Part shown: in pieces, positions 1 to 64,000 of the stretch
Layout: the number at the start of each line of letters is the position of its first letter
Position numbering within the stretch: position 1 is the stretch's first letter
Source of the DNA: Candidatus Omnitrophota bacterium
Lineage (GTDB): Bacteria > Omnitrophota > Gorgyraeia > DTHP01
DNA: 64,000 nt
NCBI GenBank assembly: GCA_023819145.1
Contig: JAMWCW010000005.1
Coordinates: forward strand, 22,566 to 86,565
Direction: 5' to 3'
Program-made: the position numbers and the translations under genes
Notes under the pieces: generated by a model
Seen by the model: only the letters and a program-made list of their open reading frames with translations
The model's database searches: none
Told to the model about the DNA's origin: nothing

Positions 1-124
1 AATGTATCTTTTTGTGTTTCCATTAAAAAATTAGCTAATACTGGTAGGGTAACACGAGTAGAAACTACATTTTGTAAAGCTTGAACCGCTTCTATTAAAT
101 CCTTTCTTTTTACACGGATTTTCA
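1..124 (-). CDS. dnaN: DNA polymerase III beta sliding clamp, N-terminal fragment (gene continues beyond window start)
   Basis: Minus-strand reading from ATG (complement of 122-124) gives MKIRVKRKDLIEAVQALQNVVSTRVTLPVLANFLMETQKDT, a typical DnaN N-terminus; position directly downstream of dnaA on the same strand. Confidence 0.6.
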
Positions 125-275
125 TTTCTTCTCCTTTCTATTTTTTATTTAGCATTTATTAAAAGTAATACTTGGGTGTTTGTGGAAAAGTTAGGTTAAA
201 AAATCATAATTTATTATTTTTCAACATAAAAAGATTTACACAAAACAGGGAACAAGTTGTGATTATAGCATAAAT

Positions 276-284
276 TTATCCACA
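276..284. promoter_or_regulatory. Perfect DnaA box TTATCCACA in AT-rich dnaA-dnaN intergenic region (oriC candidate 125-292)
   Basis: Exact 9-mer TTATCCACA; near-box TGTGGAAAA at ~169-177; surrounding 170 bp is very AT-rich (possible DNA-unwinding element). Confidence 0.5.
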
Positions 285-292
285 TTTTAATT

Positions 293-1624
293 TTAATTTT
301 TTTTAATCTCCTCAACTAACCTTTGCAAGATTTCTTTAAGTTCCTTTTTTAGTTCTAAGTCATTCCTAATCTTATTCCAAGCATGTAGAACGGTTGTATG
401 GTCTTTACCCCCAAAGTACATTCCAATATCCGGGAAAGACAAATCAGTCAATTCCCTGCTCAAATACATGGCAATCTGACGAGGAAGAACCACTGCTTGA
501 TTTCTTCTTTTTGTCCGCATATCCGAAAAACGGATATTAAAGTAATCTGCAACCTTCTTCTGAATAGTATCAACTGTTATTTTTTTCTCTTCTTCAATAA
601 TCATATCTTTTAATACTTTTTGAGCCATTTCTAAACTTATCTTTTCATCAATCAATTGAGCATGGGCAAGGACTCTTACTAAAGCTCCCTCTAAATCACG
701 GATGTTGTTCTTTATCTTTTCGGAAATAAAAAAAATTACCTCTTGCGGAACTTCTAAATTAGCCAACTCCGCTTTTTTCTTTAAAATAGCACTTCTTGTT
801 TCGAAATCCGGTGGTTGGATATCTGTTACCAACCCCCAACCGAATCGGGAAACTAATCTTTCTTCTAAGCCTTGAATATTTTTGGGAGAACGGTCACTGG
901 AAAGAACAATCTGTTTATGTGCGTCGTAGAGCGCGTTAAAGGTATGGAAAAACTCTTCTTGGGTGCTTTCTTTCCCCGCAATAAAGTAAATATCGTCAAT
1001 AAGCAACACGTCAATATTACGGTAACGTTCTCTAAATTTATTCGTGGTACGTGTTTGGATTGCGGTTATTAACTGATTAGTAAAATCTTCGCTAGAAATA
1101 AAAACCATCTTTACCTGTGCGTTTTTACTATAGATGTAATGAGCAATTGCCTGGAGGAGATGAGTTTTCCCAAGGCCCACTCCTCCGTAAATGAATAACG
1201 GATTATAGGCTCTGGCAGGCGATTCCGCGACAGCTAAAGAAGCTGCGTGGGCAAAACGGTTACTCGGTCCGACCACAAAATTTTCAAAGGTATACAGGGG
1301 ATTTAATCTTAATCTCTCCTCCTCTTTTTTAAGACGGTTTGCAGAAAGATTTTCTGCTTTGGTTTCTATATTTTCTAAAGAGGTAAAATCTATTTTTATA
1401 CTCCCCAATCCGATTTCCTGCAATGCTTCTTTGAGCAGTTTACCGTAGCGTTCTTTGAGCCATTCGCTAAAGAATTGGTCAGGGGTTTCGATAATTAAAG
1501 TATTGTCATCCAATCCCCAAGGTTTAAGTATAGAAAACCAAGTTTCATAACTACGGGGATGAATCTTTTTTTGAATTGCCTCCATTAATAAAGACCAGAC
1601 AGTGTATTTATTTTTTTCTTTCAT
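293..1624 (-). CDS. dnaA: Chromosomal replication initiator protein DnaA
   Basis: 443-aa ORF with an AAA+ Walker A motif (GGVGLGKTHLL) and a C-terminal helix-turn-helix DnaA-box binding domain; N-terminal DnaA domain I; flanked by DnaA boxes. Confidence 0.95.
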   Translation of the reverse strand: MKEKNKYTVWSLLMEAIQKKIHPRSYETWFSILKPWGLDDNTLIIETPDQFFSEWLKERYGKLLKEALQEIGLGSIKIDFTSLENIETKAENLSANRLKKEEERLRLNPLYTFENFVVGPSNRFAHAASLAVAESPARAYNPLFIYGGVGLGKTHLLQAIAHYIYSKNAQVKMVFISSEDFTNQLITAIQTRTTNKFRERYRNIDVLLIDDIYFIAGKESTQEEFFHTFNALYDAHKQIVLSSDRSPKNIQGLEERLVSRFGWGLVTDIQPPDFETRSAILKKKAELANLEVPQEVIFFISEKIKNNIRDLEGALVRVLAHAQLIDEKISLEMAQKVLKDMIIEEEKKITVDTIQKKVADYFNIRFSDMRTKRRNQAVVLPRQIAMYLSRELTDLSFPDIGMYFGGKDHTTVLHAWNKIRNDLELKKELKEILQRLVEEIKKN

Positions 1625-1690
1625 TATAAGACTAGTTGTAAGAGGTAATATAATAAATTAAAAAAAATTTTTTGTCAACATAAAAGAGAG

Positions 1691-1710
1691 TTATCCACAT
1701 TTTATGCACA
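1691..1710. promoter_or_regulatory. Tandem DnaA boxes TTATCCACA (1691-1699) and TTATGCACA (1702-1710) upstream of dnaA (second oriC/dnaA-promoter candidate 1625-1835)
   Basis: Two perfect matches to TTATNCACA spaced 2 bp apart; a further 1-mismatch box (TATGGATAA) at ~1776-1784; divergent rpmH/dnaA intergenic region. Confidence 0.55.
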
Positions 1711-1835
1711 GAAAAACGCTCTTCCTTAAACCTCAGAATACAACCCCTACGCCCTGTTTTTTATTTACTTGACTTATATGGATAATTTGCTTAAAATATA
1801 TCACACCATTTTTGTTATAAAAAAGAGAGGATAGG

Positions 1836-1973
1836 ATGAAAAAAACACTTAAGCCCATCACTATTTTGAAGAAAAAAAGAAGACATGGATTTCGAAGGAG
1901 AATGGCTGACCGTTGGGGGGAAAAAGTGCTTAGTAACCGAAGAAAAAAAGGAAGAAAACGCCTAACCGTTTAA
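1836..1973 (+). CDS. rpmH: 50S ribosomal protein L34
   Basis: Not in the supplied ORF track because it is short. Translates to [45 protein letters not shown], the canonical L34 sequence; canonical position next to dnaA. Confidence 0.9.
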
Positions 1974-1975
1974 GC

Positions 1976-2194
1976 ATGTTGAAAAGATTTCTGCTCTTCT
2001 GTTTAGACCTCTATAAAGATAGTTTTTCGGCTCTATTTCCAGCTTGTCGTTTTTATCCCAGTTGTTCTGTTTACACCAAAGAAGCAATAATTAAAAGAGG
2101 GTTGGTAAAGGGGCTCTGTAAGGGAATCTTCCGCATTTTACGCTGTCATCCTTTGAACCCCGGAGGTTACGACCCTTTAGAGAAAGAAGGTTAG
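1976..2194 (+). CDS. yidD: Membrane protein insertion efficiency factor YidD
   Basis: 72 aa with [10 protein letters not shown]...[15 protein letters not shown], the YidD (haemolytic-domain) signature; immediately upstream of yidC. Confidence 0.85.
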
Positions 2195-2196
2195 AG

Positions 2197-3762
2197 ATGG
2201 AGAAAAAAAATCTTATTGGTCTTTTATTTATTCTACTCATTATCTTTCTTTATCCTTTTTACCTCCAGATTTTTGCTCCACAACCCTCTCCCAAGATTAC
2301 TAAAACCGCAGTAATAGATTTCCCCCAAGAAGTAAGTATTCAAGTAGTTGATAAAGAAGAAGTTAAGAACTATGATACGGTTCATGATACGGTTTTACAA
2401 AATAAACATCTGCGTATAGAGTGCACGAACAAGGGGGCAGGGATTAACATGATACAGTTGATACAGTTTAATAATCAACAAGAGGGTAACCCCATAAGTA
2501 TTTATAAAAACGATACTTATAGTAAAAAGATCCTTTATTTTACCCACCCTTTTCTAAATTACGACTTAAATAAAGCGGTCTATGCTTATAACGAATCTAA
2601 AAATGGAGTAAGCTATTATTTATTAGTTCCCGGACAATGCTTAATAGAAAAGAAGATTATTTTAGAGGAAAATACCCATCTGCTAAAGTTTAATTTACGC
2701 CTCCAAAACTTAGACCAGAAACCCTTACCGGTGAATGTAGGTTTTGTAGGAGGCCAGAATCTTAAAACCAAAGAACCTTGGGAAGAGCGTTACTGGGAAA
2801 TCGCTTTTGCTCAAGAAGGGAAAATCAAACATGAGTTTTTCCGCCAAATTCGCACCTCTAAAATTTATTTGGCTCCCCTTCCTTGGTTGGCCTTAAAGAG
2901 TAAATATTTTTCTCAAATCATTGTTCCCTCTTCAGGAACCACTTCGTTTACTGCCCAGCGTCTTGCCGATAATGGCTTAGAGGTTTCAGTGCAAGTTCCT
3001 TTAACAATTCTTCAACCTGGAGAAACTAAGGAAGAAAATTTTTTGTTTTATTTCGGACCACTTGACACGCGTGTCCTGCATCAATATAATAGTGAATGGA
3101 AAGAAATTGTATATTACGGGATGTTTGATGGCATTGCTAAATTTATCCTGCGCATCCTCCGAGGAGGTTTTATGCTTTTAAAGAACTATGGCTTAGCAAT
3201 CATCTTTCTTTCACTTTTGGTTAACCTTTTTCTTTTCCCTTTCACCTGGAAGAGCATGAAGTCGATGCAAGCCCTCCAGAGCCTTCAGCCTCAGATAGAG
3301 CGCTTGCGTAAAGAATATGCACAAGACCCCCAAAGATTAAATAAAGAAATATTAGGGATATACCAAAAACATAAAGTAAATCCTTTTGGAGGATGTCTTC
3401 CTTTATTTCTGCAAATGCCTATCTTCGTTTCTCTTTATCAGGTGCTTTCGCGTGCGGTTGAACTGAAAGGAGCAAGATTCCTCTGGATAAAAGACCTTTC
3501 GCTTCCTGATAATTTGTTTTCTTTTCCCCAGAAAGTCCTTTTTCTCGACTCCTTTAATTTGCTACCCTTGATTATGGTTTTACTTATGTATCTTCAACAA
3601 AAAAAGACACAGGTTTATTCTCCTTCCCAAAAGCAGACTACTTGGTTTATGCCTTTCTTTTTTGGGTTTATTTTTTATAATTTTCCTTCAGGGTTAGTGC
3701 TTTATTGGTTAGTGAGCACCTTATTAAATTTAATTTTACAAGGGAAGGTGCATAAAGGTTAA
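2197..3762 (+). CDS. yidC: Membrane protein insertase YidC/Oxa1 family
   Basis: 521 aa; N-terminal TM, large periplasmic domain, C-terminal 5-TM 60-kDa inner membrane protein domain (...GGCLPLFLQMPIFVSLYQVL...); conserved rpmH-yidD-yidC synteny. Confidence 0.9.
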   Translation: MEKKNLIGLLFILLIIFLYPFYLQIFAPQPSPKITKTAVIDFPQEVSIQVVDKEEVKNYDTVHDTVLQNKHLRIECTNKGAGINMIQLIQFNNQQEGNPISIYKNDTYSKKILYFTHPFLNYDLNKAVYAYNESKNGVSYYLLVPGQCLIEKKIILEENTHLLKFNLRLQNLDQKPLPVNVGFVGGQNLKTKEPWEERYWEIAFAQEGKIKHEFFRQIRTSKIYLAPLPWLALKSKYFSQIIVPSSGTTSFTAQRLADNGLEVSVQVPLTILQPGETKEENFLFYFGPLDTRVLHQYNSEWKEIVYYGMFDGIAKFILRILRGGFMLLKNYGLAIIFLSLLVNLFLFPFTWKSMKSMQALQSLQPQIERLRKEYAQDPQRLNKEILGIYQKHKVNPFGGCLPLFLQMPIFVSLYQVLSRAVELKGARFLWIKDLSLPDNLFSFPQKVLFLDSFNLLPLIMVLLMYLQQKKTQVYSPSQKQTTWFMPFFFGFIFYNFPSGLVLYWLVSTLLNLILQGKVHKG

Positions 3763-3800
3763 AGCGCTATATTTAGCTTTAAGTTTTCACGTGAAAACTG

Positions 3801-4604
3801 ATGGGTAAAATAATTGCAATCTGTAATCAAAAAGGAGGAGTGGGAAAGACTACTACCTGCATTAATCTTTCTGCTTTTTTAGCCCATGCAGGTAAAAAAA
3901 TATTGGTCATAGATTTAGACCCTCAAGGAAATGCCACCAGTGGTTTGGGAGTAGAGAAGAATAAACTAAATTCTTCTATTTATCAGGCACTCTTAGGAGA
4001 AGTGAAACTAGAGGAGATTATCCAGCCAACAACCATAGAGAATCTAAAATTAGTTCCTGCGCGCTTAGAGCTCATTGGCGCTGAAGTAGAGTTAAGCAGA
4101 ATGGATAAAGGGCAGTTTGTTTTGCAAAAATTATTAGAGGAGGCACAAAGGAATTTCGACTTTCTTTTTATTGACCTTCCTCCCTCTCTGGGTCTACTTA
4201 CGGTGAATGGACTAACTGCTGCCCATTCTGCGCTCATTCCTGTGCAATGTGAATACTATGCATTGGAAGGGTTAAGTCAACTATTGGTAACCTTGGAGAG
4301 GATAAAACAGGCGTTTAACCCGACATTAGCCATTGAAGGGATTTTGCTTACCATGGCAGACTATCGCACTAATCTTTCGCAGGAGGTAATTGCTGAGGCC
4401 CGTCAGCATTTTGGGAAGGAAGTTTATGCCACTGTAATTCCCCGCAGTATTCGCTTGGGTGAAGCACCCGGTTTTGGGAAACCTGTTTTTCTCTATGCTC
4501 CGGAGTGCGTGGGGGCTCTGAAGTATGCAGAGTTAGCCCAAGAATTTCTTTTAAGAAATACGAATATAAACTTAGACCTTAATTTAACCTCATCAATTTC
4601 TTAA
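3801..4604 (+). CDS. parA: Chromosome partitioning ATPase ParA/Soj
   Basis: Deviant Walker A KGGVGKTT, ParA/MinD-family length (267 aa), followed by parB. Confidence 0.9.
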   Translation: MGKIIAICNQKGGVGKTTTCINLSAFLAHAGKKILVIDLDPQGNATSGLGVEKNKLNSSIYQALLGEVKLEEIIQPTTIENLKLVPARLELIGAEVELSRMDKGQFVLQKLLEEAQRNFDFLFIDLPPSLGLLTVNGLTAAHSALIPVQCEYYALEGLSQLLVTLERIKQAFNPTLAIEGILLTMADYRTNLSQEVIAEARQHFGKEVYATVIPRSIRLGEAPGFGKPVFLYAPECVGALKYAELAQEFLLRNTNINLDLNLTSSIS

Positions 4605-4611
4605 CCAGGGA

Positions 4612-5481
4612 GTGAATATGGAGAAAAGAAGAGCTTTGGGGAAAGGGCTTGATGCGCTCATTCCTGTTTCGGCTTTAGAGAAAGAAGATACGCAAGCAAT
4701 AGTAAATATTGAAGTTAAAGACATTGTGGCTAATAAATATCAACCTCGCCAGAATTTCTCTGCACCGCTGATGCGGGAATTAATGGCCTCAATTCGAGAA
4801 AAAGGAATTATTCAGCCGATTATTGTGCGCCGTACCCCTGCTGGCTATGAACTGATTGCCGGTGAAAGGCGCTTAAAAGCTGCCCAAGAACTTGGGTTGA
4901 CGCAAGTACCTGCAATTATTAAAGATATAAAAGAAGAAGTCGACCTTCTGGAGTTAGCCTTGATTGAGAATCTTCAACGTGAGGACCTTAATCCTATTGA
5001 AGAAGCCCAGGCATTTAAACGTCTTATGGAAGAATTTGGGATGGCTCAGGAGAAAATTGCCCAGATAGTGGGTAAAGAAGTGGTTTCTATTGTCAATAAA
5101 CTCCGCTTATTAAAGCTCCCTCTGCCGGTGCAAGAAAAGATTATCCAAGGGGAATTGAGTGAAGGGCATGGCCGGGCAATCCTTTCTCTCCCCGAGCCTC
5201 AAGAACAGATAGATTTTGCCGAAGAAATCATCGCCAAAGCGCTTTCGGTGCGGGAAGCGGAAAATAGAGTAAGGAGTTTAAAAAGAAAAAAGAGCAAGAA
5301 GCCAGTTTTAGCACATAAAAAAGACCCGCACTTAGGATTTTGGGAAGAGGAATTACAGCGTCTTTTTGGTACCAAAGTCAAGATTATTCATCGTCGGGAA
5401 CGAGGTAAAATTGAGTTAGAATATTATTCTCTTGCGGATTTGGAAAGGCTGATTAATCTCTTGAAGAAAAGCAGCAGTTAA
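4612..5481 (+). CDS. parB: Chromosome partitioning protein ParB/Spo0J
   Basis: ParB N-terminal nuclease-like motif (GERR..A), helix-turn-helix, 289 aa, downstream of parA. Confidence 0.9.
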   Translation: MNMEKRRALGKGLDALIPVSALEKEDTQAIVNIEVKDIVANKYQPRQNFSAPLMRELMASIREKGIIQPIIVRRTPAGYELIAGERRLKAAQELGLTQVPAIIKDIKEEVDLLELALIENLQREDLNPIEEAQAFKRLMEEFGMAQEKIAQIVGKEVVSIVNKLRLLKLPLPVQEKIIQGELSEGHGRAILSLPEPQEQIDFAEEIIAKALSVREAENRVRSLKRKKSKKPVLAHKKDPHLGFWEEELQRLFGTKVKIIHRRERGKIELEYYSLADLERLINLLKKSSS

Positions 5482-5496
5482 AAGGAGGGGTAAAAT

Positions 5497-5997
5497 ATGA
5501 CGGAGCAGACTTTGGTGATTATTAAACCCGATGGCTTGAAAAAATCGCTTACGGGTAATATTCTTACCCGTCTTTCAGAGACGAAGTTAGAAATCATCGG
5601 GGCGAAAGTTCTCAGAGTTTCCCGTGAGCTGGCAGAGAGTCACTATGCCCATATGAAAGACAAACCCTTTTTTGAAGACTTGATTAAATATATCCAAGGA
5701 GAATTTCACGAAAGACGCAAGGTCATGGCTTTAGTTTATTGGGGAGAAGGGGCGATTGGGAAAGTGCGCGAAATCTGCGGGGCTACCAACCCCGAGGAAG
5801 CAGACCCCACAACCATCAGAGGAGCATACGGTAGAATCACCACCAAGGGAGTTTATGAAAATGTAATTCATGCTTCTCGGGATAATCAAGAAGCAGAAAG
5901 AGAAATAAAACTTTGGTTTTTACCCGAAGAACTTATTGTAGAAGTTTACCCTACAAAAATAATTGAGGAAAAAGTTAAAAAGCGAGTTTGGGCATAA
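5497..5997 (+). CDS. ndk: Nucleoside diphosphate kinase (with ~25-aa C-terminal extension)
   Basis: IIKPDG..., NxxHxSD active-site region (NVIHAS), typical NDK fold length plus an extension. Confidence 0.9.
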   Translation: MTEQTLVIIKPDGLKKSLTGNILTRLSETKLEIIGAKVLRVSRELAESHYAHMKDKPFFEDLIKYIQGEFHERRKVMALVYWGEGAIGKVREICGATNPEEADPTTIRGAYGRITTKGVYENVIHASRDNQEAEREIKLWFLPEELIVEVYPTKIIEEKVKKRVWA

Positions 5998-6028
5998 GCT
6001 TTAGCGCTGAACAAAAAGCGAGGAGAAC

Positions 6029-6904
6029 ATGACAAAAAGCATGACCGGCTTTAGTAAAGCAACAGGAAAAATCAAAGGGGGTGTTTTGAGTGTAGAGATA
6101 AAATCTTTCAACCATCGTTTTTTTGAAGTTACTACCCGGCTCCCTCAAGAACTATTAATTTACGAAGAAGAAATAAAACGTCGGCTTAAAGAAAGAATCC
6201 GTCGTGGTTCAATCAATGTTCTCTTTATTTATTTTTCTCCTCAAGGGAATATAAAGTCTGTGAATTTGGATGAGAGGGTGGTTAAACAATATACTCAAAT
6301 AGCCAAATTGCTCTCTAAAAAAATAGGTTTGAGAGGAGAGTGGGGAATAAGCGACTTCTTGAATCTGCCCGGGGTTTTGGTATGCGAAGAAAAGCACATA
6401 GATTTGAGTAAGGAGTGGGGAGAGTGTAGAAAAGTTTTAGATAAAGCGATAGACAAACTGCTTGTTTCTAAAGAAAAAGAAGGCAGGGTGTTACTTAAAG
6501 ATGTTTTGGCGAATATACAATCTGCAGAAAATTCTTTAAAGAAGATTCAAATGCGCACAAAGCACAATGTAGGTGAATTTAAAAGAAAGATACAATTAAA
6601 GTGCCAGGCATTAGCCGGTTTAACCCTTACCAAAGAAAAACTAATGGAAGAAACAAGTCTTTTCTTACGGAATACCGATATTTCTGAAGAGATAGTGCGT
6701 GTTCGAGGACACCTCGTGGAAATGCGGAATTTATTAAAGAAAGAAGAAGAAGTGGGAAGGAAGCTTGATTTTATGGCCCAAGAGGCTTTTCGCGAAGCTA
6801 ATACCATCGGTGCGAAAGCCAACGATTATCTTATTTCCCATGAGGTGGTTTTGATAAAGTCGTATGTGGAAAAGATTCGCGAACAGGTGCAGAATTTAGA
6901 ATGA
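6029..6904 (+). CDS. yicC: YicC-family protein (UPF0701, stress-induced endoribonuclease family)
   Basis: N-terminal MTGF..SVE.KS.NHRF motif and C-terminal DUF1732-like region; conserved yicC-remA-gmk-rpoZ neighbourhood. Confidence 0.85.
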   Translation: MTKSMTGFSKATGKIKGGVLSVEIKSFNHRFFEVTTRLPQELLIYEEEIKRRLKERIRRGSINVLFIYFSPQGNIKSVNLDERVVKQYTQIAKLLSKKIGLRGEWGISDFLNLPGVLVCEEKHIDLSKEWGECRKVLDKAIDKLLVSKEKEGRVLLKDVLANIQSAENSLKKIQMRTKHNVGEFKRKIQLKCQALAGLTLTKEKLMEETSLFLRNTDISEEIVRVRGHLVEMRNLLKKEEEVGRKLDFMAQEAFREANTIGAKANDYLISHEVVLIKSYVEKIREQVQNLE

Positions 6905-7134
6905 AAATTTTGGACATTGGGTTTAACAATTCGGTTGTTTTAGACAAGGTAGTGGCAGTAGTTTCTTCAGAGGCTGCTCCGATGAAGAGACTTCGGGCAG
7001 AGGCAAAACGCCAAGGTAAACTCATTGATGCCACCAACGGAAGAAAAACAAGGGCAATAATCATTACCACTTCTGACCATGTAATTCTTTCAGGAATTAA
7101 TCCCGAAACCTTGGCAGAGAGAATTAGAGCGTAA
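6901..7134 (+). CDS. DUF370 / RemA-like protein
   Basis: 77 aa, closely resembles Bacillus RemA (MK.I.IGF.N.V....V.V.S.E.AP.KR...A...G.LIDAT.GR.TRA.IIT.SDHVILS); start overlaps the yicC stop (ATGA). Confidence 0.8.
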   Translation: MKILDIGFNNSVVLDKVVAVVSSEAAPMKRLRAEAKRQGKLIDATNGRKTRAIIITTSDHVILSGINPETLAERIRA

Positions 7135-7142
7135 CGGCAGAG

Positions 7143-7715
7143 ATGAAGAGGAAAGGTTTACTTTTTGTGATTTCCGGACCCTCGGGATGCGGGAAGACTA
7201 CCTTGGGAGAGGAGATTATTTCTGGGAATAAGAATCTGGTACGTTCTGTTTCGGTAACTACCCGTCCACCGCGTCGGGGGGAAAGAAGAGGTAAGGCATA
7301 CTTTTTTGTAAATGACAAAGAGTTTATGGAATTAAAAAAGAGAAACAAACTCCTTGAGTGGGCGAAAGTTTTCGGTTATTTTTATGGAACGCCCCGCGAA
7401 TTTGTGGTAAGGAAAATTAGCCAAGGCAAAGATGTTGTTTTGATTATCGATGTTCAAGGTGCAATGCAGGTAAAGAAAAAATTTCCTCACGCGGTATTCA
7501 TTTTTATCGCCCCACCCTCTTTGCAGGCCTTGAGAGAAAGACTAAAAAAAAGAGGATTGGATTCTTCTTCAGAGATAGAAAAACGCCTACGTCAGGCAAA
7601 GAAGGAGATGGAGTTTAAAAGAGAATATAATTATATTTTGATAAACGATGATTTGGATGTTGCCAAGAAAATACTTAATGCTATTATTACCTTAGAGAGG
7701 CTTAATAAAAAATAA
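7143..7715 (+). CDS. gmk: Guanylate kinase
   Basis: P-loop GPSGCGKTT, 190 aa, conserved position before rpoZ. Confidence 0.92.
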   Translation: MKRKGLLFVISGPSGCGKTTLGEEIISGNKNLVRSVSVTTRPPRRGERRGKAYFFVNDKEFMELKKRNKLLEWAKVFGYFYGTPREFVVRKISQGKDVVLIIDVQGAMQVKKKFPHAVFIFIAPPSLQALRERLKKRGLDSSSEIEKRLRQAKKEMEFKREYNYILINDDLDVAKKILNAIITLERLNKK

Positions 7716-7732
7716 AATGGAGGTGTAGACTT

Positions 7733-7939
7733 ATGTCTTATGTGCCTATAGAAAAGATTCTCAAAAACGTAGGGAGCATTTATAAAGCAGTTAACTTGGC
7801 GAGTAAACGTGCTGTAGAATTAAATGAAGGAGCTCCCAAGTTGGCAAATATCGAGTCTTCTAAAATTTCTACCATTGCCTTGGAAGAAATTATCCAAGGT
7901 AAAATTAGCTATAAAAAGACTAAACAGGGGGAGAAATGA
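7733..7939 (+). CDS. rpoZ: DNA-directed RNA polymerase subunit omega
   Basis: 68 aa; N-terminal RpoZ motif (..NRY.LV..ASKRA..L); gmk-rpoZ synteny. Confidence 0.85.
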   Translation: MSYVPIEKILKNVGSIYKAVNLASKRAVELNEGAPKLANIESSKISTIALEEIIQGKISYKKTKQGEK

Positions 7940-8472
7940 AAAGAGAGGTTGTTTTAGGGGTTAGTGGGAGCATTGCTATATATAAGTCATTGGATCTAAT
8001 TAATTTATTAAAAGAAAAAGGATTAAACATTTCTGTAATTATGACTAAAGAGGCAGAAGAACTGATAAAGCCCTTGACTTTTCAAACGCTTTCCCATAAT
8101 CCTGTTTATACCGAAATGTTTTCTCCTCCACAAGAAAATAACCCGTTACATATCAGACTTGCCGAGAGAGGGGATTTAATCCTCATTTGTCCTGCCACCG
8201 CTAACATTATTGGGAAAATTGCCCATGGTATTTGCGATGACCTTTTAACTTGCACCGTGATTTCTACAAAAGCACCCGTTTTAATCTGTCCGGCGATGAA
8301 TGAGAATATGTATAAGAATAAAATCATAGAAGAAAATATTAGAAAACTAAAAAATTTTGGCTACAAATTCATTGAACCTGTTAAAGGTAAACTTGCCTGT
8401 GGGAAGACAGGCATAGGCCATCTTGCCCCTCTTACTCAGATAGTAGCAGAAGTTTTTGCTCTGCTCAAATGA
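7936..8472 (+). CDS. coaC: Phosphopantothenoylcysteine decarboxylase (flavoprotein, CoaC half of Dfp)
   Basis: Flavoprotein fold with the PxMNxxM motif (CPAMNENMY); 178 aa; followed by a separate overlapping coaB. Confidence 0.85.
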   Translation: MKREVVLGVSGSIAIYKSLDLINLLKEKGLNISVIMTKEAEELIKPLTFQTLSHNPVYTEMFSPPQENNPLHIRLAERGDLILICPATANIIGKIAHGICDDLLTCTVISTKAPVLICPAMNENMYKNKIIEENIRKLKNFGYKFIEPVKGKLACGKTGIGHLAPLTQIVAEVFALLK

Positions 8473-9137
8473 AGAAGGTGCATCTTCTCATTACTGCTGG
8501 TCCCACCCGTGAACCCCTTGACCCGGTGAGATTTATTTCTAATTATTCCACAGGAACTTTGGGTTATATTTTGGCAGAGGAGGCTAAAAAAGAGGGTTAT
8601 AGCGTTACTTTAATTAGTGGTCCTACGCATTTGAAACCTCCTCAGGGCGTAAAATTTATTGCTATAAATACTGCCTCCGAAATGTATAAAGAAGTAAAAA
8701 AACATTTTTCTTCCTGCGACTGCCTCATTATGACTGCAGCGGTATGTGATTTTCGCGTGGTAAAACCAGCAAGGAATAAAATCAAAAAAGGTAGTTCTAA
8801 AAATTTGATTTTAAGATTGGTTAAAAACCCCGATATCCTCTATGAGATGGGTAGAAGGAAAAAGGATAAGATTTTGATTGGTTTTTCCTTGGAAACCACT
8901 AACCTAATTAAGCATGCTCAAGAAAAGTTAAAAAAGAAAAATTTAGATTTAATTATTGCCCAGAAATTGGGCAGAAATACCTTCGGAGAGGGAAGTATTA
9001 CCCCCTTGATTATTTACAGAGAAGGTGTGCTTAAGAAAAGTGCTCCTTGTTCTAAGCTTGGGTTTTCTAAGCGCCTCCTTAAGGAGATAAATACCTTGAC
9101 TTTTAAGAAGTTAAGTGCTAAATTATCCCAAAAATAA
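8469..9137 (+). CDS. coaB: Phosphopantothenate-cysteine ligase (CoaB half of Dfp)
   Basis: ITAGPTxEPLDPVRFISNxSTG motif typical of the CoaB domain; ATGA overlap with coaC. Confidence 0.85.
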   Translation: MKKVHLLITAGPTREPLDPVRFISNYSTGTLGYILAEEAKKEGYSVTLISGPTHLKPPQGVKFIAINTASEMYKEVKKHFSSCDCLIMTAAVCDFRVVKPARNKIKKGSSKNLILRLVKNPDILYEMGRRKKDKILIGFSLETTNLIKHAQEKLKKKNLDLIIAQKLGRNTFGEGSITPLIIYREGVLKKSAPCSKLGFSKRLLKEINTLTFKKLSAKLSQK

Positions 9138-9160
9138 TCTCAGGACGTAATCCAAATTGT

Positions 9161-9234
9161 GGCGCGGTAGCCAAGTGGCAAGGCAGTGGTCTGCAAAACC
9201 ATTATTCGTCGGTTCAATTCCGACCCGCGCCTCG
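9161..9234 (+). tRNA. tRNA-Cys (GCA)
   Basis: Cloverleaf by eye: acceptor GGCGCGG/CCGCGCC, anticodon loop CUGCAAA, T-arm GGTTCAATTCC, discriminator U. Confidence 0.8.
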
Positions 9235-9260
9235 ATTTTAGTGAGAGTGATTTTTAGTTC

Positions 9261-9344
9261 GGGCGAGTGGAGGAATGGTATACTCGACGGACTTAAAATC
9301 CGTTGGCCGTTAAGGCCGTAAGGGTTCGAATCCCTTCTCGCCCA
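9261..9344 (+). tRNA. tRNA-Leu (TAA), long variable arm
   Basis: Acceptor GGGCGAG/CTCGCCC, anticodon loop CTTAAAA, long extra arm, T-arm GGTTCGAATCC. Confidence 0.8.
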
Positions 9345-9377
9345 TAGACAATTTGGCAAGGGAACAATTTATTTTAT

Positions 9378-9455
9378 GGGCGCTTAGCTCAGTTGGTTTA
9401 GAGTGCTTCCTTGACATGGAAGAGGTCACAGGTTCAAGTCCTGTAGCGCCCACCA
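9378..9455 (+). tRNA. tRNA-Val (GAC), CCA encoded
   Basis: Acceptor GGGCGCT/AGCGCCC, D-arm AGCTCAGTTGGTTAGAGC-like, anticodon loop TTGACAT, T-arm GGTTCAAGTCC, terminal CCA. Confidence 0.8.
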
Positions 9456-9513
9456 GTATAAGCTTTGAAAATTAAGTGCAAAGTTCAAGATTTCTGATAT
9501 TTAATATTGCGAT

Positions 9514-11226
9514 ATGGATTTAGATACTTTACGACATTCTTGTGCTCATGTGATGGCCCAGGCAGTAAAAAGACTTTTTCCCGCCACAAAGTTGGGGATT
9601 GGGCCTTCCATTGAAGACGGGTTCTACTATGACTTTGATTCTCCTCATAAGTTTGCTCTTGAAGACCTAGAGAAGATTGAGGAGAAGATGAAAGAGATTA
9701 TCAAGGAGGATTTTCCTTTTATAAAGGAGGAAATTTCTAAGAAAGAGGCAGAAGATTTATTTAAGAAATGGGGAGATGATTATAAGTTAGATTTACTTAA
9801 AGAAATTCCTGAGGAAAAAGTGACCATTTATCGTAGCGGAGAATTCATAGATTTGTGCCGTGGTCCTCATGTAGAATCCACGGGTAAAATTAAGGCTTTC
9901 AAACTCCTCTCCATTGCTGGGGCTTACTGGCACGGCATAGAAACCAATCCCATGCTTCAAAGAATCTATGGGACATGTTTCCTTACCTCGAAAGAACTGG
10001 AGGTTTATTTAAATAAATTAGAGGAAGTAAAGAAACGGGACCACAGAAAATTAGGCAAGGAATTGGAGTTTTTCAGTATCCATGAAGAAGCAGGAGCAGG
10101 ACTTATTTTTTATCATCCCAAAGGAGCAGTTTTAAGGACAATTATTGAGGATTATGAGAAGAGAGAACATCTTAAAAGAGGATATCAGCTGGTGATTACT
10201 CCCCATATTTTAAGGTCGGATATCTGGATGCGCTCTGGCCACTATAATTATTATAAGGAGAATATGTATATTTTTAAAGTAGAGGAACAGGAATTTGCCG
10301 TAAAGCCCATGAATTGCCCCGGGCATATTCTGATTTATAAATCAAAATTACGCAGTTACAGAGAACTGCCTTTACGTTTCTTTGAGCTCGGTTCCGTATA
10401 CCGCAATGAAAAAACAGGCGTTTTGCACGGACTTTTGAGGGTTAGAGGATTTACGCAGGACGATGCCCACATTTTTTGCACGGAGGAACAATTGATTGAT
10501 GAGATAAAAGGGGTAATTGATTTTGTTATCGAAACAATGAGGGTTTTTGGTTTTGACGAGTATGAGATAGAGTTAAGTACCCGCCCAGAAAAATCCATTG
10601 GTACCGATGAAGAATGGCAGAGGGCAGAAAATGCTCTAAAAAAATCCTTGAGCGAGAAAGGTTTGGATTGTAAAATAAGTCCGGGGGAAGGTGCTTTCTA
10701 CGGACCGAAGATTGATATAAAATTGAAGGATGCCTTAAAGAGAACTTGGCAGTGTGCAACCATTCAATGTGATTTTGCTTTACCCAAGCGCTTTGACTTA
10801 ACCTACACCGCTTCCGATGGTTCTCTGAAAAGACCGATAATGCTTCATCGCGTAGTCTTGGGGAGCATGGAACGTTTTATAGGAACGTTAATTGAGCATT
10901 ATGCAGGCGCACTGCCTCTCTGGCTGGCACCGGTGCAGGGAATAATCATTCCTATTTCGGATAAAGCACTTGATTATGCAGAGATGGTAAAAGAAAAGCT
11001 TTTAGAAGAGGGTTTGCGGGTAGAAATTGATATGCGTGAGGAAAAGATGCAGTACAAGATTCGGCAGGCACAGCTTAATAAAATTCCATACATGATTATT
11101 GTAGGAGAAAAAGAAAAGGTTTCAAATACCTTAAGCATCAGGGAGCGTAAAAAGGGAGACTTGGGTCAAATTACATTAGCTAAGTTTTTGGAGCAAATTA
11201 AAAACGAGATAAGCGAAAGGAGGTGA
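9514..11226 (+). CDS. thrS: Threonine--tRNA ligase (no N-terminal TGS domain)
   Basis: 570 aa beginning in the N2 editing domain (HSCAHVMAQA), class II catalytic core and C-terminal anticodon-binding domain; thrS-infC-rpmI-rplT synteny. Confidence 0.9.
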   Translation: MDLDTLRHSCAHVMAQAVKRLFPATKLGIGPSIEDGFYYDFDSPHKFALEDLEKIEEKMKEIIKEDFPFIKEEISKKEAEDLFKKWGDDYKLDLLKEIPEEKVTIYRSGEFIDLCRGPHVESTGKIKAFKLLSIAGAYWHGIETNPMLQRIYGTCFLTSKELEVYLNKLEEVKKRDHRKLGKELEFFSIHEEAGAGLIFYHPKGAVLRTIIEDYEKREHLKRGYQLVITPHILRSDIWMRSGHYNYYKENMYIFKVEEQEFAVKPMNCPGHILIYKSKLRSYRELPLRFFELGSVYRNEKTGVLHGLLRVRGFTQDDAHIFCTEEQLIDEIKGVIDFVIETMRVFGFDEYEIELSTRPEKSIGTDEEWQRAENALKKSLSEKGLDCKISPGEGAFYGPKIDIKLKDALKRTWQCATIQCDFALPKRFDLTYTASDGSLKRPIMLHRVVLGSMERFIGTLIEHYAGALPLWLAPVQGIIIPISDKALDYAEMVKEKLLEEGLRVEIDMREEKMQYKIRQAQLNKIPYMIIVGEKEKVSNTLSIRERKKGDLGQITLAKFLEQIKNEISERR

Positions 11227-11233
11227 AAGGTTA

Positions 11234-11743
11234 TTGAGGTTTCTTAGGGTAAATGAACAGATAAGAGCCAGACAGATTCGGTTAATTGGGGAGAATGGCG
11301 AGCAGTTGGGAGTGGTTTCTCTTGAAGATGCATTGAGGCAGGCAGAAGAACACAATCTTGATTTGGTAGAGGTTGCGCCAGAAGCGATTCCTCCGGTCTG
11401 CCGGATTATGGACTATGGCAAATATCGATATGAGCAGGAAAAGAGAGAAAAGCAGGCGCGTAAGAGAATGCATATGCATCATCTTAAAGAAATTCGTTTA
11501 AAACCAAACATTGAAGAACACGACTATCAGGTTAAACTGAGAAATTTGCAAAAATTTCTTAAACACGGGGATAAGGTAAAAATCACGCTTTTTTATCGCA
11601 AGAGAGAATTTACCCACCCTGAGATTGGGGAGAAACTATTGGAGAGATTCTTAAATGATGCAACCCAGTGGGGGGAGATAGAAAAACCGCCCAAAAACGA
11701 AGGGAGAAACATTATTGCCGTAGTTGCGCCCCATCATGGTTAA
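11234..11743 (+). CDS. infC: Translation initiation factor IF-3 (TTG start)
   Basis: 169 aa; IF-3 N- and C-domains; RBS AAGGAGG upstream of the TTG; follows thrS. Confidence 0.9.
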   Translation: MRFLRVNEQIRARQIRLIGENGEQLGVVSLEDALRQAEEHNLDLVEVAPEAIPPVCRIMDYGKYRYEQEKREKQARKRMHMHHLKEIRLKPNIEEHDYQVKLRNLQKFLKHGDKVKITLFYRKREFTHPEIGEKLLERFLNDATQWGEIEKPPKNEGRNIIAVVAPHHG

Positions 11744-11760
11744 GATACGGAGGTAGAGCT

Positions 11761-11958
11761 ATGCCGAAAATGAAAACTTCGCGTTCACTGGCGAAGCGCA
11801 TTAGGTCGACTAAAAGTGGTAAATTTAAAAGGCCAAAAGGCGGTAAAAGTCACCTTTTGAGCAAAAAGAGACGTAAACGAAAACTTGATTTGCGCAGACC
11901 GGGGTTCATTGCCCCGGTGGATAGAGAGAAAATTCGGAGACTGCTCCCTTATTATTAA
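11761..11958 (+). CDS. rpmI: 50S ribosomal protein L35
   Basis: MPKMKTSRSLAKRIRSTKSGKFKRPKGGKSHLL..., canonical L35. The supplied ORF 11668..11958 starts upstream inside the infC frame, and the internal ATG at 11761 is the real start. Confidence 0.88.
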   Translation: MPKMKTSRSLAKRIRSTKSGKFKRPKGGKSHLLSKKRRKRKLDLRRPGFIAPVDREKIRRLLPYY

Positions 11959-12041
11959 AAAAAATATAGGGAAGAATTTGGAATAATTTAGAATTGAATT
12001 AATGATTTTCCAATAAAATTCAAGGAGGGAGGGGAGTATTT

Positions 12042-12392
12042 ATGCCCAGGGTAAAACATGCGGTAGCGACACATAGAAGACACAAAAAGGTTCTCAAACA
12101 GGCTAAGGGTTACTGGGGAGCGCGAAGTAAACTCTATCGGAGGTCAAAGGAAACGGTTCAGCGTGCCTTGGTTTATAGTTACCGTGACCGCAGGGCGAAG
12201 AAACGTCAGTTTCGTAAACTTTGGATTACCCGTATTTCCATTGCCTGTAAAAATGAAGGGATTTCTTATAATCGGTTTATTCATGGCTTGAAGAAAACAA
12301 AAGTGGATTTGGACCGTAAAGTTTTGGCGGATTTGGCAGTAAACAACCCCGAAGTTTTCAGTAAATTAGTAGAATTGGTCAAAACCGCCTAA
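12042..12392 (+). CDS. rplT: 50S ribosomal protein L20
   Basis: MPRVKHAVATHRRHKKVLKQAKGYWGARSKLYR..., canonical L20. Confidence 0.92.
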   Translation: MPRVKHAVATHRRHKKVLKQAKGYWGARSKLYRRSKETVQRALVYSYRDRRAKKRQFRKLWITRISIACKNEGISYNRFIHGLKKTKVDLDRKVLADLAVNNPEVFSKLVELVKTA

Positions 12393-12460
12393 GGTGGAAA
12401 TGGCGTTTTAGAAAACATTTTTAGTTTCGGATTCTTCTGTTTCGATTTTGAGGAATAACT

Positions 12461-13111
12461 ATGTATGTCATAATTGTTGGTTGTGGACGGGTGGGTGCGG
12501 AACTAGCGAAGATTCTGCAAGAAGAAGGGCACAATGTAGTGGTCATTGATAAAAACCCCGATTCTTTTAAACGCTTGGGAGGAAATTTTAATGGTATAAC
12601 CCTCATCGGCAATGGATTTGATTTAGAGATCTTAAAAGAGGGCGGGGTGGAAAAGGCAGATGCGCTCTGTGCGGTGACCAATGGAGACAACACCAACATT
12701 ATGACTGCCCAGGTGGCAAAGAAGATTTTTAATGTTCCCAAGGTAATCGCGCGTGTGTATGACCCCCAGCGTGCAGAGATTTATCGTTCTTTGGGCATTT
12801 ACACTATCAGTGGAACCCTTCTCTTTGCCTACATGATGCGTGACAAACTTATTGAAAGCCATTTCACCGGATATCTCATTGAGACTAAGGAACTGGGAGT
12901 ATTAGAATTTAATGCCACAGATGATATGGTGGGGAAGTCGGTAAAAGAAATTAATCTTCCTGAAGAGTTTCTTGTGACGACGATTATAAGGAAAAAGAAG
13001 GGGACTTTTATCCCTGCGGAGAATACCTTTATAGAAAAAGGGGATATTCTGATTGCCGTGGTGAAAATCTCTACACTTAAAAAGATAAAGGCTTTATACA
13101 AAATTGAGTAA
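12461..13111 (+). CDS. trkA: Trk/Ktr system potassium uptake protein, NAD-binding (TrkA-N + TrkA-C)
   Basis: Rossmann motif IIGCGRVG, TrkA-N/TrkA-C architecture, 216 aa. Confidence 0.85.
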   Translation: MYVIIVGCGRVGAELAKILQEEGHNVVVIDKNPDSFKRLGGNFNGITLIGNGFDLEILKEGGVEKADALCAVTNGDNTNIMTAQVAKKIFNVPKVIARVYDPQRAEIYRSLGIYTISGTLLFAYMMRDKLIESHFTGYLIETKELGVLEFNATDDMVGKSVKEINLPEEFLVTTIIRKKKGTFIPAENTFIEKGDILIAVVKISTLKKIKALYKIE

Positions 13112-13114
13112 GAA

Positions 13115-13777
13115 ATGTATATTATAATTGTAGGTGCTGGTAATGTAGGTAGATACCTTGCGCGGCGTCTTCTGGAAGATAAACATGTGGTGGTGGTGGT
13201 TGAAAAAGATTCTTCCCGCTGCAAAGAGCTTGCTAAAGAGATGGGAGCTTTGGTTATAAATGGGGATGGATGCGACCCCAAATCTCTGGAAGATGCGGGG
13301 GCAGACCGTGCAGATGTTGTGGCTGCGGTTACTGGAGACGATGAAGACAATTTGATTATTTGCCAATTGGCGAAAGAGAGATTTAGCACTAAACGTACCG
13401 TGGCACGGGTTAATGATTCTCGTAATGAATATATCTTTAGTGAATTGGGTGTGGATGTGCCCGTTGATTCTAATGCCATTATTGCCAAGATAATTGAGGA
13501 GGAAGTTTCTTTTGCCGATTTTGTTACTCTAATGACTTTCAAGCGGGGTAAATTAGCCATCGTGCGCGTCGATTTAGCAGAAGATTCTCCAGTGGTGAAT
13601 AAGGCAATAAAGGACTTAAAATTACCTCACGATGCGGTATTGGTTTCTGTAATTCGCGGTGATAAAGTGATTATTCCCAGAGGGGATACGGTTTTGGAAC
13701 CGCGTGATGATGTAATTGCACTTACTACCGTAGAAAACGAAAAGCAACTTTTAGAATTTTTAGTAGGCAAAATATGA
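13115..13777 (+). CDS. trkA: Second Trk/Ktr NAD-binding regulatory subunit (paralog)
   Basis: IVGAGNVG Rossmann motif; 220 aa; tandem with the first copy. Confidence 0.85.
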   Translation: MYIIIVGAGNVGRYLARRLLEDKHVVVVVEKDSSRCKELAKEMGALVINGDGCDPKSLEDAGADRADVVAAVTGDDEDNLIICQLAKERFSTKRTVARVNDSRNEYIFSELGVDVPVDSNAIIAKIIEEEVSFADFVTLMTFKRGKLAIVRVDLAEDSPVVNKAIKDLKLPHDAVLVSVIRGDKVIIPRGDTVLEPRDDVIALTTVENEKQLLEFLVGKI

Positions 13778-13900
13778 AACAATACATCTTTTCTAATATC
13801 GCAAAGGGAATCTTTACCATTTTTATCTTTTACTCTTCTCTTTTAATTTTTTCTTTTCTTTTAGGTCTATTATTCATTAGATTTTTTTAATTTTAATTCC

Positions 13901-15403
13901 ATGTTAGTCAAGCCAAGATTTGAAGACATTCGTTTAGTTTTGTATTATATTGGTAAAATTATTATTGCCGTAGGAATTTCTTTGTCCTTACCACTCTTAA
14001 CTGCCGTTTTTTTACAGGAAAAGGTGCCACTAATAGATTTTCTTCTCTCCTTGGGGATATTTCTCAATCTGGGGTTTTTATTCATTTTTGTTTTTAAGAT
14101 AGAGAAAGAATTACGCTGGATGCACGCGATGGTAATTGTTTCTTTAGGCTGGTTATTTATGGCGGTTTTAGGGGCGATTCCTTTGTATTTAAGTGGTCAC
14201 TGGAGAAGTTTTCTGGATGCGGTTTTTGATGCCATGAGCGGTTTAGCCACCACAGGGCTTACGCTGGTGCAAGACCTTGACCATCTCTCGATGGCGCACC
14301 AGATGTGGCGACATCTCATGATGTTCATTGGAGGGCAAGGGGTGATTATCATGGCTTTGAGTTTTCTCGGTCAAGGGATGGGAGGTGCTTTCAGGATATA
14401 TGTGGGTGAAGCAAGGGAAGAGAAAATTTTCCCCAATGTGATTGAAACTGCAAGGTTTATTTTCGTCTTAAGTATTTTCTATCTTATTTTTGGTAGCCTC
14501 ATTTTAGGGGGCATCGCTTTATTAGAAGGAGTTTCCTTAAAACGCGCATTTTTCCATGGCTTGTGGCTTTTTATGGCGTCTTTTGATACCGGAGGATTTG
14601 CTCCCCAAACACAGAATATTTTATACTATCACAGTTTTGCCTTGGAGATGGCTACGATATTTATGATGTTTCTGGGAGTAATTAATTTTAAATTACATTA
14701 CAGTCTTTGGACAGGTAACAGGAAAGAATTTTGGAGGGATATTGAGATTATCAGTTTTTCCTCCACTGTTGTTTTAACTTTCTTGCTTGTGGCAGTAGGT
14801 TTATCTAAGCTCGATGTGTATCCAGAGGCAATGGTTTTATTCCGTAAAGGATTTTACCAACTCATTTCTGGGCATACGGGCACAGGTTATATGACCCTTT
14901 CCCCCCAGGAATTAATAAATTCCTGGCCTGCTTTGGCCATTGTAGGGCTTATCATCGCCATGGGTTTAGGAGGGGCAACCTGTTCTACTACCGGAGGTAT
15001 TAAAGCTTTAAGAATTGGTTTGGTTTTTAAAGCGCTTATTCAGGATGTGAAACAATTGATGCAACCCGATAACGTGGTTTCAGTAGAAAAATTTCATCAT
15101 GTGCGGGATTTAATCTTAGAAGACCGTCATGTGCGTTCTGCGGCGGTTATTTTTCTTGCTTATCTTATGCTTTATCTTTTAGGAACCGTGGTGGGGATGC
15201 TTTGCGGTTATCCCTTTTTAGAATCGTTCTTTGAATCCACTTCTGCAGGAGCAAATGTAGGGCTTTCCTGTGGGATTACCTCATTCTATATGCCTACGGC
15301 TTTAAAATTGACCTATATTCTTCAAATGTGGCTGGGACGTTTGGAATTTGTAGCGATATTTACTTTGGTAGGTTTTCTCATTGCGTTAATCAGAGGGAAA
15401 TAG
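13901..15403 (+). CDS. trkH: TrkH/KtrB-family potassium transporter membrane subunit
   Basis: 500-aa polytopic membrane protein with repeated M-P-M selectivity-like segments (GLATTG, GGQG, TTGG); follows the trkA pair. Confidence 0.8.
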   Translation: MLVKPRFEDIRLVLYYIGKIIIAVGISLSLPLLTAVFLQEKVPLIDFLLSLGIFLNLGFLFIFVFKIEKELRWMHAMVIVSLGWLFMAVLGAIPLYLSGHWRSFLDAVFDAMSGLATTGLTLVQDLDHLSMAHQMWRHLMMFIGGQGVIIMALSFLGQGMGGAFRIYVGEAREEKIFPNVIETARFIFVLSIFYLIFGSLILGGIALLEGVSLKRAFFHGLWLFMASFDTGGFAPQTQNILYYHSFALEMATIFMMFLGVINFKLHYSLWTGNRKEFWRDIEIISFSSTVVLTFLLVAVGLSKLDVYPEAMVLFRKGFYQLISGHTGTGYMTLSPQELINSWPALAIVGLIIAMGLGGATCSTTGGIKALRIGLVFKALIQDVKQLMQPDNVVSVEKFHHVRDLILEDRHVRSAAVIFLAYLMLYLLGTVVGMLCGYPFLESFFESTSAGANVGLSCGITSFYMPTALKLTYILQMWLGRLEFVAIFTLVGFLIALIRGK

Positions 15404-15406
15404 TAA

Positions 15407-15937
15407 ATGAAATTTTACAGTTTACAGTTTAAGATTTATAGTATAGCGTTTATTGTATACGCTCTGCATTGTTTACTCTTTACTGCCTGTTTTGCGGGGG
15501 TTATTTCTGGCAAAGATTTACTCACTAACCCCAATGAATATGATGGCAAAAAAGTGGTTTATCGGGGAGAAGTAATTGGAGACGTGATGAAAAGAGGAGA
15601 TTTTTTCTGGATAAATCTTTACGATGGAGATTTCGCCATTGGGGTATATTTGGCCAAGGAACTCCTTCCTTCCATAAAATATGTTGGTAGTTACAAAATA
15701 ACCGGAGATACTCTGGAAGTAGAGGGAATTTTTCATGCGCGCTGTGTAGAGCATGGAGGAGATGTGGATATTCATGCGGAAAAAGTGAGCATAATTAGCG
15801 AAGGTTTTCTCCGAGAGGAAAAAATTAATCCTTTAAGGGAAAGATGGATGAAACGGTTCTTTGTCTCTGGTTCTTTTCTTCTTGTCTGTATTGTTTTGCG
15901 TAACTTGTGGTTTGCTTTAAAAATAAAGAGAGCATGA
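15407..15937 (+). CDS. Hypothetical membrane/lipoprotein (signal peptide with lipobox-like LFTAC, C-terminal TM)
   Basis: ORF only; hydrophobic N-terminus ending ...LFTACFAG and a C-terminal hydrophobic helix; no recognisable domain. Confidence 0.5.
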   Translation: MKFYSLQFKIYSIAFIVYALHCLLFTACFAGVISGKDLLTNPNEYDGKKVVYRGEVIGDVMKRGDFFWINLYDGDFAIGVYLAKELLPSIKYVGSYKITGDTLEVEGIFHARCVEHGGDVDIHAEKVSIISEGFLREEKINPLRERWMKRFFVSGSFLLVCIVLRNLWFALKIKRA

Positions 15938-16998
15938 TGCAAGAAGAGATTAAGGAAATAGAGAAAGAATTTCTTGAAGAGGTTAAAAAAATAAGCTCTC
16001 TTAAAGAGCTTGAGGTCTTAAGAGCGAAATATCTGGGGCGCAAAGGGGTTTTAAGTGGATTTTTCTCCAGATTTTCCCAAGTGGATGTTTCGCAGAGAGC
16101 AATTTTGGGTGAAGTACTCAATAGTTTTAAGGAGAGGGTACAAAGTGTAATAAAGGATATAGAGGAGAGATTAGAAAGAACCGCTCAAGAAGGAGGAGAG
16201 CTTGACGTTACTCTTCCTGGAGTTTCTTTTAACAGAGGAGTAAAGCATATTCTGACCCAGACGATAGAAAGTATTTTATCCATTTTTGAAACCCTCGGCT
16301 TTGTGGTTGTCGAGGGCTCGGAAATAGAGACTGAATACTATAATTTTACGGCACTGAATATTCCCCCCGAGCATCCAGCTACAGAAGCCTTTCATACTTT
16401 TTATTTGAGTACCGAAGCCACTACCACTAAGAATCGCGGTTTGGAAGAACTAAAATGCTCTCCCGGAAGATATTTATTGAGAAGTCAGACCTCTACCCTT
16501 CAAGTGCGTATTATGGAACAATTTAAACCTCCGTTAAGGGTGGTTTCTCCGGGAAGGGTTTACCGTCCGGACGCAACCGATGCAAGTCACTCTTTCATGT
16601 TTCACCAGATTGAAGGTTTTGCTGTAGGGGAGAAAGTCAAATTCTCTGATCTTAAAGGAACTCTTTTTGCCTTTGCTCAAAGATTTTTTGGTAAAGAGAT
16701 CAAGATGCGTTTTAGACCGCATCATTTTCCTTTTACCGAACCATCAGTAGAGGTAGACATATCTTGTATAATCTGTAAAGGTAAAGGCTGTAGTGTTTGC
16801 GGCAGGAAAGGATGGCTTGAAATTTTAGGAGCGGGGATGGTTCATCCCCGCGTGTTTTATTCTGCGGGATATCCTTCAGGGAAATACAGGGGTTTTGCCT
16901 TTGGCATGGGAGTAGAACGAATTGCTATGCTTAAATATGGTATTGATGACATCCGTTTATTCTTTGAGAATGACTTGAGATTCCTGAGGCAGTTTTGA
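15934..16998 (+). CDS. pheS: Phenylalanine--tRNA ligase alpha subunit
   Basis: Class II aaRS motifs (FRP.HFPFTEPS, GAGMVHP); ATG at 15934 overlaps the stop of the upstream ORF (ATGA). The track's GTG start at 15907 is less likely. Confidence 0.9.
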   Translation: MMQEEIKEIEKEFLEEVKKISSLKELEVLRAKYLGRKGVLSGFFSRFSQVDVSQRAILGEVLNSFKERVQSVIKDIEERLERTAQEGGELDVTLPGVSFNRGVKHILTQTIESILSIFETLGFVVVEGSEIETEYYNFTALNIPPEHPATEAFHTFYLSTEATTTKNRGLEELKCSPGRYLLRSQTSTLQVRIMEQFKPPLRVVSPGRVYRPDATDASHSFMFHQIEGFAVGEKVKFSDLKGTLFAFAQRFFGKEIKMRFRPHHFPFTEPSVEVDISCIICKGKGCSVCGRKGWLEILGAGMVHPRVFYSAGYPSGKYRGFAFGMGVERIAMLKYGIDDIRLFFENDLRFLRQF

Positions 16999-17050
16999 AT
17001 CGCTAATTGGTGATTTTAATATTTATTTAACCATATAACTAATCAAGCGG

Positions 17051-19105
17051 ATGAAGGTAACCTATAATTGGCTTAAAGATTTCGTAGAGATAAGAACTAC
17101 CCCCCAGTCATTAGCGGAAAAACTTACAATGGCAGGGTTGGAAGTAGTTTCTTTGGAAGAAGTTGATAAAGATTGGGTGTTGGAGATAGAGGTTACTACC
17201 AATCGTCCTGACTGGTTAAGTATTATAGGGATTGCCCGCGAAGTTTCGGCAATTACTGGAGGTAAATTTAAAGTCTCCTCAATAAAGAACACCACCTGCC
17301 ATTTACCCCTTACCCGATTACCTTTTGAAATTAAAATTGAAGATAAAAAAGGTTGCCCACGGTACATTGGGAGGGTGATTGAGAATGTGGAGATAAAACC
17401 ATCTCCTTCTTGGCTACAGAAAAGGCTTACGGCAGTAGGGTTAAGGCCGATTAACAATGTTGTAGACATTACCAATTATTGTCTTTTTGAAACTGGTCAA
17501 CCAATGCATGCCTTTGATTATGAGAAAATTGAAAATCAGACGATCATTGTCCGTAAGGCAAAAGATAAGGAGTCTATTGTTACTATTGACGGTGAAGAAC
17601 GCAAACTGGACAGTTCGATGCTTATCATTGCCGATAAAATAAAACCCATCGCCATTGCCGGAATTATGGGAGGTAAAAATACTGAGGTAAGCGAATTTAC
17701 AAAAACGGTTCTTTTAGAAAGTGCTTATTTCGACCCGCTTACCATAAGAGGTGCTTCCCAAAAATTGGGATTAGTTACTGAGTCTTCATATCGTTTTGAG
17801 AGAAAAGTGGATTTAGACACCGTTTTAAATGCTTCTTTGCGTGCGCTGGAGTTGTTTGAAAAATATGCTTCTTTTAAGAAAAAGATTCTGGTGAGCAAAA
17901 TAAAAGACGTAGGTTCTAAAAAAGATAAAGAAAAAACAATTTCGTTAAATACTGAAGAGGTTAATAAATTTTTAGGAGAGAAAATCTCTTCTTCTCACAT
18001 TGAGAAGATTTTAAAGAGGCTTGGTTTCTCAGTAAAAAGGAAAAAAGATTTATTTGAAATAAAGCCCCCTTTCTTTCGTAGAGATATTGTAATCGAAGAA
18101 GATTTAATGGAGGAGATTGCCCGCATTTATGGGTATGATAAATTTCCTTTGACCCTTCCACAGGAAGAAATTTCTCAAGCTATTCCCCCTGCGCCTTTAT
18201 ATAAGACCAAGATGATATTTTATGAGATATTAACCGGGTTAGGCTTTAGCGAAGTAATTACCTATAGTTTGGTAGGGAAGAATCTGTTAGCAAAAGTAAA
18301 TCTCTCTGATGAAAAGGAATGGGTAAAGGTTCTTAATCCTTTGAGTAAAGAACAGGAGTTTTTGCGCCCCACACTCCTTGCCAGTATTTTAGAGGTTATT
18401 GCCCACAATTTAAAATATCAGACAGAGAACCTCAAGATTTTTGAATGGGGGAAAATTTACTTCCATAAAGAACTACCTCAGGAAATTCCTTATTTGGGAA
18501 TTTGTCTTAGCGGAAAAACTTCCTTGGGCTGGTTAAAAAAAGAAGAAGAATTAAGTTTTTATGATTTAAAAGGAGTGGTGGAATTAGTTTTAGGGCACTT
18601 GGGAATAAAGAAGGTTAATTTTCTTAAAAAAGAAAGTTCTTATTTAGAAAAGGGTTATTCTGCAGAGATAGCATTTGGAGAAGAATCTCTTGGTTTTTTA
18701 GGGAAGGTTAAAGAAGATATCCAGAGGCAATTTGATTTGCCCACAGAGGTCTATTGGGCAGAATTGGATTTAAATAAAGTGGTTTTTTTCTCCTCTTTTG
18801 AGAAAAGGTATGTAAGCTTGCCAAAATTTCCTTTTGTTTTAAGAGATATCTCTTTCTTGGTAAAGGAAGACATCGCCTACGAGAAAATTGAAGGATTTTT
18901 GAAAAATTTCCCTTGCGCTTTAATTAAAGAGATAACTTTGATTGATGTTTATAAAGGAGCAAATATCCCTCTTGGCAAAAAAAGCCTTACCTTCTCTTTA
19001 AAATTTCAGTCAGAACAACGCACCTTGCGTGATGAAGAAGTAGAGGAATCTCTGGTTAAGCTTCGTAAGGGGTTAGAAGAAGAGTTTCAAGCTGAACTCC
19101 GCTAA
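17051..19105 (+). CDS. pheT: Phenylalanine--tRNA ligase beta subunit (short form, 684 aa)
   Basis: B3/B4, B5 and anticodon-binding-like domains; follows pheS. Confidence 0.88.
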   Translation: MKVTYNWLKDFVEIRTTPQSLAEKLTMAGLEVVSLEEVDKDWVLEIEVTTNRPDWLSIIGIAREVSAITGGKFKVSSIKNTTCHLPLTRLPFEIKIEDKKGCPRYIGRVIENVEIKPSPSWLQKRLTAVGLRPINNVVDITNYCLFETGQPMHAFDYEKIENQTIIVRKAKDKESIVTIDGEERKLDSSMLIIADKIKPIAIAGIMGGKNTEVSEFTKTVLLESAYFDPLTIRGASQKLGLVTESSYRFERKVDLDTVLNASLRALELFEKYASFKKKILVSKIKDVGSKKDKEKTISLNTEEVNKFLGEKISSSHIEKILKRLGFSVKRKKDLFEIKPPFFRRDIVIEEDLMEEIARIYGYDKFPLTLPQEEISQAIPPAPLYKTKMIFYEILTGLGFSEVITYSLVGKNLLAKVNLSDEKEWVKVLNPLSKEQEFLRPTLLASILEVIAHNLKYQTENLKIFEWGKIYFHKELPQEIPYLGICLSGKTSLGWLKKEEELSFYDLKGVVELVLGHLGIKKVNFLKKESSYLEKGYSAEIAFGEESLGFLGKVKEDIQRQFDLPTEVYWAELDLNKVVFFSSFEKRYVSLPKFPFVLRDISFLVKEDIAYEKIEGFLKNFPCALIKEITLIDVYKGANIPLGKKSLTFSLKFQSEQRTLRDEEVEESLVKLRKGLEEEFQAELR

Positions 19106-19143
19106 GGTTACAAAAGTTACAAAATTAAATCAAATTTGTAACC
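19106..19143. terminator. Possible bidirectional terminator hairpin between convergent pheT and ppiD-like gene
   Basis: GGTTACAAA (19106-19114) pairs with TTTGTAACC (19135-19143); the ~20-nt loop and weak U-tract make this tentative. Confidence 0.25.
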
Positions 19144-19152
19144 AGCTTTGTT

Positions 19153-20781
19153 CTAAGGATTAAATTTCGCTTTTAGTTTATCAATATTTGACTGGAGATT
19201 AGCGCGCCTCTTTAGGTCTTTAAACCAAATTTCAAAATGTTCCTGTTGTTTCTTGGATAAGGTTTTTTCGCGGAAAGCCTCTTTATCTTTCTCAAAATCC
19301 TCTTCTTTTACGGAAATTTTTTCCTCAAGACGCAAAATCACAAAACCTCTTTCTGTTTTAACTATTGAGGTAGCGACTTGATTAGGATTTAGAGAGAAGC
19401 CAGTCTCTGTAAATTCCTCGGATTTACCAATTCCAGGGATGTAACTGGTGCGGGTGATAAGTTCGGTAGAGACAGGAGTTAAATTGAGTTCTTTCGCTAC
19501 CTCATCCCAATTTCTTGTTTTTAATTCTTCTAAGACCTTCTCCGCTTTTTCCTTTGCCATGAGGTTTGCTTTTTCTTTCTTTAATAATTCTTCAACCTTA
19601 TCTTTTACTTCATTAAATTCAGGGACATAAGGAGGTTTCTTTTCTTTTACTTTCAAAAAGAGATACCCATTTTTAATCTCAATGGGGTCGGATATTTCTC
19701 CTGGCTTCAGCCTAAATGCGTAGTTATAGAATTTTAAGTTAAAACCTATTTCCGGAAGAACTGTGTCTAAGGAAAAATAATCGGTTACTTTGAACAAAAC
19801 CCCATATTTCTTTGCCAATTCTTCTAAGTTTGCCTGAGGGGTGAGTTTTCCTATAAGCTCATTCCTAATTTCTTCCACTTTATCCATCACTCTTTGGCTG
19901 GTTAATCGGGTTTTGATTTTGCCTTTTGTCTCCTCCGTAAGCACTGGCTCGGGAACTGCTTGAGGAGTTTCTTGTTGGCTTTGCGGGGTAGGGGGGAGGG
20001 CAAATTCCTCTTTGTGGCTTTCAAAATATTCCTTAATCTCTTCTTCAGAAATGTTTATTTCTTTCTCTAACATCAACGGGTCTATGAAAATATATTCTAC
20101 TTTTACCGTCTCGGGTTTGCGTAAGAAATCTTTGTTTAAGGTGTAATAGTCAAGAAGTTCTTTCTCGTCCTTTATCTCTACTTTCTCCAGGAAATCTTTT
20201 GTCTCAATAATAAAATAGGAAAATTTTGCCTTTTCATTTTCCTTCACATATTCTTCCTTTAATTCTTCTTCCGAAAGTTTTACCTCGTTATAAATTTTTT
20301 CTACTAACTTAGAAATTTTTAAAGAAGCGCGCATTTCTTCTTCAAACCTTAAAGGATTTGTGCGCAGGTAATATTTTAAAACCCACTCATAAATTTGAGG
20401 GTCGAATTTACCATCTTTTTGAAAAAGAGGAAGATTTCTTAAACGTTCAATTAATTCTTCGTCTTTTACTTTAATCTTTTGTCTCTTTGCCTCTTCTAAA
20501 AGCATCAGCCTATCCCAGGCTTGGCTGTCCAAATCAAGGTATTGGGCAATCTGGTCAAAGAGTTTTCCGTAGATAAGGATTGCTTGATTTCTCACAGCTT
20601 CCCAACTTTCCAGGTATTTTTCTAAACTTATTTTGCGGTTAAATACTTTACCCGCTTGTCCCTGAGCGCGTTCACGGAGCATTGCCCCTCCGCCCCAGAG
20701 CACAAATGCCGGAATGAGAATGATGGCTAAAATCCACATTACTGCCTTTACATTTTCTTTCTTGCGCATTGCCTTTAACAT
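19153..20781 (-). CDS. ppiD: Periplasmic chaperone/peptidyl-prolyl isomerase, PpiD/SurA family (N-terminal membrane anchor)
   Basis: N-terminal TM (VMWILAIILIPAFVLWG), SurA-N-like chaperone region, parvulin rotamase region. Start chosen at the internal ATG preceded by AAAGGAG; the track's start at 20847 is an alternative. Confidence 0.75.
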   Translation of the reverse strand: MLKAMRKKENVKAVMWILAIILIPAFVLWGGGAMLRERAQGQAGKVFNRKISLEKYLESWEAVRNQAILIYGKLFDQIAQYLDLDSQAWDRLMLLEEAKRQKIKVKDEELIERLRNLPLFQKDGKFDPQIYEWVLKYYLRTNPLRFEEEMRASLKISKLVEKIYNEVKLSEEELKEEYVKENEKAKFSYFIIETKDFLEKVEIKDEKELLDYYTLNKDFLRKPETVKVEYIFIDPLMLEKEINISEEEIKEYFESHKEEFALPPTPQSQQETPQAVPEPVLTEETKGKIKTRLTSQRVMDKVEEIRNELIGKLTPQANLEELAKKYGVLFKVTDYFSLDTVLPEIGFNLKFYNYAFRLKPGEISDPIEIKNGYLFLKVKEKKPPYVPEFNEVKDKVEELLKKEKANLMAKEKAEKVLEELKTRNWDEVAKELNLTPVSTELITRTSYIPGIGKSEEFTETGFSLNPNQVATSIVKTERGFVILRLEEKISVKEEDFEKDKEAFREKTLSKKQQEHFEIWFKDLKRRANLQSNIDKLKAKFNP

Positions 20782-20913
20782 TGAGACTCCTTTCTTTTTT
20801 AAAAGTTTGGTTTTAAACATCATACTACATAATGTTTTCTTGTGCAAATAAAAAAGGTTGAAAATTGTCTTTAGGTAGAATATAATACCCTAAAATTACA
20901 AAAAGGAGAAGAG

Positions 20914-21528
20914 ATGGCAGAAGATATTCAGAGCTTATTAAAAAAGATTCAGGAAGAGGGGATTAAGGAAGCGGAAGAGAAAGCAACTGCGATTGAGAGA
21001 GAAGCAAAGCGACGTGCTGAAGAGATTTTAAAGAGTGCAAGAGAAGAGGCGGAGAAGTTAATCAAAGAGGCAAAGGCAAAAATTCTCCAAGAAGAAGCCT
21101 ATACTAAAACTTTGCTTCAACAAGCAAGTCGCGACACTCTCCTGGTTATTAAAAAAGAGATTAATACCCTACTTCAGAAAATAATTCTTTTAGAAATTCG
21201 AGAGATATTTAAGCCAGAAGAGTTAAGCAGAATTATCTCAACCCTCGTAAAAGAATACAAGGGCGATCCGACCCAAGAGATAACTGTTTTACTCAAAAGA
21301 GAGGATGCAGATAATATTAGGAATCACTATCTGAACAAACTTAAAGAAGAGGTAAAAAGGGGTATATTGGTGAAGCAATCCGATGAACTTACAGGCGGGT
21401 TTCTTATTAGTTATGATGGTGGAAAATCATATTTTGATTTTAGCGATAGAGCTTTAGCAGAATACATTGGTAACTATTTAAAACCACGATTAAAAGATTT
21501 ACTTAGCGATGTGGTCAAGGAGTCCTGA
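20914..21528 (+). CDS. atpE: V-type ATP synthase subunit E
   Basis: 204-aa K/E-rich helical N-terminus with a globular C-terminus; first gene of the V-ATPase operon. Confidence 0.75.
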   Translation: MAEDIQSLLKKIQEEGIKEAEEKATAIEREAKRRAEEILKSAREEAEKLIKEAKAKILQEEAYTKTLLQQASRDTLLVIKKEINTLLQKIILLEIREIFKPEELSRIISTLVKEYKGDPTQEITVLLKREDADNIRNHYLNKLKEEVKRGILVKQSDELTGGFLISYDGGKSYFDFSDRALAEYIGNYLKPRLKDLLSDVVKES

Positions 21529-21531
21529 AAT

Positions 21532-22059
21532 ATGCCACGTTACTACACCTATCTTATTTCCAGCCTCCCTTTTCTTAAATTTGACAAAGAACCTCCTTTT
21601 AGTTTCTTGAGATTTTTAGATAAGTGTATGGATTTTATCAGTGAGGAGGAACTGGTGCTGATGAAGACTATCCCTGAGAAAGAGCCCGAGATTCCCCAGA
21701 TAAAACAGAAGACTTTAAAGAGATGGTTTAATTTTGATTTTGCCTTAAGAAATGAATTGATAAAACAGAGGGCATTGATTAGGAATAAGGAGCCGTATAA
21801 ATATTTAAGAAAGACAGAAGAGAATTTATCTCTTTACTCTCTCCAAATCATTAATCAAGCCGTTAAGAATCCTTCCCCACTTGAAGCAGAAAAGATGCTT
21901 GATAGGCTAAGATGGGATTTTCTTGAAGAATTAGAAGCCAGACACTTCTTTGATTTTGATTTTTTGGTTGTCTATGGCATTAAACTTTCTATCCTTGAGC
22001 GTTGGGACAGAATACAAAAAGCAGACAAGGAAGCTCTTTTAGAGCATTTGGTTAATTAA
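21532..22059 (+). CDS. V-ATPase operon hypothetical protein (DUF2764-like, as found between atpE and atpA in Chlamydia/Borrelia)
   Basis: 175 aa with no known motif; the position between E and A matches the conserved uncharacterised gene of chlamydial/spirochaetal V-ATPase operons. Confidence 0.5.
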   Translation: MPRYYTYLISSLPFLKFDKEPPFSFLRFLDKCMDFISEEELVLMKTIPEKEPEIPQIKQKTLKRWFNFDFALRNELIKQRALIRNKEPYKYLRKTEENLSLYSLQIINQAVKNPSPLEAEKMLDRLRWDFLEELEARHFFDFDFLVVYGIKLSILERWDRIQKADKEALLEHLVN

Positions 22060-22060
22060 G

Positions 22061-23806
22061 ATGACAAGAAAAGGCAGGATTGTAAAAATAAGTGGGAGTA
22101 TGATAGCGGTAGAGTTTAAAGAATTTGTTTTACAGAATGAAGTCGCTTACATTATTCATGGAGAAGAGAGACTTAAATCCGAGGTAATCAGGATTAGAGG
22201 TAATATTGCTGAACTTCAGGTTTATGAGAATACCGATGGCGTAAAAGTGGGAGACAGTGTAGAGTTTACTGGTGAGCTTCTTTCCGTAGAGCTTGGGCCA
22301 GGTTTACTCGGGCAAATTTTTGATGGTCTGCAAAATCCGCTTACTCTTTTGGCAGAACGCTTTGGTTTCTTCTTAAAGCGCGGAGCATACCTTAAAGCCC
22401 TTTCCGAGGAAAGCTTATGGGAATTTACTCCCTTGGTAAAAAAAGGGGACAAGGTAAAAGCAGGAGATAAATTGGGTTTTGTTCCCGAGAAGATATTCAA
22501 GCATTATATTATGGTTCCCTTTGCTTTTAGTGGCGTTTTTGAAATAGAGAGTATTGTTGAGAAAGGCAGTTACAATTTAAGACAACCAATTGCCCATTTA
22601 AAAGATAAAGAACAACGGACTCAGGAAGTTTTTCTTAAGCAATCCTGGCCAGTGAAGATTCCCATTAGAGCATATCGGGAGAGACTTTTACCGGAGAAAA
22701 CTCTGGTGACCAAAATGCGCCTTATTGATTCGCTCTTTCCTGTGGCTTTAGGAGGAACCTATTGTATCCCTGGTCCTTTTGGTTCGGGTAAGACGGTTTT
22801 ACAACAGCTAATCAGTAGACACGCAGAAGTAGATATCGTAATCATTGCCGCCTGTGGAGAACGGGCAGGAGAGGTGGTGGAAACCTTAAAGACTTTTCCC
22901 CAGATTACTGACCCGCGCACAGCAAGACCGTTAAGCGACCGTACAGTGATTATCTGCAACACCAGTTCCATGCCCGTGGCTTCCCGGGAATCAAGCGTCT
23001 ACACTGCGGTTACCATTGCCGAATATTATCGGCAGATGGGGCTTAATGTTTTACTCCTTGCAGATTCCACTTCCCGCTGGGCGCAGGCAATGCGTGAGAT
23101 TTCTGGAAGGCTTGAAGAAATTCCTGGTGAAGAGGCTTTTCCTGCTTATTTGGAATCGCGCATCGCTTCCTTTTACGAACGCGCAGGAAGTGTAAGGTTA
23201 AATGACGGAACAGTTGCTTCTGTAACCATTGGAGGAACAGTTAGCCCTGCGGGAGGGAATTTTGAAGAACCGGTTACGCAGGCAACCTTAAAGGTTGTAG
23301 GAGCATTTTTGGGACTTTCCCGTGAACGTGCGGAAGCAAGAAAATATCCCGCGATAGACCCTTTAATCAGCTGGTCGAAATATAAGAGTTTTATCGATGA
23401 AGATAAAGTCCGCTACCTGCATACGGTTTTGCGTCGAGCCAACGAAATTTCCCAGATGATGAAAGTAGTAGGCGAGGAGGGGATTACGCTTGAAGATTAT
23501 GTAGATTCTTTAAAGGGAGAGTTTTTTGACTTTGTTTATCTTCAGCAGAATGCCTTTGACCCAATAGATGAAGCCACTCCTCAGGAAAGGCAAAAACATG
23601 TTTTTGATTTTATCTATCACAAGGTTATAAAAGAAGATTTTGCTCTCCAAGATAAAGAACAGGCGTTAAAATTCTTCCAAAAATTAAGACAACTCTTTAA
23701 GAGTTGGAATTCAGAAGCCTGGCAAAGCGAAGGTTTTGTAAGTCTGGAGAAAGAAATTAAGATATTCTTGGATGAGAAGAAGAGAGTAAAGAGTAATCAT
23801 GTATAA
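22061..23806 (+). CDS. atpA: V-type ATP synthase catalytic subunit A
   Basis: Walker [10 protein letters not shown], the non-homologous region typical of A subunits, 581 aa. Confidence 0.93.
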
Positions 23807-25094
23807 GGTCTATACAGAGATTTTGGAGATTGCTGGAGATGTAATCACGGTTGAGGCCGAGAATGTGGGTTATGCGGAGATAGCCGAGGTAATCTCCAGT
23901 CTCGGGACATCTCTTGCTCAAGTGATTCGTTTGGAGGGAAATAAGGTTTTTCTTCAGGTTTTTGCCGGTAGCAAAGGCATCTCCACGGGAGACAAGGTTA
24001 GATTTTTAGGCCATCCCTTGCGTGTGGCAAGTGGAGAGGCGCTCTTGGGAAGAATTTTTAATGGCACAGGGCTACCCCGAGATAAAGGCCCGAGTCTTTC
24101 TGAACAGGTGGTAGAGATTGGTGGGCCTCCGGTTAATCCCGTGAAAAGATTGATTCCCCATAAGCTGGTGCATACTGGCATTCCTTTGATAGACCTTTTT
24201 AATTCTTTGGTAGAATCGCAGAAGATTCCCATCTTTTCTATTCCCGGTGAACCCTACAATGAACTCTTGGCGCGCATTGCAGTACAGGCGGAGATGGATA
24301 TAATTATTCTCGGGGGAATGGGACTTAAGTATGACGACTATCTTTTTTTCCGCAACATTCTTGAGGAGAAAAATGCTTTTGGAAGAACGGTATTCTTTGT
24401 GCATACCGCCTCCGACCCTATCGTAGAATGTTTATTGGTTCCGGACATAAGCGTAGCGGTTGCCGAGGATTTTGCGTTGAAAGGAAAGCGAGTTTTGGTT
24501 CTGCTTACAGATATGACCAATTTTTGTGACGCTTTAAAAGAAATTTCCATTACCATGGAACAGATTCCTTCCAATCGCGGTTATCCCGGAGATTTATACA
24601 CCCAGTTAGCAAAAAGATATGAAAAAGCAGTAGATTTTGAAGGAGCAGGCTCCATCACCATCATTTCCGTTACCACCATGCCCGGCGATGATGTTACCCA
24701 TCCCATTCCCGATAACACCGGTTACATTACCGAAGGGCAGTTTTATCTTAAGAATAAAGCGATTGAGCCCTTTGGTTCTTTAAGCAGATTGAGACAACAG
24801 GTAAATGCCACCACCCGTTCCGACCATCGCACCTTAATGGATACCATGATTCAATTGTTTGCGCAATACCGAGAAACTTTAGAAAAACGGGCGATGGGAT
24901 TTAAGATGACCGATTGGGATAAAAAACTTTTGCGTTACGGAGCGATGTTTGAAAAAAGGATGATGTCTTTGGAAGTAAACCTTCCGCTTAAAGAAGCGCT
25001 TGATTTAGGCTGGCAGATTTTGGCAGATTGTTTTAAGCCCGAAGAAACAGGGATAAAGCTCAGCCTCATTGAAGAGTACTGGCCTAAAAAGTAG
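23799..25094 (+). CDS. atpB: V-type ATP synthase subunit B
   Basis: 431 aa, ATPase alpha/beta fold without a canonical P-loop (non-catalytic); overlaps atpA. Confidence 0.9.
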
Positions 25095-25115
25095 TCAAGG
25101 GGCAAGAATAAGAGC

Positions 25116-25727
25116 ATGAAGATAAGATTAACACGTGATGAATTAAAACGACAGCGCGATGCTTTAAGCCGTTTTCAGAGATACCTTCCCATTCTGGAAG
25201 TAAAAAAGAAACAATTACAGATGGAAATCTTACACCAAGAACTCTTGCTGGAAAGAAAGAGAGAAGAAGCTAAAAAAAAGAAAGAGCAAATCTTGAACTG
25301 GGCAGGCCTTTTGGCAGATAGCGGGCTTGATTTAAAACCCTGGATTTTACCGCAAAAAAGACTCTACACCACCAAAAACATTGCGGGCATAGACATTCCT
25401 TACCTTGAGAAATTGGAATTTAGTCCCGTTGATTATGATTTGTTTCTCGTTCCTTTATGGGTAGATTATGCCCTTGATGCTTTGAAGGAATGGGTTTCTT
25501 TAAGAGCAGAAGTTGCCAACTTAGAAGAGATAATCGCCATTCTAAAGGAAGAGTTACGCATTACTACCCAGAGGGTAAATCTCTTTGAGAAGATAAAAAT
25601 TCCCCAAGCCGAAGAGGCAATACGCGTCATCAAAATATACTTGGGAGACCAGATGGCAAATGCGGTGGCAAGAAGTAAATTGGCAAAGAAGAAACTTGAG
25701 GAATACGAGGAGGCAGTCATTCGATGA
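25116..25727 (+). CDS. atpD: V-type ATP synthase subunit D
   Basis: 203-aa coiled-coil central stalk protein; follows B. Confidence 0.8.
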   Translation: MKIRLTRDELKRQRDALSRFQRYLPILEVKKKQLQMEILHQELLLERKREEAKKKKEQILNWAGLLADSGLDLKPWILPQKRLYTTKNIAGIDIPYLEKLEFSPVDYDLFLVPLWVDYALDALKEWVSLRAEVANLEEIIAILKEELRITTQRVNLFEKIKIPQAEEAIRVIKIYLGDQMANAVARSKLAKKKLEEYEEAVIR

Positions 25728-27526
25728 TTGTTCCCATGAAAAAAATAACGGTGATTGTCCAAGCAAAGGATAAGAAGGCCTTGGTTGAAGAATTGGGAAG
25801 ACTTGGGCTGTTGCACATAGAGCATATCCAGACTCCTTCAGGCAGAGACTTGAATTTGATTAAAGAGGAAATTCAGCAGGTAGAAGAGGCGATGAGGATT
25901 CTTAACTCTCTTGTCTCTTCTAGTAACGGTTTTTTAGCTAAAGAAGAGGATTTGGGAGATTTTAAGAATTTTACTCTCCAAATTTTAGATTTAGCAAAGA
26001 GGATGAAAGAGTTAGAGAGTGATAACCGCGAGCTTGAAATTCGGATAAACGAGTGGAAAGAGTGGGGAGATTTTGACCCTCAGGCAGTTAAAGCACTGCA
26101 CGAAGAAAACATTTCGGTCAAATTCTATAAAATTCCTCTTAAGGATTTGAAAAATCTTCCCTCCGATATTGTGGTAAAAGAAATTTCCAGACGCCGAGGT
26201 TTGGCGAATTGCATAGTGATTTCGCGCAGGGAAATAAATCTTTCCTTCTGGGAGATGCCTCTTCCTGAGATGGGATTAGAAGCAATGGAGCAAAGGTGGC
26301 GGGAGACAAAACAGCTCATTTCTTCTTTAGAGGAAGATTTAAAAGAAAAAAGTATTTTTTTACCCCTTTTAGAAAAGAAGAGGCGGAGTTTGGCAAAAGA
26401 AAAAGAGTTTCTTGAGGTAATAGATGGTATGGGTGAAACAACCGCCCTTAGTTATCTGCGGGGATACATTCCTTCTGAGGAAACAGAGCGTTTTTCCCGC
26501 GTGGCGCATCAAGCGGGATGGGGTTTAGTAATAGAGGACCCCGCTTTTAATGATAATGTTCCCACCCTTTTACGCAATCCGCGCTGGGTGCAGATATTGG
26601 CTCCCATTTTTCGCGTATTGGAAATTTTTCCTGGCTATCGCGAATTGGATATCAGCATCTGGTTTTTGATTTTTCTTTCTCTCTTTTTTGGGATACTCAT
26701 TGGGGACGCAGGTTATGGAGTAATTTATCTTCTTCTGGCTTTTTTAGTAAAGAAGCGCTGGAGATACAGGGTAAGCGATAAATCGGTTTTTCCGCTGGTT
26801 TATCTTTTAAGCATCTCGGCAATCATCTGGGGTGTTTTGAGTGGAACAATCTTTGGCCAGGAATGGCATGCTCATTTTGTTAAACCCCTTATGCCCTTTT
26901 TAAGAAACGATAGAACCATTCAGGGTTTTTGTTTCTTCTTGGGTGCTACTCATTTAAGCATTGCCCATCTCTGGAGATTCATATTAAAATCACCCCACCT
27001 CTCCAGTTTAGGGGAACTGGGCTGGATAGCTATTTTATGGGGGGTATACTTTTTAGCGCGCATGCTTATCTTAGGTGAGGCATTTCCTGTATTTGGGAAA
27101 GTTTTTTTTCTTTCGGGTTTCCTTCTCATTCTCTTTTTTACCCATCCCCAAAGGAATGTAATCAAGGGCGTGGCCAAAGGCATGGGCACACTCCTTTTAA
27201 ATTTAGTGAACAATTTTACGGATGTGGTTTCTTATATTCGTCTTTTTGCTGTCGGTCTGGCTACTGTGGCTATTTCCGATTCCTTTAATCGCCTGGCAAT
27301 GGTTGTAGGTTGGGGAGGATTTTTCCCCGGACTTATCACCTCATTTATTCTCATTTTAGGACATACATTAAACATCTTACTCGGTCCGATGTCAGTGCTT
27401 GTGCATGGAGTAAGACTTAATCTACTTGAATTTTGCAACCATCTTGAGGTAAAATGGATAGGCTTTCCCTACAAGCCCTTAAGGAATAAGGAGGAAGACC
27501 ATGGGAGATTTGTTAGGACAATTTAA
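25724..27526 (+). CDS. atpI: V-type ATP synthase subunit I (a-subunit)
   Basis: 600 aa; hydrophilic coiled-coil N-terminal half and polytopic C-terminal half with a conserved Arg-containing helix (...SYIRLFAVGLA...). Confidence 0.85.
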   Translation: MIVPMKKITVIVQAKDKKALVEELGRLGLLHIEHIQTPSGRDLNLIKEEIQQVEEAMRILNSLVSSSNGFLAKEEDLGDFKNFTLQILDLAKRMKELESDNRELEIRINEWKEWGDFDPQAVKALHEENISVKFYKIPLKDLKNLPSDIVVKEISRRRGLANCIVISRREINLSFWEMPLPEMGLEAMEQRWRETKQLISSLEEDLKEKSIFLPLLEKKRRSLAKEKEFLEVIDGMGETTALSYLRGYIPSEETERFSRVAHQAGWGLVIEDPAFNDNVPTLLRNPRWVQILAPIFRVLEIFPGYRELDISIWFLIFLSLFFGILIGDAGYGVIYLLLAFLVKKRWRYRVSDKSVFPLVYLLSISAIIWGVLSGTIFGQEWHAHFVKPLMPFLRNDRTIQGFCFFLGATHLSIAHLWRFILKSPHLSSLGELGWIAILWGVYFLARMLILGEAFPVFGKVFFLSGFLLILFFTHPQRNVIKGVAKGMGTLLLNLVNNFTDVVSYIRLFAVGLATVAISDSFNRLAMVVGWGGFFPGLITSFILILGHTLNILLGPMSVLVHGVRLNLLEFCNHLEVKWIGFPYKPLRNKEEDHGRFVRTI

Positions 27527-27947
27527 AGATTTGGGATTAGGGGCAGTGCTTGCCTTTTCTGCTCTGGGTTCAGGTTTAGGTGCGGGAGTAGCAGGAATGT
27601 CGGCAATTGGCGCTTGGAAAAAAGCCTTTGCTCAAAATAAAATTGCTCCCTTTCTCATGGTTGCTTTTGTAGGTGCACCTTTAACCCAGACCATTTACGG
27701 CATGATTCTGATGAACAGAATGGCAGATTTAATTTCTCAAGGGAGTTTTTTGTGGGGCATAGGAATTCTTTCGGGATTAGCAATGGGAATTTCCGCTTTA
27801 ATGCAAGGAAAAGCAGCTGCGGTTGCCTGCGATGCATTGGGAGAAACTGGGAAAGGTTTTGGTAACTACATTGTGGTTTTGGGAATTATTGAGACCGTGG
27901 CTTTATTTGTGATGGTGTTCACCTTGGGTATTTTAGCCAAGTTTTAG
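27501..27947 (+). CDS. atpK: V-type ATP synthase subunit K (proteolipid c-subunit)
   Basis: 148 aa, four hydrophobic helices, Gly-rich (GAGxAG) repeats, conserved Glu in the last helix (IIETVALF). Confidence 0.85.
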   Translation: MGDLLGQFKDLGLGAVLAFSALGSGLGAGVAGMSAIGAWKKAFAQNKIAPFLMVAFVGAPLTQTIYGMILMNRMADLISQGSFLWGIGILSGLAMGISALMQGKAAAVACDALGETGKGFGNYIVVLGIIETVALFVMVFTLGILAKF

Positions 27948-27964
27948 GATTTCTTAAAAACGAT

Positions 27965-28039
27965 GGGCGATTAGCTCAGCCTGGGAAGAGCACTTGACTT
28001 ACATTCAAGGGGTCAGAGGTTCAAATCCTCTATCGCCCA
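27965..28039 (+). tRNA. tRNA-Val (TAC)
   Basis: Acceptor GGGCGAT/ATCGCCC, D-arm GCTCAGCCTGGGAAGAGC, anticodon loop CTTACAT, T-arm GGTTCAAATCC. Confidence 0.8.
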
Positions 28040-28158
28040 AATTGGCGCATGGCGGTTAGGGTATAACTCGTATAAATTGTTATTTCTTTTTAGAGAAAAT
28101 TTTCGTAAAATATACAAACTCTCTTCACACTATAAACGGTAATTTGTAAACTGATTTC

Positions 28159-28237
28159 GGGCCCGTGGTGCAGCCTGGTTCAGCACGTCAGATTGTCGAT
28201 CTGAAGATCGCGAGTTCAAATCTCGTCGGGCCCGCCA
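28159..28237 (+). tRNA. tRNA-Asp (GTC), CCA encoded
   Basis: Acceptor GGGCCCG/CGGGCCC, anticodon loop TTGTCGA, T-arm AGTTCAAATCT, discriminator G, CCA. Confidence 0.8.
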
Positions 28238-28260
28238 GTTGAGAAATGGAGCGTAAGAAA

Positions 28261-28282
28261 GAAAGTCCCTATAGGGACTTTC
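28261..28282. repeat. Perfect 22-bp palindrome GAAAGTCCCTATAGGGACTTTC immediately downstream of tRNA-Asp
   Basis: Self-complementary as read. Could be the tRNA terminator stem (no U-tract) or a protein-binding or attachment-site remnant. Confidence 0.6.
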
Positions 28283-28311
28283 CGACGAGAAAACGAGGCG
28301 GCGCTCTTTTA

Positions 28312-29156
28312 AAAATAAGGTAATAGTCACCCATTTCGTACCAAATTTTTGTTGAAAGGAGCATGTTTTAATAACTTAAATATCGTAGGTAAAATGTCTT
28401 CATATCTATGATTAAATCTAAACGAAATTTCGCTCAAATAAAAAATGGAAAAACTTTTTAGGAATTCCCCTATACTGATAAAGCCAGTGTTTTGCATAAC
28501 TCCAGAACCCTTCTATGCTATTAATATGGTCTCTGCCTTTGGGTTTTCCTTTCTCTTTGCTAACAACAACATGCTCGCCTCGCAAAGCAAGTGTTGCATA
28601 CGCGTGCCAATCATCAGTGTAGTAAAGAGATCCTGGCTTTGTATGATATTGTATCAACTTTTGAACAATATCATTTTTTCTTTTGGCAATAGGAAATACC
28701 CGTATCATACCATTCCGTTTCAAAATACCAAAAACAATAATTTTACCACAAGCACCCCAACCACGTTTACCAGGTCTTTTACCTCCAAATGTCGTCTCAT
28801 CACACTCAATTTCACCTGTAAGTGGTTCGCAACATTCTTCTCTAATGCTCAACAACTTGCGAATAACTGTAAAAAATCTCTTGATTGTCTTATAAGATAT
28901 TTTAGTTCTAAACCTGAGCCGATAACCAGGAACTCCCAAAACAAAATATTCCAAAAGTTTCTTTTTATCCTTTTCAGATATCCTAAAGGAATCCCAGATA
29001 CTCTTAAAAGTATATATGTATCTACATTTGTGACACTTAAATCTGTTATCTTTACATTTCCATGCCCAGTGGTGTCCACATTTTGGACATTGCCGTTTCA
29101 TATACAGATATTTTACATAATTTTTGGTTCGTTTTCATTACCTATTACCTTATTTT
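28312..29156 (-). mobile_element. IS1595-family insertion sequence (845 bp) with perfect 15-bp terminal inverted repeats
   Basis: AAAATAAGGTAATAG at 28312-28326 is the exact reverse complement of CTATTACCTTATTTT at 29142-29156; encloses the single transposase ORF; no clear target-site duplication found. Confidence 0.75.
28418..29101 (-). CDS. IS1595-family (ISXO2-like) DDE transposase with N-terminal zinc-ribbon
   Basis: 227 aa; N-terminal CPKCGHH...CHKCRY zinc ribbon, then a DDE_Tnp_IS1595-like core (...YYTDDWHAY...); typical size for the IS1016 group. Confidence 0.8.
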   Translation of the reverse strand: MKRQCPKCGHHWAWKCKDNRFKCHKCRYIYTFKSIWDSFRISEKDKKKLLEYFVLGVPGYRLRFRTKISYKTIKRFFTVIRKLLSIREECCEPLTGEIECDETTFGGKRPGKRGWGACGKIIVFGILKRNGMIRVFPIAKRKNDIVQKLIQYHTKPGSLYYTDDWHAYATLALRGEHVVVSKEKGKPKGRDHINSIEGFWSYAKHWLYQYRGIPKKFFHFLFERNFV

Positions 29157-29333
29157 ATCGCTTAAGGGCAGAGGCGGACGAGCGACACCTTAATTTACTT
29201 GTTAAAGAGCGAGGACGCAGTCTCAGCCTTTGGCGGGACTGGCCGAATGAGATTACTTGTAATTATAAAAATAGGTTCGAACTTTGTTTAAAAGGCACCG
29301 AAAAATCTTGTTGAGGGATAACATCTTTAACAA

Positions 29334-38944: not shown

Positions 38945-41590
38945 ATGTCTGAAAATTTTACCCCGATGATTAATCAGTATCTGGAGATAAAAAAGGATTA
39001 TCCCGATTCCATTCTTCTCTTTCGCTTGGGCGATTTCTATGAAATGTTTTTTGAAGATGCGAAAATCGCCTCAAGGGTTTTAAACATTACCCTAACTTCT
39101 CGTGAAGCAGGAAAAAATCGGCGTGTTCCGATGTGCGGAGTTCCTTACCATGCGGTAGATAATTATCTTTCCCGCCTTTTAAATGAAGGCTTTAAAGCGG
39201 TGATTGTAGAACAGGTTGAAGACCCAAAATTAGCCAAAGGAATTGTAAAGAGAGAAGTGGTACGAGTTGTTACTCCCGGTACTTTGACTACCGATAACCT
39301 TTTAAGGAGTAGCTTTAATAATTATATTGTCGCCTTGAATAAAAAAGAAAATCTCTTTGGTTTAGCAATTGCCGACATTTCTACCGGAGAATTTAGAATT
39401 ACTGAAGTTGACGCCATAGAAAGATTCTTGGCCGAGATTTTTCGGCTTGAGCCCAAAGAAGTGCTTGTTCCCCACGCTTTCAAGGGAGATGAATCCTTTC
39501 AGAAAAGTTTTTTATCGGTTTTGCCTAAGTCAATTACTTATTATGAAGATTGGCTTTTTTCTTATGAAACCGCATATAATTTTCTTATTCGCCATTTTAA
39601 TGTCGAGAGTCTTTTAGGTTTTGGTTGCGATGGTTTAGAAGTAGCCATTGGTTGTGCAGGGGCGCTTATCAAATATTTGGAAGAAACCCAAAAGTCCTCT
39701 CCCCGCCATATAAATCGTTTAAGTTTCTATTCAATCTCCGATTACATGCTTTTAGACTATGCTACGCAGAGAAATTTGGAACTGGTTAAAAACCTTTCTG
39801 AAGGAGCAAAAGAAAATACTTTATTTTATATTTTGGACAGGACTTTAACGCCCATGGGAAAACGACTTCTTTCCCAATGGCTCCTTCAGCCTCTAAAAGA
39901 TACCAAAGTCATAAATAGGCGTCTCGATGCGGTGGATGAATTTTGTAAAAATAGTTCTTTGCGCCATAGCTTAAGGGAAAAATTAGAGCATATTCAGGAT
40001 TTAGAACGTTTTGCCTCGCGTATCAGTTTGAAAATTACTTCTCCAAAAGATTTGGTTTCTTTAGCCAATTCCCTAAAAGTGGTAAAAGAGATAAAGAGAG
40101 AAATAAGTCAAGTAAACTCTTCTATTTTAAAAGAGATTCAAGAGAGACTGGATTGTATAGAGGAGGTGATTAATTTAATTGAAAGAGCGATTGTAGATGA
40201 GCCACCACACTCTTTGAGGGAGGGCGGGATAATCAAAGGTGGTTTTAATAAAGAACTCGACGAGTTGCGAGAAGTATTAAGGGGAGGAAAATCTTGGATT
40301 GCAGACCTGCAAAAGAGAGAAATCCAACGCACAGGAATTAACTCTTTGAAGGTAGGGTTTAATAAGGTCTTTGGTTATTATATTGAAGTAACTAAGCCCA
40401 ATCTTAAATTTGTCCCTTCCGATTATATCCGCAAACAAACCTTGGTTAATTGTGAACGTTTTATTACTCCCGAATTGAAAGAGTATGAGGCAAAAATTTT
40501 AAATGCCGAAGAAGAAATAGATATTCTGGAATACAGAATTTTTACGGATATTCTGGACAAGCTTTCTCAATTTGTCCCCAAGATTCAAGAGGCCGCGAGG
40601 AATATTTCTCTCTTAGACTGTTTTTCTTCTCTGGCAGAGGTTGCTTTACGGAATCATTATAATCGGCCTGAGGTTAACGATGGTTATGAAATATACATTG
40701 AAGAAGGAAGACATCCCGTAATTGAGATAAATCTGGGGACGAATAAGTTTGTTCCCAATGATACTTTGTTGGATAGCGAAGATAATCGGTTTTTGATCAT
40801 TACCGGTCCGAATATGGCGGGAAAGTCTACTTACATTCGTCAGGTTGCTTTAATTGTTCTACTGGCACAGATAGGGTTTTTTGTTCCGGCAAAGAAAGCA
40901 AAAATTGGAGTCGTAGACCGAATATTTACCCGCATCGGAGCACATGATGTTTTAGCCAAAGGATTAAGTACGTTTATGCTGGAAATGATAGAAACCGCGA
41001 ATATTTTAAACAATGCTACGGACAGAAGTTTAGTTATCTTGGATGAAGTAGGTCGGGGAACATCTACTTTGGACGGCCTTTCTATCGCCTGGGCAATATG
41101 CGAATTTATCCATAATTATTTAAAAGCGCGAACCCTTTTTGCAACGCACTATCATGAATTGACTGAGCTTTCCTTAACATTAAAAGGAGTCAAAAATTAT
41201 AATATTTCTGTTAAGGAGTGGGAGGATGAGGTTATCTTTTTATACAAGTTGGTGGAAGGAGGTTGTGATAAAAGTTTTGGGATTCATGTGGCACGTTTAG
41301 CAGGGGTCCCTCAGGAAGTAATTAGAAGAGCTAAAGAGATTTTAAGCAACTTAGAGATAAATTCCCTTGGGAAAGATAGCCTTCCTAAGTTAGCAAAATC
41401 AGAAATTGAGAAATTAAAGGAGAAACAACTTGATTTATTTGGCAATCTTTCACCCTCTTTAATCGATGAGTTAAAGCAAATCGACTTAGATAAAATTACC
41501 CCCTTAGAGGCAATGTTAAAGCTTAAAGATTTGCAGAGAAGAATTGAAAATCAAAAGAACAAATATCAAAACGACACATCAAAGGTCTAA
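38945..41590 (+). CDS. mutS: DNA mismatch repair protein MutS
   Basis: 881 aa; N-terminal mismatch-binding domain; ABC ATPase Walker A GPNMAGKST and the MutS signature STFMLEM; followed by mutL. Confidence 0.95.
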   Translation: MSENFTPMINQYLEIKKDYPDSILLFRLGDFYEMFFEDAKIASRVLNITLTSREAGKNRRVPMCGVPYHAVDNYLSRLLNEGFKAVIVEQVEDPKLAKGIVKREVVRVVTPGTLTTDNLLRSSFNNYIVALNKKENLFGLAIADISTGEFRITEVDAIERFLAEIFRLEPKEVLVPHAFKGDESFQKSFLSVLPKSITYYEDWLFSYETAYNFLIRHFNVESLLGFGCDGLEVAIGCAGALIKYLEETQKSSPRHINRLSFYSISDYMLLDYATQRNLELVKNLSEGAKENTLFYILDRTLTPMGKRLLSQWLLQPLKDTKVINRRLDAVDEFCKNSSLRHSLREKLEHIQDLERFASRISLKITSPKDLVSLANSLKVVKEIKREISQVNSSILKEIQERLDCIEEVINLIERAIVDEPPHSLREGGIIKGGFNKELDELREVLRGGKSWIADLQKREIQRTGINSLKVGFNKVFGYYIEVTKPNLKFVPSDYIRKQTLVNCERFITPELKEYEAKILNAEEEIDILEYRIFTDILDKLSQFVPKIQEAARNISLLDCFSSLAEVALRNHYNRPEVNDGYEIYIEEGRHPVIEINLGTNKFVPNDTLLDSEDNRFLIITGPNMAGKSTYIRQVALIVLLAQIGFFVPAKKAKIGVVDRIFTRIGAHDVLAKGLSTFMLEMIETANILNNATDRSLVILDEVGRGTSTLDGLSIAWAICEFIHNYLKARTLFATHYHELTELSLTLKGVKNYNISVKEWEDEVIFLYKLVEGGCDKSFGIHVARLAGVPQEVIRRAKEILSNLEINSLGKDSLPKLAKSEIEKLKEKQLDLFGNLSPSLIDELKQIDLDKITPLEAMLKLKDLQRRIENQKNKYQNDTSKV

Positions 41591-41599
41591 ATTTATTAT

Positions 41600-43282
41600 A
41601 TGCATAAAAAAATAGTTATTCTTCCTCAAGAAGTTGTCAATAAAATTGCTGCCGGAGAAGTGGTAGAAAGGCCGGCATCAGTTGTGAAAGAACTGGTAGA
41701 AAATTCTTTAGATGCAGAAGCAAGCCTCATTGAGGTAGAAATAAAAGAGGCAGGAAAAAAGTTCATTAGAGTTACGGATAATGGGATAGGAATGAGTCGC
41801 CAAGATGCTTTACTCTGCACAAAGTCTCACGCTACCAGTAAAATTTCCTCCATTGAGGATTTGGAAAGAATCTTTACTCTTGGCTTTCGGGGGGAAGCCC
41901 TTTCTTCCATTGCCAGCGTTTCCTTAATGCGCGTAGTTACAAAAAATGAAGAAGAAGATTTAGGGATAGAATTAGAGATTGAGGGTGGAGAGATTAAGGC
42001 CAAAAGAGAAGTAAGTGTTAGAAGGGGGACGAGCATAGCAGTAAGGAACCTTTTTTATAACACCCCTGCCCGTAAAAAATTCTTAAAATCATCTGCTACC
42101 GAATTAGCACATATCATTCATATCTTAGAACAGTTTGCTTTGGCTTATCCGGAGGTTAATTTTCGTTTAATCCATCAAGAAAAAGAACTGTTTAATTTTT
42201 TGCCTCAAGAGAGTTTAAAAGAGAGGATAAAAGAAGTTTTGGGTAAAGAATTAGCAGACAGTCTCTTGGAAGTAGAATTTAAGGATAAGGAGTTAGAAAT
42301 TACTGGTTTTGTGAGTAAACCAGAATTTTTTCGGTTTGACCGTTATGGACAATTTCTTTTTGTGAATAGAAGGGCGGTGACGAATAAATCTTTTTCTCAT
42401 GCGTTATCCAGCGTCTATCAGGAATTGCTTCCTAAGGAACGTTTTCCGGTGGCTATAATTTTCTTAGAAATAGCACCAAAGTTATTAGATGTCAATGTTC
42501 ATCCTACTAAAAGAGAAGTCCGTTTTCAAAATGAAGGGATAATCCATGATTCACTGGTTAAGGCAATAAAAGAGGCACTTACCAATAGTTCTCTAATCCT
42601 TGAGCTTAAAGAAAAATTCTACTCTTCATTTCAAGATAAGGCTGAAGAAATAATTCCTCCCTTAGTAAAAGAAAGTTTTTCTCCACGCGAGATAAATTTA
42701 GTTAGTTCCGATACTCCTTTTATCCATAAGTTACCCTTTTTACAGATTGCCAATCTTTATATAGTTATTTCCGATGATGAGGGAATTTTAATCATTGACC
42801 AACACGCTGCCAGCGAAAGGATTATTTTTGGTATTTTGTCAGAAAAGGAAAAGCCCATAGAGACGCAAAACCTTTTAATTCCCGAGATAATTGACTTAGC
42901 AGTGCGGGAAGCAGAGATTTTGAAAGAAAATCTGGATAAATTTAAAGAAATTGGTTTTGAAATTGAAGAATTCGGAAGGAATAGTTTTCAGGTTAGAAAA
43001 ATTCCTACAATTATTTCCCGTTCCCCACGAGAGCTGATTTTAGAAATCATCTCCGAAATTTATAAGGACGAGTCTAAAATTATGAAGCTTGAGAAAGAGA
43101 AATTGCTGAGTTTAATTGCCTGTCACTCCGCAGTTAGAAGAGGAGATGTTTTGGGAGAGTTGCAGATTTCTCGTTTGATACAGGATTTAAAAAGCACAAA
43201 ATTTCCTTGGACCTGTCCCCACGGAAGACCAACAATGATAAGATTAAACTGGGAGGAGTTACAGAGGATGTTCAAGAGATGA
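41600..43282 (+). CDS. mutL: DNA mismatch repair protein MutL
   Basis: GHKL ATPase N-terminus (VVKELVENSLDA, DNGIGM), C-terminal dimerisation domain with an endonuclease-type motif region; 560 aa. Confidence 0.92.
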   Translation: MHKKIVILPQEVVNKIAAGEVVERPASVVKELVENSLDAEASLIEVEIKEAGKKFIRVTDNGIGMSRQDALLCTKSHATSKISSIEDLERIFTLGFRGEALSSIASVSLMRVVTKNEEEDLGIELEIEGGEIKAKREVSVRRGTSIAVRNLFYNTPARKKFLKSSATELAHIIHILEQFALAYPEVNFRLIHQEKELFNFLPQESLKERIKEVLGKELADSLLEVEFKDKELEITGFVSKPEFFRFDRYGQFLFVNRRAVTNKSFSHALSSVYQELLPKERFPVAIIFLEIAPKLLDVNVHPTKREVRFQNEGIIHDSLVKAIKEALTNSSLILELKEKFYSSFQDKAEEIIPPLVKESFSPREINLVSSDTPFIHKLPFLQIANLYIVISDDEGILIIDQHAASERIIFGILSEKEKPIETQNLLIPEIIDLAVREAEILKENLDKFKEIGFEIEEFGRNSFQVRKIPTIISRSPRELILEIISEIYKDESKIMKLEKEKLLSLIACHSAVRRGDVLGELQISRLIQDLKSTKFPWTCPHGRPTMIRLNWEELQRMFKR

Positions 43283-43389
43283 GCAATAAAATATCAAATA
43301 TAAAAAATCAAATATTAAGAGTAAAAATTCTCTTATTTCTTTACTTTTTGATTACTGCCTTCTGTTTTGTAAAGGAGGTGAATTCACAA

Positions 43390-44001
43390 ATGAAAATAAA
43401 ACTGCCCAGACCAAGAATTGGGGGAGGGATGAGTTTGTCGGAGAATTTAAATAAAAGGAAATCTTGGCGAAGTTTTGATTCACGAGCTTTAAAATTGGAA
43501 GATGTCTCCCAGATTCTTTGGTCAGGAGGAGGGAAGAAAGTAGATGCAGTAACGGGAGCAACAAGGGTTTATCCCTCGGCAGGAGCCACTTATCCTTTAG
43601 AGCTTTATTTGGTGGTAGGGGAGAATGGAGTCGAAGGACTTGCTGAGGGAATTTATTTATATCTCTGGCAAGAACACAGCATAGAGAAAATTTTAGGAAG
43701 CGATGTGCGGAAAAATCTTGCAAATGCATGTTTGGGACAAAGTTTTATTGCTGAGGCACCTATTTCTGTGGTTGTTTTAGCTGAATATGAGAGAACCACT
43801 GCTCACTATGGAAAGAGAGGTGTTCAATATGTGCATCTGGAAGCAGGGAACATTACTCAAAATTTACATTTAGTAGCGGAGGAGTTGGACTTAGGAACAG
43901 TAATCGTCGGAGCTTTCTCGGATGCAGTGGTAAAAAAAGTTTTGGAGATTCCTAGGAATTTGGAACCTTTGGCAATAATGCCCATAGGATATAAGAAGTA
44001 A
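43390..44001 (+). CDS. SagB/ThcOx-type nitroreductase-family dehydrogenase
   Basis: RKSWRSF...LSQILWSGGG...YPSAGATYPLELYLVV..GL..GIYLY motif series typical of SagB-type dehydrogenase domains. ATG at 43390 has a strong RBS (AAAGGAGGTG); an in-frame upstream ATG at 43279 overlaps the mutL stop and would add a hydrophobic N-terminus. Confidence 0.7.
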   Translation: MKIKLPRPRIGGGMSLSENLNKRKSWRSFDSRALKLEDVSQILWSGGGKKVDAVTGATRVYPSAGATYPLELYLVVGENGVEGLAEGIYLYLWQEHSIEKILGSDVRKNLANACLGQSFIAEAPISVVVLAEYERTTAHYGKRGVQYVHLEAGNITQNLHLVAEELDLGTVIVGAFSDAVVKKVLEIPRNLEPLAIMPIGYKK

Positions 44002-44022
44002 TGCAAGGAGGCAAATATCAGA

Positions 44023-44586
44023 ATGCAAAATAATGATTCAAAATTTAAAAAGGTAGAGATTCCTCTGAAACGGGCGAATCGCCTAATTAACCATGGACCA
44101 GTAGTTTTGGTTACTTCAAAATATAAAGATAAAACAAATATTGTTACCTTAGCTTGGACTACTCCTGTTTCCCACAATCCTCCGTTAGTGGCTATCTGTA
44201 TTCATCAAAATCACTTCTCCCACGGACTAATTAAGGAATCTAAGGAATTTGTAATTAATGTTCCCGATGAAGGTTTAATAGAAAAAGTTCATAGATGTGG
44301 GACAGTTTCTGGTAGGGAGATAGATAAATTTAAGGAATTTGGGCTTACTCCTCTTAAAGCAGAAAAGGTTGCTCCACCGTTAATAAAGGAATGTTTTGCC
44401 CATTTGGAATGCAGGGTTGTGGATATCTATTCTAGAGGGGACCATTCTATAATTTTAGGAGAAGTCCTTTGCGCTCAGATAAAAGAAGGTTTGTTTAAGG
44501 AAGTTTTAGATATTGAGCATATTAAAACCCTTCACCATTTGGGAGCAAATTTTTATACGACCACTGATGGGGTGAAGAAGGTATAG
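44023..44586 (+). CDS. Flavin reductase-like FMN-binding split-barrel protein
   Basis: 187 aa; flavin reductase domain pattern (..VVLVTS......N...L.W......P.P.V.I.I......S...I....EFVINV..). Confidence 0.7.
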   Translation: MQNNDSKFKKVEIPLKRANRLINHGPVVLVTSKYKDKTNIVTLAWTTPVSHNPPLVAICIHQNHFSHGLIKESKEFVINVPDEGLIEKVHRCGTVSGREIDKFKEFGLTPLKAEKVAPPLIKECFAHLECRVVDIYSRGDHSIILGEVLCAQIKEGLFKEVLDIEHIKTLHHLGANFYTTTDGVKKV

Positions 44587-44597
44587 TTAGAAGTAAT

Positions 44598-46715
44598 TTA
44601 GGGAATTTCTCCAAAGTATAGCAGAAAGTATTCTTCAATTTCTTCTCGCAGACCAGGAAAACTTTCTGGTGATTTTTTTAAAGTTTGATAAGCTGAGGTT
44701 AATGCTTGACGAAACATTTCGTAAGCAATTGATTCTCGAAATTGCTCAAGAGGGATATCGGTGTTAATGACTACATCGGCATTTTCAAAAGTAGGATAGA
44801 GATATTTATCCTCACCCATCCGTACATATTTCCATTGTTCAATTGAACGCATTGTTCCCCAGGGAGTGGGCGAGCGAGTTTGCATATCTCTGGCGACTCG
44901 TCGTGGTAGCCTGATGTAGGGGGAAGCATCTATCGCCACCTTTACGGTGGGGAATATGCTTTCTTCAATAATGGGATTTCCTTTCTCATCTGTAAAAATC
45001 AAAGGATTTAGAGCATGTATCCCTTCGATTATGAGAATATCCCCCGGATTAAGTGTTATCTTTATCCCTGAATGAGGGATGCTTCTTCCGCTTTTAAAAT
45101 CAAAAATAGGAATTTCTACAGTTTCTCCAGCAAGTAAACGTGCCAAATCTTCTTGGAATTTTGCGATGTTAACTGCACGGGGATGTTCAAAATCTTTGGC
45201 TATTTCCTTGCCATTTTCATCAACAATACTCGGGGTGTCTTCGCGATCTACAAAATAGTTGTCCATATTGATTTTCCATACATTTGTTCTTCCCCGGGCG
45301 AGGAGATATTTTTCAACTATTTCTGCACCGGGAGATTTGCCGGCAGCGGAAACTCCGCCAATGCGAATTATTGCAACTTTATTTGGGTAACGCAGGATTT
45401 TTTCTTCAATTTTCTCCAGTGCAGGTTGATACATAGAATCTGAAAGTCCAAAAAGTTCGAATTCTGTTCTTTGTTCTTCTACTCTCGCTAATCTATACGC
45501 ATCATCCAGATGGTCATCCTTTGCCACAGCGATTTCGCCTTGGGTATTTATTAGGAGAGTAATTAAGCGCGCTTTTCTCAGGTCTTCAAGCATTCCTTTG
45601 GAGGCTTTATAGAAAGTGTCAAGAGCAATTTTATAAGTTCCTCTTTCATCTTGCATTATACGGAATCCTACGACTTCAAGGGTTTCAGGGTTATAGGCTA
45701 AATATCTTAGCGGTTCTTCACCAAAGCCAATATTTTTGCGCACAAAAGCATAGATTTCTATGCCACTTCCTGCTCTTAAAATTTCTCTTGCCCGTTCATC
45801 ATATTTTTTAACTGCTTGAGCAAATTCTTCTGTTTTCACAGTTAAGGGTTTTTCTTCAGGCATAAATATTTCGGGGAATAAGAGGTAATATTTTAAGGCA
45901 TGTTCTTCTAAGAATAGATAATCATTTCTTGAATAATCTCGCCAATTTACAATTGCCCGTTCTCTGACCGAAGGCGTTACATTTTGAGCAATTTTATATA
46001 AAGAAGTATGAGCAGGAATGGGAATAATATCTTGTTTTGCGCCTTCAATGAAATGGATTCTCCTTTCTTGACTTTCGCCTAAGCATCCATAAACCCAGCT
46101 CAATTGCCACCACAGCCTTATATTGTAAGGATACTTTTCAATCATTTCTTTGTATAACTTTTCTAATTCCTTGTATACCTCAAGAGAAGTAGGGTTATCC
46201 CTTTGTTGAGTCAACAATTCATTTTCCCATTCAAAATAGGATGGCTCGATTGCTTCCGTGGCAAATTGGGGCATTTCTCTCTGCTGATAGGTTATTACCA
46301 TTGTGCCATTTTGGTTGGTGCATTCTTTAAATTCATATTTCTGTAATGCTTCATATATTAAGAAGGTTAAATGATTTATCTGGTATTCTTCGGGGGTTAT
46401 CCTCCCTGTTTGAAACAGAAAATGTCTTGCTAATTTTCTAAAAGCAGGCTCACTAGGGGAGATACGGAGTTGTCTAAGCGCTTCAAAAGTTTCTGCGACT
46501 AAACTTGGTTCAATTCGAAAATTACTAAGACCAGATATCTCTCCAAGTATCTTTGTTAATAAATCTGCCCAAGGTTCTTTAATGGTAGCATCTTTGGGGG
46601 TTAAGATTCTTCTTGTGTTGAGTGATTCAGAAGATAGTGGTATGTATATTTGATTGAGGATAAATGTCAAAAAGATTATTATTACCAGCATTGTTTTAAA
46701 ACTTTTTTTATTCAT
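44598..46715 (-). CDS. Uridine kinase-family P-loop kinase fused to a ~440-aa N-terminal region of unknown function (N-terminal hydrophobic segment)
   Basis: C-terminal ~260 aa match Udk/PRK family: P-loop IGGVSAAGKS, DHP.A.., IP.YDF.., EGI.AL, IRL.RRV.RD motifs. The N-terminal 440 aa have no recognisable domain and begin with a signal/anchor-like helix. Confidence 0.7.
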   Translation of the reverse strand: MNKKSFKTMLVIIIFLTFILNQIYIPLSSESLNTRRILTPKDATIKEPWADLLTKILGEISGLSNFRIEPSLVAETFEALRQLRISPSEPAFRKLARHFLFQTGRITPEEYQINHLTFLIYEALQKYEFKECTNQNGTMVITYQQREMPQFATEAIEPSYFEWENELLTQQRDNPTSLEVYKELEKLYKEMIEKYPYNIRLWWQLSWVYGCLGESQERRIHFIEGAKQDIIPIPAHTSLYKIAQNVTPSVRERAIVNWRDYSRNDYLFLEEHALKYYLLFPEIFMPEEKPLTVKTEEFAQAVKKYDERAREILRAGSGIEIYAFVRKNIGFGEEPLRYLAYNPETLEVVGFRIMQDERGTYKIALDTFYKASKGMLEDLRKARLITLLINTQGEIAVAKDDHLDDAYRLARVEEQRTEFELFGLSDSMYQPALEKIEEKILRYPNKVAIIRIGGVSAAGKSPGAEIVEKYLLARGRTNVWKINMDNYFVDREDTPSIVDENGKEIAKDFEHPRAVNIAKFQEDLARLLAGETVEIPIFDFKSGRSIPHSGIKITLNPGDILIIEGIHALNPLIFTDEKGNPIIEESIFPTVKVAIDASPYIRLPRRVARDMQTRSPTPWGTMRSIEQWKYVRMGEDKYLYPTFENADVVINTDIPLEQFRESIAYEMFRQALTSAYQTLKKSPESFPGLREEIEEYFLLYFGEIP

Positions 46716-46798
46716 TTTTCTATGAAATATATAGCATAAAATAGAGGTAGTGACAAGATGACTTTAAACTTTTTGGTAATTGTGGTATAGTATAAAAA

Positions 46799-47581
46799 AT
46801 GGCATTTATTGCGCTAATTACTGATTTTGGTAATAGAGATGAATATGTGGGATTGGTTAAGGGAGTGATTTTAGAGGTAAATCCACAAGCTCAAATTATT
46901 GACCTTTCTCACGAAATTCCTCCTCAGGATTTAATCTGGGCCTCCTTCCTTTTAGGGAACGCTTATAAATTTTTTCCCAGAAAGACAATTTTTCTTTGCG
47001 TAGTTGATCCGGAAGTAGGGACAGAAAGACGGACGATTATTGTGAAAACAAAAGACTATTTCTTCGTTTGTCCGGATAATGGCATCTTAACCAAGGTTTT
47101 AGAAAGAGAAAAAGTGGAGCAGATAGTCGAAATAAGAAATAAGAAGTTTTTCCTGAAAGAAATCAGTTCTACCTTTCATGGTCGGGACATTATGGCACCA
47201 GTGGCGGGATATCTTTCCAAAGGAGTGGCTTTAGAAAAATTCGGACCTAAGATTAAAAACATAAGAAGGATTAAATTACCAACGCCCATAATGAGAAAAG
47301 ATTGTATGATTGGAAAAGTTATTCATATTGACCATTTTGGTAATTTGGTTACCAACATAGAGAAAGAATCATTGAGAAACAAGGTTCAAGCCTCTTTTTC
47401 TATTGCAATCAAGGGAAGGAAAATTCATAAGATAAATAATGCTTATGCGGAATCGAATAAGAGAAGACTTCTTGCCATCTGGGGAAGCAGGAATTTATTG
47501 GAGATTTCTATAAATTTGGGGAATGCTGCTAAAAAATTGATGGCAGGAAAAGGAGAAAAGGTTATTATCTATTTTTATTAG
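46799..47581 (+). CDS. S-adenosyl-L-methionine hydroxide adenosyltransferase family protein (DUF62, SalL/FlA-like)
   Basis: ALITDFG..D.YVG..KGVI......IIDLSHEIPP.D.......L.....FP..T...CVVDPEVGT.RR.I......FVCPDNG, the DUF62 N-domain signature. Confidence 0.8.
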   Translation: MAFIALITDFGNRDEYVGLVKGVILEVNPQAQIIDLSHEIPPQDLIWASFLLGNAYKFFPRKTIFLCVVDPEVGTERRTIIVKTKDYFFVCPDNGILTKVLEREKVEQIVEIRNKKFFLKEISSTFHGRDIMAPVAGYLSKGVALEKFGPKIKNIRRIKLPTPIMRKDCMIGKVIHIDHFGNLVTNIEKESLRNKVQASFSIAIKGRKIHKINNAYAESNKRRLLAIWGSRNLLEISINLGNAAKKLMAGKGEKVIIYFY

Positions 47582-47585
47582 GCAT

Positions 47586-48461
47586 ATGGTGATTAAAATT
47601 TTTATTTTTTTGAAGTATTTTTTTATTATAAGCGTGGGTATTTTTGCTTTTACTTTCTCACTCCTTATCCGCAATACTCTTCTTTCCCGTTGGCATGATA
47701 ATACTTTACCTTCCGAGTATGGAATGCCTTTTGAAGAGATTAATTTTTATAGTAAAGATAAAATAATGCTTAAAGGATGGCTAATTTTAAACAATAAAGA
47801 TTCATCCACAATAATCTTATGTCACGGTTTAGGGACAAACAAATCAGAGCTCTTAAGTATTGCTAAATTTATTTATGATGCGGGCTTTAATATATTTCTG
47901 TTTGATTTTCGCGGACACGGAGAAAGCCAAGGTAAGGTTTGTTCTTTAGGTTATTTTGAGCAGAAGGATTTAGAAGGGGCAATGGACTATCTTTATCAAA
48001 GGTTTGAGCATAAAAACATTGGTGTTTTTGGTTTATCCTTAGGTGGAGCGGTGGCGATTATGGTGGCGTCCAAAGATGAGCGGATTAAGATAGTAGTTTC
48101 TGAAGGTGCTTATAAAGAACTATATTCCTCGATGCTTTATTTTGCAAAAGTTTTTTATTCTTTGCCTAAAATCCCCTTTAACATCTTCTTAAGAATAGCA
48201 TATTTTTTGCGCTTTGGAATTGACCCTCAAGATGTTTCTCCTCAAAAAGTAATTACCCACATTTCTCCTCGCCCAGTTTTTATTATCAACGGAGAAAAGG
48301 ATAAACAAATTCCTCCCCAAAACGCTTACACGCTCTTTGAAAGAGCACATGCACCCAAAGAAATTTGGATTATTCCTCAAGCAGACCACGGTGAGGGTTA
48401 TGGTTTATATCCGGAAGTATATTCCCAAAAAATAATTAATTTTTTGAAAAAAAACATATGA
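47586..48461 (+). CDS. Alpha/beta-fold hydrolase with N-terminal membrane anchor
   Basis: Nucleophile elbow GLSLGG, HG...RGHGES region, C-terminal Asp/His (PQADHGEGY); 291 aa. Confidence 0.75.
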   Translation: MVIKIFIFLKYFFIISVGIFAFTFSLLIRNTLLSRWHDNTLPSEYGMPFEEINFYSKDKIMLKGWLILNNKDSSTIILCHGLGTNKSELLSIAKFIYDAGFNIFLFDFRGHGESQGKVCSLGYFEQKDLEGAMDYLYQRFEHKNIGVFGLSLGGAVAIMVASKDERIKIVVSEGAYKELYSSMLYFAKVFYSLPKIPFNIFLRIAYFLRFGIDPQDVSPQKVITHISPRPVFIINGEKDKQIPPQNAYTLFERAHAPKEIWIIPQADHGEGYGLYPEVYSQKIINFLKKNI

Positions 48462-48596
48462 TTGAAACTCTCGGAGATTATTTTAAAGACGCAGTTTGGA
48501 ATTTACAGGCTACGTTCAGAGTTAATTAATTGTTTTTGCATAAATTTTTGGCGCAGAGGATAATGTTATAAAAACTATATTTAGGGAAGAATTTAG

Positions 48597-49718
48597 ATGT
48601 TTGCTCTTGATACTGAAAAGAAGTTGAAAATACTGGGGCAAGAAGCACGTTTTGAATCTTGCGGATTACCAAGAAATTTTGGACATAGATGGCACGACAG
48701 GTTCATCTACCAGGCAGTAGGAGAAGGTGGTTTTTGTGTTAATCTTTTTAAAATTTTACAGACTAATAGCTGTAGAAATAATTGTTTCTACTGCGCTAAT
48801 AGAAGAGATAGAGACTTTGCAAGATTCTCCTTTACGCCTCAAGAGTTGGCAAAAATATTTATCGAATACTATCGCCAGAAAAAGATTCAAGGACTTTTTC
48901 TTTCATCTGCCTTAGAAAATGATGCAGATAATACTCAGGGGAAGATGCTTGAGACAATAAAGATTTTAAGGAAAACTTATGGTTATCAAGGATACATTCA
49001 TTTTAAAATTCTTCCCGGCGTAGACAAAAAACTCATTTTTGAAGCAGCAAAATTAAGTAATAGGATTTCGCTTAACCTCGAGGCGCCGGGTGATGTTTAT
49101 CTTAATAAAATTGCCAAAGAAAAAAATATGCATAAGATTCTTATCCCCACCTTAGAAAATATGGTAGAAGCAGTAAAGTTTTATCCTTTAAAATCAGGAA
49201 TCACTACCCAGTTAATTATCGGAAGCGGTAGTGAGACGGATAAAGAAATCATTTTCTTTGCTGATGAAATTTATAATAGGTATAAAATAAAGCGCATTTA
49301 CTACAGCGGTTTTGCCCCTGTAAAAGGTACTCCTTTGGAATACCATCCCCATTGTTCTGACCTCCGCGAATATCGTATTTATCAGGCAGATTTTCTTTTG
49401 AGGAAATATGGTTTTAAGAAGGAAGAACTTGTGTTTGATGAGCAGGGTAATCTTTTGCCAAATATAGACCCAAAATTTGCCTGGGCAGAAAAACATCCTG
49501 AAAGATTTCCCGTAGAGATAAATAGAGCAAGTTTTGAAGAACTTTTGCGTGTTCCGGGCATTGGGAGATGTTCGGCAGAGAAAATTATAAAATTCCGCAG
49601 GATTAAAAAGATTGCAAATTTAGAAGACCTTAAAAAATTGGTTCCTCTATTGAGACGCACTCAAAATTTTGTTACATTAAACGGGAAATTCCTTCCTTTA
49701 AAAGAAAAAAGAAGATGA
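48597..49718 (+). CDS. Putative DNA modification/repair radical SAM protein (TIGR03916-like) with C-terminal helix-hairpin-helix
   Basis: Radical SAM CxxxCxxC (CRNNCFYCANR), TIM-barrel-length core, C-terminal HhH (ELLRVPGIGRCSAEKIIKFR); 373 aa. Confidence 0.75.
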   Translation: MFALDTEKKLKILGQEARFESCGLPRNFGHRWHDRFIYQAVGEGGFCVNLFKILQTNSCRNNCFYCANRRDRDFARFSFTPQELAKIFIEYYRQKKIQGLFLSSALENDADNTQGKMLETIKILRKTYGYQGYIHFKILPGVDKKLIFEAAKLSNRISLNLEAPGDVYLNKIAKEKNMHKILIPTLENMVEAVKFYPLKSGITTQLIIGSGSETDKEIIFFADEIYNRYKIKRIYYSGFAPVKGTPLEYHPHCSDLREYRIYQADFLLRKYGFKKEELVFDEQGNLLPNIDPKFAWAEKHPERFPVEINRASFEELLRVPGIGRCSAEKIIKFRRIKKIANLEDLKKLVPLLRRTQNFVTLNGKFLPLKEKRR

Positions 49719-51874
49719 AGATTGAACAGCTGGTAAAATTTGGTATTTCCGAATATTTCATAGATAGATTTAAGGAAGAAAAGATTAATTATCTCTACCC
49801 TCCTCAGTCAGAGGCAATTGAACGCGGGTTACTTAGGCAAGAGAAAAATTTCTTACTTGCCTTTCCTACCGCTTCGGGTAAGACTTTAAATGCAACTCTT
49901 TTGGCAATAAAAACCCTTAACGAGAAAAGAGGCAAAGTTGTTTACATTGTTCCCTTAGTGGCTTTAGCAAATGAGAAATACATTTATTATAAGCATCTCT
50001 TTTCTAATTTTAAAGTTGCCTTATCGGTCGGTGACATAGATTCTCCGGAGTCTTGGTTGGCAAATTATGATTTTATAGTCGTTACTACAGAAAAATTTGA
50101 TTCTCTTATCAGGCACGGTGTTGAGTGGGTTTCTCAGGTGCAACTATTAATTGTAGATGAGATACACCTTATTAATGATTATTCACGCGGACCTACTCTG
50201 GAAATAGTGATTACTCAGTTAAGAAAGCTTTCTCCCCAGGCAAAGATTTTAGCTCTTTCTGCGACAGTGAGCAATGCAGAGGAGATGGGGATGTGGCTTA
50301 ATGCAGAATTGGTAAAAAGCGATTTTCGGCCAGTAAAGTTATACGAGGGAATAGTATTTGACCACCTTCTTCACTTTATGGACAAAGAGGGATGCATTCT
50401 TAATGATAGGCTCTCTGTGGAAGAGGCAATTACCGAGCAGACTTTAAAGATAAAAAAACAGATACTTTTCTTTGTCGCAAACCGTAGAAATGCTGAATCC
50501 CTTGCTGAACGCTTAGGTAAAATAACGCAGAAATTTCTTGCTCTAGAGGATAAAGAACGTCTTCGTCACTTAAGTAAGGAGATAATTTCTGTTTTAGAAA
50601 CACCCACCCATCAATGTCGGAGGTTGGCAAAATGTGTTGATGAAGGTACCTCTTTTCACCACGCCGGGCTCTTATCTCGACAGAGAAAAATTGTTGAGGA
50701 AGGATTTCGCCAGGGGTGGATTAAGGTAGTAGTGGCTACTCCTACGCTTGCATTAGGGGTAAATCTTCCTTGTTTTCGCGTAGTCGTCCGTGATGTAAAA
50801 CGGTATTATCCTGGGTTGGGTTCAGAATACATCCCCACTTTAGAATATAAGCAATTCATTGGGCGAGCAGGACGTCCTCAGTATGATGAATTTGGAGAAG
50901 CAATTCTTATAAGTCGTTCCGAAAGAGAAAAGGAGGAATTAATTCAGAGGTATATTTATGGAAAACCGGAAGAGATTAATTCTAAACTTGCACAGGAATC
51001 AGTTTTACGTATGCATATCCTTGCCCTCGTTGCTTCTGAATTTTGTGTTAATTTTGAGGATTTGGATGATTTTTTTAAGCTGACTTTTTTTGGCTTTCAA
51101 TATCGGGATATCGGTCTTATAAAGGAAAAGATTAGTTCGGTTATTGAAAACCTTAAAGATTGGGGATTTATTTTTGAAAAATCGGGGCATTATAAAGCAA
51201 CAAAGCTGGGTAAAAGGATAACTCAACTCTATTTAGACCCACTTACAGGGTACGATTTTATTAATTCTTTAACGAAACTTGTCCACAAAGAAGAAATTTC
51301 TGACTTGGCAATTCTTCTGATTATTTCTTTGGCCAAAGAGATTTCTCCACCCCTTCCATTACGCGAAGAAGATTTTTATAATCTGGGAGAATTTCTAATG
51401 AGGATGCAAGACGTTTTTTTAAACAAACCTCCTTCCATCTGGGAAGATAACTATGAAGAATTCCTTTCTGCTTTAAAGTTGTCCCTTGTTTTTGACGCCT
51501 GGATAAACGAGGATAATGAGGAGGAAATTTTGGATAAGTTTAAACTAACTCCTGGTGAATTTCATGCTAAACGTGAAGTTGGAGATTGGCTTATTTATTC
51601 TTTGGAAGAATTATCAAAAATATTAAAATTAAACATCCCCAATGTTAGAAAATTAAGAATTAGACTTCACTATGGTGTTCGTGAAGAGTTATTGGAACTG
51701 GTCAGTTTGCGAGACGTGGGTCGCAAACGGGCGCGCCGACTTTTTAACTCTGGTTTTAAAAATATCTTTATTCTGCGAAAGGTCGAAGAAAAAGATATCG
51801 CTCGTATTGTTGGTCCCCATATCGCGCGCGTGATTAAAAAACAGATTTTACTTTCTTCTGAAAAGAAAAAATGA
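49715..51874 (+). CDS. Hel308/Ski2-like superfamily 2 DNA helicase
   Basis: Q-motif (YPPQSEA), Walker A PTASGKTL, DEIH box, SAT motif (LSATVSN), motif VI (GRAGRP), C-terminal winged-helix/HhH-like region; the 4-nt ATGA overlap with the upstream radical SAM gene suggests translational coupling. Confidence 0.8.
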   Translation: MKIEQLVKFGISEYFIDRFKEEKINYLYPPQSEAIERGLLRQEKNFLLAFPTASGKTLNATLLAIKTLNEKRGKVVYIVPLVALANEKYIYYKHLFSNFKVALSVGDIDSPESWLANYDFIVVTTEKFDSLIRHGVEWVSQVQLLIVDEIHLINDYSRGPTLEIVITQLRKLSPQAKILALSATVSNAEEMGMWLNAELVKSDFRPVKLYEGIVFDHLLHFMDKEGCILNDRLSVEEAITEQTLKIKKQILFFVANRRNAESLAERLGKITQKFLALEDKERLRHLSKEIISVLETPTHQCRRLAKCVDEGTSFHHAGLLSRQRKIVEEGFRQGWIKVVVATPTLALGVNLPCFRVVVRDVKRYYPGLGSEYIPTLEYKQFIGRAGRPQYDEFGEAILISRSEREKEELIQRYIYGKPEEINSKLAQESVLRMHILALVASEFCVNFEDLDDFFKLTFFGFQYRDIGLIKEKISSVIENLKDWGFIFEKSGHYKATKLGKRITQLYLDPLTGYDFINSLTKLVHKEEISDLAILLIISLAKEISPPLPLREEDFYNLGEFLMRMQDVFLNKPPSIWEDNYEEFLSALKLSLVFDAWINEDNEEEILDKFKLTPGEFHAKREVGDWLIYSLEELSKILKLNIPNVRKLRIRLHYGVREELLELVSLRDVGRKRARRLFNSGFKNIFILRKVEEKDIARIVGPHIARVIKKQILLSSEKKK

Positions 51875-51913
51875 TATAATCACTTTGTTAGAATATTTAA
51901 AAAGGAGGTTGGC

Positions 51914-52513
51914 ATGAAAAAAGGAATTATTCTCTATATCCTGCTTGTTCTCGGGTTATTTGTCATTGTTTTATTAGGCATACATTATTCCGCACTCTTA
52001 AAAGAACGCGCAGCCCTACAAAAAGCAGTAATTAATTTTGAGAATAAAATAGTTGAGTATAAGAAAGCGATGGACTTAAAAGAGCAGGAATTTGAAGCAA
52101 AGGTTTCAGACATGGCTAATGAAAGAGAGAAGTTAATGCAACAGATTGATGAGATAAACGGGAAGTTAATACAAACTCAGAATTTACTTTCTCAGATAAA
52201 ACAGGAGGAAGAGAATTTAAAGGCTGAAAATTTATCATTGACGGAAAAGGCTAAGAATCTCGAAGTCCAGCTCTACAATTTAAACGAAGAAAAATTAGAA
52301 TTAGAGCGGAAGATTTCTTCTTTAAGTGAGTTGAGAAAAGCATTGAGAGAGGCGAAATTGAAGGAGATTCAAGAGAGAAGGATTGAGCTTAAACAACGGA
52401 ATGCCGAAGGACTTCTTCTGGGAAACCGTGGGTATCTCGTAAAGGATGGTAAGCCGACCATAAATCCCAAATATATTATTCATGTTTTCCCCCCTCAGAC
52501 AACCCAGGAATGA
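51914..52513 (+). CDS. Hypothetical membrane-anchored coiled-coil protein
   Basis: N-terminal TM then a long heptad-like K/E/L-rich region; 199 aa. Confidence 0.5.
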   Translation: MKKGIILYILLVLGLFVIVLLGIHYSALLKERAALQKAVINFENKIVEYKKAMDLKEQEFEAKVSDMANEREKLMQQIDEINGKLIQTQNLLSQIKQEEENLKAENLSLTEKAKNLEVQLYNLNEEKLELERKISSLSELRKALREAKLKEIQERRIELKQRNAEGLLLGNRGYLVKDGKPTINPKYIIHVFPPQTTQE

Positions 52514-53232
52514 GAGAAGCGAATATCTTGGTATCCTCGGAACTAATAAAGGATGATTTTTTTTATTACTTTAAAAGATGGAAATCCCACCCCGTAGGTG
52601 CTTTTTTCTCAAATCGATTGATAGATTTTTCTCAGGTAGAGCATCGCAGATACCTCTATCAGAGATTGGGCATAGAAAGAACCAGGTTAGTCTTGCCCGA
52701 ACAGGAACACGGTGGTAAAGTAGAATTTGTAAGTTTGGATAATAGGAATAAGAAGTTTTTTGCTGATGCTTTGATTACTCAGGAGAGAGAAATAGCCCTG
52801 GGGGTACTTACTGCGGATTGCCTTTCTATATTTCTATACGATACAGTTCGGAAGGCTATTGGGATAGTGCATGCAGGTTGGCGAAGCACTAAAGAAGAAG
52901 TCCTAAAAAATACTGTCACTAATATGCAGAGGCGTTTTTCTACAATGCCTTCTGATTTACTTGTAGCATTCGGTCCGAGTATAAGAGTATGTTGCTATAA
53001 AGTGAATAAAGATTTACAAAGCTATTTTCCTAAACATATTCAAGGTAGAAAAGAGGAGCTATTTTTAGACCTCAAGGAAGCAAATTTAGAACAGTTGCGT
53101 TCTTTAGGCGTAAGGGATGAGAATATTTTTGACTGCGGGATGTGCACTTTTTGTCAAAACCATGAATTCTTTTCTTATCGCAAAGAAGGTAAGGATGTAG
53201 GAAGGATTATTTCATTAATTATGTTAATGTAA
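52510..53232 (+). CDS. pgeF: Purine nucleoside phosphorylase/peptidoglycan editing factor YfiH/PgeF family (DUF152, Cu-oxidase_4)
   Basis: ...QEHG......LTADCL.I.LYD.....IG.VHAGWRS...................FGPSI..CCY.V, the YfiH His/Cys/His motif series. Confidence 0.8.
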   Translation: MREANILVSSELIKDDFFYYFKRWKSHPVGAFFSNRLIDFSQVEHRRYLYQRLGIERTRLVLPEQEHGGKVEFVSLDNRNKKFFADALITQEREIALGVLTADCLSIFLYDTVRKAIGIVHAGWRSTKEEVLKNTVTNMQRRFSTMPSDLLVAFGPSIRVCCYKVNKDLQSYFPKHIQGRKEELFLDLKEANLEQLRSLGVRDENIFDCGMCTFCQNHEFFSYRKEGKDVGRIISLIMLM

Positions 53233-53278
53233 AGATACAAAAGTAAAGGGTTAGAGTAGATAGTAGAAAATATCTAAG

Positions 53279-54673
53279 ATGAAGATAAAATTCTTGGGAG
53301 GAGTAAAGTCTGTAACCGGTTCCCATCACCTCATAGAGGTTAAAGGAAATAATTTCCTTTTAGATTGCGGACTTTTTCAGGGTAAGCGTCAAGAGGCACG
53401 GTTATTTAATGAAAATCCCAAAGTGGATTTATCCAAACTTGAGGCAGTCGTTCTCTCCCATGCGCATATCGACCATAGCGGTAATATCCCTACTTTATCG
53501 AGGTTGGGGTTTAAGAAACACATTTATTCTACCTTGGCTACCTACGACCTATCTAATGCGATGTTAAGAGATTCAGCCTATATTCAAGAGAAGGATACTG
53601 AGTTTTTGAATAAGAGATTGAAGAAAAAGAAAAAACCTTTACTCAGTCCACTATATACTATTGAGGATGCAGAGAGAGCTTTGGGGCTTTTTATGGGCAT
53701 TGGATATCATAAGGTATTTAGTCTGAGTCAGGAAGTAAAAGTAGAATTTTTTGATGCAGGGCATGTCTTAGGTTCTTCTCTCATCCTCTTGGAAATTACC
53801 GAGGATACAGTTCGTCCAAAACGGCTTGGATATATTTTAGATTTGGGAAGGCAAAATTTACCATTTTTGAAAGACCCAGAATTTATTCCCGACTTGGATT
53901 ATATAATTATTGAATCTACTTATGGCAATCGTTTGCACCCCGAATTTAGTGAGGTGAAAAAAGAACTGGCTGATTTGATAAATCGTACCTTTAAGAGAAA
54001 GGGGAAAATAATTATTCCTGCCTTTGCTTTGGAGAGGACTCAGGAGATTATCTGGTGTTTGAGTGATTTGTGGAATAAGGGAATGATTCCTGCCATCCCT
54101 GTTTATGTAGATAGCCCTTTAGCGATAAACATTACAGAGATTTTTCGCCTCCATCCCGATTGTTTCGACGCAAGGACTAAAAATATGCTTTTGATGGGGC
54201 GTGACCCATTTGGCTTTGAAAATGTTGTTTATACTCGTTCTAAAGAAGAATCGCAGGCGCTTAATGATTTAAAAAAACCCGCCATAATTATTTCTGCTTC
54301 GGGCATGTGTGAAAACGGAAGAATTCTGCATCATTTAAGACACAATATTGAAAACCCCAAAAACACCATATTGATTGTGGGATATATGGCCCAGGATACC
54401 CTTGGCAGGAAAATTGTAGAGAAGGAAAAAAAAGTGAAAATCTTCGGCGAGGAATATAGACTTAAAGCAGAGGTAGTGATAATGAATGCTTTTAGCGGTC
54501 ATGCGGATAGAAACGATTTACTCAAGTATGTAAGAAGAACTAAAGAATCGGTTAAGAAAGTTTTTGTAGTTCATGGCGATCCAGACCAGTCCGAGGCTTT
54601 GGCTGAAGGTATTAAGGAAGTAGGGGTAGATAATGTCTATGTACCCGAAGTTGGGGATGAGGCGGAGTTATAA
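53279..54673 (+). CDS. MBL-fold metallo-hydrolase of the beta-CASP (CPSF/RNase J-like) nuclease family
   Basis: HxHxDH (SHAHIDHSG), beta-CASP-length insertion, C-terminal His motifs (SGHAD); 464 aa. Confidence 0.8.
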   Translation: MKIKFLGGVKSVTGSHHLIEVKGNNFLLDCGLFQGKRQEARLFNENPKVDLSKLEAVVLSHAHIDHSGNIPTLSRLGFKKHIYSTLATYDLSNAMLRDSAYIQEKDTEFLNKRLKKKKKPLLSPLYTIEDAERALGLFMGIGYHKVFSLSQEVKVEFFDAGHVLGSSLILLEITEDTVRPKRLGYILDLGRQNLPFLKDPEFIPDLDYIIIESTYGNRLHPEFSEVKKELADLINRTFKRKGKIIIPAFALERTQEIIWCLSDLWNKGMIPAIPVYVDSPLAINITEIFRLHPDCFDARTKNMLLMGRDPFGFENVVYTRSKEESQALNDLKKPAIIISASGMCENGRILHHLRHNIENPKNTILIVGYMAQDTLGRKIVEKEKKVKIFGEEYRLKAEVVIMNAFSGHADRNDLLKYVRRTKESVKKVFVVHGDPDQSEALAEGIKEVGVDNVYVPEVGDEAEL

Positions 54674-54714
54674 GTTTAAATATTAAATTCTGATTTTTGA
54701 AATGCGGGTTTGCT

Positions 54715-55152
54715 ATGAAAGCGGTAATACAACGTGTAAAAGAATCCAAGGTAGTTGTAGATAATGAGACCGTTGCTGATATCAGGAAGGGTATTTTGAT
54801 TTTTTTGGCGGTGGGTAAAGGAGATACCGAAGAAAGCGCTATAAAATTGGCTAAAAAGATTTCCGAGTTGCGGATATTTGATGACAGCCAAGGTAAAATG
54901 AATTTATCTATAAAGGATGTCAAAGGTGAAATTTTGGTAGTGTCACAGTTTACGCTATATGCAGATTGTTGGGATGGACGCAGACCTTCTTTTGACCCTT
55001 GTGCGGAACCAACTGAGGCAAAAATGTTTTACGACTTATTTATTAGGGAATTGGCAAAAACTGGTTTAGGAGTAAAAGAAGGTAAATTTGCTGCAAGAAT
55101 GGAAGTAGAACTAATCAACGACGGTCCCGTTACTTTTATTTTGGAAACATAG
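54715..55152 (+). CDS. dtd: D-aminoacyl-tRNA deacylase
   Basis: MKAVIQRV....V..........GILIFL.V..GD, SQFTLYAD, GRRPSF and NDGPVT motifs; the ATG at 54715 is preferred over the track's TTG at 54697. Confidence 0.88.
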   Translation: MKAVIQRVKESKVVVDNETVADIRKGILIFLAVGKGDTEESAIKLAKKISELRIFDDSQGKMNLSIKDVKGEILVVSQFTLYADCWDGRRPSFDPCAEPTEAKMFYDLFIRELAKTGLGVKEGKFAARMEVELINDGPVTFILET

Positions 55153-55153
55153 A

Positions 55154-55924
55154 ATGAGAAAAGAAACGATTTTTGTACATGTTCCTTACAGGGTGCTTTT
55201 GCCAAATTTGGAGAAGATAGCAGATTTAGGAATAAATTGCGAGATTTATATTGATGGAGATTCCTTGGATTGTTATCATGATAAAGAAATAGAATTGATA
55301 AACGAAATTTTTGAAAAACATGGACTTAAAAAGAATATCCATGGTCCAATATACGACCTTAATCCTGGTTCTTTAGATTCAGAGATTCGCAGTATTTCTA
55401 AGAAACGGATTAAGCAGACGATATCTTTTTGTGAGCGATTAAATTCTTCAAATATTGTTTTTCACCATGGTTTTGGGCATCTTTATTATAGAAATCATAG
55501 AGAAAAATGGCTGGAAAATTCCTATGAAATTTGGAAACCTTTTGCAGAATATTTGTTAGAAAAGGATATTTATTTATTAATCGAGAATTCTTTAGATCCC
55601 GAACCAAGTATAATTTTAGAACTTATTGCAAAAATTAATTCTCCAAACTTTCTTGCCTGTTTTGATATTGGGCACTTCAATGCCTTTGGTAATAAATCCC
55701 CACTCGAAATATTCAAGGAATATCCAAAAGAAGTTATCGGGGAGATTCATCTTTCGGATAACTTAGGGGATTTTGATACCCATTTAGCTTTAGGAAAAGG
55801 CGACATTAACTTCAAGGAATTCTTCCAATTAATCAAGGAAAGAGGAATCTTACCTACCATTACCCTTGAGCCTCACAGTTTAGAAGATATTCCGCCAAGT
55901 TTAGAATACATACTAAACATTTAG
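55154..55924 (+). CDS. Sugar phosphate isomerase/epimerase (xylose isomerase-like TIM barrel)
   Basis: 256 aa; TIM-barrel AP-endonuclease-2/xylose-isomerase-like pattern with conserved E/H/D metal ligands (..HHG..., LIEN, DIGH, LSDN...H). Confidence 0.7.
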   Translation: MRKETIFVHVPYRVLLPNLEKIADLGINCEIYIDGDSLDCYHDKEIELINEIFEKHGLKKNIHGPIYDLNPGSLDSEIRSISKKRIKQTISFCERLNSSNIVFHHGFGHLYYRNHREKWLENSYEIWKPFAEYLLEKDIYLLIENSLDPEPSIILELIAKINSPNFLACFDIGHFNAFGNKSPLEIFKEYPKEVIGEIHLSDNLGDFDTHLALGKGDINFKEFFQLIKERGILPTITLEPHSLEDIPPSLEYILNI

Positions 55925-55961
55925 ACATTAAATGTAAAATTTTTTATTTCTGAATTTTAGA

Positions 55962-56630
55962 ATGATTCCCTTACATGATGAAAATCCTACAGAAAGGTTC
56001 TCTTTTGTAACCATTGTTTTGGTTATTGTTAATTCCATTGTTTTTCTCTATGAGCTTTCCTTAGGTAGTTCATTAGAGATAACTATCCGTCGTTATACCC
56101 TTATTCCATATAATTTTATAAACTATTTTGATTTTTCTCAATTACGTACGCTTTTTAGTTCACTTTTTTTGCATGGGAGTTTATTGCATCTTTTGGGAAA
56201 CATGCTTTACCTTTGGATTTTTGGCAACAATATTGAGGACGTTTTGGGGCACTTTAAATTTATCTTGTTCTATTTTCTCTGCGGAATTTCCGCTTCCCTT
56301 GCACACATTCTTACCAATCCCCATTCAACTATTCCTACTTTAGGTGCAAGTGGAGCGGTTTCCGGGGTATTAGGGGCATATTTTATTCTTTTCCCTCAAG
56401 CAAGGGTAGTTACCATAATTCCTATTTTCTACTTTATCAGAATAGTTAAAATTCCTGCTTTTTTCTTTCTTGGATTCTGGATTGCGGTTCAATTTTTATC
56501 AGGGATAATTAGTTCGGGAATGGACAGCGATTTAGGTGGAGGGGTTGCTTGGTTTGCTCATCTTGGTGGTTTTTTTGCAGGAGTGTTACTCTTACCTCTA
56601 TTCTACCAGCGAGGCAGGAGAAGATATTAG
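55962..56630 (+). CDS. Rhomboid-family intramembrane serine protease
   Basis: Six TMs, the GASGAVSG catalytic Ser motif and a downstream AHLGG His; 222 aa. Confidence 0.88.
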   Translation: MIPLHDENPTERFSFVTIVLVIVNSIVFLYELSLGSSLEITIRRYTLIPYNFINYFDFSQLRTLFSSLFLHGSLLHLLGNMLYLWIFGNNIEDVLGHFKFILFYFLCGISASLAHILTNPHSTIPTLGASGAVSGVLGAYFILFPQARVVTIIPIFYFIRIVKIPAFFFLGFWIAVQFLSGIISSGMDSDLGGGVAWFAHLGGFFAGVLLLPLFYQRGRRRY

Positions 56631-59600
56631 ATTTAAGGAGGATTTAATTATCTTTGTGTATATTTTTTGTCTGAGATTATAGCGTGTTGTGAGCAAATTT
56701 AAAAAGACATCCTTCTGATAAAGTGATAGTTTAGCATAAGGAATGTTCTGTATCTCGGATAGAGCCTTTCTCAAATAGAAATATTCTGGAGCAACCAAAT
56801 CAATAACTTCGCTTAGATTCCGTAAACTCATTATTTTTTTGTATAATTTTTTTAACTCACTATTTTCAAAAAACTGCAATAGTTTTCTTATTTCCCTTTC
56901 TTCCGCAATACTGATTTTGTATCTTTTGATTATTTTTTTGATTAATTTTTTTTGTTGATTAAAGGAAAGTTCTTCCCAAGGGGGGAAACCGAGTTTTTTG
57001 GGCCCCATAAGATTTATAAGCGCGGTTAAGGCTTTAATGAATTTTATCTCTTTATCCTGAGGAAGATAGATTCTGTATTTTTTGTTTTTATATAGCTTTA
57101 ACAAAATTCGCGCCCTACTAAGTTCATTGAGAGTTTCCCAGTTATACTCACGCAAATTTTCGGGCAGTATTTCCTTATGGGTAAGTTTTTCTAACAGATT
57201 TTTTGCAGGGAATTTTTCCCAATCCATTTCAGTAAGAAAAGATAAAAATATTCTTAACAATTCTCGAGGGCCCAACGTATGATTGATTTCCAAATTATAT
57301 TCCAAGATATTTTCGATAATTTGTTCTCTCTCTAAGGGTTTATTTTTATTAGACAGTTCTTTTTTCAATAACTTAATTCTATCCCGCATCCCTAAGAATT
57401 CAAGAGAAGAGAATGATGGGCTTTCTCCATAATTTCCTGATAGCCATGCAAGCATTGGTCCTATTATCCATGACCAGATAAATACTGGCCACCCATAGAA
57501 GATAAGCGAAGGGTCGGCTAACCCTGAAAAAACAGGAATTACAGCAAAAGTTAAGGAGAGAATGGGAGTAGCGATTAGACGTAAATATACTTCAAAAAGG
57601 GAAGTTTTTTTGCCAAGGATTTTTTCTACAAAAGGAGTGGTAAACCAAGGGATAGAGGTGTTAGGGTTGAAAATAATAAACCAGATTTTAGAGATGACAA
57701 TAAAAGGAATGTGCACTACATTCATAAGGAGGATAGAACTAGAATAGATTGTTTCTATAAATCCTCTTTTTAATATGTCTAAAACCGTTCTTTGAGAGGG
57801 GACAATTTCTAAAAGAAGGATGAGGGGAAATAAAAAACCCGCCAGGGATGGAAAAGATTGGAAGAGAAACAAAAAGACCCAGTTTGCGGAAGTAATATTC
57901 TCCATCCAGTTTAATAAAAAGGGTGCATAGAGCCAGGCAAAGAAGCCAATGGTCGATATAATCACTATGCTTACTAAGCGATTAATCAGACCTGGATATA
58001 GAGAAAAAATTGACTTCATAATATAAATAATTATACGGCGGAGAACATATAGACTAATAATAAAGGCACTAAATTTCCCCCAATTTCCGGGGAAAGCGTT
58101 ATTTCCTAATTTATATATGTAGAAAGAAATAAGCAATAATAATAGAAAAATCAGTAATTTCTCTTTTTTCTTCTCGAATAAAATTAGACGTTCAAGAAGG
58201 GGGACAACGGCTTTGGGTAAAAAAATTAGAATTATTAAAACAGACCAGAAGATATGCCAAGCAATAGCAGGAGATTTTATGGTGAGTATCCCGGGGATAA
58301 CCAGAGAAATCGTTCCTATAAGCATTAACCATATACAGTAATAAAGAGGGGAGAACGCTAAGCGTTTTATTAGCCAGATACGCAATATTTTTGCTAAATA
58401 GGAGGGGGCTTCGTTTTTTTCTTTAAGATATTTAATTCTTACATAAATATGGCCTAACCAAAATTTAAATTCAGAAAAGTTTATTTTTAGAAGGGAAAAA
58501 ACCATTCTGAAAAAATCAATAAAGACTCCGAAATAGGTTTCGTATTCTAATAGAAGAAGATCCCCACCTAACCATCCCTCAAGCCGTTTTAGAAAAGAGA
58601 TGTAGTTAGGGGGGATATTTTCGATAAGATTTTTACTTTTTAGGTAAGGATAAGAATACACAAGAGCAGTTTTAAGATGCATTGCTTCCCAGTGGTCGTG
58701 GGTTCTTGCTAATGGCGGTATAGCTTCTTTAAACAGTATATTTTTGACATAAGCATCGACCAATTTTGTCATCTTGCCATAAGCGGAAGATTCTCCATAT
58801 AAAGAGAAAATTGCTCTTGCGCTGAAACGATACATCTGTTGTGCCCAGGAATGGAAACGGGCAAATGTGGACTGGCCCTGATTGGCAAAACAGATTTCCG
58901 GTTGAAGCATCAAATAGGGGTCTTCTTCATGGAGATTATGTATGAGTTTGCTGTTAAGATAAGAGAGCGTTTGCGGTTGGAATTCGTCATCTGCATCAGT
59001 TTGGTTTATGATTTTTATGCCACAGTCTGCGGGGATAAAATTTCCATTTTCGTCTCTAAGTATTTGCGCATCTTTAAATCTTAAATGTATTCCGTAGGGC
59101 AACTTCTCTCCATTTTTTAAGACGATTTCTCCATCTTTATTGAAAATATAATCCTCCTTTTTCGCTAAGAGTTCCTCTTTAATTAAATTTCCATTTTTTA
59201 TTAAAACATCCTTTTCTTTGACAACTACATCATCCGTTGATTCTTTTTGCCAAAGATAGACATCTCCTACAGTATAAGAACCCGAGGGATAAATTAAATA
59301 ATCACCATCCAAAGGATTAATCACGAGAGCATTTAATTTTTCATCGAAGTAGACATAGTCTTTTAGAGAAAGGATCTTTCTTATCCTTATATTATTTTCC
59401 TTGTCTTTATACCAACCGCCTGCTTCCGCCAAAAGGGTGGTTTTTATCAGAGCATAGTTTGTATAATCAAGAGCAATTTCTTCTTTATGCAGTTCTTTTA
59501 TTTTATCCTTTTTTGCTATCAACAAAGGTTTCGCTATACCTTTCTCAAATACGTCGCCTATATACCAAATATTACCTTCGTTGTCTAAATAAAAACCGTC

Positions 59601-61418
59601 CTTTTCATTAACCACAAATCCCGAATCTGTAATTTTTATTTTATTAATCCAAGAATTATGAATATAGATATATTTATCTTTAGGGTTCGCTATAACTTTT
59701 TCGTTTGTTTCTGTGAGACGGACAAAGAAATCCTCTTCTTTTTCCCTATACATAAGATAGACCAAATCATTTTCTCTGTGCAAAAAAGTTTCCTTGATAT
59801 TTTCCTTTGGTTCTATTAAATTGTCCTCAAAAAAAAGATTTCCTTCTTTGTCCAGCCTAAATCCTCGTCCTTCCTGGACTAAATAGCCACCGAAGACCCT
59901 TTCTTTAAGTTTTATTAGGGTGTCTTCTATAAAATATTCTTTTTCTATACCCTTTTTCCCAATATGGAGGTTATAAATGTTTCCTATGATACCATTTTTC
60001 ATAAATTCATCTGCTTGGGAGAAAGAGATAATTTTCTCTTTTACAAGATTTTTTATGCTTAACCAAGATATATTAAGCAGACGGTCAAAAGCTAACCTGC
60101 GGTAATCAACCCCTTTTATTAATTTTTTTTCAATGGTGATATCTTTTTTGACAAAGTGGAATTTTTTATCCTTAAGCTTGTAGAGGTCGTAAGAAAAATC
60201 TATACGATATTCTCCCGCCCTTGCCCAAATTTTGCCATTGGAGGCATCAATAAGATTAGAAACAGAATCAAGAATTAATTTTTTACCTTCGTTTGTATAT
60301 ACAATCTGCACAAATATAAAAGCATAATTTTTACCTTCAAAATTTTTATCTCTGGATTCTAAAAATTCTATTCTGCCTTCCGAATCTATCTTCCATTGCT
60401 TGGCATTAAACAAAAGTTCTCCCTGAGGAGAAAAGATTGCTCCCTGAGAGATAAGGTAGTATTTTTCTGAATTTGTTTTATCAATAAGATAACTTTCAGA
60501 CAAAAATTTTATATCTTCATATATTTCTTCTTGGGGAGGGTATTTCTTAAGATTTAATTTCTCTCTCAGAAAGAAATTTCCTTTATAGTGAAGGAAGTAT
60601 TGAAATTCATCTTTTTTACCTAAAGAATAGAAAGGGATATGTTCTTGAATTTCCCCATCAAGACAGACAATTTTCTGACGCCTTGCATCAAAACTGTGCG
60701 AAACATAGTTCAAGGGATGCCAAACCCCTGTGGTTAAAATTTGATAATCACTCATATAACCGCCGGGCTTTTTCAAGAACATTGGGTTGTAAGCTTCTTG
60801 GTTGCGTGCAAAGAGGAACACTTTACTGCCAAGTTCTTTCTTTGCGTCCAGAATCAAACGAATTTCTTCTTCTACAAGAGATTCTTCCTCGGTGTCACTA
60901 TGGTAAATAAAAGCAAGATGGCTCTTGGGGTTGAGGTTGTTCCGTAAGGCACGAAGTCCTTGGGTTATACAGGCATAGACCTCAGCGTTACTTTTTGCTT
61001 TTTGAGGTATATAGAGGGCAGAGAAGAAATTTGCGGGAATTATCTCTGTTTCTTGAATAAATGGGTCATCTTTAAGATAGAGGGGTTTTCTAAAAAAATA
61101 GAGAAATGTTGAGACCAGTAGATAAGGGATTTCGGAGAATATCTCTTTAAATAATATACTTACTAAGGAAATCGCTAATAATGATGAGCTAAACCAGTGG
61201 AATACGATAAAAGCAAATATAGAAGTAACAAAGAGGGTTAAGAATTCACAGGGCAATAAAAAACAAGTTCTAATGAGGAGGAGACGTTTTAGTCTCTTTT
61301 TCTCAAGGGGTGTTTTTACTTTGATAAATTTAAAGAGCGTAGAGCAGGTTTCCCCTAAAATTATTATAAATTTCCAGGCAATAATTAAAAAAAGTATAAT
61401 AGATATTGCCAAAATCAT
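56598..61418 (-). CDS. Giant (1606-aa) polytopic membrane protein of unknown function with internal beta-rich D-x-E/D-G-N repeats
   Basis: Three N-terminal TMs, ~900 aa extracytoplasmic region with repeated ..D.EGN/KDG.. blocks (aa ~330-800), a ~10-TM region (aa ~1010-1330) and a K-rich ~270-aa C-terminal tail; start 2 nt after the stop of the upstream radical SAM gene. Confidence 0.55.
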   Translation of the reverse strand: MILAISIILFLIIAWKFIIILGETCSTLFKFIKVKTPLEKKRLKRLLLIRTCFLLPCEFLTLFVTSIFAFIVFHWFSSSLLAISLVSILFKEIFSEIPYLLVSTFLYFFRKPLYLKDDPFIQETEIIPANFFSALYIPQKAKSNAEVYACITQGLRALRNNLNPKSHLAFIYHSDTEEESLVEEEIRLILDAKKELGSKVFLFARNQEAYNPMFLKKPGGYMSDYQILTTGVWHPLNYVSHSFDARRQKIVCLDGEIQEHIPFYSLGKKDEFQYFLHYKGNFFLREKLNLKKYPPQEEIYEDIKFLSESYLIDKTNSEKYYLISQGAIFSPQGELLFNAKQWKIDSEGRIEFLESRDKNFEGKNYAFIFVQIVYTNEGKKLILDSVSNLIDASNGKIWARAGEYRIDFSYDLYKLKDKKFHFVKKDITIEKKLIKGVDYRRLAFDRLLNISWLSIKNLVKEKIISFSQADEFMKNGIIGNIYNLHIGKKGIEKEYFIEDTLIKLKERVFGGYLVQEGRGFRLDKEGNLFFEDNLIEPKENIKETFLHRENDLVYLMYREKEEDFFVRLTETNEKVIANPKDKYIYIHNSWINKIKITDSGFVVNEKDGFYLDNEGNIWYIGDVFEKGIAKPLLIAKKDKIKELHKEEIALDYTNYALIKTTLLAEAGGWYKDKENNIRIRKILSLKDYVYFDEKLNALVINPLDGDYLIYPSGSYTVGDVYLWQKESTDDVVVKEKDVLIKNGNLIKEELLAKKEDYIFNKDGEIVLKNGEKLPYGIHLRFKDAQILRDENGNFIPADCGIKIINQTDADDEFQPQTLSYLNSKLIHNLHEEDPYLMLQPEICFANQGQSTFARFHSWAQQMYRFSARAIFSLYGESSAYGKMTKLVDAYVKNILFKEAIPPLARTHDHWEAMHLKTALVYSYPYLKSKNLIENIPPNYISFLKRLEGWLGGDLLLLEYETYFGVFIDFFRMVFSLLKINFSEFKFWLGHIYVRIKYLKEKNEAPSYLAKILRIWLIKRLAFSPLYYCIWLMLIGTISLVIPGILTIKSPAIAWHIFWSVLIILIFLPKAVVPLLERLILFEKKKEKLLIFLLLLLISFYIYKLGNNAFPGNWGKFSAFIISLYVLRRIIIYIMKSIFSLYPGLINRLVSIVIISTIGFFAWLYAPFLLNWMENITSANWVFLFLFQSFPSLAGFLFPLILLLEIVPSQRTVLDILKRGFIETIYSSSILLMNVVHIPFIVISKIWFIIFNPNTSIPWFTTPFVEKILGKKTSLFEVYLRLIATPILSLTFAVIPVFSGLADPSLIFYGWPVFIWSWIIGPMLAWLSGNYGESPSFSSLEFLGMRDRIKLLKKELSNKNKPLEREQIIENILEYNLEINHTLGPRELLRIFLSFLTEMDWEKFPAKNLLEKLTHKEILPENLREYNWETLNELSRARILLKLYKNKKYRIYLPQDKEIKFIKALTALINLMGPKKLGFPPWEELSFNQQKKLIKKIIKRYKISIAEEREIRKLLQFFENSELKKLYKKIMSLRNLSEVIDLVAPEYFYLRKALSEIQNIPYAKLSLYQKDVFLNLLTTRYNLRQKIYTKIIKSSLNLISSPASLVE

Positions 61419-61419
61419 C

Positions 61420-62310
61420 TTAGTCCAGTCGTTTTATCCCTAATGAAAGAGCAATCTCGCGTGCTTCTAAATATTCATCCCTCGTTATTGCTCTGCCTAT
61501 ATGAGGGAAGTGATGTGCTTCTCCACAAGGAGTATATTGGGACATAATGTTTACATAACTCTCAGAAGATATATTTCCAGCAATAAATTTCATAATCTCT
61601 TTTGTTTCTTTCGTTTGATTAGGCATTACCAGGTGTCTAATAAGTAAACCTCGCTGGGCAACACCATTTTCTATAATTAAATTCCCCACTTGGCCATGCA
61701 TTTTTTTAAGAATTTTTTTTAAATTTTCAAAATAATCACTACAGGAGGATAATTCTTGGGATATCTGAGAAGAATAAAATTTTGTATCGGGCATATAGAT
61801 GTCAATGATGCCTTCTAAAATATCGATAACCTCTTCCGATTCGTACCCTCCACAGTTATAAACCAAAGGGATTGTGAGTCCTTCTTCTATGGCAAAAGTT
61901 AAGGCTTCTAAAATCTGTGGAACAAAATGTGTTGGAGTGACCAAATTTATATTATGGCATTCAAGTTTTTGTAAGAAGAGCATAATTTTAGCTAATTCTT
62001 GAGAAGAGATTTCTTTTCCCTCGCCTAAGTGACTTATCTCATAATTCTGGCAGAAGACACACTTAAGGTTGCAGTGTGTAAAAAATATTGTTCCTGAACC
62101 GTGTTCACCTACTAGACATTTTTCTTCACCAAAATGGGGGAAATAAGAAGCGACAGTTGCTTTTTCTCCACCTCCACAGAATCCCTTTTCTCCTTCGGCA
62201 CGTTTAGCTCGACATTTGCGAGGACAAAGTTGACAGGGGGATAACCTTTCTTTTAAATATTCTAATTTCTTCGTTATTTTGTCTCTATTCTTGAGATATA
62301 GAGGGAGCAT
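61420..62310 (-). CDS. PflX-like (COG1313) radical SAM enzyme, pyruvate formate-lyase-activase-related
   Basis: N-terminal CQLCPRKC...GFCG motif, GSGTIFFTHCNLKCVFCQNYEIS radical SAM cluster motif, 296 aa. Confidence 0.7.
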   Translation of the reverse strand: MLPLYLKNRDKITKKLEYLKERLSPCQLCPRKCRAKRAEGEKGFCGGGEKATVASYFPHFGEEKCLVGEHGSGTIFFTHCNLKCVFCQNYEISHLGEGKEISSQELAKIMLFLQKLECHNINLVTPTHFVPQILEALTFAIEEGLTIPLVYNCGGYESEEVIDILEGIIDIYMPDTKFYSSQISQELSSCSDYFENLKKILKKMHGQVGNLIIENGVAQRGLLIRHLVMPNQTKETKEIMKFIAGNISSESYVNIMSQYTPCGEAHHFPHIGRAITRDEYLEAREIALSLGIKRLD

Positions 62311-64000
62311 AAGAAATTTTGAGCTTTTTAGGCTTTAAGTTTTGTTTGAGAAAATTTTTAAAAGACAGAGAAAGAGCAGACTCTAACTTTTGAATAATGA
62401 GAGCCTCCGGAGTGCATTCATAAAAAATACTTTTGAGATTTAAGAAGTTCACCGTATCTCTTTTTATAATATCTAAATACACGAGAATTTCTTTGGGGGT
62501 AACATTTTTATGATATTTATTTATAAATTCATGGATATATTCTACTTTCCGCGCGTAGGATAAAAATACCACCGGTGGTTGTAGAAGAAACATTGTTTTT
62601 TCTGCAACTTCTTTTAATTTTATATAATTTATTTCTTCCTTTGCTATCTTTAGGTGGCTTAACATCTCTTCCAAAGTTTTAGTATATTCTTCTATAGAAT
62701 AAACGCGTAAAGGTTTTTCTCCCATTTCTATACTGTATATTTCACCTGTAAGAAATAAAAGTTCATGAATTAAATAATCATCCATTATTTCTTCCAAATA
62801 TTTTTTGAACGTATTTACTAAAGAAAATATTTTTCCTACAGTTTTTGCTTCTCCTCCTGAGTGGAGGATTGGCCATGCATAATCTATTGCTTTCTGGATG
62901 GGGATATCTTTATTAAAAATTTCGTGAAAGCCATTTTTAATTTCTTGAGAAATCGTAAATAGTTGGGGGATAATTTCTCTTCTGGTGCTACCACGGTTTA
63001 TTTCTTCGCTAAAGTAGTTTAGTATTGAATAATCCTCAAAATCAACTTTTCCCTTTGAAAATATTTTTTTATATAAATCCTCTAACCATCCATAATCTTC
63101 GATATATATTTTTAAGGTATCTTCCACTCCCAATCCTTCCAGAACTTTCCATGTAAGACTCGATGATTTATGAGGAGGAAGTTCTATTTTATAAATAGTT
63201 CTTGCTCTTTCTATAATATCTTTTTGTATTTTTTTTCTATCGTAAAAAGGTTGTGGATGGCATGGGTGTTTAGAGGTATTCTTATTTAATGAAAGAATTA
63301 TTTTTTGTCTTTCGTTAAACGTCTCTTCTTCACCAGAAAAAATATGTCGAAGGAGTTCGGGGATAATTATCCTTCTTGTTTCTTTTAAAATTTCTTCTAA
63401 TTTGGGGTAAATTTCTTGGAGGGTGGTTTTATTCTTAGAGTATTTTTGGAAGAAGATGTTGATAAAACCGTTCTGAAATTTAGCATATCTTTCTATCGCT
63501 TTTTTGAAACCGGATTTTACTTCCTCCGTAGATTTGGATGTTCGGAAGTTAGTAAATTCTTTTACCTCTTCCTCCGAAATTGGTTCATTTAGATTCTCCC
63601 AAAAAATCCTAAAGACATACCTTCGTAAATCTTCCTCTGTATTCGCCATGCGAATCTCTTCGTCAGGGCTGTTTGTACTTAATGCGCCATTTTCCACCAG
63701 AAGTTTTATTTGCCAAGGGCGCATACGGAGGAGGGAATAATTTAGTATAAATTTAAGCAGGGAGAAATCGATATATTTAGAATGTTCTTTATAAAAGCAT
63801 TTTACTAAAAATGTTGCCTTGTCCATCCATAAACGGAATTTTTTTCCGTAAGGAGGAATCTGTCTAAAGAGATGGGTTAACAAACCATATATCTCTAAAT
63901 CAGACGGATTAGTCTTAGAGAGTAGTTTATCACTTTTGAACATAGCATAGAGGTATATAAAATTCCCCATTTCTTTCAGGCTATAGCCTCTTTCTTTCAT
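62285..64000 (-). CDS. Hypothetical soluble protein (>=571 aa; ATG lies exactly at the window edge, true start may be further upstream)
   Basis: Long ORF with no recognisable motif; overlaps the downstream radical SAM gene by 26 nt, suggesting an operon. Confidence 0.5.
   Translation of the reverse strand: MKERGYSLKEMGNFIYLYAMFKSDKLLSKTNPSDLEIYGLLTHLFRQIPPYGKKFRLWMDKATFLVKCFYKEHSKYIDFSLLKFILNYSLLRMRPWQIKLLVENGALSTNSPDEEIRMANTEEDLRRYVFRIFWENLNEPISEEEVKEFTNFRTSKSTEEVKSGFKKAIERYAKFQNGFINIFFQKYSKNKTTLQEIYPKLEEILKETRRIIIPELLRHIFSGEEETFNERQKIILSLNKNTSKHPCHPQPFYDRKKIQKDIIERARTIYKIELPPHKSSSLTWKVLEGLGVEDTLKIYIEDYGWLEDLYKKIFSKGKVDFEDYSILNYFSEEINRGSTRREIIPQLFTISQEIKNGFHEIFNKDIPIQKAIDYAWPILHSGGEAKTVGKIFSLVNTFKKYLEEIMDDYLIHELLFLTGEIYSIEMGEKPLRVYSIEEYTKTLEEMLSHLKIAKEEINYIKLKEVAEKTMFLLQPPVVFLSYARKVEYIHEFINKYHKNVTPKEILVYLDIIKRDTVNFLNLKSIFYECTPEALIIQKLESALSLSFKNFLKQNLKPKKLKISYAPSISQE

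Follow-up and report, generated by a model that had tools for sequence, protein, structure and literature searches.

Does the short overlap between a radical SAM gene and a helicase gene in an Omnitrophota metagenome-assembled genome (MAG) mark a dedicated two-gene system, and would such a system serve DNA repair or defence? We examined this in the window, the whole 64-kb stretch of DNA, and in related loci of other genomes. Both open reading frames were confirmed, encoding proteins of 373 and 719 aa on the plus strand, and their length together with very strong family matches indicates that neither gene arose by chance. The pairing of the radical SAM protein (rSAM) with a Hel308-type helicase does not hold as a system, however, and we would not pursue it as a defence or repair module. 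We instead favor, with a probability of about 65%, two separate nucleic-acid-maintenance genes that became neighbors via one lineage-specific insertion, with no dedicated two-component system between them. The argument draws on the following features of the window.

47586–48461, plus strand: alpha/beta-hydrolase gene, anchoring on its upstream side the variable slot in which rSAM sits
48535–48564, plus strand: promoter-like site TTTGCA-18-GATAAT, a weak consensus match in the 135-nt gap upstream of rSAM
48597–49718, plus strand: radical SAM plus helix-hairpin-helix (HhH) protein, 373 aa (Pfam, NCBIfam, alignment)
48771–48794, plus strand: CxxxCxxC [4Fe-4S]/SAM motif CRNNCFYC, rSAM residues 59–66
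49512–49637, plus strand: HhH domain of rSAM, residues 306–347 (Pfam HHH_3, HHH)
49715–49718, plus strand: ATGA, overlap of the rSAM stop and the helicase start
49715–51874, plus strand: full-length Hel308-type SF2 helicase, 719 aa
51914–52513, plus strand: 199-aa protein without a family match, its gene preceded by a strong Shine-Dalgarno sequence
52510–53232, plus strand: PgeF/YfiH-type (Cu-oxidase_4) gene, Pfam 199.5 bits
53279–54673, plus strand: CPSF-like ribonuclease of the beta-CASP metallo-beta-lactamase type, a gene of the conserved backbone

As the preliminary description had recognized, rSAM is a CxxxCxxC radical SAM protein with a C-terminal HhH that resembles TIGR03916 (rSAM_link_UDG), matching profile positions 42–380 of 415 at 326.7 bits (E = 2.4e-97). 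This score lies below the curated cutoff of 343.5 bits; relatives in its subfamily score 325.7–345.8 bits, and canonical members 488.1 and 662.7 bits. The protein is ∼39% identical to TIGR03916 members from Bacteroides and Azospirillum, and it exceeds the Pfam cutoffs for Radical_SAM (38.1 bits, cutoff 29.5), HHH_3 (36.4 bits, cutoff 27), and HHH (25.7 bits). Cys59, Cys63, and Cys66 are invariant across 21 aligned homologues, and the AF2 model has a pLDDT of 87.3. Sequence searches of the PDB returned matches confined to the HhH domain, which resembles that of the ComEA-related 2duy (E = 1.9e-4), and to the cluster loop.

TIGR03916 and TIGR03915/DUF4130, with or without UDG, have been reported as “arranged always in operon configuration” (PMC4951493), and the same source has canonical TIGR03916 relatives paired with UDG-like proteins and under LexA regulation; SOS/LexA control is reported for Verrucomicrobia. 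Consistent with the partner named at the outset, a TIGR03915/UDG-like gene lies directly downstream in six of six canonical loci. We searched for this partner with single-seed phmmer, and then with a six-seed HMM and jackhmmer, using the canonical loci as controls. The six-seed HMM scored 302–757 bits in all six controls and had no hit at E<=10 either in the 64 kb of the window or in the remaining loci; across the loci related to rSAM, the partner is missing from 79 of 80. A hidden TIGR03915 partner within the sequence covered was rejected, as phmmer, HMM, and jackhmmer were all blank outside the control loci. Judged by sequence, rSAM falls in a subfamily that is sister to TIGR03916, lacks the partner, and spans Omnitrophota, Aerophobetes, Atribacterota, Latescibacterota, WOR-3, and Anaerolineae. 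This family has no dominant neighbor (even the largest neighbor cluster reaches 9 of 80 loci), and its neighbors elsewhere include EndoV, TatD, MazG, and SplB-like genes. A widespread rSAM plus HhH subfamily exists without its supposedly obligatory DUF4130/UDG partner, usually ending in a beta-clamp-binding-type motif.

Specifically, 57 of 82 rSAM homologues carry a QLxL[FW] tail similar to the beta-clamp-binding consensus QLxLF (PMC4549789), a family trait observed here and no curated criterion of TIGR03916. The canonical Azospirillum rSAM likewise ends in a clamp-binding-like QLSLF. Such tails point the uncharacterised TIGR03916 superfamily toward clamp-tethered action on DNA, and our literature search found no paper connecting a clamp-binding motif with radical SAM proteins. 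The window rSAM does not have the tail, its C-terminus reading ...LPLKEKRR, and neither does its counterpart in L020; both genes lie directly beside the helicase. We considered tail loss as a sign of dependence on the helicase and rejected it: the L001 and L011 copies keep the tail although the helicase adjoins, and WOR-3 copies lack it where there is no helicase. Compared with the canonical TIGR03916/TIGR03915 pair, then, the window rSAM shares the N-terminal CxxxCxxC barrel and C-terminal HhH, and its wider family the clamp-binding-like tails, whereas its score (326.7 against 488–663 bits), the missing partner, and the missing tail set it apart.

The helicase, described beforehand as Hel308/Ski2-like, proved to be a full-length Hel308. 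Its motifs include PTASGKT (aa 51–57), DEIH (148–151), SAT (182–184, within LSATVSN), TPTLALGVN (342–350), and GRAGR (383–387), such that SF2 motifs I, II, III, V, and VI are intact. Pfam DEAD, Helicase_C, HTH_61 (25.2 bits), and Helicase_dom4_arc (86.7 bits) all exceed their cutoffs. Residues 1–713 align to positions 1–705 of the 739 in PRK02362 (723.7 bits), and residues 1–709 to positions 1–680 of PDB 2p6r. The archaeal Hel308/Hjm structures 2zj2, 2p6r, and 2va8 align end to end (E = 1e-122 to 1e-149, the best being 2zj2 at 1.2e-149), with the same domain order including ratchet domain 4. For the C-terminal HhH-like domain 5, HHH_5 reaches 18.7 bits (cutoff 27), and the Hel308 structure alignments extend to residue 709. 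The protein falls below the NCBIfam equivalog cutoffs (723.7 against 887 bits for PRK02362, 517.2 against 1200 for NF040935), which belong to archaeal-trained models. A metagenome scan with the helicase as single-protein query produced two TARA loci that we rejected as spurious (28% identity over 130 residues).

Hel308-type helicases had been called rare in bacteria, and the literature goes further in describing Hel308 as absent there (PMC7776575); our search for papers on Hel308 in Omnitrophota returned none. Nonetheless, true Hel308 helicases do form a bacterial clade with good support: the window helicase falls within it at a bootstrap of 100/100, with DPANN archaeal Hel308 nearest. Of 97 archaeal-side relatives, 53 carry a PIP-like C-terminal tail; of 21 bacterial relatives none does, and the window helicase lacks it too, so that the bacterial clade, on sequence comparison, has lost this archaeal feature, which suggests adaptation after transfer from archaea. 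The window protein therefore differs from archaeal Hel308/Hjm in its bacterial host and clade, in its equivalog scores, and in its tail.

How much weight does the adjacency bear? The ATGA overlap reported at 49715–49718 is present, and a weak Shine-Dalgarno sequence precedes the helicase start. Overlaps of 4 nt between co-directional genes are common in prokaryotes and by themselves are no evidence of a functional link. No terminator-like sites were found on the plus strand between 47400 and 55200, making co-transcription of the genes downstream of the promoter-like site plausible. The surroundings are housekeeping in character (MutS, MutL, PheT, V/A-ATPase, Dtd), and rSAM and Hel308 are probably co-transcribed within this housekeeping gene string.

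Across genomes, direct adjacency is confined to four closely related lineages (the window, L001, L011, and L020), of which L001 and the window are syntenic over 17 kb. In a survey of 80 species-level rSAM loci, Hel308 adjoins rSAM in two (L011, L020). The junction itself varies: the two genes overlap in the window and in L001, lie 4 nt apart in L011, and have an 83-nt spacer between them in L020, while in L100 the distance from rSAM to Hel308 grows to 4.7 kb and takes in four genes. The Omnitrophota backbone consists of the alpha/beta-hydrolase, then Hel308, the 199-aa protein, PgeF (whose gene overlaps that of the 199-aa protein), the beta-CASP RNase, and Dtd. The slot has a hydrolase homologue on its upstream side in L001, L010, L011, L016, L020, L097, and L101. 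Between hydrolase and Hel308 the gene content varies: nothing intervenes in L097, where the hydrolase overlaps the helicase start; the interval holds rSAM alone in the window and L011, RtcA-rSAM in L001, two small ORFs plus rSAM in L020, RtcA-rSAM plus four further genes in L100, and, in L010, a transglutaminase and an ABC transporter upstream of Hel308, again with no rSAM. Nor is rSAM present at the more distant bacterial Hel308 loci L007, L008/9, and L098/9. Outside the narrow subclade five bacterial Hel308 lineages were examined (L007, L008/9, L098/9, L010, L097), a sample in which an uncommon independent pairing might have escaped notice.

In the helicase tree, Omnitrophota form a clade (100/100), within which the rSAM-bearing genomes group as a single subclade (70/100), so that one gain event suffices. 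In every subclade genome examined, down to 66% / 68% identity, rSAM lies upstream of Hel308 on the same strand, an order compatible with weak selection for co-expression. The pair does recur in other genomes, and rSAM is TIGR03916-like and not of an unrelated family; what did not survive is the coupled system, since the adjacency belongs to one narrow subclade, is broken or absent in relatives, and has a non-conserved overlap.

If the two genes are separate, as we favor, each would have its own role. In rSAM, Cys59, Cys63, and Cys66 would bind a [4Fe-4S] cluster, and SAM would be cleaved to a 5′-deoxyadenosyl radical acting on a nucleic-acid substrate held by the HhH domain. A DNA lesion or base is its likeliest target, given the QLxL[FW] tails of most relatives and the EndoV, TatD, MazG, and SplB-like neighbors of the family elsewhere; the window protein itself would have lost its clamp-binding-type tail. 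The best-established example of radical SAM chemistry directed at damaged DNA, and so the precedent for such a role, is spore photoproduct lyase. The helicase, as a putatively archaeal-derived Hel308, is expected to translocate 3′–5′ on single-stranded DNA and to unwind forks and D-loops. Both proteins may serve, in a broad sense, the tolerance of DNA damage by an anaerobe, which would not require joint action.

A lineage-restricted repair module, (RtcA)-rSAM-Hel308, is possible but in our view unlikely; here the helicase would expose or reach a damaged strand, the lesion would be treated by the radical chemistry of rSAM, and the strand ends would be tidied by RtcA. The same-strand order of rSAM then Hel308 in six of six sampled subclade arrangements favors it, as do the overlap and weak Shine-Dalgarno sequence of the window and L001, which suggest coupled translation, and the missing clamp-like tails of the helicase-adjacent window and L020 copies. 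Its RtcA component draws on RtcA-rSAM in the NPL-UPA2/Nitrospirota-labelled MAGs L004 and L015, and on RtcA-HAD-Hel308 in L098. Against the module, the adjacency has a single origin, L100 tolerates a four-gene insertion, the sisters L010 and L097 retain Hel308 together with the genes that follow it yet have no rSAM, the tail is kept in L001 and L011 and also missing in WOR-3, and the 11.8 kb covered at the NPL-UPA2 rSAM locus L004 contain no Hel308. As a separate observation, a Hel308 homologue (P0190) occurs on a 3-kb contig whose source shares the NPL-UPA2 name.

RtcA thus recurs beside rSAM and beside Hel308 in separate lineages, and the pairwise associations RtcA-rSAM, RtcA-Hel308, and rSAM-Hel308 hint at a shared pathway. 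That RtcA, the partner-less clamp-tailed rSAM, and bacterial Hel308 serve one undescribed, loosely linked nucleic-acid damage-repair pathway in anaerobic candidate phyla, with the Omnitrophota arrangement its most compact form, seems to us distinctly improbable. The likeness to Rtc RNA repair genes consists of RtcA, which directly precedes rSAM among close relatives and lies in the vicinity of Hel308 in L098, and of RtcB plus Archease near Hel308 in L007, whereas the window has neither RtcA nor RtcB. An RtcA remnant was sought there by tblastn and rejected, with no match in the window, the 135-nt gap upstream of rSAM included. We know of no described Rtc operon with rSAM or Hel308.

A further reading has the genes acting on RNA and not DNA, with a Ski2-like helicase, RtcA, and the beta-CASP ribonuclease working together in a cluster for RNA repair or quality control. 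Besides the RtcA genes (TIGR03399, 367.6 bits, above cutoff) directly upstream of rSAM in L001, L012, and L016, this reading gains from L098, where Hel308 follows CCA/polyA polymerase, Macro-NUDIX, RtcA, and HAD genes in turn, from the Archease and RtcB genes 5 kb upstream of the L007 helicase, and from the conserved downstream Dtd and beta-CASP genes, the latter with an RNA-specificity domain (147.5 bits for Pfam Beta-Casp and 59.6 bits for RMMBL, with sub-cutoff NCBIfam scores of 309 bits for aCPSF1 and 399 bits for Cas14). RNA is the substrate of ASH-Ski2 relatives, but Hel308 “mainly acts on DNA”, a preference ascribed to domain 5 (PMC10946056), and the window helicase is collinear with Hel308 proper, domain 4 and a putative domain 5 included. 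Given also the beta-clamp-type tails of the rSAM family, the pairing of its canonical relatives with UDG-like proteins and their LexA regulation (PMC4951493), and a window without RtcA, we regard action on RNA as very doubtful.

Hachiman-like anti-phage defence with rSAM as effector or sensor is largely refuted and merits next to no weight: the variable slot upstream of the helicase and the matches to HamB, itself a related Ski2/Hel308-like helicase (PADLOC models, best E = 3.6e-51, 172 bits; PDB 8vx9, E = 5.8e-22), speak for it, but the HamB matches are confined to the common helicase core (best match, residues 20–209 against profile positions 222–420 of 995) in a protein whose full-length match is Hel308, PADLOC was blank for rSAM and 10 neighbors with no HamA (DUF1837) or other defence protein detected nearby, and the surrounding genes are housekeeping, syntenic over 17 kb, with a GC content equal to the window average. 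The association with defence raised in the preliminary description is accordingly reduced to a generic HamB helicase core.

Finally, the most consistently conserved downstream neighbor of the helicase is the 199-aa gene, with homologues in that position in L001, L010, L011, L020, L095–L097, and L100. Its Shine-Dalgarno sequence is AAAGGAGG, and its product has no match in Pfam or NCBIfam; as read from the sequence, a hydrophobic N-terminal segment is followed by a heptad-rich, coiled-coil-like remainder.

The two open reading frames of the rSAM-Hel308 pair lie exactly where the preliminary description placed them, and the ATGA tetranucleotide common to the stop of the first and the start of the second was confirmed. 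These genes and two of those that follow are:

48597..49718 (+), rSAM, a 373-aa radical SAM protein
49715..51874 (+), Hel308, a 719-aa SF2 helicase
51914-52513, a 199-aa protein with a hydrophobic segment at the N-terminus and, beyond it, heptad-rich, coiled-coil-like sequence
53279-54673, a beta-CASP/RMMBL ribonuclease, CPSF-like, without KH domains and conserved 3' of the helicase

The rSAM protein carries the expected CxxxCxxC motif (CRNNCFYC, residues 59-66), passes Pfam Radical_SAM (38.1 bits), and contains a helix-hairpin-helix (HhH) in its C-terminal part that passes HHH_3 (36.4 bits, residues 306-347). The helicase displays the PTASGKT, DEIH, and SAT motifs noted previously as well as TPTLALGVN and GRAGR, and passes Pfam DEAD, Helicase_C, HTH_61, and Helicase_dom4_arc. 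A Candidatus Omnitrophica MAG encodes proteins identical to both. The GC contents of the rSAM and helicase genes (0.354 and 0.376, compared to 0.376 for the window), together with a bacterial MutS (1091.8 bits), MutL, PheT, a V/A-type ATPase, and five tRNAs in the window, indicate an ordinary chromosomal context rather than a contaminant or an island. A promoter-like site is situated within the 135-nt gap 5' of rSAM, the Shine-Dalgarno sequence before the helicase is weak, a strong one (AAAGGAGG) precedes the 199-aa gene, and no terminator-like site was found on the + strand through 55.2 kb. One transcript may cover rSAM, Hel308, the 199-aa gene, and PgeF, and possibly extend to the beta-CASP gene.

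The resemblance of rSAM to TIGR03916, the radical SAM DNA modification/repair family, was borne out by an HMM score just below the curated cutoff (326.7 compared to 343.5 bits). TIGR03916 scores fall into two groups: canonical members (662.7 in Bacteroides and 488.1 in locus L077) and relatives of the window protein (325.7-345.8). TIGR03916 is reported always to share an operon with its usual partner, TIGR03915 (DUF4130 with or without UDG), to be found in ~20% of bacterial genomes, and to be under LexA control together with this partner in Verrucomicrobia (PMC4951493); a tight complex of the DUF4130 partner with the radical SAM protein has been predicted (2026 preprint). In six canonical loci (Bacteroides, Parabacteroides, Acetoanaerobium, Azospirillum, Caballeronia, and L077), the next gene downstream was found to encode this partner. 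An HMM built from these six partners gave no match at E<=10 in the six-frame translated window or in any non-canonical fetched locus, which places the window rSAM in a partner-less subfamily sister to TIGR03916. Two defining features of TIGR03916 are lacking: the score lies below the cutoff, and the obligatory partner is missing. MAG labels in this subfamily include Omnitrophota, Aerophobetes, Atribacteria, Latescibacterota, WOR-3, Anaerolineae, and Clostridia.

The C-terminus reads Q[LM]x[LF][WFL] in 57 of 82 rSAM homologs (L001-L090 set), taking the forms QLFLWEE[LI], QMxLL, and, in Atribacterota and Azospirillum, exact QLSLF; the beta-clamp-binding consensus is QLxLF, typically C-terminal (PMC4549789). 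The window copy (C-terminus, 49680-49718) and L020 have both lost this tail of the beta-clamp-binding type. Elsewhere, partner-less rSAM genes adjoin Endonuclease V (L017 4290-4958, by Pfam; L047 9148-9816, by size and position match only), MazG (6 loci, such as L038 11298-11603), a TatD-like gene assigned from sequence alone (5 loci, such as L050 2868-3638), and a second radical SAM protein (8 loci, such as L035 552-1712) that reads as SplB-like from its sequence and gave only a sub-threshold Radical_SAM match in Pfam. These neighbors loosely point to DNA damage and nucleotide sanitation as a common theme and, together with the clamp-type tails, make DNA the probable rSAM substrate. A [4Fe-4S] cluster on C59/C63/C66 would support reductive SAM cleavage, followed by hydrogen abstraction from nucleic acid gripped by the HhH domain. 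Two genes upstream of rSAM lies a SAM hydroxide adenosyltransferase (DUF62; SAM_HAT_N, 193 bits; 46799-47581), an arrangement syntenic in relatives; any link to SAM turnover is speculative.

The Hel308 identity of the helicase also held. Archaeal Hel308/Hjm structures align with the protein from one end to the other (2zj2, 1.2e-149; 2p6r, residues 1-709; 2va8), and archaeal Hel308 NCBIfam models align with it at scores below their equivalog cutoffs. Bacteria have been described in a review as lacking Hel308 (PMC7776575); the window helicase is a true full-length Hel308 in a bacterium. In a midpoint-rooted neighbor-joining tree of the best 118 matches, with taxonomy or context verified for only some "bacterial" members, the bacterial Hel308 clade (Omnitrophota, NPL-UPA2, and further relatives; bootstrap 100/100) adjoins the clade holding every named Aenigmatarchaeota match, its nearest relatives. 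A PIP-like C-terminal Qxx[LIMV]xx[FYW] occurs in 53 of 97 archaeal-side sequences (0.4% background) and in 0 of 21 bacterial ones, a pattern that fits acquisition from archaea and adaptation to a PCNA-less host. For Hel308, 3'-5' DNA helicase activity on forks and D-loops is predicted (PMC7776575, PMC10946056). Each of the two proteins is a recognizable relative, and a variant member, of a known family.

The proposal that the two genes form a coupled system was not supported. Among the 80 rSAM loci obtained by scanning one genome for each GTDB species, tblastn placed Hel308 beside rSAM in only two, L011 and L020, and each of these is a close relative within Omnitrophota. Unbiased clustering of four genes on each side revealed no dominant rSAM neighbor in these loci, the largest cluster being an ABC ATPase (9/80). 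Exact look-ups from the helicase side gave the following arrangements.

Gene order around Hel308 (identities to the window proteins, rSAM / helicase)
Window (reference): hydrolase, rSAM overlapping Hel308
L011, 73% / 80%: hydrolase, rSAM, 4-nt gap, Hel308
L001, 74% / 75%: hydrolase, RtcA, rSAM overlapping Hel308
L020, 66% / 68%: hydrolase, two small ORFs, rSAM, 83-nt AT-rich spacer, Hel308
L100, 72% / 74%: hydrolase, 359-aa ORF, RtcA, rSAM, APH-like kinase, three unknown ORFs, Hel308 (4.7 kb from rSAM)
L097, no rSAM / 61%: hydrolase overlapping Hel308
L010, no rSAM / 62%: hydrolase, transglutaminase, two ABC genes, Hel308
L007 and L008, no rSAM / 55%: neighbors unrelated
L098, no rSAM / 56%: RtcA, HAD, Hel308; other neighbors unrelated

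The genes are adjacent in close Omnitrophota relatives, but Hel308 stands without rSAM in L007, L008, L010, L097, and L098, and the ATGA overlap gives way to the gap in L011 and the spacer in L020. In the neighbor-joining tree, the rSAM-bearing genomes form one subclade (70/100), with L010 and L097 as sisters, within the Omnitrophota clade (100/100). The 199-aa protein, PgeF, and the beta-CASP RNase lie downstream of the helicase in every member of this clade; the 199-aa gene, which has no Pfam, NCBIfam, or PADLOC match, does so even where rSAM is absent and is hence a steadier helicase neighbor than rSAM. All of the data are accounted for by a single event in which an (RtcA-)rSAM module entered a variable slot and was then inherited vertically. 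The favored reading, with a probability of roughly 0.65, is that variant members of two known families came to lie side by side in one lineage.

A lineage-specific functional module appears unlikely. Gene order is kept throughout the rSAM-bearing subclade, and RtcA (RNA 3'-phosphate cyclase) is tied separately to rSAM (L004, L015) and, one gene upstream and without rSAM, to Hel308 (L098). However, synteny between L001 and the window spans 17 kb, so that conservation among these relatives reflects inheritance and does not independently support a link. RtcA immediately precedes rSAM in three Omnitrophota lineages and in MAGs labelled NPL-UPA2/Nitrospirota (L001 6985-7998, L004 6186-7187, L012 1286-2296, L015 6271-7266; in L098, 4347-5369) and is absent from the window. 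An RNA-directed role is suggested by RtcA along with RtcB/Archease (L007), the L098 genes for a CCA-adding enzyme and Macro-NUDIX, and the beta-CASP RNase conserved downstream, whereas DNA is favored by the clamp-type tails and by an architecture that is that of Hel308 proper. In NCBIfam, the beta-CASP RNase best matches type VII CRISPR Cas14 (399 bits against a cutoff of 800) and archaeal aCPSF1 (309 bits against 580). The suspected defense association was rejected, as neither rSAM nor ten flanking proteins matched PADLOC, the helicase matched only the helicase core of HamB-type models, and the neighbors are housekeeping genes.

Separately from the juxtaposition of rSAM and Hel308, the slot between the alpha/beta-hydrolase gene and Hel308 (window 48462-48596; L010, L020, L097, L100) is a hotspot of gene gain and loss, its contents ranging from zero to eight genes; the three L100 ORFs accompanying the APH-like kinase (313, 355, and 196 aa) have no family match. 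Three further regions of the window are:

34332-38752 (+), three consecutive ORFs (520, 395, and 356 aa) without Pfam match, in the lowest-GC part of the window (0.33-0.34) and just upstream of mutS
56598-62310 (-), a 1606-aa ORF with many hydrophobic stretches and no Pfam match, followed directly on the same strand by an unrelated second radical SAM gene (296 aa)
44598-46715 (-), a 705-aa protein with a C-terminal PRK/uridine-kinase domain (62.9 bits)

Homologs of the 1606-aa ORF occupy the matching position in L001 and L002. The L001 counterpart of the 705-aa protein is annotated with an ARMT1-like domain, which points to an unusual fusion.

What the first reader, a model, noticed from the sequence alone, without database searches (positions are those of the whole stretch)
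56598..64000. Minus-strand operon: unknown 571-aa protein, PflX-like radical SAM enzyme, and a 1606-aa multi-TM protein with beta-repeat ectodomain
Three tightly packed genes: a 26-nt overlap, then a 2-nt gap. The COG1313/PflX-type radical SAM enzyme (extra N-terminal CxxCPxxC...GFCG motif plus CNLKCVFCQN) has no known substrate in most organisms. Here it is immediately followed by an exceptionally large membrane protein. That protein has three N-terminal TMs, a ~900-aa extracytoplasmic region full of ..D-x-E/D-G-N.. beta-repeat units (nt ~59000-60450), a ~10-TM block (nt ~57430-58390) and a long lysine-rich cytoplasmic tail. No glycyl-radical motif is evident in either neighbour, so the activase target is unclear. 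The trio may constitute an undescribed membrane-associated system, such as a surface polymer synthase or transporter needing radical chemistry.
Basis: partly seen in the sequence, partly recalled or inferred. Interest (0 to 1): 0.65.

Follow-up and report, generated by a model that had tools for sequence, protein, structure and literature searches.

The report
Giant glucan-synthase-like enzyme with partner
The 1606-residue membrane protein is a very divergent relative of bacterial beta-glucan synthases (OpgH/Cgs) with a 550-residue domain of unrecognised fold inserted in its catalytic domain; it always sits next to a ~2200-residue partner, whereas the radical SAM gene is a lineage-specific add-on.

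Summary

1. **Upstream gene.** The "571-aa protein" is the C-terminal quarter of a ~2200-aa gene cut by the window edge. Complete relatives start with a signal peptide.
2. **Membrane protein.** The 1606-aa protein has no direct Pfam, NCBIfam or PDB hit. [quoted passage not shown]
3. **Catalytic residues.** The UDP-binding Asp, the DxD motif, the catalytic Asp and the motif Trp are kept. The Arg of the "RW" motif is lost.
4. **The "ectodomain".** It is a ~550-aa beta-rich insertion inside the cytoplasmic catalytic domain. It models confidently (pLDDT 85) and has no significant PDB fold match.
5. **Co-occurrence.** Partner and synthase are adjacent in all 8 distinct loci found. The radical SAM gene lies between them in only 3, all in one subclade. 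Its family is widespread (at least 562 species genomes, bacteria and archaea) with other neighbours.

**Verdict:** a new variant of a known kind, a rare Omnitrophota glucan-synthase-like module, not a radical-SAM-dependent system.

The parts
62285..64000 (-). Last 571 codons of a ~2200-aa partner gene that is cut by the window end. This stretch lies within the conserved C-terminal region of the partner family.
   Evidence: It is 52% identical to residues 1657-2208 of L001's 2208-aa protein. It is also homologous to L008's 2273-aa protein and to the L004/L006 second ORFs. L001's 2208-aa protein in turn matches L096's >=2052-aa ORF. It has no Pfam hit. Complete relatives start with a signal peptide.
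61420..62310 (-). Radical SAM enzyme of 296 aa. It carries CxxxCxxC at C80/C84/C87 (nt 62050-62073) and an N-terminal Cys cluster (C26/C29/C33/C45). It is a lineage-specific insertion between the two giant genes.
   Evidence: Pfam PF04055 matches at E 8e-10. All NCBIfam hits fall far below their cut-offs. It is 77% identical to the L001 copy. It is present in the window, L001 and L093 only. The family is widespread with unrelated neighbours.
56598..61418 (-). OpgH/Cgs-superfamily membrane glycosyltransferase of 1606 aa with a large insert.
61128..61418 (-). Three N-terminal TM helices (residues 1-97). The loop at residues 21-45 is strongly basic.
   Evidence: Hydropathy scan. The loop has 8 K/R against 2 D/E. 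Residues 58-247 align to the TM plus GT N-half of the compact family (hhalign prob 99.1, E 4e-19).
60678..61061 (-). N-terminal half of the GT-A domain (residues 120-247). It contains IYHSDT (D175, nt 60894-60896), the UDP-coordinating Asp, and KKPGGY (216-221).
   Evidence: D175 corresponds to Cgs D527 through the A7-Cgs alignment and PMC10901819. The low-confidence model shows a beta-alpha-beta pattern here.
59025..60677 (-). Insert of ~550 aa (residues 248-798) within the GT-A domain. It is beta-rich, has a short helical linker, and carries recurring (F/Y)x(L/I)Dx(E/D)GN hairpin motifs. It is predicted to be cytoplasmic.
   Evidence: It corresponds to ~43 aa in the compact family and to nothing in OpgH. 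AF2 gives pLDDT 85.0 and pTM 0.81. No Foldseek match reaches E<=1e-3 in PDB or BFVD. Motif enrichment is shown.
58419..59024 (-). C-terminal half of the GT-A domain plus interface region (residues 799-1000). Motifs:
- TDADDE (D808/D810, nt 58989-58997)
- LQPEI
- YGKMTK
- ARTHDHWEA (D908, nt 58695-58700)
- KRLEGWLGGD (W949, nt 58572-58574; the R of 'RW' is replaced by G)
   Evidence: hhalign A1 against A7 for residues 831-1078 gives prob 99.6, E 1e-23. The DxD region scores E 1e-5. BLASTP against E. coli OpgH residues 378-496 gives E 9e-4. Motif table. Cgs residue roles come from PMC10901819.
57438..58334 (-). C-terminal TM block of about 8-9 helices (residues 1029-1327).
   Evidence: Hydropathy scan. 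Its start aligns to the TM region of the compact family, which in turn aligns to the OpgH and Cgs TM regions.
56601..57431 (-). Basic C-terminal tail (residues 1330-1606) that matches no known family.
   Evidence: Composition. Partly conserved in the family. Helical character was not modelled. No Pfam hit.

Best explanation
**Shown.** The 1606-aa protein is a highly divergent member of the OpgH / cyclic-glucan-synthase (GT2-clan, GT84-like) family of inner-membrane glycosyltransferases.
- Its layout is three TM helices, a cytoplasmic GT-A catalytic domain, a block of ~8 TM helices and a cytoplasmic tail.
- A ~550-aa beta-rich domain of unrecognised fold is inserted in the catalytic domain. It sits between the UDP-binding Asp (D175) and the DxD motif (D808/D810).
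- The gene is always directly preceded by a ~2200-aa alpha-helix-type, K/E-rich partner gene. Where the N-terminus is available, the partner has a signal peptide.
- The radical SAM gene between them exists only in one subclade.

**Inferred.**
- The enzyme uses a UDP-sugar, most likely UDP-glucose. Both characterised relatives make beta-1,2-glucan, so it probably polymerises a beta-glucan at the cytoplasmic face.
- The TM bundle either translocates the chain, as assumed for OpgH from established knowledge (not read here), or holds it under the membrane, as in Cgs.
- The cytoplasmic insert and the tail probably bind or regulate the chain, or mediate oligomerisation.
- The exported giant partner receives, organises or anchors the product in the envelope.
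- The radical SAM enzyme is a broadly conserved anaerobe enzyme that became co-transcribed in this subclade. It is probably not an obligatory component.
For: **Homology chain**
- A profile of residues 795-1330 finds 40 proteins among 1.84 billion representatives, including compact ~620-aa members.
- The compact family (A7) matches E. coli OpgH (hhalign prob 98.9, E 3e-17, 477 columns).
- A7 also hits MdoH/GT2-annotated proteins.
- The window family against A7: residues 831-1078 give E 1e-23, residues 58-247 give E 4e-19, and the DxD region gives E 1e-5. All three are colinear.
- Direct BLASTP against OpgH gives E 9e-4 in the correct region.

**Catalytic residues**
- D175, D808, D908 and W949 are invariant in the family.
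- They map to Cgs D527, D624, D739 and W774, whose roles are given in PMC10901819.

**Insert and topology**
- There is no TM segment between residues 98 and 1028, and the loop at residues 21-45 is basic.
- The insert model has pLDDT 85.

**Gene neighbourhood**
- Partner and GT are adjacent in 8 of 8 distinct loci, down to ~30% GT identity.
- Signal peptides are present on the L001, L008 and L004/L006 partners.
- Pfam OEP (TolC-like) hits occur in the L004/L006 partners at E 7e-11 and 2e-11.
- The radical SAM gene is in 3 of 8 loci. Its family occurs in at least 562 genomes with no conserved neighbour.
Against: - There is no direct Pfam, NCBIfam or PDB hit for the window protein or its family profile. 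Homology rests on an intermediate family.
- The Arg of the RW motif (Cgs R773, BcsA R382) is G/E/S in the whole clade. Cgs R776 is also replaced in every member shown. Catalysis could therefore be altered or lost.
- The AF2 model of the GT part is unusable (pLDDT 46.6), so the GT-A fold is not confirmed structurally.
- Donor sugar, linkage and export are extrapolated from OpgH and Cgs. Cgs itself does not export.
- The partner's role is unknown. Its N-terminal ~950 aa show no significant similarity to the OEP-bearing ORF of L004/L006 (hhalign E 0.02). TolC comparisons were negative.
- The radical SAM gene is kept with overlapping or abutting reading frames in three genomes whose GT proteins have diverged to ~63% identity. 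A subclade-specific function is therefore not excluded.
Confidence: 0.6

Rival explanations
1. The three genes form one radical-SAM-dependent membrane system. The radical SAM enzyme activates or modifies the giant membrane protein, its partner or the polymer, and the beta-rich region is a surface-exposed ectodomain.
For: - The reading frames overlap or abut in the window, L001 and L093.
- The arrangement is retained while the GT diverged to 63% identity and the partner to 52%.
- The radical SAM copy is 77% identical between the window and L001.
Against: - The radical SAM gene is absent from 5 of 8 loci that keep partner and GT adjacent.
- Its family is near-ubiquitous in anaerobes, including archaea. 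None of the 80 best loci carries either giant, and there is no conserved neighbour.
- The closest Omnitrophota orthologue (65% identity, L009) lies in a different context.
- No glycyl-radical motif is present.
- The beta-rich region lies inside a cytoplasmic GT domain.
Confidence: 0.1
2. Cgs-like mode. The enzyme builds a glucan or oligosaccharide that stays on the cytoplasmic side, in a chamber formed by the insert and the C-terminal tail. The chain may start from a protein-linked primer. Its own TM bundle does not export it.
For: - The best solved relative, Cgs, has a compact TM domain without an export channel. It grows the chain into a cytoplasmic chamber built from extra domains (PMC10901819).
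- The window protein also carries large extra cytoplasmic parts: the 550-aa insert and the 277-aa tail.
Against: - No GH94 phosphorylase or cyclase domain is detected.
- It has about 11 TM helices, against 6 in Cgs.
- The obligatory neighbour has a signal peptide, which points to an extracytoplasmic step.
Confidence: 0.2
3. Pseudo-enzyme or scaffold. The GT domain has lost processive transferase activity because the R of the RW motif is lost. The two giant proteins form a structural envelope assembly.
For: - RW is replaced by GW, EW or SW in the whole clade and in several supergiant relatives.
- The large insertion may disrupt the GT-A fold.
- The AF2 model of the GT C-half is of low confidence.
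Against: - D175, D808/D810, QPE, H907-D908 and W949 are invariant across sequences only 25-36% identical. This argues for selection on catalysis.
- An invariant Arg (R905, in ARTHD) appears near the catalytic Asp in almost all the RW-less sequences. It could compensate, but this is inference.
Confidence: 0.1

Closest known systems
OpgH (MdoH), the osmoregulated periplasmic glucan glucosyltransferase of Proteobacteria (GT2)
   Same: - The order is the same: N-terminal TM helices, then a cytoplasmic GT-A domain, then C-terminal TM helices.
- The motifs are colinear: SD, K-x-G, DxD, QP, (S/T)HD-x-x-EA and PPN...KR...W..G(D/N)L.
- The compact relatives match OpgH at E 3e-17 over 477 columns.
   Different: - No Pfam GT2 model detects the window protein.
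- It has a ~550-aa insertion between K-x-G and DxD.
- The R of RW is lost.
- It has about three more TM helices than OpgH and a 277-aa tail.
- Its partner is a ~2200-aa protein rather than OpgG.
- It comes from Omnitrophota.
[quoted passage not shown]
   Same: - It is the best solved relative of the family (A7 profile E 2e-28).
- The equivalent catalytic residues are D527/D624/D739/W774 in Cgs and D175/D808/D908/W949 here.
- Both are giant multi-domain membrane enzymes with extra cytoplasmic domains around the GT.
   Different: - Cgs adds its extra domains (NTD, cyclase, GH94) before and after the GT-TM core, not inside the GT-A fold.
- No cyclase or phosphorylase domain is found here.
- Cgs has 6 TM helices and keeps RW.
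Plant cellulose synthase CesA insertions (P-CR, CSR) in a GT2 domain. This is recalled knowledge and was not tested.
   Same: A processive membrane GT2 carries a large insertion between the first conserved Asp and the DxD motif, which is the position of P-CR.
   Different: P-CR is a small helical oligomerisation domain. Here the insertion is 550 aa, beta-rich and unrelated in sequence. The analogy is positional only.
Radical SAM enzymes related to glycyl-radical activases and the AmmeMemoRadiSam enzyme
   Same: It has the CxxxCxxC motif and an N-terminal CxxCxxxC...C motif. Short matches to the NrdG2, PflA and AmmeMemoRadiSam models cover the cluster-binding region.
   Different: All NCBIfam scores are far below cut-off (26-28 bits against 131-220). 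No PDB sequence relative was found. No glycyl-radical partner lies nearby.

Membership tests
OpgH/Cgs-type membrane glucan synthase (GT2 clan / GT84) | Significant sequence similarity to family members or models | tested here: met
   Direct tests are weak or negative: no Pfam, NCBIfam or PDB-profile hit, and BLASTP against OpgH gives E 9e-4. The test is met through an intermediate family. A1 against A7 gives E 1e-23 and 4e-19. A7 against OpgH gives E 3e-17, and A7 against Cgs gives E 2e-28.
OpgH/Cgs-type membrane glucan synthase (GT2 clan / GT84) | UDP-coordinating Asp residues (first D and DxD; Cgs D527/D624, BcsA D179/D246) | tested here: met
   D175 (IYHSDT) and D808/D810 (TDADDE) are invariant in the 8-member family. 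They map to the Cgs residues through and PMC10901819.
OpgH/Cgs-type membrane glucan synthase (GT2 clan / GT84) | Catalytic base Asp (Cgs D739, BcsA D343) | tested here: met
   H907-D908 in ARTHDHWEA is invariant. It aligns with SHD of OpgH and Cgs.
OpgH/Cgs-type membrane glucan synthase (GT2 clan / GT84) | (Q/R)xxRW motif with Arg and Trp | tested here: not met
   Trp W949 is kept, but the Arg is replaced by G/E (KRLEGW, KRQMEW), and by S, G or E in the more distant RW-less relatives. The compact relatives, OpgH and Cgs keep RW.
OpgH/Cgs-type membrane glucan synthase (GT2 clan / GT84) | Cytoplasmic GT-A domain bracketed by TM helices | tested here: met
   There are 3 TM helices before and about 8-9 after, with no TM segment inside residues 98-1028. 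The basic loop at residues 21-45 fits a GT-inside topology. The order is colinear with A7 and OpgH.
OpgH/Cgs-type membrane glucan synthase (GT2 clan / GT84) | GT-A fold confirmed by structure | tested here: inconclusive
   The AF2 model of residues 110-1309 has pLDDT 46.6, and the GT C-half is below 35. Only non-significant local GT-A matches were found (GtrB prob 0.54, E 0.6).
OpgH/Cgs-type membrane glucan synthase (GT2 clan / GT84) | UDP-glucose-dependent beta-1,2-glucan synthesis | not testable with these tools
   This needs biochemistry.
Glycyl-radical-enzyme activase / COG1313 'PflX' radical SAM | Radical SAM core with a CxxxCxxC motif | tested here: met
   C80/C84/C87 are present, and PF04055 matches at E 8e-10.
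Glycyl-radical-enzyme activase / COG1313 'PflX' radical SAM | Score above the curated cut-off of an activase model (PflA, NrdG, PFLE_PFLC) or assignment to COG1313 | tested here: not met
   The best NCBIfam scores are 28.1 bits (NrdG2, cut-off 131) and 25.9 bits (AmmeMemoSam_rS, cut-off 220). No COG library was available, so COG1313 itself was not tested.
Glycyl-radical-enzyme activase / COG1313 'PflX' radical SAM | Cognate glycyl-radical enzyme (RVxG motif) encoded nearby | tested here: not met
   No R[VIT]xG[FYWS] motif is present in the GT, in the 571-aa fragment or in the L001 2208-aa partner.
Conserved three-gene system (partner + radical SAM + GT) | All three genes co-occur across genomes | tested here: not met
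   Partner and GT are adjacent in 8 of 8 loci. The radical SAM gene is present in 3 of 8: the window, L001 and L093. None of the 80 best radical SAM loci carries a giant.
TolC/OEP outer-membrane channel (for the partner protein) | Match to Pfam OEP above the cut-off | tested here: inconclusive
   The test is met in the distant L004/L006 first ORFs (42.7 and 44.7 bits, cut-off 22). It is not met in the L001, L008 or L096 partners or in the window fragment. hhalign against E. coli TolC was negative.

The most novel reading that the evidence does not exclude
The module would be an undescribed envelope machine of Omnitrophota with two components.
- The first is an OpgH/Cgs-like synthase. It has an altered active site (RW lost, with a possibly compensating Arg next to the catalytic Asp) and a new 550-aa cytoplasmic beta-domain that controls chain handling or oligomerisation.
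- The second is a ~2200-aa exported partner that is TolC-like at its N-terminus in some lineages. The synthase would feed it, and it would carry or organise a glucan across the envelope.
- In one subclade a co-translated radical SAM enzyme would add a radical-chemistry step to the donor sugar, the polymer or one of the proteins.
Probability: 0.2. Interest if true: 0.75.

Novelty: new variant of a known kind. Interest (0 to 1): 0.5.

Why it matters
- **A missed branch of a studied superfamily.** Membrane-embedded processive glycosyltransferases (cellulose, chitin, hyaluronan, OPG and cyclic-glucan synthases) are well studied. This branch is invisible to Pfam and NCBIfam.
- **An unusual insertion.** The GT-A fold tolerates a 550-aa insertion here. 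The inserted domain models confidently and has no significant Foldseek match in the PDB.
- **A changed catalytic motif.** The supposedly essential Arg of the RW motif is absent while all the other catalytic residues are conserved.
- **Annotation of giant genes.** The same GT module is embedded in 4000-7800-aa proteins. Recognising it could annotate part of the 'giant gene' dark matter of Omnitrophota, which are uncultured ultra-small bacteria thought to depend on hosts.
- **A testable pairing.** The strict pairing with a ~2200-aa exported protein suggests that this glucan-type polymer has a dedicated envelope partner, and that can be tested.
- **A corrected lead.** The result removes a tempting but unsupported link between an orphan radical SAM family and this membrane protein.

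Tried and rejected
- **Direct family scans.** Pfam and NCBIfam scans of the three proteins, of an insert-deleted chimera and of the GT C-half gave no GT hit.
- **PDB profile search.** A profile of the full family against PDB sequences returned only spurious GFP-like hits.
- **Homologue search with the 571-aa fragment.** It returned nothing, because the candidate list was saturated by K/E-rich words. That used one capped search.
- **Exact look-up of the window protein's contig.** It is not on record.
- **AF2 of residues 110-1309.** The model was too poor for the GT part, and the Foldseek search with it was meaningless.
- **Partner proteins.** Pfam, PDB profiles (only designed helical repeats matched) and self-BLAST for repeats were all negative.
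- **Partner N-terminal halves.** The link between L001/L008 and L004/L006 is not significant. TolC hhalign was negative.
- **Internal duplication of insert modules.** Not significant.
- **Literature.** A search for COG1313/PflX returned nothing relevant. The two Omnitrophota giant-gene papers do not mention this module.
- **Supergiant relatives.** They show no BLAST similarity to the partner and no Pfam domains.
- **Frameshift artefact.** This was rejected for the 1606-aa ORF.
- **Glycyl-radical substrate in the neighbours.** This was rejected.

Full report
**1. Observation**

ORF listing confirms three minus-strand ORFs: 56598-61418 (1606 aa), 61420-62310 (296 aa) and 62285-64000 (571 codons ending at the window edge). 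The upstream ORF overlaps the radical SAM gene by 26 nt. One nucleotide separates the radical SAM stop codon from the giant ORF's ATG.

The window comes from an Omnitrophota MAG. An identical protein is NCBI 'NC818_03930, Candidatus Omnitrophica bacterium'.

The giant ORF is not a frameshift artefact. Colinear full-length homologues of 1448-1631 aa occur in independent ENA, Logan, JGI and NCBI assemblies.

**2. The first gene is truncated**

The 571 aa align at 52% identity to residues 1657-2208 of a 2208-aa protein in the closest relative, L001. They also align to the C-terminus of a 2273-aa protein in L008. The 'ATG' at the window end is therefore an internal Met.

Complete relatives begin with signal-peptide-like N-termini and have no other hydrophobic segment. 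These proteins are rich in K, E, L and I. They have no Pfam or PDB relatives and no internal repeats detectable by BLAST.

**3. Which genes travel together**

I found eight distinct loci:

| Locus | GT identity to window | Gene order |
|---|---|---|
| Window | 100% | partner (cut) - rSAM - GT |
| L001 (same arrangement in L002, L003, L095) | 63% | 2208 aa - rSAM - GT |
| L093 | 64% | >=1419 aa (cut) - rSAM - GT |
| L008 | 52% | 2273 aa - GT |
| L004 / L005 | 36% | 1364 + 1374 aa - GT |
| L006 | 35% | 1321 + 1352 aa - GT |
| L094 | 35% | >=548 aa (cut) - GT |
| L096 | ~30% | >=2052 aa - GT |

The conserved part of the partner is its C-terminal ~1000-1250 aa. L001 against the L004 second ORF gives E 5e-84, and L096 against L001 gives E 3e-49. 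Partner and GT are therefore adjacent in 8 of 8 loci. The radical SAM gene is present in 3 of 8, all in the subclade with at least 63% GT identity.

**4. The radical SAM gene**

It has CxxxCxxC (C80/C84/C87) and an N-terminal four-Cys motif. Pfam Radical_SAM matches. Every NCBIfam activase model scores far below its cut-off, and no PDB sequence relative was found.

A scan of one genome per GTDB species found at least 562 loci. The best 80 are 48-65% identical and come from many phyla: Omnitrophota, Desulfobacterota, Chloroflexota, Bacillota, Acidobacteriota, and the archaeal Archaeoglobales, Methanomethylicia and Aenigmatarchaeota.

- None of those 80 loci encodes a relative of either giant.
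- There is no cross-phylum conserved neighbour. The largest neighbour cluster covers 17 of 80 loci and is a response regulator found mostly in Deltaproteobacteria-type MAGs.
- The closest Omnitrophota orthologue (L009, 65%) has different neighbours.
- Neither giant contains a glycyl-radical motif.

Against complete dismissal, the gene keeps overlapping or abutting frames in three genomes. It is also more conserved (77%) than its neighbours (63% and 52%).

**5. What the 1606-aa protein is**

Direct searches fail: Pfam and NCBIfam and a family profile against PDB. By eye its motifs resembled OpgH, and BLASTP against E. coli OpgH gave E 9e-4 over residues 845-955 against 378-496.

An exhaustive HMM search with residues 795-1330 found only 40 proteins among 1.84 billion representatives. 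These include compact ~620-aa proteins.

The compact family (alignment A7) is unmistakably OpgH/Cgs-like:
- hhalign against OpgH gives prob 98.9, E 3e-17, over 477 columns spanning TM-GT-TM.
- The same profile hits MdoH and Pfam-GT2-annotated proteins.

The window family matches A7 colinearly in three pieces:

| Window residues | A7 residues | E-value |
|---|---|---|
| 58-247 | 18-200 | 4e-19 |
| 799-859 | 244-302 | 1e-5 |
| 831-1078 | 274-493 | 1e-23 |

About 550 residues (248-798) therefore replace ~43 residues of A7. A7's roughly 60-residue segment at this site (about residues 183-243, which includes those 43) has no counterpart in OpgH.

**6. Catalytic residues**

I used the Cgs roles from PMC10901819 and the alignments.

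| Cgs residue | Role | Window residue |
|---|---|---|
| D527 | coordinates UDP | D175 (IYHSDT) |
| D624 | coordinates UDP | D808 (TDADDE) |
| D739 | catalytic base | D908 (THDHWEA) |
| W774 | Trp of the RW motif | W949 |

All four are invariant in the family. Cgs R773, the Arg of the RW motif, is G/E in the eight-member family (S, G or E in the more distant RW-less relatives). R776 is also replaced in every member shown.

Almost all the RW-less sequences, the window clade included, carry an Arg two residues before the HD, as in ARTHDHWEA. Most of the compact RW-keeping members lack it. A compensating role for this Arg is my inference only.

**7. Topology and the 'ectodomain'**

There is no hydrophobic segment between residues 98 and 1028. 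The region is bracketed by GT-A motifs of a domain that is cytoplasmic in Cgs and, from established knowledge that was not read here, in OpgH. The loop at residues 21-45 has 8 K/R, which fits an orientation of TM1 out-to-in followed by TM2-TM3 returning to the cytoplasm.

The beta-rich region is therefore a cytoplasmic insertion, not an ectodomain.

- Modelled alone with 11 sequences, it gives pLDDT 85.0 and pTM 0.81. The model shows two or three beta-hairpin-rich modules and a short helical linker.
- The D-x-(E/D)-G-N motif is enriched, with 6 occurrences against 0.84 expected. Larger repeat units are not significant.

**8. The partner**

In L004 and L006 the first ORF has a signal peptide and Pfam OEP (TolC-like) matches above the cut-off. 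The L001, L008 and L096 partners show no such match, and their N-terminal halves are not significantly similar to it.

The apparent split into two ORFs in L004 and L006 falls inside runs of 11 and 10 A. In both loci the second frame is -1 and opens 27-36 nt before the first stop. One extra A would fuse them into one ~2700-aa protein. This suggests that the partner is a single exported polypeptide in all lineages. It could be a homopolymer assembly error, phase variation or programmed slippage, and I could not tell which.

**9. Mechanism**

Shown:
- membership of the OpgH/Cgs superfamily
- conserved catalytic Asp residues
- the cytoplasmic insert
- obligatory adjacency to a ~2200-aa partner whose complete relatives start with a signal peptide
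- non-obligatory presence of the radical SAM gene

Inferred:
- The enzyme polymerises a beta-glucan from a UDP-sugar at the inner face of the membrane. By analogy the linkage would be beta-1,2 and the donor UDP-glucose.
- The chain is exported through the TM bundle (OpgH-like) or held beneath it (Cgs-like).
- The insert and tail serve chain binding, regulation or oligomerisation.
- The partner acts on or with the product outside the cytoplasm.

One weak contextual hint supports glucose as the substrate. A compact family member lies next to a cluster encoding glucokinase, PGI, G6PD, 6PGD and a Glucosamine_iso-family protein (6-phosphogluconolactonase type).

**10. Novelty and score**

No Pfam or NCBIfam model covers the family. 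NCBI calls the window-clade proteins hypothetical, and JGI calls two compact members 'membrane glycosyltransferase'. The two Omnitrophota giant-gene papers do not describe it.

It is a new variant of a known kind. The new features are the large intradomain insertion, the altered RW motif and the giant partner. The radical-SAM angle that drove the original interest is not supported. Interest is 0.5.

Noticed in passing
L004:5746-5760 and L006:5499-5512: In both distant loci the partner is split into two ORFs at a poly-A run (11 and 10 A). The second ORF is in the -1 frame and opens 27-36 nt before the first ORF's stop. One extra A would fuse them into a ~2700-aa protein like the single genes of L001, L008 and L096. 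This could be programmed or transcriptional slippage, phase variation or a homopolymer assembly error.
   Followed up: partly
Proteins P0014 (6091 aa, GT module at 3524-4091), P0019 (7817 aa, 6258-6444), P0027 (5515 aa), P0016 (4224 aa), P0036 (4150 aa): The same divergent OpgH/Cgs-like GT module is embedded in the middle of supergiant proteins of 4000-7800 aa. P0016, the only one of these that was scanned, has no Pfam domain, and none shows BLAST similarity to the partner protein. This may annotate part of the 'giant gene' dark matter.
   Followed up: partly
Alignment A7 (P0028, P0029, P0031, P0034, P0035, P0037, P0043, P0045); L090:8001-9872: A compact ~620-aa OpgH/Cgs-like glycosyltransferase family is missed by Pfam at E<=0.01. 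One member lies divergently next to a cluster encoding glucokinase, PGI, 6PGD, G6PD and a Glucosamine_iso-family (6-phosphogluconolactonase-type) protein.
   Followed up: partly
window 58572-58706 (residues 905-949 of the GT): There is a correlated motif change across the family. In almost all sequences that have lost the Arg of 'RW' (GW, EW or SW), an Arg sits two residues before the catalytic HD (A-R-T/C/S-HD). Most RW-keeping compact members have L/K-S-HD instead.
   Followed up: partly
window 56598-56630: The 3' end of the giant GT gene overlaps the 3' end of the convergent rhomboid-family gene (55962-56630, + strand) by 33 nt. The rhomboid / AP-endonuclease-2 / D-Tyr-tRNA deacylase / beta-CASP block downstream is syntenic in L001 and L008. 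The rhomboid gene is also kept in L004, and the deacylase gene in L004 and L006.
   Followed up: no
window 48597-49718: By synteny with L001 (a 385-aa gene with Pfam Radical_SAM plus HHH_3, next to a DEAD-box helicase and an RNA cyclase), this ORF is probably a second, unrelated radical SAM enzyme. It was not scanned directly.
   Followed up: no
window 9161-9452 and 27965-28234: Two small tRNA clusters, with three and two tRNA genes, were found by Rfam.
   Followed up: no
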